Below, piece by piece: positions 1 through 64,000 of a stretch of DNA of 64,000 nucleotides. Origin of the DNA: the human T2T-CHM13v2.0 reference genome, Homo sapiens; assembly GCF_009914755.1 (NCBI RefSeq), contig NC_060941.1; one strand, written 5' to 3'. Below the pieces are notes generated by a model, which made no database searches, was not told the origin of the DNA, and saw nothing but the letters and a program-made list of their open reading frames with translations. The number at the start of each line of letters is the position of its first letter. Position 1 is the stretch's first letter. The translations under genes were made by a program, and so were the position numbers.

Positions 1-736
1 AGAAATGGGACTCCTGCTGACAGTGAGGGCTCCTCATTGGCCAGCAGATCAGCATGCTGGTATTGCTGGTCTCTCCAGCCCACCATGACGTTATCGCATC
101 ATTCTGACTCTGCAGGACAGGCACAGCTGCTGTCTTCCTTACAGCCGAAGTCTTCCTCGGACTTAGTGAGGAAGGAACAGAGCACAACCAAAAAGCTTTC
201 CATCTTATAACCCAATGTCCTATGTCTTGCTCTATTTGGTTCATTAAATCTGATTCATCCAGACTATCTTGTGAAGTTTGTATCTTTCTTTGACATCAGT
301 TATGATCCTCAGATGTCTTGGAAGCCCCCAGGAGCTCATGCTCCCCTGGAGATAGCAGCTTCTGTGGCTACTCAAATGTAATTTAGGGGAAAGGCTAAAA
401 TAAGTGAAGTCCTTACTTGTGCCCTTCCTGGCAATTTTGATGGGGGATGGGGCATACCACAGAACAGCCCAGCCTCTGTCTGTGGTACCCTGAGGCTTTC
501 CTGCTCCAGGCTTTAGTGCCCCTTCCTATGCCAAAACAAACATGCCAGGATTTCTCCCCAGGATTGCTCACAATCTTTATAGCCACTGTTCGGGGTTCCA
601 GGGAATATCCAAAGAAGCTATGAGTAACCTCATGACGATGGAAGTAGAGTGGCCTTGCTAACTGCTGACCTCCTTCTCCAGGAGGAACGGTTACACCTGC
701 AGTTGACTCTAGCTTTAACGGCTGAGAGAATAAACA

Positions 737-3446
<2,710 letters not shown>

Positions 3447-3899
3447 TAGTTGGATAACTTCCCTCCCTACGTACTCTTCCTATAACATACATAATTGTAA
3501 ATTACATAAGCCCCTTTCCTTCCCCTGCCACTTGGTGGCTGGCTGACCACAAGAGCACCCATTATTCCCTTCTCTTTCTCAATGAACAGGATCCTGCCTT
3601 AGTCTAACACTGCTGAATGAGATTGTCTGTTTAATTCTGATTCTTAATATTTGTAATCTAAATTTTCTAAAGGTATTAGCTATGTCCTTCAAGTGAGATT
3701 TTTTATCAATGATAAAGGTAATATTTTGTCCCTCCTCTGCTGACTCCTTTGTAGGCTTCTCATTTGGTTCAAAACTCAGGCAGTGATAAAATGGTGTTAT
3801 TATTGGGCCCTCTCAAAAACTGAAAGAGTGATGTTAATTGGTTTGTAATTTTAATGACGGCTGCCCTTTAAGGTGGGTTCTCTTTACTAGAGCCAATAA

Positions 3900-4800
3900 A
3901 TTGAACTCCTGGTATCTGGAATGTTGCCAGCTATACATCTGGATATTTGCAATTCTAAGCCTAAATATCAGAAGCAAAAAGTTAAGTGTTTTCACCTTGC
4001 AGGGCTATCAGTATACTTTCGCTATCTTGCTTCATGGTCAGTTACTTCTGTGGCTCAATGACGGAATCTAGATTACAGTGATGTTAACCACTTCACCATC
4101 CCATTGAATATCCATCTGATCTAGTACATTTATGGCATTGTGCTGACAGGGCCTGGAGACAGATGAGGCAGATACCCTAGATGTTTTGGCAGGTCACATT
4201 AATTTCTTGGGATGAAACATAAATTTTATAAAAATTCAGGAAATTACTATCTCATGGAGGTTCCCCATGGGAGATGAAGTATCCCTGTGATCTAAACTTA
4301 ACAAAATATTAGCTTTGAGTTATGTCAAGAAAAACCAATGTCTCTCTGGTTGACTCAAACTGAAATTTGTGTAGCTCTGACTCTTGGCCCTCATAAACCA
4401 ATAGGTCTTTGATACACAAAATGTCTGGAGTTGCTCAGGAATGCTGTATAGAACCGGAAAACCCTGACAGAAGAATCACAGTGAAAGCCCCTAGGGTTTT
4501 GGAGCAAGTTCCTGTTCTCTGTGGAAAGTACCTACTCTTTTTTGTAGAACTAGCTAAAACTCTGAAAAGACTGAATGCCCAACCATTCATGTGTGACATT
4601 ACCACCCATGTGAGCTGGGTGTTATCTGATCCACTTAGCCATCAAGTAGGGCATGTCCAGCAACACCCCGTCAAATGGAAAAGCTAAAAGTGTGACTGGG
4701 CCTGAGCAGACCCCAAGGCAGAAATGATCTGTGTGAATAGGTTGCTCACAGTCTCTGTGTATTTACTCCTGCCTCAATGTTATCTCTTCCTCAACCCATA
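3900..4800 (+). mobile_element. Degraded ERVL/MaLR internal pol-like sequence
   Basis: FTLQGYQYTFAILLHG resembles ERVL RT F.WQGQQYTFTVLPQG; WVLSDPLSHQVGHVQQH resembles ERVL WVLSDPSSHKVGHAQQH. Confidence 0.65.
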
Positions 4801-6348
4801 CTAAGTCCTGTGGTGAGAGGAGAACTCTCTCCAATTACTCCCAGTATTAGTTGATTCTGGGGCAGGGAGGACTGTGAGAACATAGCACCCTTTGAGCATT
4901 TGTAGGAGTTCACAGTTCTGGGAGCTAACCAGGCAAAAGGTTTTTATGCAAATAACTGAAACTGACCCTACTTATTGGAATGTTAAGAGTAGCTTGGAAA
5001 ATTGATAGGAAGGTGTGATAGGCAGCAAACAAAGGCGTCGGGCAATACAGAATATAGCTATGTACATGTCCATACAGCAAGAAGACTCTGACATGTGCCA
5101 ATGCTGTATTAATACCCTGAATACTCACCACCACTGCTGGACTCCTGGCTGCATCAGCACTGCTGGGAATATTCCCAAACTCTGCCTGCATATTCGTACA
5201 TTCCCTTGGATTCAAACCCTACCTAATATAATGCAGGTACTGCTGCATATGCCCCTGTACTACTGAAAATCCACTCATCTTGTCCCCAAAGACAGCCCAA
5301 TACTTGCTATTTTCATTCAGCTCCAAGTTCAGGATCTCCTGATAGTGCCCACTTCATCTCTTGTTCTTTTGTGATCCTGTACTGATATTTCATATCCTAT
5401 GAAATATACTAAAAGTCAACCACCACTAACTCACCTAGTTATAATAGTGAGAAAATGGGAGAAGAAAGAGAAAAGAAGATTAAATACAGAAACATATACC
5501 CAACAATAAAAAATGAAATATGGGTAGATGGAGAGTATTTCTGAAACTGGTTGTGAGGCTGTAGCTTATTGTAACAAATTCCTGCCTCCGCTTATCCAAT
5601 CCATGTTCCCTTTGCCTTCAGCCACCCCCTCGATTGATTGGTGCAATTTTTTCTGGTGGAATGACTCAGATTTTTATTCTGGAGGAGATCTGAGCCCTTG
5701 ATGACCCAACCTGTACAGAGTTATAGACATCTTTCATGAGCTTATACACACTGACACAGTAAAGCAAGGAGAGACCCCAGGAATAATCTGAGTTCCATTC
5801 ATACTGTTTTTTCCACACTGTCTACATTGTACAGCAGTAGTGCTATTTCCTTTTATAGCTGGGAATAGTTGCTAAGTCAACAGAACATCCACTTTTTAGA
5901 CTGCTGGCAATTTTCCAGGCTTTAGGCATGCTCTGGTGAAATCGTAAGCAAAGACTGCTCTTTTGTCCTGGTCATGGCTACCTTTTGCAAGTCCATCAGC
6001 TATTTTTCAATTAACTTCGGTCTTCCTCTCAGGGGAATCAGATGATTAAGATGATCCTCCCATGATACTCTGTGCTCATGGAAAATCAGAGAGCTGCCTC
6101 TGCCCTGCTCATGTTTAGGCATACTGCACCTCCAGTTTTGATATAGGGATGCCTCCTCTCCATGGTTACACTGTGGAACTTATCTATAAGACTTTCTATC
6201 ATTGAGGGCCCTGCCTAAATAAATAAAAAAAAAAAACCTGGAATCTTCTACTCCAAGACCCCCAAACATGAAGGCAGGGTCTAGTTATACCCCATCCCAG
6301 GACTCTGGCCAGTGGGGCAAGAGTCAGGAGACAGCACTCTTACAATTA

Positions 6349-6750
<402 letters not shown>

Positions 6751-9700
6751 CTACACATTTGCCAACCTTATTCTTCGGTCCCATCCTAACCATATCCACC
6801 TCCACCAGGGAACATATGGTAGCCACATATCTTATAGCCTGAATGGAGCCCTGGCACAGAGGAAAAAGAATGTTTGAAGAAAGAATTATTTGAATGTTTG
6901 AATGTTTGAAAAAGAATTATTACACCTCCACAACAGGCCCCATAGTATTTGTGTCCTTGCAAAACATATTATCTCTGTTCTGGGGTTCTAACATCCCTCT
7001 TCATGGTCAGAGAGATACATATTTGTCTTGAATCTGTGTCTTCAGAAGATCTTCCCAGTACATTGCTGTGTGAGTGTTGTGTCTGCAGCCCCAACTGCCT
7101 GCCCAAGGAAAAGGTGAGTACAATTGAGTCCCCATTCACTAGGGGCTCCTATTTAATCTCACAGCCTCTATATCCTAGGAAGTTGAATTAACCTGGAGGG
7201 AAGATTCTCCACCCACCTGGCATAGGTTGCAGATGGATTTTACACAATGGGAATTGGGGCAGGCAGGGTTGGAACATGGCCCAAAGTGTTGGGGGATCAC
7301 TCTCCTGTGACCTGACACAGGTTCTATGCTCTGTCTCACAGCCTGAGAGAGAGAAAGCAAATTTTAGTCCACTTTAGCCCTACTGCATTGTCATCAAAGG
7401 AGACTTCACTCAGCAACTTGACATTGGGAGGGTGGACGTCCTCTTCCTTTCAGCCCTCCCCACCCCCAGCATACAGCTACAGGCTGCCGGGCTATCCTCT
7501 CACAACTCTCAAGGTGGTTGGCGAGTTTAGGCAGCAACTGCCAGTTAATAGCAGAAAGAGAAGCTAGGAAGAGGGAAGTCAGGGGCCCAGTGTATGCATG
7601 TGTGTGGGTTGGAGAAGGGTGCAAAGGTGATAAGAGAAGAGAAGAGTGGCATAAGGGCTTATGTTTGGCACCGTTAAGACTTACTGTGAACCTGACATGC
7701 AGAGATGGAGGGCCTCAAGAGGGTCTTTCTCTTGGTGGGATGGTTCTCTGATCACCTGTCCACTCCATCAGTGAAGGACGGGTCCCCCACTTTAAATAGT
7801 GTGAGATGGCTGAACCCATGACACCTGACACTGAAGAAATGAGATGAATAGCACATAGAATTAGTGTCACCTATACTCACAGCCTGAGGGAGGAGGATAC
7901 TGCATGCCATGCAGTGACCCACAGAGGTTCCACTTGGGAGCAGGGTGAACCAGCAGAGGCTGTGGAAGGCAGGCTTTGCATTAGGATGGTGCAAGGGTAA
8001 TCGTGGTTTTTGCCATTAAAAGTACTCCTGCAGGAAGATGTGATTAGCTTTTTTTGTGGGCTGACAGGGACTTGAGACTCATAGGTTAAGAACTGGGTGG
8101 GTGCAGCTGATCTGATAATAGAGGAACTAGCCAGGTGGGGAGCCTCTCCCACTGGGTGGTGGAGGGGGGAGCACATTCAAAGAGCAGGAGAACTCAGGGT
8201 TAGACCTTTGGACCCTGTGAGAACTTGAAAGCACTTTAAGGCAGCTCTTGAAGTTTTAGGCCTTACAATACAAATGGACCAAATGCCTTTGCCTAGTCTC
8301 TTTCTGTGGGAATCCAGCTTTCCCTTGTTGTAGGGATCCCTTTGTTCATAGAAATTATAGGGCAGCTGGCAGATTTTCATGCCTAATAGCTGCCCATGGT
8401 ACACATTGAAGGCTGATTTGCTTCTAAACAATACTCCAACCAACACTCGTGTGGCAGGGCAATCATGAGTGCAGGGAGAGTTCACATGTGAGGACCTGGT
8501 AGGTGGGTAGTAGTGGATGAGGTCACAATGTGGTTGGAACTTGAACAGTATCCAGTTTCATTCCTAAAACAACCTTTTGAAATAGGTGCCTTCCTGGACC
8601 TGCCAAAAGGAACCTATGGTATTTGTGTCAACATGTGCCCAGGAAACAAATCCTGTCTAGGGGAAAGAGATGCCAAAGCAATGGCTGTGGTCATGTGTGC
8701 AAAGTTGTTCCTGAAACAAGTAAAAGCCAGCCCCTGAGATGCTCCCAGGGGAAAATGACACATTGGTCTTCCTTAGGATAACCACAGGGAAGCAGGAATT
8801 GTTTTGACTATTCCAGGACTTTTGGCCACCTTATCTGAACTCTTCTGTTGTCCTGGCTTCCCTGAACCATGCTTAGAAGCATGCTAAGCAGTTAAGAAGA
8901 GATAGCTTGATCCTGGACATAGCTCAGTTGTCAATACAGCTGTCCAACTTCCATGGACTTTTGGGCTTATTTCAGTCTGACAACAGGGTGGGTGGTTGGC
9001 GAGGAGAGAAAGAAAAGGGACCAGCAATCATGGGGCAGCTGCTATGTGTTAAGTGCCCAAATAACAAAAAGACTATGAAAAGGTCACCATCCTCAAGTGC
9101 TTTCAGTCTAGTTAGGGAGATAGAGCCATAAAACAAATTAAAAAGCACGTAACAAGGGCACAAAGATCTGAGGAAGCAGTGCAGAGCGAGCAACTTTACC
9201 AAGAAGAGTCTTCAGAGAGGAAATAATAATCTGAGCTAGATCTTGACAAAGAGCAGGAGTTAACAGAGAGAAGAGGACAAGCCAGGCAGAGGAAGCAACA
9301 GTCACATCACCCTGGATGAGCCAAAGCCATAGAGATTTAGAGCATGGAGGATGTGGCAAGAGACTCCCCATAGGGTAGTGGCAGGGAGTAATCTGCAAGA
9401 GGAGGATCAAGACAGAGTCTGAAGCACCTTAAACACCCTGCTTGGATTCGAATGGGGCACCATGGTAGGTGTTTAAGCAGGGAATGGCTCATGATAAATT
9501 CTGTATTTTATGTCAACAGCAGTGATGACCGTGCAGGCGGAAGCACAGACCTTTATAAGAGTAGCCAGGTCACTTCTTCAGAAGATTCTTCACCCATCCC
9601 CAAGCCCTGGTTGTTCTTCATCCTTGGAGTTACAAGCCTGGAAGAAATAGCCTTATTTTAATTATTCAATTTTGGAAATTTCCACAGGCTAACTTTTAAC

Positions 9701-9989
9701 CAGAAGATCTTGATCCTAAAAACTCTTATCCAGAATAAACTGTTCTGGCATTATCCAATCTGAGTCTTTATACTATGTAAGGTCTCTAAGGGGCCCTTTC
9801 TGGACTAGCAGCATCATAAATAGCATAAAAATAATAAGGCCCATGCATGTAGAAGCAATTCTGGGGATTCTAAGAAGACAAAGTCCCTCAAGTCCCTTCC
9901 TACATCCTTAGTGGCCTCTGAATTACTGCCCTCTGTCTAAGGGTGAGTGGGGCTTACCCTCTGCTTAGCCTCCACGGGAAGAGAAAGAT

Positions 9990-10345
9990 TGTATTTGTGT
10001 TTTCACGCTGCTAATAAAGACATACCTGAGACTGGGTGAATTATTTTAAAAAGGATTAATGGACTCAGTTCCACATGGCTGGGGAGGCCTCACAATTATG
10101 GCAGAAGGCGAAAGAGGAGCAAAGGCACATCTTACATGGTGGGAGGCAAGAGAGAATGAGAGCCAAGTGAAAGGGGTTTCCCCTTATAAAACCATCAGAT
10201 CTCATGAGATATATTCACTAACAGTATGGGGGAAACCACCTCCATGATTCAATTATCTCCCCCTGGGTCCCTCTTACAACATGTGGGAATTATGGGAGCT
10301 ACAATTCAAGATGAGCTTTGGGTGGGACACAGCCAAACCATATCA
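9990..10345. mobile_element. THE1/MST-type MaLR solo LTR
   Basis: TG...CA, cacgctgctaataaagacatacctgagactggg...gggacacagccaaaccatatca, 5-bp TSD AAGAT. Confidence 0.85.
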
Positions 10346-10432
10346 AAGATGTAGGGTAGGCTGTAGGGCAGACTGAGGGAGCACCAAAAAGTGGGGGTCA
10401 GAGCTGGGTCATAGAGAAGGAATGAAGAAGTC

Positions 10433-10718
<286 letters not shown>

Positions 10719-10750
10719 GAATACTGATTTTTATTAGTTTTCAGATAGCC

Positions 10751-11083
10751 CGGGGATCAGCAAACTACAGCCCACAGGCCAAATCCAAGCCACCTCCTGG
10801 TTCTGCACATCCCATGAGTTAAACTGATCTTTGCATTTTAAAATGTTTAAAATACAAAGAGACACATATACTAATAATATTTAGTGATATGTAAGATAAT
10901 ATGGAATTCAAATTTTAGTGCTCATAAAGTTTCATTTGAACATAACTACACTCATTAGTTTCCATATTGTCCATGGCTGCTTTCAAGTCACAATGTCAGA
11001 GTTAAGGGGTCACAACAAAGACTGAATGGCCTGCAAAGCCATATCTACTTCCTGCCCTTCACAGAAAAAGTTTGCTGACCCCT
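10751..11083. mobile_element. MER58-like hAT-Charlie element
   Basis: Termini ggggatcagcaaacta...aaaagtttgctgacccct. Confidence 0.7.
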
Positions 11084-11565
11084 AGTCTAGATCCAGAAAA
11101 TGAAAAAAAGATATAATTTCAGAAAACTACATTGTATGATATAACACAAATGGATAAATAGGTTTTCTATCTCCAGTAGCATTTTTTAATCCTTCCCTTC
11201 CTCCCACAAAAAAATTTATAATTAAAAAATATAAAAAGTCACTCTGGAAACAAAACAAACAAAAAGTCAGTCAGAGATCAGAAAACAGCCCAAATATGTA
11301 TCCTGACTTTAATTCAAATATGTCTCAGCCCAAATATACATTCCAAATGATCTTGACCTTAACCCAAGCATCAGATTGAAATATTTTCAGAATATTATCA
11401 GGACAAACACACATATACAAAAATGCATATCACTATTGATCAGATGATAGATAGATAGATAGATATACAATATCTCTAGAAGAGAACCCAAGAAATTATA
11501 ATAGTGGTTCTTCCTGGAAAGATAATGGGGTGGGAGGTATTGGAAGTCAAAATGGGGAGGAAAAT

Positions 11566-11898
11566 TTCTTTTCTTTTCTTTCTTTCTTTCTTTTCTTTTT
11601 TTTTTTTTTTTTTTGAGACCACGTATCACCCTGTTTGCCCAGGCTGGAGTGCAAAGGCACGATCTTGGCTCACTGCTGCCTCCATCTCCTGGGCTCAAGT
11701 GATTCTCCCACCTCAGCCTCCTGAGTAGCTGGGACAATAGGCATGCACTACCAAGCCCAGCTAATTTTTTGTATTTTTAGTAGAGATGGGATTTCACCAT
11801 GTTGCCCAGGCTGGTCTTGAACTCCTGTACTCAAGCAATCTGCCCACCTTGGCCTCCCAAAATGCTGGGATTACAGATGTGAGCCACTGCACCCAGCC
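11566..11898 (-). mobile_element. Alu (AluJ-like)
   Basis: PolyT followed by reverse Alu. Confidence 0.9.
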
Positions 11899-11949
11899 AG
11901 AAAATTATTACTTTTCATTGTAAACTTTTATTTATATTTAAATTCATAC

Positions 11950-12921
11950 TGTGGGGAAAAGCAAGAGAGATCAGATTGTTACTGTGTCTGTGTAGAAAGA
12001 AGTAGACATAGGAGACTCCATTTTGTTCTGTACTAAGAAAAATTCTTCTGCCTTGAGATGCTGTTAATCTATGACCTTACCCCCAACCCCGTGCTCTCTG
12101 AAACATGTGCTGTGTCAACTCAGGGTTAAATGGATTAAGGGTGGTGCAAGATGTGCTTTGTTAAACAGATGCTTGAAGGCAGCATGCTCCTTAAGAGTCA
12201 TCACCACTCCCTAATCTCAAGTACCCAGGGACACAAACACTGCGGAAGGCCGCAGGGACCTCTGCCTAGGAAAGCCAGGTATTGTCCAAGGTTTCTCCCC
12301 ATGTGATAGTCTGAAATATGGCCTCGTGGGAAGGGAAAGACCTGACCGTCCCCCAGCCGGACACCCGTAAAGGGTCAGTGCTGAGGAGGATTAGTATAAG
12401 AGGAAGGCATGCCTCTTGCAGTTGAGACAAGAGGAAGGCATCTGTCTCCTGCCCGTCCCTGGGCAATGGAATGTCTCGGTATAAAACCCGATTGTACGTT
12501 CCATCTACTGAGACAGGGAAAAACCGCCTTAGGGCTGGAGGTGGGACATGCGGGCAGCAATACTGCTTTGTAAAGCATTGAGATGTTTGTGTGTATGCAT
12601 ATCTAAAAGCACAGCACTTAATCCTTTACCTTGTCTATGATGCAAAGACCTTTGTTCACATGTTTGTCTGCTGACCCTCTCCCCACTATTGTCTTGTGAC
12701 CATGACACATCCCCCTCTCGGAGAAACACCCACCCACGAATGATCAATAAATACTAAGGGAACTCAGAGGCTGGCGGGATCCTCCATATGCTGAACGCTG
12801 GTTCCCCGGGTCCCCTTATTTCTTTCTCTATACTTTGTCTCTGTGTCTTTTTCTTTTCCAAGTCTCTCGTTCCACCTCACGAGAAACACCCACAGGTGTG
12901 GAGGGGCAACCCATCCCTTCA
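11950..12921 (+). mobile_element. HERV-K(HML-2) LTR5 solo LTR (LTR5_Hs-like, 972 bp)
   Basis: TGTGGGGAAAAGCAAGAGAGATCAGATTGTTAC...GGGGCAACCCATCCCTTCA, 5-bp TSD CATAC, TATAAAA 12480, AATAAA 12746. Confidence 0.95.
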
Positions 12922-13964
12922 CATACATTTTCATTTTTTAAAATCACAAATAGAATCTATAGAGGTCCAAATCCACTTACATCAGGAAGGTCATTATCAA
13001 GACAGATTGTGCATGGTACTTTTAAACCAGACAGAATAGTTGTTGTATTTGTATTCCATGTTGTGCAGAGATCTAAAATGGCATGTAAACATCAATTAAA
13101 TCAATTAAATCTCAACCGAGATTCAAGATGAATCTCAGCTTCGCCACCTTGTTCAGAGATAGCTGAACAAGATGCAACAGCCCCTTCTATACTGATGATC
13201 AAGAGAAATCACAGCACCTTCAAAAATTAGACATCTCACAGAAATGGCCCCTTTGCTCTTGGAATGAAAGACGTGAGGGCTGGAAAGGAAGAGGGTGGCC
13301 TGGAGGAGTAGGGATCACATTCATTTTACGAAACCCACATGGCTGATGGAACGATGGTTAGGAGGTCACCCCACACCCAACCTCCCATCTCCCAGCCATG
13401 GTCAAAGTTGAGGTCATACATTCCACAAAGTCAGCCTCACAAGATATGAATGCTCCCATCAACACCTGTGCAAAAGGAAAAAAAAGTCCTTACATAAGAG
13501 GTGGCTGAAAAATACTGTAAAGAACCAAAAGTTATTATGAAATATGAATTTTCAAGTTTAAAAATGTCCCTCCTATGAGTTAGTAACATGAATTGGGTGA
13601 GGATAACCTTCCAGGAAGTCTGGGGTACCCATGTCAGAGACAGAGGCAGGAGGAATGGAGGAAGTGGCTTTCTACCTGTCTTCTCCAGCCAATATCTCAC
13701 AGGACTTCTGAGCCCTGTGAGGAGAGAAGCAGTCTCCCCATTGCTGTCCAGAACATGATGTGACCAATGGAGTAAATGCTAGTGGGAACACAGCACCATC
13801 CTGTCACTTAGACTCTCAGCTTTGGGCTGGAGAGAATGTCCTGCTGCACAGGGCGGCATTCCTATGAGGACACTGGCAAAGGTGAAGTGGGGGCAGTGAT
13901 GGGTCTCTGGGCTCAAGTGGCTTTGCAGAGAGGCCATATGAGAAGGACTTGAGTGGACTTGTTT

Positions 13965-14270
13965 GTAAGCACATAAATAAAACCTAAATAAATGGAGATT
14001 TATACCACAATGACAGACAGAAAGATTCAATAGTATTAAATGTTCATTTTCCCCAAATTAATCTATAGATTCAACTTATCTCTATCAAAATTATAGTAAT
14101 CTTCTTTTAAAGATTGAGACTTATTCTAAAATGTATATGGAAATGAAAATGATCTAGACTAGCTAAAACAATCTTAAAAAAGGAAGAACAAACTTAGAGG
14201 ATTCACATTATCTAATTTCAAGATCTACTATAAAGCTACACTACTCAAGATACTGTGGTATTGTCATAAA
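13965..14270 (+). mobile_element. Old L1 (L1M) ORF2 fragment
   Basis: aaataaatggaga...aaaacaatcttaaaaa...tactataaagctaca, typical L1 ORF2 3' region. Confidence 0.75.
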
Positions 14271-14556
14271 GTGTGTAGAGTTATTTCCTTTGTCCAGTGC
14301 CAAGTCCAAGGATGGGCCTCTAGCTTCCTGATAATACAAGGCTTTCCACAGGGTTTCCTGGCTGTTCTCTGCACCCTGGAACTACAACACTAGAAGGAAA
14401 AGTTCCACAATGGGTCTAGGCTAAAGTCTGATTTCTGAAGATTTCAAGGGGAATACTAGAGTGGCTGATTTCTAGAATATTTTTCCTGAATGAGCCCTTG
14501 ATGTATCTTTACAAAGTCTGGGTCCTTCTTACTATTAAATGTGCGTGCTGCAATTC

Positions 14557-14855
14557 TTTTTTTTTTTTTGGAGCCATAGTCTTGCTCTGTCGCCCAGACT
14601 GGAGTGCAGTGGCACGATCTCGGCTCACTGAAAGCTCTGCCTCCCGGGTTCACGCCATTCTCCTGCTTCAGCCTCCTGAGTAGCTGGGACTACAGGCACC
14701 CGCCACCCAGCCCGGCTAATTTTTTTTTTGTATTTTTAGTACAGACTGGATTTCACCATGTCAGCCAGGATAGTCTTGATCTTCTGACCTCGTGATCCGC
14801 CCGCCTTGGCCTCCCAAAGTGCTGCGATTACAGGCGTGAGCCACCGCGCCTGGCC
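14557..14855 (-). mobile_element. Alu (young, AluY/Sc-like)
   Basis: Reverse Alu, TSD TGCAATTCTT. Confidence 0.92.
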
Positions 14856-14869
14856 TGCAATTCTTAAAA

Positions 14870-16590
14870 ATCAGCATCCTCCCAACCAGCACCAATTCAC
14901 TGACAATACAGAGACCTGGCTCTGGACCAGTGCAGGTGCTGTAGACAGAGAACAAGATTCCAGGAAACCACACCTTAAAGATGGAAATCTGGGATTGGTT
15001 ATCTCTGCAGGTTGTGTTTAAAGGCAGTAACGGCCACATTGCTGGTGGAAAGTAGGATCCCAGGAGTCCAGGTCACAGATTGGCAAGATAGATACTGAAA
15101 TTATCACCTATAGTTGCTTCGATGAAATGCCTTTTAAAGGGAAGTCTTTAGAATACCCAAGGAGCTCTTAAAATAGAACATTATGGTGGTTACATGGAGT
15201 GGGATGCCACCTTCTAACTGCACTGGAGAGTTTACAGAAAACATAAGCTCAGGGCTTTCAATCCTTAGTTGAAGACAAGGTCAGAGAAACAGCTAACATG
15301 TATTCTGCCCTAAGGAAGTCTGTTTCCATTTTATCTGAGATGAGAACCAAATTTGACAGGTTGACTATGAATTACAAAGCAAGTTGAATCTCAGCTTTGC
15401 CAGGTCTCTCATATTTAAACTAAGGCATGAAGAGGGGAAAGTAGGGCCTTACAGATTGCAATGATTCTGACAAATATGAGCACCTTAACTTCCCAGAGCT
15501 GCGCTGACTCTCTCTACCAGCAGTCACAGCCCCAGCTCCCCTGAGGAAGCTGCCACCCCCTTGCCTGAAGTTTCTATAATAATTTCTACTGAATGTCTTG
15601 GAGAGCTATAGTCCATTGCCTCTCATTGCCTCAGAATACTGGGAGGACAAGAGTCATAATCCAGCTGCACTCCAAAGGTGAAGTCCAAAATCTGACCTGG
15701 GAGGAGATAGAATACATGCTCAAATACTAAAATATTTTGCCAAGTTATATGAGCACTAATCTAAGGAATATGTGTATGTTTTTGGCAATGGCTAACTAGG
15801 CATGGTGTTCTTAGGATGGAAGATATGGGCAAACTACTGAGGCCTTTGTGGATCTATACGAGAGAAGGAGAGACAGAGGAAGAAAGAGATGAGGAGGGGA
15901 AGGAGGGGAGAGAGATAGAGACAGAAAGAGAGAAAGCGAGAGAGCAAGAGAGTGCACACAACTTCTTGGCCTAGGGAACAGACATATGTTATGAACACCA
16001 TACTGGAAAGGAATGGCTTCTCCTCCCAAAACCAAAACCAACCAGTTTACAGACCAGAACCCTTTGAGTTAGGAGGAAGTCGGCTCCCACTAAGAGAGGA
16101 CCATGGGACATTGCCACAAGTGAGTACTGTAAAGTTTCCTTCTATGCTTATCTAATGGGACTTGCAATCATTCACTGGTGACATAGCATTGGAGAGAGGG
16201 AACTACCCAGGCTCTGAGGCAATGACTGGACAGTGCTCTGATCTGACACTGATATTTGGGAACTAAAATATCCCTGCATTGATCAGAGTGCAGGCTTTTC
16301 GAAGTCAGGTGTTGAATGGAGTTTTGGCTTCTGCCCATTTCACAGTGAGCCCAGTGGTTCCACAAACTCTTCCTGTGGTCACTTTCTCAGGTCTTGAGTG
16401 CTTAGTTGTAATTGTTATCTTAAACACTGGGAAAAACTTCACATTTGCTCCCTGATGGATGGGGTGAGGGCTATTATGATAGAATACGTCAAGAGGAACC
16501 CCCTTGGAACTATCCCACCACTATGACCAAAAGAGTAATTTAAAAGTAATTTAATAGTATTTAATAGTAATTTAAATAGTAATTTAAAAG
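14870..16590 (+). mobile_element. Degraded MaLR/ERVL internal sequence with a GA microsatellite at 15860-15950
   Basis: General resemblance to MLT/ERVL-int gag/pro regions, next to MLT LTRs; boundaries uncertain. Confidence 0.45.
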
Positions 16591-16598
16591 TAATGCTG

Positions 16599-16965
16599 CT
16601 GTCTTAATCTATTTAGGCTGCTGTAATAAAATACCATAAACTGGGTCATTTATAAACAACAGAAATTTATTTCTCACAGTTCTGGAGGCTGGGAAGTCCA
16701 AGATCAAGGTGGCAGCAGATTCAGTATCTGGTGAGGGCCTGATTCCTCATTCATAGATGGCAGTTTCTTGCTGTGTCTTCATGTGGTGAAAGGATCAAAC
16801 AACCTCCCTAGGGTTTCTTTTATAAAGGCACTAATCCCATTCATGAGGTCTCTGCCCCTAATTCCTAATCACCTCCCAAAGGGCCCAGCTTGCAACACCA
16901 CTATCCTGGGGGTTAGGATTTCATCTTATGGATTTGGGAAGGACACAAACATTCACCTCATAGTA
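16599..16965. mobile_element. MLT1A-type MaLR LTR
   Basis: tgtcttaatctatttaggctgctgtaataaaataccat...ttctcacagttctggaggctgggaagtccaagatcaagg. Confidence 0.8.
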
Positions 16966-17027
16966 ACCAATCCCGGGGAATCACTGAAATTTCTGTTACC
17001 ATCAAGTTTGCACTTGCATCTGATTAG

Positions 17028-17598
17028 CTGTGCAGAAGAGATAACATGGCCGGCCTGAGAATATAGTCCTTAGAAAGGCCTGCTTGCAAAGTTGGCCCTT
17101 GGCTGACATCTGGGAGCTTGAATGTTAAACAGTTCTCTACACTGATACAAAATTTTCCCTAAATGACAAGAGTGCCTCACTGTGCCTAAACTTTTTGTGC
17201 AAACAGTATGCTTTATGCTGAATACATGTTTTACTTCTGGGAGTCTGGAATTTTGGCACATGCTGGGTAGAAGGAGTGCCTATACGACAGGCCTCCAGTA
17301 AAAATCTTCAACTCCTAGGCTCAGGCAAACTTTCCTGGTGAACAATATTTCACATGGGCTGTCACAACTCGATGCATAAGAAATTAAGTTATTACTGTGT
17401 GACTGTACAGGGAGGGGACTTTTGGAAGCTTACACCTAGTTTCCTCCAGACTTTGCCCATATACCTTTTCCCTTCGTGGATTTTGTTTTGTATCCTTCAC
17501 TGTAATAAATCAGAACCATGAATATGACTATATGCTGAGTCCTGTGAGTCCTCCTAGCAAAACTTTGAGCCTAAAAATGTCTTGGGAACCTTTAACAC
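17028..17598 (+). mobile_element. MER21-like LTR
   Basis: tccttagaaaggcctgcttgcaaagttggcccttggctg...gtaataaatc...tgctgagtcctgtgagtcctcctagc. Confidence 0.7.
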
Positions 17599-18109
17599 AG
17601 TAGGTATTTCATCCTGCTGCCTGTCTGCAGAAATATGAGGGCCAACAGTTTTCTAAAGATTTTGTCTTAGTCCCTCATAGTGTGAGCAGTAGTGCTTTTA
17701 ACAATACAATTCTTTTAAGAACCTCAAAGGTTTCCTGTGAAACTGGTTCAGATCTCCATGACCCAAAAGTCTCTAGCACAATTCTTTTGTGAACAGGTCT
17801 TTCTCTTCTTTGAGAGTTGCAGGCATCTGTTGGACAAGAACCCTAAAATTTTTAGGAGCCATTTTGTCTAGCTCAAAGTATCTACTAAGCACGACTTTCA
17901 ATCTTACAGAGCTCTTAACAGAGTGTCCTACAGCCATACCTTTTATTAGACTTTTACCACTGAGACTATATATTACTTTGAGTTTCCTTTAATGGCTTGA
18001 GAGACTACAGGTGAGAAATAATTTAATTTTCCCACTTAGAAATCCCCAGCTTTTCTATAATCTAATTTCTGCTTGAAAATGGAGCCACCTTTCTCTAACT
18101 CATTTATTT

Positions 18110-18465
18110 CTGTCTTAGTTCATTCTGGCTTTTATAACAAAATACCATAGCTTATAAATAACAGGAATTTATTTCTCACCATTCTGGAGAATGGAAAGTC
18201 CAAGATCAGGGTGTCAGCATGGCCAGGTTCTGGTGAAGGCCCTCCTCTGAGTTGCAGAATCCCAACTTGTTGCTGCAACCTCACATGGTAGAACTGGTGA
18301 ACTAGCTCCCTTGGGCCTATTTTATAAGGACACTAATTCCATTCATAAGGGCTGCATTATCATGATCTATTCACCTCCACAACCCCTCCATCATCTCCTA
18401 ATACAATCACATTGGTGATTTGGTTTCAACATATGAATTTGGGGGGAACACAAACATGCAATGGA
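18110..18465. mobile_element. MLT1A-type MaLR LTR
   Basis: tgtcttagttcattctggct...aaagtccaagatcagg...gaatttggggggaacacaaacat. Confidence 0.75.
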
Positions 18466-18759
18466 CATAGCATGTGGAATGATAGACAGTAGAGACTTGG
18501 GACAGTGGTGGAGGGTAGGGTAGGACAAGGTAGATGATGAGGAATTACTTAATGGGTACAATGTACATTATCCAGGTACCCTGACTTCACTACTACACAA
18601 TCTATGCATGTAACTAAATTACACTTGTACCCCATACATTCATACGAAAAAAGGAGAATAAGGCCAACCCAGCTCATTTTCTCCAGCCTAGGTGACAAGG
18701 GCAAAACTCTGTCTCAAAAAAAAAAAAAAAAAAAAAAAAAAAACAAGAAGAAGAAGAAA

Positions 18760-19450
18760 TCTTTGCCTATCCCAAGATCATGAAACTATTTCTACAATAT
18801 CTTCTAAAAGCTTTATTGTTTCTTCTTTCACATTAAGTCCATGATCCATTTGGAAGAGATTTCTGTGTGTGGTGTGGGGTAGGAGTCAAGGTTCCTTTTT
18901 GTTTACATGAATAAGCCAATCAAGCCAGCTACCTTTACTGAAAAAGCATTCTTTCCCTCTTTGAACTACAGCGGCTCCTTTGTCATAAATTATGAGATGG
19001 TGTGTTTTTGTTACACTGATCTATTTGGTATCTTGCACTGCTGTTCCATTTACTGCCACATTATAATAAATCCTGATAAATGGTAGCTTAAGTCCCTCAA
19101 CTTTGTTTAAGACTGTCTTGATTATTCTTGCCTTTTGGAATTTTCATATAAGTTTTAGAATCAGTTTATCAATTTTCATGAAAAATCCTTCTAAGATTTT
19201 GACTGAGATTGTATTAAATTTATTGTTGAATTTGGGGAAAACTGACAGCTTTATAATAATGAATCTTCTAATCCACAAACACGGCACATCCCTCCATTTA
19301 TTAAGGTACCTACAAATTTTTGTTTGTAATATCGTGTAATTTTCTGCACAAGATTTGTTAGATTTATCTCTAGGTAATTGATGGTTTTGACGATATCTTA
19401 AAGGGCATTTGAAAATGTTATTTTCTATATGTAATACTTGAAAGCTGTTA
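18760..19450 (-). mobile_element. Old L1 (L1M) ORF2 fragment
   Basis: ORF 19144..19476 YLNKWRDVPCLWIRRFIIIKLSVFPK...FFMKIDKLILK is L1 ORF2-like. Confidence 0.8.
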
Positions 19451-19472
19451 ATTGGGTCTCTCCTCTGGTCAG

Positions 19473-19588
19473 GCATCTGTGTGCACCAATGCAGAAAAGA
19501 CGGGGACTACAAGGAAGGAAAATGTTGCATCAGGAAGGGCTGCTGGCACATCTTTGTTCCCCCTCCCCAAAACCTCATCCCCAAGCAG
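19473..19588 (+). pseudogene. Decayed WAP (WFDC21/Wdnm1-like, 6-Cys) exon, unit 1
   Basis: tctctcctctggtcag| (G)ICVHQCRKDGDYKEGKCCIRKGCWHIF... |GTGAGT; Cys spacing C-x3-C-x5-(C>Y)-x5-C-x4-C-x3-(C). Confidence 0.7.
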
Positions 19589-20269
19589 GTGAGTCCTGAC
19601 TCTCCCCACCTGGCCTGACCGAGACTGATTAAAGATTTGGTGCTACCTGGATTTTCACAGTAGTGCGGTCACCCACAAATGTGACAGAAATGTCCCCAAA
19701 GGCCTGAGGGCTCCTTCTGCTCTCACCCTTCCTGAGGGAAGGGCTGATCCTAAGACCCATTACCCCCACATTTTCAAGTATGAGAATCCTGAAAAGAAAA
19801 ATCATTTCATATTTCCCAAGGAATAGATATTCATTATAGTGAAGTCAGATATATAGAACAAAGAGATGGTAAAACTTGCTCATAATCTCATTACCAGCAG
19901 ATAAATATAGTTACATGTTTTGTCACGTCCTTTCATACTTTGATCCATGGGGTGTGTGTGCAAAATAATCAAGGCATCACACTCTACATAATTTTGGACC
20001 TCTTCTTTTTTTTTTCACTCACCAATATACAGTAAACAGCTTTCCCTGTCAGTGGATGTATTTCTACAATTTCATTTTCCCCCCAAGGTTTCACATCATT
20101 CTCACCATGTAGATATACCATATTTTATTTACTAATTCTTGACCAATAGATATTTAGACTTCAAAAGATTCCTTAGAATGAAATCTTTCCATGCACAGTT
20201 GATTGTTTCATCAGGAAATATTCTTTGAAGTGTTTCTAGGTGAAAATGCATGCATTTTTTACATTTTAA

Positions 20270-20412
20270 TTTTATTTAATTTTTTAGAGATCCCTAAAAA
20301 ATTAGGAATCCCTGTTGCCTAGGCTGGTCTCAAATTCCTGGGCTGAAGCTATCCTCCCACCTCAGCCTCCTAAGTAGCTGGGATTGCAGACACATGCCAC
20401 TGTGCCTGGCCA
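20270..20412 (-). mobile_element. FLAM/Alu monomer
   Basis: ccctgttgcctaggctggtctcaaattcctgggct...gccactgtgcctggcc. Confidence 0.75.
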
Positions 20413-21025
20413 GCATGCACGCTTTTTAAACTCCAAAAATACATTGCCAAATTGCTGTTACGAGGGTACATTTTTTTATGCCAAAAAGTTTTGATCAACC
20501 TCAAAATACTGGCTATAGTTTAATTTTTCACTATTTGACAGTAGGTGTAATTTCATCTGAGTTTACAATTTTAAGTCACATACATTAAAAAAAAAAAAAA
20601 ACCTCAGTTACGTTTGTGAAATATTTACTTGTTTGGAGGAATGTTTCAGCAATCTTTTGTAATAAGTTGGAATCCCCCAGAGTGGGAAAAGGATGAATGA
20701 AACACATATTTAGCACCCGCTTTGTTTCAGATCTTTTCAAATACATTTTTTTTTAATCTTGAGAGCTTTTTATGATGTGTGGATTTATAGCACCCACATT
20801 TTACAGATGAGGAAACTGAGAAATAAACAAAATGTCTTTTTCTTTTGCTTACCTTACCATGATTCCTCTCCACTCTCTCCTTTAAGTCACTGGGCTTATA
20901 TTGCAAGTGGTGATCCCAGGAGGCCACTGTAGCTAATGGTGTCCCCCAGTTTGCAATAAAGATTTCTGTCATCTCCCTCTCCCGCTGGGTTCAGAAACAA
21001 AGCCTGGGATGGCGGCAGGCCCATT

Positions 21026-21039
21026 GCGCCATCTACTGG
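21026..21039 (-). promoter_or_regulatory. Candidate CTCF binding site
   Basis: CCAGTAGATGGCGC on the minus strand matches the CTCF core consensus CCASYAGRKGGCRS. Confidence 0.6.
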
Positions 21040-21619
21040 CAATCACTGTGCAGTGCATGACCTTCCCACTGCAGTACTGGCTGGAGCAGATGAGGTGGAA
21101 ATATCTGTAAATTTCACATCTGCATTTACTCTTCATAACAGCTTTCTGAAGTAAATATTGTATCCTTATTTCAAATGCATGGAAACTGGGTCTTTGAGAG
21201 ATGAAATGTGTCCCACATCAAGCAGTTGGTAAATGGCAAAGCTGATCTCTTTGCCACCAAAGCCAGAACACTTTTCAGCACAGCATGCTGCCTCCCCGAA
21301 TGAAGTAATCATGAGGAGCTGCTGTCCACATGCTTCTGCCTTTTCCTCCAAACCACTCAAACTATAAGATAACAGCAAAAGAAATACCCAGCGTCTTTGC
21401 ACAGAGCGGCCACAAATGCTTTCTGCTGTGGCAGCTGCTGACTCATCCACAGGACCGTTTCTTCCACCTCAGACCCATGCGTTCCTGCTCTCTGCCAAGT
21501 CCGAACTGGAGAAAACAAATTCTGTCCCAGTGGGGTTTCCCATCTTTGGCTGGCTGGCTGGACTTCCTCCACAACCACTCTCTCGCCTTCTAAGCAGGAG
21601 CTGGGTGAGACATGAGATC

Positions 21620-21690
21620 ATGGGGGCATCCGACAGCGACAGCCATTTCTGGGGCCGTCATCATAGTCCAAGCCCCACCGAGACTGGCAG
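21620..21690 (+). pseudogene. Decayed exon 1 of WFDC-like unit 2
   Basis: tcATGGGGGCATCCGAC...GAGACTGGCAG homologous to tcATGAGGGCATCTGAC...GAGATTTGGCAG at 26506; upstream 21430-21600 homologous to 26270-26475. Confidence 0.45.
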
Positions 21691-22484
21691 CAGTATAGCA
21701 TTGTGAGGGGGGCTGAAGTCAGATAGACTCGATTCAAACCCTGCACCCTCCTTTTCCTAGTTCTGTGGCTTTGTGCAAGTGAATCAAACTCCCAGAGCCT
21801 CTTTCATTCTAAAATGGAGACAATAGTTTCTACTTGTAGGGTTGTTCTGAGACTTGAATAAGGTTGTACAATCACCTAGCTCTTAGTGCTTATTTATTGA
21901 GTACATAGCAAGTGCTCGATAAATGGTAGTGTGAAGTTGGCACTAGGTATGTACCTTCTCTGAACCTCCCTTGGTCAGTAAGGAACATTAGCATCGTGTG
22001 GGGGTTAAGATCCTGAGGTCTGGAGTCAGACAGACATCCTTTGGATCTGGACTCTGCCACTTGCTAGCCATGGGACCATCTTGTGGCCTTGTGTCTCCTC
22101 TCTGTGGACCTCAAAACGAGTCTTTATTCAAAGCCCAGGGCCCTGCCTAATATTAAGGCTTTAGATACATATTTTCAAATTGCCTCATGAGGGCCCTTTT
22201 AAAACATCAGAAATGTTAAATTACTCATAGGATAGCTAAATTTGTAGTAATAAAGTATCTGCATACATGCCTAATGGATTCAGTAATGCCACTAAATAGG
22301 AGTTTGTGTTATTTACAGCAGTCTCTACTTATATTTGAAAAGAATAAAACATCACTTATTAATTTTACAGACAATGTGTGGGTTACATATGGACTTGTGA
22401 ATCTCATGCATTACCCGTGTTGTCCCCCAGATACATACAGTCACTGTGGGAACAAACACCACCCTGAGTACCTGCTGCTTGCTA

Positions 22485-22938
<454 letters not shown>

Positions 22939-23898
22939 CTACAGATAATAAGGGGCAGAGCCAAGATCCTGACCCTGATCTGTCTGCGTAGCATGAGAGA
23001 AATATCCACCGTGGACTGTATTTGAAAATATTCACAGATACTAGGTTAATGCTATATAAAGTATATTATACCTAACCTTTTATAACATATTTTTTCATTT
23101 AACAATAATTGTGAATAGATACTTCTATCAACCTACAAATCTACCTACTTTATCCTTTTAAAGGACTATGTCATACTCCATTAAATGAATTTACTATAAT
23201 CTATTTAACCAACATTCCTTTAGTGAACATTTTAATGGTTTGCAATTTTTTGTCCTTGCATATAATGCTGAAATGAACTGGATCATATGCAAGTATTTTT
23301 GTACACCTCTAGAAGTGATTTTTTAAAATTCCTAAGAGTGAGATGATAAAATTAGTCACAAACATTTACTAACACATATTACCAAATCAGGCAGCATAAT
23401 AAAAGATCATCAAATTTTTATTCATTCACTTAGCAAATACTTATGTCATGCTTGTGCTGTGCTAGGTACTGCTCCCAGAGCTTGACTCCTCATGACATCC
23501 TGAGATGAGAACTTTAATGATTCTGTTTTATACATAAGAAGACTGTGGCTCAGAGAGACAAAGTAACTTGGCAGAAGTTAGACAGAAAATAGCTGGTTTG
23601 GAAACCAGGGTCTGCAGCACCCAGGCACTTGATGACTACGTTGTCCTTCCTGATTTATTAAGGCTTTATTCCCAGAATTACTCAAATCCTAAAGAATAAA
23701 TCTTATTTGATGGGAGTATCAAATGAGATTTTAAGGGGGAAAATATTAACATTAACATTATATGTTTTAAAATAAGATTTTTTATTTTTCCAGAAAAAAA
23801 TCTTAAAAATTAAATCATTTGTTTCATTTTTTTAAAAGGAAACTATAAACCCAATATTTTAAGAAACGATTTCATTCACTCAACACTTTTGAGCTGAG

Positions 23899-23995
23899 TC
23901 TCTCCTCTCATCAGTTCTGTGTGAGCAGAAAAGAGGGAGGCTTAGGGGCTTAGGGGATTAGGGGTCATGGTCGCTGGGAAATGCAACAGAAACCT
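23899..23995 (+). pseudogene. Largely deleted WAP exon remnant, unit 2
   Basis: tctctcctctcatcag|ttctgtgtg...gcagaaaaga, then gaaatgcaacagaaacc, which is shared with unit 3 at about 29015. Confidence 0.45.
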
Positions 23996-26507
23996 GTCAG
24001 GGCTGCTAGAACCTAGAAGAGTTAGCCATAGTAAATCGGCTGGTGCATATCTTTACAGAACTTTTATTTTGTAAGTGTGTATGCAAACTAGCTACTACAT
24101 TACATTTTACATACATTAATAATCTCCCTTTATTTTTTTACCTAATGTATATTTTTCCATGACCATGAATGTATTTTTATAACTTTTTGTTTTAGGTTTT
24201 AAGGCATTTCATTGCTAAGTTGCATCTCCTAGATTTGGGAAAGAATCTAAAAAACACATATTTGGTGCATTCTGTGTGCTCTGCCCAGTCACACACATTA
24301 TTCTATTTAACCTTCTGATGACCTAGGTATCTTCACCACTCTTCTAGATTGTTGCTCCCAGCAGTCATGTGACTCGTCTAAGGCCATGTTGCTACAGGTG
24401 GCTTGCAATCCAGGTTGGCTGAACTTCCAACTACATTCTCTTTGCTGTGCACTGTCCAAAAGTAGGGAGAGTTTCCTGCCTCTGGAATTCTCTATGTACA
24501 GGTGCCACCAGTTGTTTTCTTTGTGCACAGAAGAAAGTAAAACCCAGAGGCCACCATTAGTGATGGAGATGCATTGTCAGGAGAGGACAGAAGATGGGTA
24601 GAAGTTGACAGAGCTCTCATTTCTCCCACATGGGCTTGTACCATATGCAAATGGTTTCATAAGCATCTGGTAACAGTGTGTTCAGCCACAAGAGGGAGAC
24701 CAAATTGGAGCTGGAGATCCTTCTTCTCATGCCTCACCGTACTTTTGACTTCCCGAAAAAGAGGATTCGAGTGGCTCATTTTGGCATCTTGCAGTATAGT
24801 GTATTTCCACTGGGCAGGGAGTCGCAGTCTCTCTTATGCTCAGGCTGGCCACAGCGGCTTTCCTGGATATGTCTTTGTCCTGGTTCAATCCTGGGGCGGG
24901 GGAGCAGTGTTGCCCGCACCTTCCTAACAGAGCCAGCCTCCCAAGTAGAGCAGCTGAAGAGGGAAAACAGTCACTGCGGGCTGCAAAACTCATTGTCTGG
25001 AGCAACATCTGGGGGCTGGGGCAGGTCCTCGGCCCACCATGGTGATGAAAAGTGCTCAAATCATCAAAGAGTAAAAATTCTACACCAAAACCCACACTTT
25101 CCACAATAGTCATGTGGGTTTCTCCTCCTAGCCTGAGGGCATTTCTTGGGTCCTCCTTTCTGTGCATGATTCTCCAGCTCCAGGACAGCCCATCTCCAGC
25201 ACACTCTGGACAGGTTATGCCTGATTCTGCCTGACATGCTCCAGGCTTAAGAAACTGGCTCCTGTGAGCCTGGGCTGCCACCCATCTCCCTGGCTCTGGG
25301 TTCCAACCCTGGCTTCCTGGGGTGCTTGTGGCATGGGATGGAGTTAATGGTCAGCCTGGGAGTTGGAACTTCCACATTGTGTTAGCCTTTAAAACATCAG
25401 TGTCAGCCAGGAACTCAGAAAAGATAAAGACCCCAGATTGCCAAAAGCCCCTTCTCTTAAAGGGATGAGTCAAAGGCTTTCTTCCTTTCCCACATCCCAG
25501 GCAGGATTCATCTCTACCCTATTCCCAGAATAAACAGAGTCCCATTAGGTTTTCATGCCTACAATTGTCCCCAGTTTGTACTAAAGAGTAGTTGGTTCCA
25601 GACAGGAAAACCATAGCCTCAGCTCCATAGAGGGTGAGAAATGTGTGTATAAACAGCCTGCATTCGAATGCAGAAAGTCATGGCAGGCTGCATGAAGACC
25701 ACCACTAGTTCAAATGATGCTTGTGTGAGAATTAGAGAAAGGCCCCCTTCCAGTAGACAGAGTCCCATGGGTAAACAGACAGCACCTTTATCCTATTTAG
25801 GAAAAGTGTCCCTCCCTCTAGGTGCAGGCAGTGCCAGGGTGGAGCACTTCAGAAATGACACTGGAGATGGATGATGGTCCCACTCATCCTGGCCACCAGA
25901 CATAGTTGTTCAGTGCACAACCTGGAAAATCATACGTGTCAGCCCTGGTTAGAGTGGATGAGGTGAAAGTATGGGGACTTCTTACACTTGTGCTTTCATT
26001 TCCTGTTACATCTTAGTTATAATGTTATTCTCATTGCACAGACATGGAAATTACGGCCCAGAAGGTGAAGTGATCTGTTACAAAATAAACGGCAAGGCTG
26101 GTCTCTTCAACTCAAATCCAGACCACTTTCCACCATGCCATAAATGCCTCCTTGCCTGAAGCACTTTTAAAGAGCCACCTTCTGCCCACGTCTGCATCCT
26201 TTAGTTTTCTCAAGGCACAAAACCTTTAAGAACCACCCACCCAGCATCTTTGCATATCGTGTGTCCTGGTATGGCAGCTGCTGACCACGCCCTGAGTCAT
26301 GCTCATGGCCAAGCTCCCCACTCGGGACCATTTCTGTCCGTGCAGACTCATCTTTTCCTGTTCTTTGCAAAGCCCAGCTAGAGCAAGCAAATTCTTCCCA
26401 ATGGGTTTTTCCCATCTCTGGTTGCTTGGCTGGCTGGGCTTCCTCTACAAACCCCCTTCCTTTCCCCTAAGCAGGGCCCGGTGTCCCCATCCTGCGGAGT
26501 TGAGGTC

Positions 26508-26604
26508 ATGAGGGCATCTGACCAGGAGTAGCTATTCCTGGTGCTATTGTCATTGTCCTGTTTCATGTGTGAACATGGCTGCTGGCTCTACAGAGATTTG
26601 GCAG
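26508..26604 (+). pseudogene. Decayed signal-peptide exon 1 of WFDC-like unit 3
   Basis: MRASDQE*LFLVLLSLSCFMCEHGCWLYRDLA(G)|GT: 32 codons + 1 nt, phase-1 donor compatible with the phase-1 WAP exon at 28837. Confidence 0.55.
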
Positions 26605-26992
26605 GTAGCAAGGACGTTTCTTTTCAAATCTTCCTTTGGAAGTCAGACTTGGTGAGGATCGTATGCCCACCTTTTCCTAGCTCTGTGGTGCCAGGCAAAG
26701 TCTCAGTTTCTGCAAATTGGGGTTAAGAATTCCTACCTCACAGTGGTCTTTTGATAAATAAATAAGATCTTAAGTGAAAATTATTCCACTAGAAATTGCA
26801 CAGTCACTTTGGTCTTCATCCTGGAGGTCCACTGACAAGCCTCATGCAAACCTGTGGCCCTGTTCATCTTAAGGTGTTTTTATTCATACTTTCAAATGGC
26901 CTCAGGAAGACCTTTTATAAAGTAAAAATGTTAGGCAGCCACATGATATCCATTGACCCAGTGAGGCTGTTTTACTGGATATGAGGGGTTTG

Positions 26993-27267
26993 ACCCAGCA
27001 CTTTGGGGGGCTGAGACAGGCGGATCACTTGAGGCCAGGAGCTGGAGACCCGCCTGGCCAACATGGTGAAACCCCATCTCTATTAAAAACACCAAAAAAA
27101 TTACCTGGGCATGGTGGCACATGCCTGTAATCCCAGCTACTTGGGAGACTGAGGCACAAGAATCGCTTGAACCCGGGAGTCAGAGGTTGCAGTGAGCCAA
27201 GCCGAGATGGCGCCACTGCACTCCAGCCTGGGCAACAGAGTGAGACTCTGTCTCAGGGGAAAAAAAA
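26993..27267 (+). mobile_element. Alu (5' truncated)
   Basis: cccagcactttggg...gagactctgtctc. Confidence 0.9.
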
Positions 27268-28836
27268 GGGTGGGGGGAGGGTTTGAAAAAATAGTAGCAT
27301 GTAGTTATGTTTCTACAATATTTGATATATATAAGGATTTACCAACCTCATGCATTAGCTGCTATCCCCTACAGCAGTTGCTGTAGGAAAAAAAATCAAG
27401 TTCTGAGCTCCTACTGTTTGCCAGGCATATTCTGAGATGATCACGTTGAAATCTCAGAGTTACCCTGCAGAGTAGTCAGGGTATCACTGCCTGACAGATG
27501 AAGAAGCTGAGGCTTCCAGCAGTTAAATGACTTACCCCAGGCCACATAGATAATGAGTGGGAGAGCCCAGGTCTGTCTGTGAGGTATAATGAAATTAGCA
27601 TAAACCCTCCACATTGGCGCCACTTGCATAAATTAACATATTCTCTCACAGAAAGTATTTTATTGGGCATAACATTTTATATGTTTTACCATTTAACATT
27701 AGTTATGGATCTTCCCACGTCACATAAATATGTCTCATTCTTTTTCGATAATGTGATTACTAATGAATGGATTTACTATCATTCATTTAATCAATACTCC
27801 TTTTGATGGCTATTTTAATTGTCTGTTTATTCGTTTTGCACAGATTGATGTAATAAACATGAATTTATAGGAATATTTTTGTCTGCCTGTGAAAATGTTT
27901 GCTGGACAATAAATTCCTAGGAGTAAAATAAGGTCAAAGATTATAAATACAGTATTTATTTTCATAAATATTGCCAAGTCCGCCACAAATGTTTAAATCA
28001 CTAATGGTTTCAGATTATTGTATTTAATGAGTAAACACTTTTATAGGGTTTACTTTTATAAACAATTTTATTTGCCAGATATTATTCTAAGTGCTTTACA
28101 AAATTAACTTTTTCAATTTTTAATATAACCCTGAGATGTATATTATGATTATCCCCATTCTACAGATAAGAACACTGAGAAGTTAATTAACTTACCACAT
28201 ATCTAGGAAATGACAAGGCTAGTTGCACAGCCAGGCAGTCTGGCTCCTGAGTCCACATTTTAGACAACACTATTCCTCCTGGTTCTTTTGAGGCATTACT
28301 ACTGGAACTATCCTAATACTCATAAATAAACATTTCTTTTGGGGAGGGTCAAATAAAATTTTAAACAGAAAAGTGTTTCACCAACTGTCAAGCTCATAAA
28401 GTTGTACGTTATACACTTTTTTCATGATGCCCACAGATAATTTATTAATGATATCATCTATTTTAAAAGACATATATAAAACTCAACCCTTAAGAAAGGA
28501 CTCCTATTAGTGTTCCCCACAGGCACCCTCCTCAGTCTTACACCTTTCCACCCCCTAAAACAAATCATTCAGCATATTTATTTCATACTGTAATATAGGA
28601 TATAGCTACTTTTTAGATTTTCTTATATTATTAACATTGATCATACAAACATGGAATAGAAATTCTTTACGTTTTATCTGGATTTAAGGTGCTACATAAT
28701 GGAATATATTTCTATCAAGCCATACACTTTGGAGATAATGAAATCAATTGTGTTCTAGCTTAAACATTATGGGAATTTCAGAACTGCAACATAACAGATA
28801 ATCCTCAGATGAAAACTAAATCTCTCCTCTGGTCAG

Positions 28837-28937
28837 GCTTCTGTGTGCATCAGTGAAGAGAAGACGGGGACTGTGGAAGGGAAAACAGTGAGTCAGGAAG
28901 GACTGTGGCCACATCTGTTCCCCGGACCCTCAGGTAG
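28837..28937 (+). pseudogene. Decayed WAP (WFDC21/Wdnm1-like) exon, unit 3
   Basis: Identical acceptor tctctcctctggtcag|; (G)FCVHQ*REDGDC..[net -1 nt]..*VRKDCGHICSPDPQ. Confidence 0.7.
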
Positions 28938-29539
28938 TTAAATCCTGACCTCCTCTACCCCAGACTGTCCTGGGGAATGGCCAACACTGGCCTTTCACAA
29001 CCGTGTGTTACTAGAAATGCAACAGAAACCCAGCTGAATCCCCAGGGTTTCCCTTCTGCCCTTCTCAATGGAAAGATCTGTCCCAGGACCATTTATTCCA
29101 ACATTTTCAATTATGAGAAATCTGGGAAGATAAAGTTATTTTCACATTTCTCAAGAAATACATATTTATTCATACTCATTACAGGAAAGTCAGAATCTAC
29201 AGAAAACCAAGAAGATTTTTAAAAATCCATGATACCACCATCAAAAGAGCCACACTTAGTATGTTGGTCCACAGGTTTCCTAGCACCCTTTTCTGTTGGT
29301 GTATGCACAAAATACACAATCACATTCTGTCTACATTTTACAGTTTGCCATTTTTTGATTAACACTATATATTGAACAATTTTTAAGACCTGCAACGTAT
29401 GTCGACAACATTATTTCAAAATAATATATTTACAAATAAACGCACACACAAACTGTCTGTCTTATATACAACATGTCTTACTTTCTAATTCTCCACTCTG
29501 GAAGATTTAGGTTTTTCTAACTTTTTCTTAATATACTCA

Positions 29540-29760
29540 CCAGGAGTCAGTAAACTTTTTTTATAAAAGGCCAAAGGGTAGATATTTTAAACTCTGCAGG
29601 CCATAGATTTCTGGTGCAACACTTAACTCTGCTGTTGCAGGGAAAGAAGCCATACACAATTTGTAAATGAATGGGCATGACTGTGTTCTGATAAACTTTA
29701 CAAAAACAGGTGGTGGACTAGATGCAGCCTGCTCCTCTGGACATGGTTTGCCAGCCCCTG
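29540..29760. mobile_element. MER58A-like hAT-Charlie element
   Basis: caggagtcagtaaactttt...aaaggccaaagggtagatatttt...tttgccagcccctg. Confidence 0.7.
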
Positions 29761-30199
29761 ACATATACCACTACAGAGGATGCTGTTAGAATGAAATCTC
29801 TTTACACATCTCTGATCATCTCCTTAGGACTAATTGCTGGACATGACATGATGGTAGCTGTGGGTCAAAGGGCATGCACGCTCTGGGATGTACATTGCCA
29901 GATTGCTCATGATCAGCCTTTCTCATGTCAAAATGTTTTGTGACCACCAGAAGGCTGGTTCTGCTTTTATTATCCATTGACTGAGGAATAGAAATGACAT
30001 GGCATGTATGCAGGATATTTAACTATCGTATAGATAATCCTTGTGCACAAGTGCATTCTATATTCTTTCCCAATAAGTCTACATCTGCCAGAGTTGAAAT
30101 AAAAGAAAACAAAACAAACCTATTTAGCACCTTCTGTGTAGCAGGTCCATTCGTGTATGTTGTATTTCATTCTCAGAATTCTTATGACCTAGGCATTTT

Positions 30200-31610
30200 A
30201 AAATTTTTTTTAAAAATAGTTGACAAGGATTGTATATATTTAATGCATACAATGTGATGATTTCATATATGTATATATTGTGTACTAATTATCACAATCA
30301 AATTTATTACATCCATTACCACCTATGCTGTACATTAAATCTCCAGAATTTGTTCATCTTATAACTGAAAGTTTACACCCTTTGATTAATAGCTTCCCAT
30401 TTTCCCCACCTCCAGCCCTTGGCAACCACCATTCTACTATCTGTTTTTATGAGTTTGACTCTCTTAGATCCCACATATAAGTGAGATCATACAAAACTTG
30501 TCTTTCTGTGTCTGGCTTATTTCACTTAGCGTAATGTCCTCCAGGTTTATCCAGGACAGGAGTTTCTTCTTTTGAATGGCTAAGAGTCCATTGTTTATAT
30601 ATATTTTATTTATCCATTCATCTGTTGCTGGACACTTGGGCTGTTTCCATATCTTGGGTATTGTGAATAGTGTTGTAATAAACATGGGGCGCAGATCTCT
30701 CTTCAAGGTTCTAACCTGATTGCTGAATGGTATGCTTAGTTCTGCTTCTAATTTTTTGAGGAACCTCCATACTGTTTTCTGTAAAGGTTATACCACTTTA
30801 CATTCCAACCAACAGTGTACAAGGGTTCTCTTTCCTCTATGCTTTCGCCAACACTTGTTATCTCTTGTCGTTTTTTTATAAGAGCCGTCCTATCCTATGA
30901 GGCAATATCTCACTGTGGTTTTGATTTGCATTTCTGTGATGATTAGTGGTGTTGAACACCTTTTCATATGCTGTCTGGCCATTTGTATATCTTCTTTGGG
31001 GAAAAAAGTCCATTGGGGTCCTTTGCCTATTTTTAATTGGGTTATTCATGTATTTATTAATTTTTGCTATTGAGTTGTGTGAATTCCTTATATTTTTTCA
31101 AATAACCCCTTATCAAATATATGGGTCGCAAATATTTTCTTCCATCCCGTAGGTTGCCTTTTCATTTTGTCATGGTTTCCTTTGCTGCGTAAAACCTTTT
31201 AAGATTGATGTAGTCCCATTTATTTATTTTCACTTTTGTTGCCTGTGCTTTGGTGTTACATCAAAAAAAAATTGCCAATTATGACCAATGTCGAGGAGAT
31301 TTTTCCCTATGTGTACTTCCAGGATTTACATGGTTTCAGATATTACATTTAAATCTTTAATCCGTTTTGAGCTAATTTTCTGTATATGATGTAAAACAAG
31401 TGTGCAATTTCATTCTTTTTCACGCACTTTCCCCAACACTATTCATTGAAGACAGTTTTCTTTCTACATTGTGCTTTTTTTTTTTTTTTACAGTACAGTG
31501 AAAGCAAGTCTATTAAGAAAGTAAAGGAATAAAAGAATCTACATTGCATATCCTTGATGGCCTTGTCAAAGATCTGTTGACCATATATGCACGGGGTTAT
31601 TTCTGGGTGA
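30200..31610 (-). mobile_element. L1MA-like LINE 3' end
   Basis: ORF 30464..30706 MFITTLFTIPKIWKQPKCPATDEWINKI...LEDITLSEISQTQKDK is the L1 ORF2 C-terminus; 3'UTR follows. Confidence 0.88.
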
Positions 31611-31769
31611 GCTTGGCATTTTTATCTACCTCATTCTACCGATGAGGAGGCCGAGTCTCAAAGAGTTCACAGACCTGCCTAAGGTCACTCAGCTAGAGGT
31701 GATACAACCAGGGTTTGAACTGAGATCTGCCAAGCTTCTGAGTTTATTCTTTTTCCCCCACACCAAGGA

Positions 31770-31885
31770 TCCTCAATTCTGCCTTACTGACATCAGGATC
31801 CGGTCAATTCTTTGTGATGGGGGCTGTCCTGCACCTGGCAGGATGTTTAGCAGCTTCTCTGGCCTCCACCCACTGGATGCCAGGG
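31770..31885. mobile_element. MER20 fragment
   Basis: aattctttgtgatgggggctgtcctgcac...aggatgtttagcagc...ctggcctccacccactggatgcca. Confidence 0.7.
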
Positions 31886-32978
31886 GAATGCAGAAGAGGC
31901 TTGTTCATTCTCCCATTTAATCCTCAGGACAATATCTGACATAAATGTTATGTCTTTTATTTTATAAATGAAGAAAATGAGACTCAGAAAGGTTTAAGTG
32001 AGTTACTTAAGAACACACAGACAGCAAGAGGTAGAACTGGAAACCGAACACAGGTGTCCACATGGGACAACAAAAAAGTTCACGTTCCATCTTCTTTTGA
32101 GTCTCTCATTTCAATAATTACCATTGTGTGGATATGAGCTGAAGTACAGGAAACCTGGGGCTGAACTCTCCTCCCATCAGGCCTAGGAGCCCCAGACCAG
32201 AACCCCAGCCCAAGGTCTCCCAGTCAGGCCCGCTGGCGTGAGCTGGCATCTACACTAGCATGGTTTCCCAAAGCTGCAGGGATGCCAGTCTCGCCGCTGA
32301 TGAAGGAAATGAAGGGCATTTGCTTCTCCTGCAGGCTCTCGGGATTTAACACAGATTCCTTTTCTTGCTGTCTTCTCCCATAGCACAAAACAGGGTGGTC
32401 AATCCCCCTCCCAGTGTCCCAAGGCTTTGTTGCGTGTTCTCTTTAATTTCTCCCACTCTTGCGGTGTAACCTACCCTCATCTCCCTGGCAACCTTTCTGC
32501 TGTATCCTCTCGACACCTGGATCACAAGAACACTTGTGAGACCCCTTAACAAGTTACATCCCAAATTATCATTCCCCTTTGTCCTCAGCCAGTGCTCAGG
32601 TCCAACTTGCTCTCCTGGGGTGACTTTCTTTCCTGCCCAATATGGTTTCATCATCTGTAAATTGGGGATAATTAAAGTCTTGATCCTGATATTTGACTCT
32701 CAAAGCAGAAGTAGCAAGCTCAGCCAAGTCACTTCAACAAGAGGAGACGTTCCTTGTGAACCAAAAGGACACTGGTCACAAGGGCCGCTCCTTCTTCTGT
32801 CAGGCCTCTCCAGCACGCCCTTGGCTCAGCCGAAGAAGAGACTCAGGCTGTGCTTCTGCACTGTTGGGATAACATAGGCCTCTTCCATGTGGTTCCACAC
32901 CAGGAACATGGGGACAATCAGACCTCTCCCAGTGTGGGCATAAGGATACAAGATCATGTCAATATTGACATTCATAAT

Positions 32979-33284
32979 GGCTGGGCGCAGTGGCACACGC
33001 CTGTAATGCCAGCACTTTGGGAGGCTGAGGTGGGCAGATTGCTTGAACCCCAGAGTTCGAAACCAGCCTGGGCGACTTGGCAAAACCAGTCTCTACTGAA
33101 AATACAAACAATTGGCTGGGCTTGGTGGCGCACACCTGTAGTCTCAGCTACTTGGGAGGCTGAGGTGGGAGGATTGCTCAAACCCAGGGAGGTTGAGGCT
33201 TCAGTGAGCTATGATGGCATTGCTGTACTCCAACCTGGGCAACAGAGTGAGGCCCTGTCTCAAAACAAAAACAAAGACAAAACA
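32979..33284 (+). mobile_element. Alu (AluJ-like)
   Basis: Full dimer, TSD ACATTCATAAT at 32968-32978 / 33285-33295. Confidence 0.92.
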
Positions 33285-33497
33285 ACATTCATAATAGTAG
33301 CAATAGCTACTATGTGCCAAGCCCAGGCACCTCTTCGAGTCTTTGCTGTCACCCTATCAGGTAAGCGTGCTTAGAAGTTACACGAAGCCCACGGCTCAGT
33401 GTTTGGCCCATGGTAAGGGCCTAAAAAGGGATAGCCCCAGTGGTGGGGATGCTGCTGCTGCTGACCATTAACCCCAGTCTGCTCCACCTTCTTCCAG

Positions 33498-33631
33498 GCA
33501 GTCTGTGAGATGTTTCATGTCCGAGGCAAACAGCACATTCAGATCCCCAAGCTCTACACCTCCAGTGTGACCAGGCACCTGCACCACTTCAGGCTCATGC
33601 AGGACTCACAGCCTTTGGACCTCAGCTAAAG
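33498..33631 (+). pseudogene. NOS2 pseudogene exon fragment (reductase FMN/FAD linker region)
   Basis: ttccag| [43 protein letters not shown] vs recalled NOS2 [44 protein letters not shown]; premature TAA and no GT donor. Confidence 0.9.
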
Positions 33632-34547
33632 GACTTGCTTCTCTTCAGCACACGGGGCTTGTTTGTGTTGGGGTCTGAGCCCTGAGCCCATGGTCAAGGA
33701 GACCCCCAGGTCTTTCTGAACAGAGACAGCTGGCCTGGGGGCCTCCCTCTCACTGCGTGCAAGAGGCTGTTAGGGTGCAAGACTCAAGGCGCTGAGGGAG
33801 GCTGTTTCAGGAGGGAGCCCCAGGAGGGTGGTGGAGACAGAAGGGGGCAGCATCTGCCGAGGCCCTACTGTGTGCCTGGCACCGTGTGGGGTTTCTGGCC
33901 CATATGGGCTAAGTGACCCTGCACACTCCTCTTAGGAGAGAGGCTCAGATGGAGAAATTGCAGTTCAGGAAGGTGAAGCAAGCTGCTAGCCTGTGGCCAT
34001 GTTGGGATCTGGGCCTCAGCCTTCCAGCCACGAAGGCAGCCAAGTGTCATAAAGAAGGCATCACAGAGGCAATTCCAGGCTGTAGTGGTGAACTTTCCAC
34101 TCTGCATCCCCGGGTGCTGTGCCCTGTGCCCTGTGCCCTGTCTAAGGTAGCCCTGCGGGTTTCTATATGTTTAAGTTATCCCCAGCATCAATGATGCTCT
34201 CCTGTGGATCCCAAGCCATGGAGATGTCCTGGGACTTTTCATTTTTAGGTACCTAAATTGAATTTCCCAACACACAGAAGCAAGACAGCCGCCCTAACAG
34301 ACTCTTGCATGCAGTGAGAGGGAGGCCGCCAGGCCAGCTGTCTCTGTTCAGAAAGACCTGGGGGTCTCCTTGACCATGCGCTCAGGGCTCAGACCCCAAC
34401 ACAAACAAGCCCCGTGTGCTGAAGAGAAGCAGGTCCCTTAGCTGAGGTCCAAAGGCTGTGGGTCCTGCATGAGCCTGAAGTGGTGCACGTCCCTGGTCAC
34501 ATTGGAGGTGGAGAGCTTGGGGATCTGAATGTGCTGTTTGCCTTGGA
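33520..34547. repeat. Inverted repeat: arms 33520-33775 and 34292-34547 (256 bp, about 12 mismatches), 516-bp spacer
   Basis: Hand comparison of arm 1 with the reverse complement of arm 2; ungapped. Confidence 0.93.
34437..34547 (-). pseudogene. Inverted partial copy of the same NOS2 pseudo-exon
   Basis: [34 protein letters not shown] (end of ORF 34438..34686). Confidence 0.9.
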
Positions 34548-34726
34548 TCTTTATTTGTGATTCAGAAACAGTGGAATAAAAGGAAAGGAAAGAAAACCGG
34601 AATGGCCACCTCAGCAGGATGCTCCAAGGGTAGTGTCCAGGTGGCACTGACTCAGACATGTGGGGGCTTCCCCCACCCATGCTCAAGAGTCACTTTGCCA
34701 TTTCACCATCTCTCTGTCCTCCACAC

Positions 34727-34803
34727 CCCTCAGCAGCAAGCACACCAAGAATGTGTTCACCATGAAGCTCAAATCTCAGCCGAATCTAGAGTCTGAAATC
34801 CAA
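34727..34803 (+). pseudogene. NOS2 pseudogene exon fragment (next exon)
   Basis: LSSKHTKNVFTMKLKSQPNLES vs recalled NOS2 LSSMHAKNVFTMRLKSRQNLQS; acceptor decayed (CAC), donor GTAAGG intact. Confidence 0.85.
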
Positions 34804-35687
34804 GTAAGGGAAAGTGTAGAGCTTCTCGGATGATGCCCTGTCAATTTTATTTTAACGAATGAAAGACCAGAAGAAGTCAGTCTTTGAAAGGAGAGGACAG
34901 GAGCATCTGCTGGCATTAGCAGCCATGCCATCGTAGGACCGGCTCACCTGGACCCGTGGACACCTGTGCTTTTACATCTAGTCTTGGTTAACCATGGGCC
35001 ACTTTTCCAGCTTGGAAACTAAGCATATGCTCCACTTCCTCTCTTTCCTCATTGAACTCTTTCACTAAAAGAACAGTGCGAGAGAGACTTAAACTGTTTG
35101 CCTCATTCTTAAGAACTTTCAGGAAAAGTGTTGGCAGGGAAGGAAATTTCCCAGCTCTGGGAAACAGTCTTGTGGATTATCTGCTGGTTTCATTGATCTG
35201 TGCTGTCCTCCCTGCATTCATTAGGAAACCTGGCCTTGGTTCAAGTAAGAACAGGATTTGTCCTGGTGACAGAGAAAGGTTTCTTCTGATGTCCATATAT
35301 CTCCGAGGGGGATGCTTTCTCCAGGCAGAGGCTGTGGCCAAGCGATCGGGGGGCTCAGAGGGCTGCTGGGAAGGGGTGGGCCCCTCTCTCCCCAGAGGGA
35401 AACTCCTGGGGACCTCTCGAGCACCCCTGCCCATCCTTTAAACATAAATTCATAAATACAAACAAGTAGGCCATTCACAGAAATATATAAAATATGTCAT
35501 AGGACGGGTGGCACTCTCATATGGCAATAATTATGACAGGGGCCGGCAAATGACCTGCGTGACCCGGAGTGGCCTGAGCACTGACTCCCAAATGCCCTCC
35601 ATAGGATGTTCTGCATCCCTGAGACCCTTTCCTGGGTCCTCCTGGGCCCTACCACCCCCTAGACCATCCAGACCTCAGGTCATCCCC

Positions 35688-35792
35688 CTGTCTGTTGACA
35701 GAGTAGTCTCCGTTCCTGAATGTGCTGGTCACCAGCAACAGCAGCTGCTCCTCCTCCAGGAAGCTCAGCCTATACTTCTACACGCAGAGAAC
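35688..35792 (-). pseudogene. NOS2 pseudogene exon fragment (FMN-binding flavodoxin motif)
   Basis: 105 nt, VLCV*KYRLSFLEEEQLLLLVTSTFRNGDYSVNRQ vs recalled NOS2 [35 protein letters not shown]; in-frame stop, donor GG. Confidence 0.88.
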
Positions 35793-37159
35793 CTGGACGG
35801 CACCCAGGTGGACCTAAGCCTTCAGCTCCCAGTAGACGCTCTGGGTTTCCTACCCTGCCCAGACACTCTGGGCTTCCCCCCACACCTCCCCTCGTCCGGG
35901 GCTCCTGTGTGCATCTGTCTCTCCCAGTGCCCAGCACAGGCGTGGAACGGAAGAGGTGAATGGACCGATTTGAACACATCATCCTGGATTCTCCGTTCCC
36001 TCTCAAGCCCTGCAGCTAACCCATCGGCAAGCCCTGGAGGCTCTTCCTCCAAAATCCTGCCTATCCCATGTGCAAACGCCTCTCACCATGTCCACTGCTA
36101 TTTGCAGTTCTGTGTGTGTGGAAATACTTCCACCAATTTGGAATGAACAGGTCACAGCTGTGCCTGGAGGGAATGGCCAGGGAAATGTGCCCTCGCCTTG
36201 CTGTTCTATCCAGGCCCACCCAGCTGAGGATGGGGGACCTGCCACCACTCTCCTGGCAGTTCCGGACTCCTGGGAACCGGCAGGTGAGGACCCAAGAGTG
36301 TTTTCAGTGACCCGGCTGACCTGGTCATCCGTCAGTCCCACCTTGGCCTAGGCCTCTATACAGCACAGATCACAGCTCATTCCATCCTGGCATTACACTG
36401 GCCTGTGCCCTGTCCTCAGGGTCACATCCGTCTCCCAGAAGCCGTGCAACCCTGGAAAACCCAGGTCTAACAGTCAGGTTCCTCCTCCGTGCATTAACAA
36501 TGGCGTTGACGCCTGCTTTGCGGGACGCTGGGAGGGGAGAGGGAGGTGTATGCTGGAGAGCTCCCCAGGGGCAAGGCCTGGCTCTGCGTCACCCACTGTC
36601 AGATCCTGAGAGCCTGGGGCTGGCCCAGCACGTGGCCACCGTTCCCTAAGAGTTGGATTTCATCCCTCAGTGCTGAAGGCAGGGGATAGAGCTTAGACAG
36701 ACCCCCTGCATCCTGTCTTCTTTATCTACAGCTTTCTCATCCTTGTCCCTTTCACGTGCACCCGGCAGAGCAGGTGTTCACTGAGCTTGAGCAAAATTCA
36801 AGCTAGAGCAGCTGATGGATCTTGAGGCCTAGATTCACTGTCAAAGTGTTTCTCAAACGGTGCTCTCCAGAACACCAAGGAAAACTCATTTACTCTATAA
36901 GTCTGAAAATCCCTGCCCACCGGTCTACCTTTGTGTATGAGCAATCAGCTCTACCATTCAGCCCAGGTGTGTGTTTGCTGGACCATGTGGAGGAAGCTGA
37001 AGAGACATGAGCTGAAGGCAGAGGGTGAGTCCAAGGTGGGATCTTGGGACAGGTACGAGAAGTTAGGCAAAAATGGGATAATTCTAGCCTTCATAACCTT
37101 AGATAATAGTTCACATTATTATTTAGTTAATAGAATTGTACCCACATTAAATTTCTCAA

Positions 37160-37459
<300 letters not shown>

Positions 37460-37589
37460 TAAATTTCTTATGTGCCATGGGACTGCAAAACATCATTATT
37501 AGGGGCAGCTGGATGGAAGGTATAGGAGGACACTATAGTGCCTTTTCAATATTTCTGTCTAAAATCTAAAAGCATTTCAACAGGAAACA

Positions 37590-37595
37590 TTTATT
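37590..37595 (-). terminator. TBC1D3 polyadenylation signal AATAAA (3' end about 37570)
   Basis: TTTATT on + strand about 290 nt past the stop codon. Confidence 0.75.
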
Positions 37596-37886
37596 TCAAA
37601 ACGTGAAGGTAGTTATCCTTCCATGAGTTTAAAGTACAAAGGCAGGCTCACGGTGTCGTCAGAATTCAGAACGATGGTCGTGGGGCTTGGGGTGCTGGGA
37701 GGGGCTGGGCATGGTTGGCTTTGTGATCTGGGGTCTGGTGTGTTCCATCTCTGAATCTCTCTCGAGCTGCACTCTTTCTTAATACATTTTCATAAGTTTA
37801 ACCAAAAATAAAACGAGGACGCGAAGCTTGCTTGGGTTGTTAAGCCTAGGGAAATTATCCAGCCATGAGCCCTGGCCCAGATGCTT

Positions 37887-46922
<9,036 letters not shown>

Positions 46923-48351
46923 CCTGTGAGACAGAATTGTCTAAAGGTCACACTGTACGCGGCGGCTTCGGAGAACACCTGAACCGCTCTCGCCGGGCTC
47001 CCAGATGCTGGCTGGCTGCGTAACCCCCATTCCACCGCCGCCCCCAGGGAAAAAGGGGCCAGACCCAGTGGCCCACAGCTGCTCCAGTCTCTGGAGTCTC
47101 AAGTCCCAAGCAGGGGTGGGCATCTTCCCAAGGACTTGAGTACAGTGGGACCTAGACAGAGAATCCTGTTGTCCCCCAATGCCATGAAATGGGGACACAC
47201 CGGCCCCAGCAGGTTGAATGGTTTCCACCTGCCAAGGGTGAAGGGCCCATGATGGGCTATTCCAGGGATGTGGAGGCAGACTGGGGTCAGCGACCAGAGG
47301 TCTCTGTGCAATCGGCCTCCTGGGATGCTCAGGGCCTCAGCGATGCCCAGTTTCCTACAGGGAACAAGATCTCTCCCGACTGCTCGGTTCTACTCCGCTC
47401 ATCACTTTGGCTACCGTGGCTCTTCAGTCTGAACAGTGAAGCCACTTTAGGAATAACGCCTGTTGAGCAGGAGGGTGTTGGGTTTGGGGGATGAGGAAGA
47501 TCTATTGTACGCATGGAAACCACGTCTCTCGCGGAGGGACTGTGGAGTCCACCATTCTGAGCCGTCCCAACAGGAGGAGGCTTCATTTTCCTGGGTCACT
47601 GAGGAAGAACAGTGGGTCCTTGGTCCTGGAGAACAGCTGGATGGACCGTCCCTCCTGGGAATACTCGAGGCAAAAGGAGGGCGAGGCCTCAAGAGGACCA
47701 CGCAGAGCAAGAAATACCTGGGGAGAACCCTAGTGCCCGGACCCCTTTGAACACAAGGGAAGATAGTCTCCCCTCAGCCAGCCCTCCAGGGCTCCTTCAT
47801 TTTCCACAGCTGCCCAAGGGCAGCAGGCTCCCCCGGACAAGGGACCATGTGTGTTCAGTGGGGCCCACAGCGACCATCAGGACCCAGCTTAGGGCACAGA
47901 GGTGTTCTGAGGACCGTCAGTGGATCTGTACCAGTGGCTCTATACCAGTGGCTCTGCCAGGACCAGGCTCTGCCCCATCGGGATGGGAAACCTGGGCAGA
48001 TTTGGGATCTAGGGCAGGGAGGTCACAGGGTTCAGGCCTGAATTCCAGCACAGCACACGGCAGGGCTGAGAGCAAAACTCAGGGTCATGTCCGGATTCCC
48101 AGGCCGGTTACTGCCTCTCTGACCCCAGACGTCTCATCTGTCGAATGGGGACATTTGGGAACAGCACCCACTCTACGAAGCCACCATGGAGACGAAAGAG
48201 CCAATCGTCTACACGGGCAGTGTAGAACGGGCGCCTGGTGAGTGCTCAGGGATGACCCTCCTCGGTAGCTGCCCCACAGAGGCCAACACCGCCCGCACCG
48301 TAGCCACTGTCCCCAAGTCCGCCTGGAGGGAAGAGAGCAGGTCACGCTCAC

Positions 48352-48500
48352 CTGATTCTGATGAATCAGCTGGCCTGGGTCATGCCTCTCAGGGAGAAAA
48401 CCTTTGAGTCCACAGAGCTGCTCACAGATACCACTGCCTGTGTGTAACTGCTGTAGACCACTGACGCAGGCCAGAGAGCAGATAGGTGCTAAGCACCAGT
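48352..48500 (-). other. TBC1D3: TBC1D3 non-coding first exon (5'UTR); TSS approximate
   Basis: Donor AATCAG|GTGAGC at 48352/48351; sequence ACTGGTGCTTAGCACC...CATCAGAATCAG matches the recalled TBC1D3 mRNA leader. Confidence 0.75.
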
Positions 48501-49283
48501 GACATTCTGAGGTCATGGCACGAATCACAGTGGGGCCTTGCCCGGGTCAGCAGCACCCAGAGTCAGGGTCCTCCGCTGCCTGAGGCGTCAACATGCCTGC
48601 CTGCAACGTGTTTGTGCACGTGCGTGCACACGTGTATGTGGGTAAACATGTCTGTGCACATGTGTGTTGCTTCTCTGGCCAGGCCCGGCTGCCCCACTCA
48701 TGTGTGCACCCAGTTCCTCATCACTGTCACCCCCGAGGCCCAGGGCCAGCATCAGAGCATCCATGGCTGCTCCCTAACCTCAGCCCTCCCCGCCCAGGGT
48801 GGTCCTGGGATACACATAGGGGTGGAGGGAAGTGACTGCTGCTGTTGGATCTCAGAATACAAAAGCTAATACTATTACCTAATGGTCTTTTTAGTGTATC
48901 TAATGGTATCGCTTTTTCATTTCTGATATTTTAACTGGGTATTTCTCTCCATGACCCTTGGATATTCTAGCTAGAGGATCCTGTGGGGAAAGTGCCGAGC
49001 ACACAGTAGGGGCTCACTCTTCTAGACATGTTATCTAAAACCTGGTTCATCTGTCCTTCCACGCAGGGCCTAGGGGATGCCAAATTCCAGGGTCCAGAAA
49101 GAGCTTGGGATAAAATGAAACTTCAAGGGGACGGCTTTGACCTGGGCTGAGTCTGTCTGTGCCATCCAACTGGAGTCTCAAGTCCTGAGGCAGGACGTCC
49201 AGATGCCCCAGTGCAGGGCCCTCCTGATCAACACCTGCTCCCCTGTACTCATTAGCAACCTCACCCACCCTACTCTCAAAGCA

Positions 49284-49620
49284 CACTTGGCTCTCGTATC
49301 CAGGAGCTCTGCATCTATAGATTCGGCAACAGCAGATGGAAAATATTCAGAAAATAAATTGGATGGTTATGTTTCTATTGAACATGTGCAGACTTTGTTC
49401 TTGTCATCATTCCCTAAAGAATACAGTATCACGACCATTTATGTAGCATCTGCATTGTATTACACATCATAATCTAGTAACAGTCTAACGTATACGGGAG
49501 GATGCGCATAGCTTATACGTAAATACTAGGCCATGTTCTATCAGAGACTTGAGCATCCATGGATTTTGGCATTCCCGGGGACCCTAGAACTAATCCTCCA
49601 TGGATACCAAGGGATGACTG
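49284..49620. mobile_element. MER2-like TcMar-Tigger element
   Basis: ...gagacttgagcatccatggattttgg...ccatggataccaagggatgactg|ta. Confidence 0.75.
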
Positions 49621-50083
49621 TATATACTCACTCAGGAAGGCTTCTCATTGGAGGAAGGGCCCGGTTCAGGACAGACAGGGACATCATCCCTGGACTACTG
49701 TCCATCCATCCATTCATCCATTGGCACCACCCTCTAGGACTGTCCCAATGACAGCCCTAGCAAGTGGAGATAAGAAAAAAGACTGGCTCAAATGGTACAG
49801 CTTTGAGGTCTTGGAAGATGTTGCACCAGTATGAGAATAGGGGGTCAGTTTCCTCCAGGATCCAGAAAGCATATCAGGCAGGCTCGGGGAGAGGAAAGGA
49901 ACACGGCCTCTCCAGCAGCCACACAGGCCTGCAGTAGGATGGGGCTGGGGCTGGGGCTGGGGCTGGGACTGGGGCTGGCCCCGTTTATCACTTGGGCCTC
50001 ATGAGGGGAAAAGAAAGGACAGGGGGCAGAGGAGGAGCATGGGGGCAGCGGGTTGCCTAAGGAGAAGGCGCCTCAGGGAAGGG

Positions 50084-50425
50084 GTATTAGTTTGTTTTCA
50101 CACTGCTATAAAGAAATACTTGAGCCTAGGTAATTTATAAAGGAAAGAGGTTTAATCGACTCCCAGTTCAGGGAACTTACAGTCATGGCAGAAGGCGAAG
50201 GGGAAGCAGGCACCTTCTCCACAAGGCGGCAGGAGGGAGTGAGCGGAGAAGCAGGAAGTGCCACACTTTCAAACCATCAGCTCTCCTGAGAACTCCCTCA
50301 CTATCAGGGGAGCAGCAGGGGGGAAACTGTCCCCAGATCCCATCCCCTCCCACCAGGTTCCTCCCTTGACACAGGAGGATTACAATTCCAGATGAGATTT
50401 CGGTGGGGACACAGAGCCCAACCTG
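50084..50425. mobile_element. MSTA-type MaLR LTR
   Basis: gtattagtttgttttcacactgctataaagaaatac...gaaggcgaaggggaagcaggcacc...gggacacagagcc. Confidence 0.8.
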
Positions 50426-51574
50426 TGAGGGTCTCAGTCTATCTTGCAGCTCCCCTGGGGCTGGGGCTGAGTACAGTTCTGCTGGCCCTGCTCTACAGCA
50501 CGTGGGGACTCTGCCTGTGTGCCCCCATCTGCTCTTCCTGGGGATGGTGGCTGCTTCCTCAAGAGGAGGGTGGATCTGCTCTCCTGCCCACCCCTCTCCA
50601 GGGCCTTTTGGAGCCCTGGCCACGTCCTCCCCGGGTAAGGGCAGGAAACCGGGCTCCTTGCCCTTCTTGCTGCTTGGGTGACAATCCTGGGGTCATCCAT
50701 AGGCCCCATCACTGTTCCCACTTCTAAATGGAGGGTATTTTGGCACATCTTCCTGGCGGGGTCCGGGGCCTCATCCCTGTTATTTATTCTATCTTGGTAA
50801 AGCCAGGTTAAGACATCTGGGCAAGGAGATAGTAGAGTGGCCCCCAGGAAGGGTGGGTGGAGGGCCTGGCCTTTGGGCTTGCCTGGAGCAGGGTGGGAGG
50901 GGGCAAGGTTACCAGGAAGCAGGGCTGTCAGGGCCAAAATCAGGAGGCGGTGATAATGCTGGTGGGGGGACAGGGCTGTGTGCTTGGCTTGGGGTGGGGC
51001 ATGAGAGCCAAGGTTTGTCAGCACGCAGAGGGGTGGCTGACTCATGGACTAGGGGCTATGGAACCCAATGGCTGCCCTTAGTTCCTGGATCCTGGGAGAC
51101 TTCTGGAGCCTGGGTGTGGGGCAGCCTAGGGGTGGAGGTGGGGCAGACAGGGGTAGGGGTAGGGGTAGGAGAGGAGGACTTGCATGGCAGGGTGCAGGGT
51201 AGGAAACCAGCCAGGGGCCAGTTTGCATTGGCGGCTCCCATCCCCATCCCCACCCCCAAGCCCACCCCTACCCCCACCCTGCTGCAGAGATGGGCCTGGG
51301 CTGCTGTCCTCTGCTTTGGCCTCAGCAGATCACACGATGGAAGCTGGCAGCCCCGTGGGCACCACTCGAGCCAGCTGTGACCTGCAGTTTCTGCTTCCTG
51401 GAGTGTGGGGCGCCCACTCAGGAGAGCACGGCACACCCCACACCCCTCATTTTGAGGATGCTGGGAGGTGGGGACCAAGGTCCTGCAGCCCTCTGCTTGC
51501 GCTATGAAAGGTAGCCTAGGAGTCCTGTGTCCGCCCATCCACGTGGGGCCCCAGGAGCCTGAACAGTGGCAGGC

Positions 51575-51755
51575 AGAGAGATGAGGAGGGTGAGAGAAGT
51601 GGAAAAGAAGGAGAGAGAAAGAGAGATGGGGAGAAGGGAGTGAGATAGAGAGAGGATGAGAGATAAGGAGAGAGACAGAGGAGGCTGAGAGGAAAAGGAG
51701 CGAGAGAGACAGGCAGAGAGACACAAAAGGCAAAGAGAGAGACAGGGAGAGACGA
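51575..51755 (+). repeat. GA-rich low-complexity tract
   Basis: (GA)/(GGA)-rich purine run. Confidence 0.8.
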
Positions 51756-52266
51756 GCATGAGTAGGAGGTCGGGTCACTCTCGATCCCAGTCCCCAGTGA
51801 AAACCGTAGGTCGCCATCACCTAACTACGCGTGCAATAAAGTCTTCTGCCTGCTGCTTACAGCCCGAGAACCCTTTTCCGAGAGAATAAAATCTTTGACC
51901 GTTGCCCTTTCTCGCCGGAGTTTGCTCGTGTCTTCTGATGAACTGTGATGTCTCACCTATCGCCTTCCTGGGCTCAAGGATCCACGAAAAGCCGACGACT
52001 CTTTTGGGGAGGCTCTGCAGTGCCTTCATCTCACTAGGCTCCCCAGGAAGCTTGCGAACTTGGCTTGAGCCCTAAGCAGCCGAGTATGTGCCGGGCCTCT
52101 GCTTCTCTCTTTCAGTAAGAGGGAGAACCAAGAAAGAGGCTGAAGCATGGTCTGCAGAGAAGGCACTTGTGCAAACACCAGGAGAATGAGGGGCCTGAGT
52201 TGTCTTCATTTCTCCTAAAAACACGCATTTCCTCCCAGGCCACCCTAGTGAGGGCATGAAGCACAG

Positions 52267-52463
52267 CGTGTGTGTGTGTGTGTGTGTGTTTGCAGGAATA
52301 TGCATGTGTGTGTGCATGTGTGTGTGTGCAGGTATATACATGTGAATGTATTTATGTATGTGCATCTGTGTGCATGTGTGTGCGTGTGTGTGCAAGTATA
52401 TGCATGTGTATGTATGTGCATGTGTGCGCGTGTGTGTGTGTGTGTGTGCGTGTATGTGTGTGT
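52267..52463 (+). repeat. (TG)n / TG-rich simple repeat
   Basis: Direct reading. Confidence 0.9.
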
Positions 52464-52661
52464 TGCAGGGCTTTACAGTGGACAGGATGTGGGAGGGCAG
52501 CTGCAGCTCCAAGCTGCAAGTCTTTCTGATAGAATGGTTAAGATTCCCTGGACCACAGAAAGAGTGTTTTCATTTGCACCTATTTTTATTAGCATTTAAA
52601 GCTGTATTCTTCGTAGCATGTGAAGCTTAAGTTGCTTAACTATTCTTAGAAACATTTACAC

Positions 52662-53158
52662 CAGCGGTCCCCAAACTTTTTGGCACCAGAGAGCAGTTTT
52701 CTTGAAGACAACTCTTCCACGGACCTGGGAGAAGGGGAAGGGATGGTGCAGAGATGATTCGAGCCCATTACATTTATTGTGTGCTTTATTTCTATGATTA
52801 TTTCACTGTAATATATAATGAAATAATTACACAACTCACCATAACATAGAATCAGTGGGAGCCCTGAGCTTGTTTTCCTGTAATTACGTGGTCCCACTTG
52901 GGGGTGATGGGAGACAGTCAGAGATCATCAGGCATTAGGTTCTCATAAGGAGCACGCAATCTAGATCCCTGGCATGCGCAGTTCACAGTAGGGTTCATGC
53001 TCCTATGAGAATCTAATGGCACCACTCATCTGACAGGTGGCAGGGCTCATGCAGTAATGTGAGGGATGGGAAGTGGCTGTTTCTACAGATGAAGCTTTGC
53101 TCACTGGCTGGCTGCTCACCTCCTGCTGTGTTGCCTGGTTCCTAACAGGTGGGGATCC
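52662..53158. mobile_element. MER1A-like hAT-Charlie element
   Basis: cagcggtccccaaactttttggcaccag...ctcaccataacatagaatcagtgggagccctgagcttg...ttcctaacagg. Confidence 0.8.
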
Positions 53159-53339
53159 GATTTACCCAGCAAGATAAATATATTATTATGTCAATTTAAA
53201 TTATTCACCTTGAACCACCCAAAATTACCTTGCATACCTCACCCACCCAAGGGTCCCGTAGCACACTTTGGGAGCTGCAGACAGTAAACCTGGAGCTCCA
53301 TAGAGCATTCCATCTCTCCACCATCTGTGGGCTAACAGG

Positions 53340-53550
53340 CTGTGTTAGTTTCCTAGGGCTGTTTTACAGTACCACAGACTGGGCACCTTCAACAACAGAA
53401 TGTTACTGTCTCGCAGTACTGGAGGCCATGAGTCCAAGATCAAGGTGTCAGCAGGGTGGGTCCCTTCTGAGGCTGTGCAGGAAGGCTCTGTTCCAGGCCT
53501 GTCTCCTCATGCGTGGGTGGACATCTTCTCCCTGTGACTCTTCATTAAGG
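53340..53550. mobile_element. MLT1 LTR fragment
   Basis: tgtgttagtttcctagggctg...ctggaggccatgagtccaagatcaaggtgtcagcaggg. Confidence 0.7.
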
Positions 53551-54479
53551 GTGATTCTGGTGAGGGCTCCAAAGAGGAGACTTGGACAGAATGTTGGTAG
53601 ATAAATGTGTCAGTGGAAACCAGAGGGTAGACAGGACTCCATCCATGCCCAGGGCTTTCTGGGGACAGACCTGTCCAAGCAGCAACCATTCCCAACCGAG
53701 TTCTGTTTCTGGAAAGCCAGGCAACAGGTGGGGCTGGGCCCTCTGGGATTTGTTTAGTGACCCGATTATGTGGGAGGCCTGCAGTGGGTGGTTGGGTGGG
53801 GGGTGGTACCAATGCCATCATGCCCAACCTCATTGCATCACTCACTTCCCAGGCCCTGCCCTCAACCCCTCCTGACCAGGCCCTGTCCTGGTTCTCAGCC
53901 ACCTTGTCCCAGTGGGTGCTTCAGCCCACTCACTGACCAAGTGAGGGACTGACTCCAGGTTACAAAGTGCTGTGTTCATGTGACCTGAGAATACGTGTGC
54001 GCAGAGTGTGCCCACAGTGTCCTTGTAAAGTTGAGCATGTACATGTCCTGCCAGTGTGTAGGCAGCCTGTCCACACATGCCTAGGAGTGTGACTCCATGT
54101 CCTGGTAGATGGGGAAGGAGAGAGGGAGTTGTGCCCAGGGTCCCCCGATTACTTCTATGGGTGCATGTTTGTGCTTCTTGTTAGGGGTGCTTGGGGAAGA
54201 TTCTGCCCTGGGTGCCCTGGATCACCTGTGTGTGTGTGTGTGCACGCGGGGACGCGCACGTGCATTAGGGGGTGTACTGTGTTACAGCATCCTCAACCAA
54301 CTCTGTATGTGTGCATATGTTTGTGTGTGTGTGTCCTACAGGTGTGAGCGAGTGGATGCTTCCACTACGTGTCTGCACATGTGTGTGTGCACTTGCATTG
54401 TCCTTGCACACCTGCGTGTGTCCCGTGAGAGCGGAGCCCAGCATGTGCTGGCACCTGCAGGAACATGTGAGTGTGCGTT

Positions 54480-55600
54480 CTGTGGGTCCCTGTCCTGATG
54501 GCTCTCCACTTGTCCCGAGTGTCACGACGACGAGGATGGGGACCATATCTTCGGAGCCTGAGGATCCAACACAGGTCCAGCCCTGTGCAGCCGCCCGCCA
54601 AGCCGCCAGAGGACGAGCCGGACGCCGAAGGCTACGAGTGGACGATTGCAGTTAGTTTCCAACTCGCCGACTTCGCGCCCCTCCACTGGCTCCGGCTTGA
54701 TGGTCCCGGCTTCGGGGTGCTCTCGGTCCCTCCCCATCGCGTCGTCGCTTTCTCCCTTGGCATAACCCCCAGCCGCGGGGCCGCAGACCCTAAGAGCTCC
54801 ATGAGCTCTCCGCGCCCTGCCCACCGGCCCCGGCCCCGACCCCTCCCCAGACCGGACCAGAGAGGTGGGAAGTTTGGGGGCACCCGCTGTGGGTGTCCCG
54901 TTTCCGGGGCTGGGCTCCGGGGAGCCGGCGCGGCGCCCGCTCCCTGCCCGCCAGCCCTTTGGGAGCTCAGGCGCGGGCAGCCGCTTGTGTTCCTGGGAAG
55001 GGCGGAGCTGCGTCCCGGGGAGACACGCCTTGCAGCCGGCAGCCTAGTCGCTCCCCGCTGGCCGGCCGCTCCGTGAGGGCCCCGCAGCGGAGGGTCGGGG
55101 CTGGGGCGGGCTGGAGAGGGGGCCCCGGGCTGGGGCCGGTTCGGCCTCCCGGGTGGCGCGCGGGCCGAAGAACTAGGAGGACCGCCGGGCCGGGCCGCTT
55201 GTCCTTTGGAAAAACCTTGGCGGTTCCTCCTCTGGTGTCCGTGGACCCCGCCGTGGCGTTCTCCAGGGCCGCGGACCTTTGCCCACCGGTCGCGCCAGCT
55301 GTCCTGGAGCAGAAAGGACCCCCCTCCTCCCGGACTGAGCCCCGAGCCCCGAGCCCCATGGAGCAGGCAAGCGCCGGAGTCCCGAGGCTAAGGCCCGGCC
55401 GGCGGGCGCTCTGGCACCTTTTCCCGCCCCCGAGGGTGCCTGTCCGGCCCGGCCGGGACTGGCTGGGAAACCGAGGCCGGAAGAGGTCGCAGTCCAGCAA
55501 GGAATCGGTTTGTGTGGGGTGGGGGTGGGATGGGAGACCCCTCCCCAACCCCACCAGCCCCAGCCCAGCTGTGGCCCCCGCCGTGTCACTCAGAAAACCA
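54480..55600. promoter_or_regulatory. CpG island
   Basis: Very GC-rich with dense CpG and GC boxes (GGGCGG at about 55000 and 55105). Confidence 0.8.
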
Positions 55601-56264
55601 GCGTCAAACCCCAGCCCTGCCTGGGATGTGGACCTTGCCTGGGGAGAGTCCCGTTCAGGCTTTTCCAGGGCCTCTCCCCTGAGCAACAGGGGTGTCTGCG
55701 CTGGGCCTGGGCACTCACCAGGGCCTGCAGGCTGCCAGTCTGGAGTTTCCCTAGCATCAAATGTGCCACCGGAAGCTGAAGGTGGGGATGACCAGTGCCC
55801 CCCGGAGCGAAGACCCCCCCATCTCTCCAGGATTGGGGGTCTGCTTAGGGGTCCACTTAGGGGTGTATCCCTCAGGCATTGGAAGTGCAGATGGGAGGCC
55901 CTGAGCCATGGTGGCTCCCCCAGTCCCCAGTTCTTTCTCTGTGTAAATCCAGCTTTGCAGGGACGGGGATGTGGTGCATTTCCCGGAAGAGCCGGGGTCC
56001 TGGGGCGTGGGGAGCTGGGGCTGGGTCGTGGGGAGCTGGGACTGGGGTGTGGGGAGGGGCCCAGGGTGAGCAAGCTGAAGCAGGACTGGCACAGGCCTCT
56101 GGAGGGCCTGGGGGAGGCTGGACGCCCCGGGGTGCACCCTTGCTTGTGCACTCTTCTAAGGGTCAGTCTCAGTTTGCCCATCTGTAAATAGGGTTGATTG
56201 TCCCTGCCCTACGTGGCTGTTGTGAGCATTCAATGAGCACTACCAGTCCTGGGAGACTCTTGGT

Positions 56265-56520
56265 GTTTTTTATTGTGCTAAAATACACAAATATAAATTT
56301 CCCATTTCAACCATTTCTTTTTGCTCCTTCACTCCCCACCCACCCACCCATTTTTACCGTATAGTTCAGTCGTGCTCAGTACCTTCTACCTTCACGCTGT
56401 GTGCAACCCATCTCCAGAAGCCTCTTCATCCTGCAAAATTGAAACTGGACCCATTAAACAACACCTCCCCATTCCTCCTCCCCCGGCCCCTGGCAACTGC
56501 CATTCTGCTTCTTTCTCCAC
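56265..56520 (-). mobile_element. L1M 3' fragment
   Basis: ttttattgtgctaaaatacac...ccatctccagaa...cccctggcaactgccattctgctt. Confidence 0.65.
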
Positions 56521-56546
56521 ATATGGAATATATTCTATATACCTAG

Positions 56547-57088
<542 letters not shown>

Positions 57089-57374
57089 TGAAATAGATTC
57101 CTAGAAATAAGATAGACTGAAGAGTATGTAAATTTTAAATTTTTTTACAGACTGTGTCATTGCTTTTTAAAAATGCTGATTACCAAAATGTCACTTTTTG
57201 ATACTAAAAAATAGATTGTTTTAAACACACAAAGTAAGTAGGGCTTATCAAAAAGTTAATATATTTTGCATTTCTCACAAGTGTGTTGAATTTCTCCCCC
57301 TTGCATTGTACAGCAGGAATCCTGACTCAGTCTAACTTTCTTATACTTAAAAAAGTATATACTAAAACATAGGC

Positions 57375-57592
57375 CAGGAGTTAGCAAACGTTTTCTATAA
57401 AAGACCAGATAGTAAATATTGTTCTTTGTGGGCTATATAATCTCTGTTGCAACAATGTGACTCCACCTTTGTCTTGGAAAGCTGGGATAGATAATATATA
57501 AAAGAGTGGGAGTGGCTGTGTTTCAACAAAACTTTGTTTACAAAACAGGGGTCATACTAGATTTGTTCTGAGGACCATAGTTTCTTAACCTC
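57375..57592. mobile_element. MER58A-like element
   Basis: caggagttagcaaacgttttctataaaagaccagatagtaaatatt. Confidence 0.7.
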
Positions 57593-57781
57593 AGTCTAGG
57601 CAATCCATCAAGTAATTCTGCATTCACGATAGAATTCTTATTGTATATATTGGCTGACTGTCTTTCCTTTCTCTAATGTTAACCACTGATTTTGTGGAGC
57701 ATGGATTCTAGGGAAATAATACCCAGGTAAGATGTCTATTACCATGTGTGTCTTATTTTTGAAAGAGTGGTTAAATTCTTA

Positions 57782-58574
<793 letters not shown>

Positions 58575-61500
58575 TTAACTCTCTGAGCCAACATTTCCTC
58601 TTCTGTTAAATGGGAATATTAATAATACTTAGCCCTTGGAGACACTGTTAGAATTTGAAGCACAATGAATAATTTTTAAGAGAGCTTGACTCATGAGAAA
58701 AATAAGCTTAAATGCATGAATATATATATCAAGCATGAATTTACCTAGTGCATATGCATTATACACTGGGTGCATAATACTTTATAAAATAATCATTGTT
58801 TTAAAAAATAGAGTTTCATTATTTGGGGAGAGGCATTACCGTCATTTCCTTTCTGCTGACTTCCCCTCTTCAGAGTTTTCTGCTCTTCCCCTCCCATCCC
58901 ACCACCTTGCTTTGTCACAAAACAAAGCCAATAGGATCACCAACAGTTTAAGACTGGTTTACTCAAAACGAATTCATTGTTTTACATAGCTGAACACAGA
59001 AATGATAAATAATGTTCTATAAATATTTGTTGGTTGACAGCTTTGGAACAATGTCCTCTAGAAAAAGCTGAACGTAGCCACCCACCTTGTACGAGAGCCG
59101 CAAAGAATAGCCATGTGCCTGAATATGTGTCAGCCGCTGTGTGACTGGAGGGGCTGAGGAAGGGGCGTAGAGGGTGTTGTGAGGTCCCTTCCGACAAGCA
59201 GTCAAGAACGCATAGAAATACATTACAAAAATTAAATAGATAAGTTGAAATGCATGTTAAGAAGAGCCCCAGAGTGTGGTTGCTTGGGTAGGGGTAGGTT
59301 CAGGAATTGAAGGGACGTCCCTAGGGCCTGGGTCCCTGCCTCCTAATTTGCCACAAATGTAACAGTGTCTTGTTGCTTCCAGGTCACTCAGGGATTCGAC
59401 TCTGAGGTCAGTGATGCACTTGGCACCAGAACTCGATGGGGTTGGCACAGACCTGCCAGCCTCAGCCACTTTCATTCTGGAAGCTGTTAAAAGAGACAGT
59501 TATAAAAATTGAGGAATCAGCAAGAGAATTCCTGGTTCCGTGCTACCTTCTTCTCTCTGTCTTGGCAAGTGTAGGGCCTGTCCACTTGCTCAGGACTCTT
59601 TGTCCAACCTCAGCTCCCTAGACCTTTCATCAGTGGCTCGGGGTCTCTTCAGGCAGCCTCTTCCGGCTAACACTTCCTCCTGTCTTCCCTCTGTCAGGGG
59701 CAGCTCTTCCGTGGTTCCTTGCAGACCCCAGGTCAGGCCAGAAAACACCTCTATGGCCCTTCCCTGTGTCCCACCACCAGATAGGACCTCAAAGGCCTGG
59801 GGTCCCCAGGATGGCCCTCAAACCGACTGGTGCCCTTGCAGGCTGCCACCCTCCAAGTCCTGCTTCTCTCTAGAGATGGGCAGGAGCACCAGCCCTCACC
59901 TGGCACCAGCAGTGAGTCTCATAATTGCCATCTACCATTTTGCTAGGGGGCTTCTGGGGATCCTAGGAAAAGCAGCAGATGCCTGGGTGCTTGGGGACCT
60001 GGGCATTCTGAGGGAAGGAGCAGCGTGACCCTGAGTCATTTTTCACTGGGGACAAATGAGCCAACTCCTTCTACCCAGTGATAAAATCAGAAGGAAGCAG
60101 ATGGAGACAGCACTGTTCAGGGGATGATTTGGGGATGAGAAGAACTGGCAGGAAGTTGGGGATGTGGGGGTGAGAAGAACCAGCAGGAAGTTGGGGATTT
60201 CTTGTTTCCCCACTTTTCCCTTCCATTTCTGTTTGAGCCTTAGGTTTGGCCTCCGTCTCCCTCTGTAGGAATTGCAGCTAATTAAATATTCTGCCTCTTA
60301 TTCCAGCTTTACTGGTGGAACATAATATGGTCTAAGAAGAGATTTTTGCAGCAAGAGGCCATCTCTGCAAATCACCTGTGAGGCAGACCTGTGGCAATTT
60401 TATGACTCAGCTGGCCACCGGGATTGTAGCTGGGTTCTGCCGCTTGTTGAAACCTACTCAGTGTTCTCCTTCCCTAAGTAGGACAAGACCATATCCTGCC
60501 TTTAAGATTTATAGAATAAAAACTGAAAACTCTTTGGGGAAGAAAATCTTCCCGAACAGATAGCCCAGGGCATTTTGAAAATCCCTTAGGAAGTTCTCTG
60601 TTTCACTTGGGTACCTTTGTCCTTGGACTTTGGTGATGTGGTTTGACCCCAGCTAGAGAGTGAGGGGAACAACAGCAAAAGGCAGGACAAAGACTGACTC
60701 GTGAGAGGAGGCCCAGGAACAGGGGGGCCATTGTGAATGAGGAGGACGTGGGGGCCCAAGAAAGTGAGCTCTTGCGCACTCAGTCACCAGCCCCCTTCTG
60801 GGGTCCAAGCTGTGTCCCCTTCTCTAAAGAGGTAAGCCCTGAGTCATGGGAAGATGGAAACCGGGGCTGATGAGACAGGATGTTTTTTAAGCACCGTGGT
60901 GTCTTGTTGACTTGCACATGCACGGGGGTCTTGGGTAACCACAGGGCTCAGGGTATTTGCAGGAACAGTTCAAGTGCTCACTTGTCTTGGGGCTGTTTAT
61001 GGGGAAGTGGTTTCCACAGTGAGAGGACGTGAGATATTGTTGTCACCCCGGACCACACTTAGCTAGTTCCTTCTCACTAAAGCTCTGTAGTCATATTTTC
61101 CCTGGCAGAGCAGAAACTTCTATGTTATCCCACAGCTGTTCTAACGGTGTAGACTTGACTTATGCAATGATGCCAGGAGTCCTGAGCAGCACAGCCCAAC
61201 TTCAATCACACACAGATGGACAGAGCTGTATTAGCAAAGCCTGAGCTACTGAGCGATGAGAGTACAGCCAGGCTTTCAGACATCTGTTCATTCAAGAGAG
61301 ATATGCGCTAAGCCAAGGACCTAAAGATGTGTTTAATATGGGTGCTAATATGCATAAGGAACCTTGAAATAAATGTTCTTAGCCTTTGGCCAAGAGGGTC
61401 CATGTCTAGGAATCTATTCTCCATAGAAATAAATTCAAATATGGAAAAAATGAACAATGCATAAGTGTATTTGGTCCCCAGCATATTTATAGCCACTTAA

Positions 61501-63213
61501 AATTGGACCCAATTTAAATGCCTATGATATGGAAATGGCTAAGAAAATTATGGGCTCTTCCCTTAATTGGCTATTAGGCAGCCTTTACAAACAATGCAGT
61601 GACATGAGAAATGCTTATGTTATGGTAAGTTTAAAAAACTCAAGATGCAAATCAGCTTATTTTAATCAGGAGCCACCTAGCATTTGGGATGTGGTCAATC
61701 CCACATAATGTATTTTTGTGGGTGCAGTTCCCAGGAAAGAAGAGGAATAAAAACGGCAAGTATGAAGTGTCTCCTTCGCTTGCAGTCTCCTTGTCTACCC
61801 CTTTGTCCATCCACTATGAAAGGACTCCCTTCTGTTCCTTAATATGGACAATTTCTATTGAGGACTCATTGTTCTAAGAATTGTCTCATCTCCTCCTGCA
61901 TCCTCAGTGCCCGATCTTTGGCTTCTATGAAGGAAGGTGGGTAGTGCGTATGGCAGGTCCAGTTCTACCTTTCTTAGTATGTTCTGGCGTGGGTATGTAG
62001 CCCCATTTTCTAGTGGTTACCTTGACATCATGAAGAGTTTATGTCTCTTTTGCCCTAGGTTTGGGCAATAGTCATTCACTGTGCAACAGGAAATACACGA
62101 GTCAGCATCTTATTAAAAATAAAGTCATTCAGGAAAGTGGACGACAGTTTCTAATCTAGAGAGCATAGGAGAAGAAATGTTTACCACACACAAAGTATTA
62201 GTGCCTTTTATATCACGAAGACAAAAATAACAGGAAAAAGACAAACACATTATAGTGAAAACTTGTTTTTCCTAACCAGCATCTATTCTGCATGTTTCCT
62301 GATGCCCGAAACTCACATTTCCTCAGGAAAATCTCCCTTCTGCACCATTCTCAGGCTTTAAGTTTATGTAAAATTCAGTAAACCCAAAGATTCAAGTTAT
62401 GTGCCTTGATTAACTTAAGCAAATCAATGAAACCCATCCCCATAACCACAGCGACAGGTTAGGAAATTCGGTTCCTAAGTCAGTCACATCCGAAAGGGCC
62501 TAGTGATGTTTTTTTCCAGTGGGATCACAGACTCACTCTTCCTTGCAGAAAATGAACAAAGGATTCATGTAACACTGGCAGGTACTGGCAGCCACCCAGG
62601 GCCTCTCACAGGAAAGGGAGATCAGAAAGAGAAGCAAAGAGGACTCATGAGATACCATAGGGCTGCTGCGTCCAGCCTTGCCTGGAGCTAGGGCCACCTC
62701 GATGCCCTATAGTCTTGGAGCCACAACGTGCATTTACTCAAAGCCTCTTTGAGTTTGGTTTGCTTGTTTGCTTTCTGCCTGGAAACTGCCAGCATCCTGA
62801 GAGATACGAGATCTGCATCTGTGCAGAGACACAGGGTTTGTTAAAAGTCACAGGCCCTGACTGAAGTGTGGAACTGGCTGAAATGAGAAAGTGGTAATTT
62901 GGGGAGGACCTTGTGAAATGGAAGGAGTTTTAAACCTTACATGCATCAGAATTACCTGGAGCCTTGTGAAAACACAGGTTGCTGGGCCCTAGTCCATTAA
63001 GAAAGGAAGTGGGGCTTAGAATGTTCATTTCTCCCATGTTCCCAGGTGATATTCACCATGCTGTCCTGTCTGGGCACTACCTTTTGCCATACCCATTACA
63101 AGGTATTGCACGTGCTGGTTGAACTATGGTCTGTCTTATTTTGGTGCTAAAAGCCTGTGCCAAATACCAACGCTGCAGCATTAAGGAATGTGATAGAAAA
63201 GATTCTGAATATA

Positions 63214-63553
<340 letters not shown>

Positions 63554-63894
63554 TTACATCAGTAAGGTCCTTTAAGAAAGAGTTTAGGCTGCTTTGAAAT
63601 GGGCTCATCTGAAATTGAAAAAGGAAGAAATTGAACTTGCTAAAAAAGGCCCTTCCAACTTATTGACTGAGAACCCAGTAATCTGGAGACTTGAAGGGCT
63701 GTAATGGCAGAATTTTCTACTCTAAGATAAAGTTAGCATGAGCAGAGACAGGAAGATGAGAGACCTAATGAGGCCAAGGGTCAAACATTCATCACCTCCA
63801 CATGGGCCAAGATGCAGGCAGAGGTCTCTCACCAGGGACTTGGTGGTAGAGGTGACACTGGTAGTGAGGTCTGTGCTAGAAAGTGCACATCCCT

Positions 63895-64000
63895 GGCTGG
63901 GCGCGGTGGCTCACACCTGTAATCCCAGCACTTTGGGAGGCTGAGGCAGGTGGATCACGAGGTCATGAGTTCAAGACCAGCCTGGCCAACATAGTGAAAC
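63895..64000 (+). mobile_element. Alu (cut by window end)
   Basis: ggctgggcgcggtggctcacacctgtaatcccagc. Confidence 0.9.

What the first reader, a model, noticed from the sequence alone, without database searches (positions are those of the whole stretch)
19455..29900. Hidden decayed tandem array of at least three WFDC21/Wdnm1-like secreted-peptide genes
Seen: three homologous units with a period of about 4.5-5 kb. The acceptor tctctcctct(ggt/cat)cag recurs at about 19457, 23899 and 28821. Promoter/exon-1 blocks 21430-21690 and 26270-26604 are homologous, as are the intron blocks 19600-19900 and 28940-29260 and the 3' blocks (gtcccccagtttgcaataaaga at 20941 vs tgtccccagtttgtactaaaga at 25567). 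The repeated exon reads GICVHQCRKDGD(Y)KEGKCCIRKGC(W)HI in unit 1 and GFCVHQ*REDGDC...VRKDCGHICSP in unit 3. Established: this is WAP four-disulfide-core spacing, and rodents carry Wfdc17/Wfdc18/Wfdc21 next to Ccl3/Ccl4. Inference: these are fossils of a WFDC cluster lost in this lineage, invisible to the ORF track, and I do not know of any annotation for them.
Basis: partly seen in the sequence, partly recalled or inferred. Interest (0 to 1): 0.85.

Follow-up and report, generated by a model that had tools for sequence, protein, structure and literature searches.

The report
Dead WFDC21-like gene array beside CCL4
Between CCL4 and TBC1D3B lie the decayed, unannotated remains of four tandem genes for small WFDC21-like secreted peptides, and part of the array was later copied next to WFDC21P and alongside several TBC1D3 genes.

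Summary
The acceptor-plus-exon block recurs at 19457, 23899 and 28821. Repeat-masked self-BLAST finds five collinear homologous blocks with a period of about 4.4-4.9 kb. None is a listed masked repeat.

A profile of 39 mammalian WFDC21 proteins matches units 1 and 3 without gaps across the six-cysteine domain. In units 0 and 3 the first exon has the same length and intron phase as in WFDC21.

Caveats:
- Pfam WAP does not hit the fragments.
- A genome-wide profile scan recovers only WFDC21P.
- Unit 2 and the 3' blocks are weak.
- I could not obtain WFDC17/18 sequences or other mammalian genomes.

New context:
- Window 21996-32878 (units 2-3) is duplicated about 8 kb from WFDC21P/HEATR6.
- From 26326 onward, unit 3 is copied beside several TBC1D3 genes; 8 copies were found on chr17.

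Verdict: real unprocessed pseudogene fossils. This is a new member of a known kind, of moderate interest.

The parts
7359..7513 (+). Unit 0 promoter remnant and exon 1. The former start codon now reads TTG at 7417-7419. It is followed by 32 codons plus a split Gly, with donor gt at 7514-7515.
   Evidence: The WFDC21P exon 1 and intron 1 start align to 7359-7639 (59% over 289 nt, E 2e-5). The alignment shows ATG in WFDC21P opposite TTG here.
8586..8719 (+). Unit 0 domain exon. The acceptor ag is at 8584-8585 and the donor gt at 8720-8721. All six Cys codons are kept, and one frameshift lies between the third and fourth Cys of the exon.
   Evidence: WFDC21-family HMM: the two frames score E 5.9e-4 and 0.048 among 8389 pieces. 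With X at the break the score is 37.5 bits, E 7.6e-10. It is single copy in the genome.
19473..19588 (+). Unit 1 domain exon. It is open for 39 codons, with acceptor ag at 19471-19472 and donor gt at 19589-19590. Two Cys positions are replaced (Tyr, Phe) and one Gly by Trp.
   Evidence: Translation is. HMM 24.5 bits, E 8.3e-6. BLASTP against the WFDC21P exon ORF gives 12/30 identities, pairwise E 3e-5. No closer copy exists elsewhere in the genome.
19589..19900 (+). Unit 1 intron 2 block, homologous to the unit 3 intron.
   Evidence: 19748-19835 vs 29081-29170, 76%, E 3e-10.
20887..20975 (+). Possible unit 1 last exon. It follows an ag at 20885-20886, has a short in-frame tail and carries AATAAA at 20955-20960. 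This part is inferred.
   Evidence: The sequence is. The only 19-nt match, to 25569-25587 in unit 2, is reached by 7 of 500 shuffles. It coincides with the first exon, 20853-20971, of the antisense lncRNA LOC101927369.
20990..21295 (+). Inter-unit spacer, homologous to 25848-26151.
   Evidence: 61% over 321 nt, E 1e-11.
21452..21669 (+). Unit 2 promoter and exon 1 remnant. Relative to unit 3 it has a 1-nt deletion, and no gt donor stands at the aligned place.
   Evidence: Homology with 26325-26558. In a positive-control shuffle test, 0 of 300 shuffles reached the observed score.
23899..23943 (+). Unit 2 domain-exon vestige: the acceptor tract plus about 28 nt, followed by a short tandem run.
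   Evidence: Local alignment within the zone expected from collinearity. Shuffles reached the score 1 of 500 times against unit 1 and 0 of 500 against unit 3.
26325..26604 (+). Unit 3 promoter and exon 1. The ATG is at 26508, a TAG stands at codon 8, there are 32 codons plus a split Gly, and the donor gt is at 26605-26606.
   Evidence: The TAG is shared by the two TBC1D3-flank copies examined but reads CAG in the 17q23 copy.
28837..28933 (+). Unit 3 domain exon. It has two TGA stops at Cys positions and a net 1-nt deletion.
   Evidence: With X at the breaks the HMM gives 25.9 bits, E 3.1e-6. The first TGA and the shortened stretch also appear in all 3 other copies read: L004, L005 and the 17q23 copy.
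28934..29270 (+). Unit 3 intron 2 block.
21996..32878 (+). Segment duplicated at chr17:60979845-60965346 (minus strand), about 8 kb upstream of WFDC21P. It holds units 2 and 3.
   Evidence: K2P distance is 0.053 for 21996-26586 and 0.072-0.078 for 26792-32878.
26326..31939 (+). Proximal edge and first part of the duplicated segment found beside several TBC1D3 genes. The edge lies in the unit 3 promoter.
   Evidence: the copies next to TBC1D3I and TBC1D3P2 start at 26326, with K2P about 0.03. In those copies only Alu matches lie upstream of the edge.

Best explanation
The stretch from about 7.4 kb to 30 kb of the window holds four head-to-tail, same-strand relics (units 0-3) of genes for small secreted peptides of the WFDC21 (Wdnm1-like) type.

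**Original gene plan.** Each gene once had a first exon encoding a roughly 32-residue leader, a phase-1 intron of 1-2.5 kb, and a second exon encoding a truncated WAP domain with six or seven cysteine positions. Units 0 and 1 probably also had a short third exon.

**State now.** All four are dead as protein genes.
- **Unit 0:** lost start codon and one frameshift.
- **Unit 1:** lost cysteines and no detectable first exon.
- **Unit 2:** domain exon mostly deleted.
- **Unit 3:** three stop codons and a frameshift.

They are unprocessed pseudogenes left by an old tandem gene cluster, not transposons and not recent copies of WFDC21P.

**Inferred history.**
- The cluster was once continuous with WFDC21 and HEATR6.
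- Primate rearrangements and segmental duplications of 17q12/17q23 split it.
- Units 2-3 were copied to both sides of the split.
- Unit 3 was then carried along in the segment duplicated with several TBC1D3 genes.

**Present role.** The DNA is at most raw material for non-coding transcripts. An antisense lncRNA starts in unit 1's tail and runs across unit 0.
For: **Shown:**
- **Collinear homology:** blocks recur with a period of about 4.4-4.9 kb.
- **Not dispersed repeats:** the blocks are unmasked. Their only genomic copies lie on chr17. The unit 1 block has 8 other matches, all to unit-3-type exons. The unit 3 promoter has 7 other matches.
- **Profile specificity:** the WFDC21-family HMM gave 6 of 6 pieces at E<=1 inside WFDC21P or the proposed units, among 8389 pieces covering 142 kb. 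The reversed control gave 0 hits.
- **Framework:** alignments are gapless over the full Cys framework, with E 7.6e-10, 3.1e-6 and 3.9e-5.
- **Leader exon:** it has the same length and intron phase in macaque WFDC21 and in units 0 and 3.
- **Unit 0 and WFDC21P:** the unit 0 first exon and promoter align at DNA level to WFDC21P exon 1.
- **Duplication near WFDC21P:** units 2-3 recur about 8 kb upstream of WFDC21P in the same orientation relative to it.
- **Gene neighbourhood:** CCL4 lies upstream of the array, and HEATR6 lies beyond WFDC21P.

**From papers (passages seen):**
- WFDC21P is the human Wdnm1-like pseudogene, and its orthologues lie upstream of HEATR6 (PMC4184305).
- 17q12 and 17q23 are TBC1D3-bearing duplication hubs. 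A paracentric inversion in the human/chimpanzee/gorilla ancestor has its breakpoints there (PMC2374708).

**Recalled, not from a call:** the mouse gene order Ccl3-Ccl4-Wfdc17-Wfdc18-Wfdc21-Heatr6.
Against: - **Pfam:** PF00095 gives no hit at E<=10 for the unit 1 ORF or either unit 0 ORF. The genome scan with PF00095 lists no site in the window.
- **Genome-wide profile scan:** the 39-protein profile returns only WFDC21P at a significant level and does not list the units. The statistical support is therefore local, resting on a restricted search space plus structure and position.
- **Weak parts:** the unit 2 exon remnant and the 3' blocks rest on 44 and 19 nt.
- **Missing exons:** no first exon was found for unit 1. 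Shuffles reached the observed score 300 of 300 times with the unit 3 query and 5 of 300 with the unit 2 query. No third exon was found for units 0 or 3.
- **No intact orthologue:** none was retrieved for any unit. One search was blank. One search gave 40 proteins, all of WFDC21 type, and 4 candidates of unnamed source were left out.
- **No comparison material:** WFDC17/18 proteins and non-human genomes were not available, so orthology and the time of death are untested.
Confidence: 0.85

Rival explanations
1. The units are recent primate segmental-duplication copies of WFDC21P itself, scattered by the 17q12/17q23 duplication hubs, rather than relics of an old tandem cluster.
For: - Units 2-3 are indeed duplicated between 17q12 and 17q23.
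- An orangutan intrachromosomal duplicate of the Wdnm1-like gene is reported (PMC4184305, passage).
Against: - BLASTN of the 8-kb WFDC21P locus against the window gave only Alu matches at E<=1e-3.
- With looser settings, only the unit 0 exon 1 region aligns, at 59%.
- Units 1-3 are about 40% identical to WFDC21 at the peptide level.
- Known duplications here are 90-97% identical, so the units are far older than those duplications.
Confidence: 0.03
2. The blocks are fragments of an unrecognised interspersed repeat, or chance cysteine-rich reading frames.
For: - Pfam WAP does not hit them.
- The genome-wide profile scan does not list them.
- Other old repeat fragments in the area are unmasked, for example 10925-11116 vs 29700-29507.
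Against: - All genomic matches are on chr17, inside known duplication blocks.
- Unit 0 and unit 1 are single copy.
- The blocks are collinear in gene order: promoter, exon 1, intron, exon 2, intron.
- Splice signals and intron phase match WFDC21.
- The reversed-peptide control gave 0 hits.
Confidence: 0.03
3. At least one unit is still functional. This could be a peptide from the open unit 1 exon, or relic promoters and exons reused by non-coding RNAs in the manner proposed for WFDC21P (lnc-DC).
For: - The unit 1 domain exon is open for 39 codons with both splice signals.
- The RefSeq lncRNA LOC101927369 (minus strand) starts at 20971, inside unit 1's putative last exon. Its exon 7685-9637 covers the unit 0 domain exon antisense.
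- WFDC21P is transcribed and has been assigned an RNA function (PMC4184305).
Against: - Unit 1 has lost two framework cysteines and has no detectable first exon.
- The lncRNA is a Gnomon model on the opposite strand.
- No expression data were available here.
Confidence: 0.07

Closest known systems
WFDC21P (lnc-DC; human Wdnm1-like pseudogene), chr17:60952521-60957422 in T2T
   Same: - Same peptide framework: Gly, then Cys spacing 3-5-5-4-3.
- Same three-exon plan with a phase-1 intron before the domain exon.
- Same leader length.
- Also a pseudogene.
- Copies of units 2-3 lie about 8 kb upstream of it on the same strand.
   Different: - WFDC21P passes the Pfam WAP cut-off (29.5 bits), and the units do not.
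- WFDC21P died only in Homo, by one frameshift (PMC4184305). The units carry several lesions, and those of the unit 3 domain exon predate duplications with K2P 0.07.
- Units 1/3 keep a paired-Cys (CC) position that WFDC21 lacks.
- Units 0 and 1 read on past the last Cys into a donor site instead of stopping.
Rodent Wfdc17 (AMWAP) and Wfdc18 (Expi/Wdnm1)
   Same: By recall, these small WAP-type secreted-peptide genes lie between Ccl4 and Wfdc21/Heatr6 on mouse chromosome 11. That is the position the human relics occupy relative to CCL4.
   Different: - No sequence comparison was possible, because neither protein could be retrieved with the capped searches.
- The mouse gene order is recalled. 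Only the Wdnm1-like position on chr11 upstream of Heatr6 comes from a paper.
- Orthology is therefore a hypothesis.
Segmental duplications holding TBC1D3 at 17q12/17q23 (DUPA/DUPB blocks of Cardone et al. 2008, PMC2374708)
   Same: Unit 3, from 26326 onward, is part of the segment repeated next to TBC1D3B/I/H/F, TBC1D3E, TBC1D3 and TBC1D3P2.
   Different: - The passages I read from that paper do not mention a WFDC relic inside the blocks.
- Units 0 and 1 lie outside the duplicated segment.
Chromosome 20q13 WFDC cluster (SLPI, PI3, WFDC2-13)
   Same: A tandem cluster of small WAP-domain genes, recovered by the PF00095 genome scan.
   Different: Those are intact genes with full eight-Cys domains on another chromosome. 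The relics here are of the truncated WFDC21 type and are dead.

Membership tests
WAP four-disulfide core domain (Pfam PF00095) | Match to the PF00095 model at or above its 20.8-bit cut-off | tested here: not met
   There were 0 families at E<=10 for the unit 1 ORF and for both unit 0 ORFs. No site in the window appears among the 33 genome matches. Positive controls pass: WFDC21P ORF 29.5 bits, macaque WFDC21 31.9 bits, mouse WFDC21 25.5 bits. The unit 3 pieces are under 20 residues and were not submitted.
WAP four-disulfide core domain (Pfam PF00095) | Eight cysteines forming four disulfides | tested here: not met
   Only the last six (unit 0) or seven (units 1/3) Cys positions are encoded in the domain exon. 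The exon starts at the Gly just before the second canonical Cys, as in WFDC21, which matches model positions 10-40 only.
WFDC21 / Wdnm1-like subfamily | Gly-x-Cys start and Cys spacing 3-5-5-4-3, aligned without gaps to a family profile | tested here: met
   Profile of 39 proteins. Unit 0 scores 37.5 bits (E 7.6e-10), unit 3 scores 25.9 bits (E 3.1e-6) and unit 1 scores 22.4-24.5 bits (E 4e-5 to 8e-6), among about 8390 pieces. Several Cys codons are mutated: unit 1 has Tyr and Phe, and unit 3 has two TGA and one Gln.
WFDC21 / Wdnm1-like subfamily | Significant match when the whole genome is the search space | tested here: inconclusive
   The genome scan with the 39-protein alignment lists WFDC21P (E 2.4e-13) and two chance-level sites. 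The units are not among the 63 first-look candidates scored. By bit score, unit 1 alone would be near E 0.1.
WFDC21 / Wdnm1-like subfamily | Gene plan: leader exon of 32 codons plus a split Gly, a phase-1 intron, and a domain exon beginning at that Gly | tested here: met
   The comparison uses macaque WFDC21 and the WFDC21P exon borders. Unit 0 spans 7417-7513 with donor gt. Unit 3 spans 26508-26604 with donor gt. Acceptors stand directly before the Gly codon in units 1 and 3. No leader exon was found for unit 1.
WFDC21 / Wdnm1-like subfamily (orthologue of WFDC21 proper) | Position directly upstream of HEATR6 | tested here: not met
   The window units lie between CCL4 and TBC1D3B. WFDC21P holds the HEATR6 position. 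The units are paralogues. Only duplicated copies of units 2-3 lie near HEATR6.
Orthologues of rodent Wfdc17 / Wfdc18 | Closest sequence relationship to WFDC17 or WFDC18, and shared position next to Ccl4 | not testable with these tools
   No WFDC17/18 sequence was retrieved. The Atlas gave cluster names only. No mammalian genomes are on hand. The human-side position is seen. The mouse side is recalled.
Segmental duplication holding TBC1D3 genes | High-identity copies flanking several TBC1D3 genes | tested here: met
   This applies to unit 3 only. Eight chr17 copies were found, counting the window's own. Six of them lie 8-10 kb from a TBC1D3 gene or pseudogene. K2P is about 0.03 for the two copies examined. 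The counts are lower bounds, by the tool's own statement.
Interspersed repeat (transposon-derived) | Masked as repeat, with many dispersed copies | tested here: not met
   The blocks lie outside all listed masked stretches of 100 nt or more. All copies are on chr17 in duplication blocks. The track carries no family names and omits stretches shorter than 100 nt.

The most novel reading that the evidence does not exclude
The four relics and WFDC21P are the two halves of a single ancestral cluster, CCL4-(unit 0-3)-WFDC21-HEATR6. Primate 17q rearrangements broke the cluster inside units 2-3.
- The junction segment was left duplicated on both sides.
- The edge of the segment duplicated with TBC1D3 genes fell in the promoter of dead unit 3, so the copies found beside TBC1D3 genes carry a WFDC fossil.
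- The relic promoters may feed the local lncRNAs, as proposed for lnc-DC.
Probability: 0.5. Interest if true: 0.5.

Novelty: new member of a known kind. Interest (0 to 1): 0.4.

Why it matters
- **Missing human counterparts.** The finding suggests what became of the human counterparts of the rodent WAP-type genes next to Ccl4, some of which are widely used as mouse myeloid markers. They appear to exist only as fossils, so mouse results on them may have no direct human gene counterpart.
- **Markers for 17q history.** The relics give fixed, datable markers inside one of the most rearranged and copy-variable parts of chromosome 17. They tie the CCL4 side at 17q12 to the WFDC21P/HEATR6 side at 17q23.
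- **Origin of part of the duplicated sequence.** At least part of the segment copied beside several TBC1D3 genes is a piece of an old WFDC cluster.
- **Overall weight.** This is an annotation and evolutionary-history result, not a new kind of biology.

Tried and rejected
**Searches that gave nothing or too little**
- **Word-index protein search with unit 1**: no candidate shared three 5-residue words. This is no evidence either way for distant relatives.
- **Pfam and PDB sequence searches with the unit 1 ORF** and **Pfam with the unit 0 ORFs**: no hits.
- **BLASTN of the WFDC21P locus against the window**: only Alu matches, about 110 rows. I repeated it with masking and looser scoring.
- **First exon for unit 1 in 15000-19400**: not found.
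- **Third exons for units 0 and 3**: not found. Shuffles reached the observed score 476 of 500 and 464 of 500 times.
- **DNA-level homology between the unit 0 surroundings and units 1-3**: none. Only old inverted fragments turned up.
- **More relics between CCL4 and the window start, or between the 17q23 copy and WFDC21P**: none at E<=1.
- **Atlas search with the new peptide:** not possible. With mouse WFDC21 it returned cluster names only, with scores of 0.88 or below, which are leads and not evidence.

**Literature**
- (search listings) found no paper linking WFDC relics to CCL4 or TBC1D3, and none naming a human WFDC17 or WFDC18 pseudogene. The library lacks most subscription journals, so this is not proof that nothing is in print.
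- Passages (not whole texts) were read in PMC4184305, PMC10859862, PMC11933345, PMC2374708 and PMC4417279.
- Wu and Smas 2008 was not held.
- I opened no supplementary files. The additional data files of PMC2374708 (BAC maps of the breakpoints) may bear on the rearrangement reading.

**Rejected explanations**
- Transposon origin.
- Chance similarity.
- Recent copies of WFDC21P.

The reasons are given under the rival explanations.

**Dropped row**
- P0040 (101 aa, partial, unnamed product) was left out of the HMM and of alignment A5. That leaves 39 of the 40 proteins.

Full report
**Setting.** The window is chr17:37076001-37140000 of T2T-CHM13. CCL4 lies about 22 kb before its start and TBC1D3B lies at 37575-48508. 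The finding covers 19455-29900. RefSeq annotates only the minus-strand lncRNA LOC101927369 there, and WFDC21P (chr17:60.95 Mb) is the only WFDC entry on chromosome 17.

**Observation.**
- **Acceptor motif:** the polypyrimidine-plus-cag motif, with the start of the exon behind it, recurs at 19457, 23899 and 28821. Identity to the first copy is 62% for the second and 90% for the third.
- **Unit 1 exon:** 19472-19588 reads GICVHQCRKDGDYKEGKCCIRKGCWHIFVPPPQNLIPKQ and is followed by gt.
- **Unit 3 exon:** it has a TGA at the second Cys of the exon, a net 1-nt deletion, and a second TGA at another Cys position. It ends in a well-kept C-G-H-I-C stretch in the shifted frame.
- **Collinear blocks:** self-BLAST after masking the listed repeats gives five collinear plus-strand pairs. 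They cover exon 2 (80%, E 6e-19), intron 2 (76%), promoter/exon 1 (75%, E 1e-14) and two intron 1 blocks. A looser search adds the inter-unit spacer 20990-21295 vs 25848-26151 (E 1e-11).
- **Period and masking:** the offsets are 4.4-4.9 kb per unit. None of the blocks lies in a listed masked repeat.
- **Weaker parts:** unit 2's domain exon survives as about 44 nt. Shuffles reached the observed score 1 of 500 and 0 of 500 times.

**What the units are: sequence evidence.**
- **General models fail:** Pfam WAP does not hit the unit 1 ORF. The genome scan with PF00095 lists WFDC21P exon 2 (28.3 bits) but nothing in the window.
- **Building a family profile:** I retrieved macaque WFDC21 with the WFDC21P exon ORF. 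An alignment query then returned 40 WFDC21-type proteins from monotremes to primates.
- **Profile result:** an HMM of 39 of them was run against 8389 six-frame pieces, drawn from the window, the 30 kb upstream of it, and 48 kb around WFDC21P. It gave six pieces at E<=1:

| Piece | E-value |
|---|---|
| WFDC21P exon 2 | 1e-18 |
| Unit 1 | 8e-6 |
| A new site at 8581-8778, first frame | 6e-4 |
| WFDC21P exon 1 | 0.013 |
| The same new site (8492-8734), second frame | 0.048 |
| The tail of unit 3 | 0.2 |

- **Control:** reversed peptides gave no hit.
- **With X at each break:**

| Unit | Bits | E-value |
|---|---|---|
| Unit 0 (the new site) | 37.5 | 7.6e-10 |
| Unit 3 | 25.9 | 3.1e-6 |
| Unit 1 | 22.4 | 3.9e-5 |

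- **Framework:** all three alignments are gapless across the framework Gly-x-Cys, 3, 5, 5, 4, 3.
- **Limit:** a genome-wide scan with the same alignment recovers only WFDC21P. The support is local and leans on structure and position.

**What the units are: gene structure.**
- **Reference plan:** macaque WFDC21 has 32 leader codons before the Gly that opens the domain. In WFDC21P that Gly codon is split by a phase-1 intron.
- **Unit 3:** ATG at 26508, then 32 codons, then G|gt.
- **Unit 0:** TTG in place of ATG at 7417, then 32 codons, then G|gt. Its first exon and promoter align to WFDC21P exon 1 at DNA level (59% over 289 nt, E 2e-5).
- **Acceptors:** units 1 and 3 have the acceptor directly before the Gly codon.
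- **Summary:** the four units are unprocessed relics of WFDC21-type genes. Unit 0 is closest to WFDC21. Units 1-3 form a second type that keeps a paired-Cys position.

**Lesions.**
- **Unit 0:** start codon lost and one frameshift in the domain exon.
- **Unit 1:** two framework Cys replaced, and no first exon found.
- **Unit 2:** a 1-nt deletion in exon 1, no donor at the aligned place, and the domain exon mostly deleted.
- **Unit 3:** TAG in exon 1, two TGA and a frameshift in exon 2.

**Wider context: where the copies lie.**
- Unit 1 and unit 0 are single copy.
- Unit 3 occurs at least 8 times on chr17. Copies lie next to TBC1D3B/I/H/F, TBC1D3E, TBC1D3 and TBC1D3P2, and one lies at 60.97 Mb.
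- The TBC1D3-linked copies start at window 26326, inside the unit 3 promoter, with K2P about 0.03.

**Wider context: the copy next to WFDC21P.**
- Separately, window 21996-32878 (units 2-3) is duplicated on the minus strand at 60979845-60965346.
- That copy lies about 8 kb upstream of WFDC21P, which is followed by HEATR6. K2P is 0.053 and 0.072-0.078.
- The exon 2 lesions of unit 3 are shared by all 3 other copies read, so they predate these duplications.
- The exon 1 TAG is absent from the 17q23 copy.

**Inference on history.**
- On one side the order is CCL4, units 0-3. On the other it is units 2'-3', WFDC21P, HEATR6, in the same relative orientation.
- This is what a single old cluster, split within units 2-3, would leave.
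- It fits the mouse order Ccl4-Wfdc17-Wfdc18-Wfdc21-Heatr6. That order is recalled. Only the Wdnm1-like position upstream of Heatr6 comes from PMC4184305.
- It also fits the description of 17q12 and 17q23 as duplication hubs with TBC1D3 copies at inversion breakpoints (PMC2374708, passages).
- With recalled neutral rates of about 1-1.5e-9 per site per year, K2P 0.03-0.078 suggests duplications roughly 10-35 million years ago.
- The 20-40% divergence of the few alignable blocks between tandem units points to a far older tandem duplication.
- These dates are rough inferences.

**Known or new.**
- Seven searches found no paper describing these relics or a human WFDC17/18 pseudogene.
- RefSeq has no model for them.
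- The kind of object, decayed tandem pseudogenes, is ordinary.
- The link to WFDC21P and to the sequence duplicated with TBC1D3 genes gives it some value.

**Verdict.** The finding is a new member of a known kind, and I score interest at 0.4.

Noticed in passing
It is the best preserved of the four, with all six Cys codons kept, one frameshift, and the start codon changed to TTG. It sits antisense within and next to exons of the lncRNA LOC101927369.
   Followed up: yes
window 26326 onward; chr17:37.19, 37.31, 37.41, 38.93, 39.03 and 63.12 Mb: The proximal edge of the segment repeated beside several TBC1D3 genes falls in the promoter of unit 3. In the two other copies read, only Alu matches lie upstream of the edge.
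   Followed up: partly
window 48589-56519 vs chr17:60996316-60987468 (minus): A second block of the window, upstream of TBC1D3B and including LOC128966682 and the start of LOC128966684, is also duplicated at 17q23 at 84-93% identity. No TBC1D3 gene is annotated within 30 kb of the 17q23 copy of unit 3.
   Followed up: no
window 33520-33775 and 34292-34547: An inverted repeat of 256 nt at 95% identity, with arms about 520 nt apart, lies inside the duplicated segment.
   Followed up: no
window 16599-16955 and 18110-18460: Two direct copies (66-82%) of what looks like an old interspersed repeat, partly masked. They lie where unit 1's first exon would be expected, so insertions may have displaced or destroyed it.
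   Followed up: no
window 20853-20971 (-): The first exon of the lncRNA LOC101927369 coincides with unit 1's putative last exon and polyadenylation-signal block. The conserved inter-unit spacer 20990-21295 lies just upstream of that transcription start.
   Followed up: no
window 26587-26805 vs L006 (17q23 copy): The 17q23 copy of unit 3 lacks about 220 nt, including the exon 1 donor. It reads CAG where the 17q12 copies have the exon 1 TAG.
   Followed up: partly
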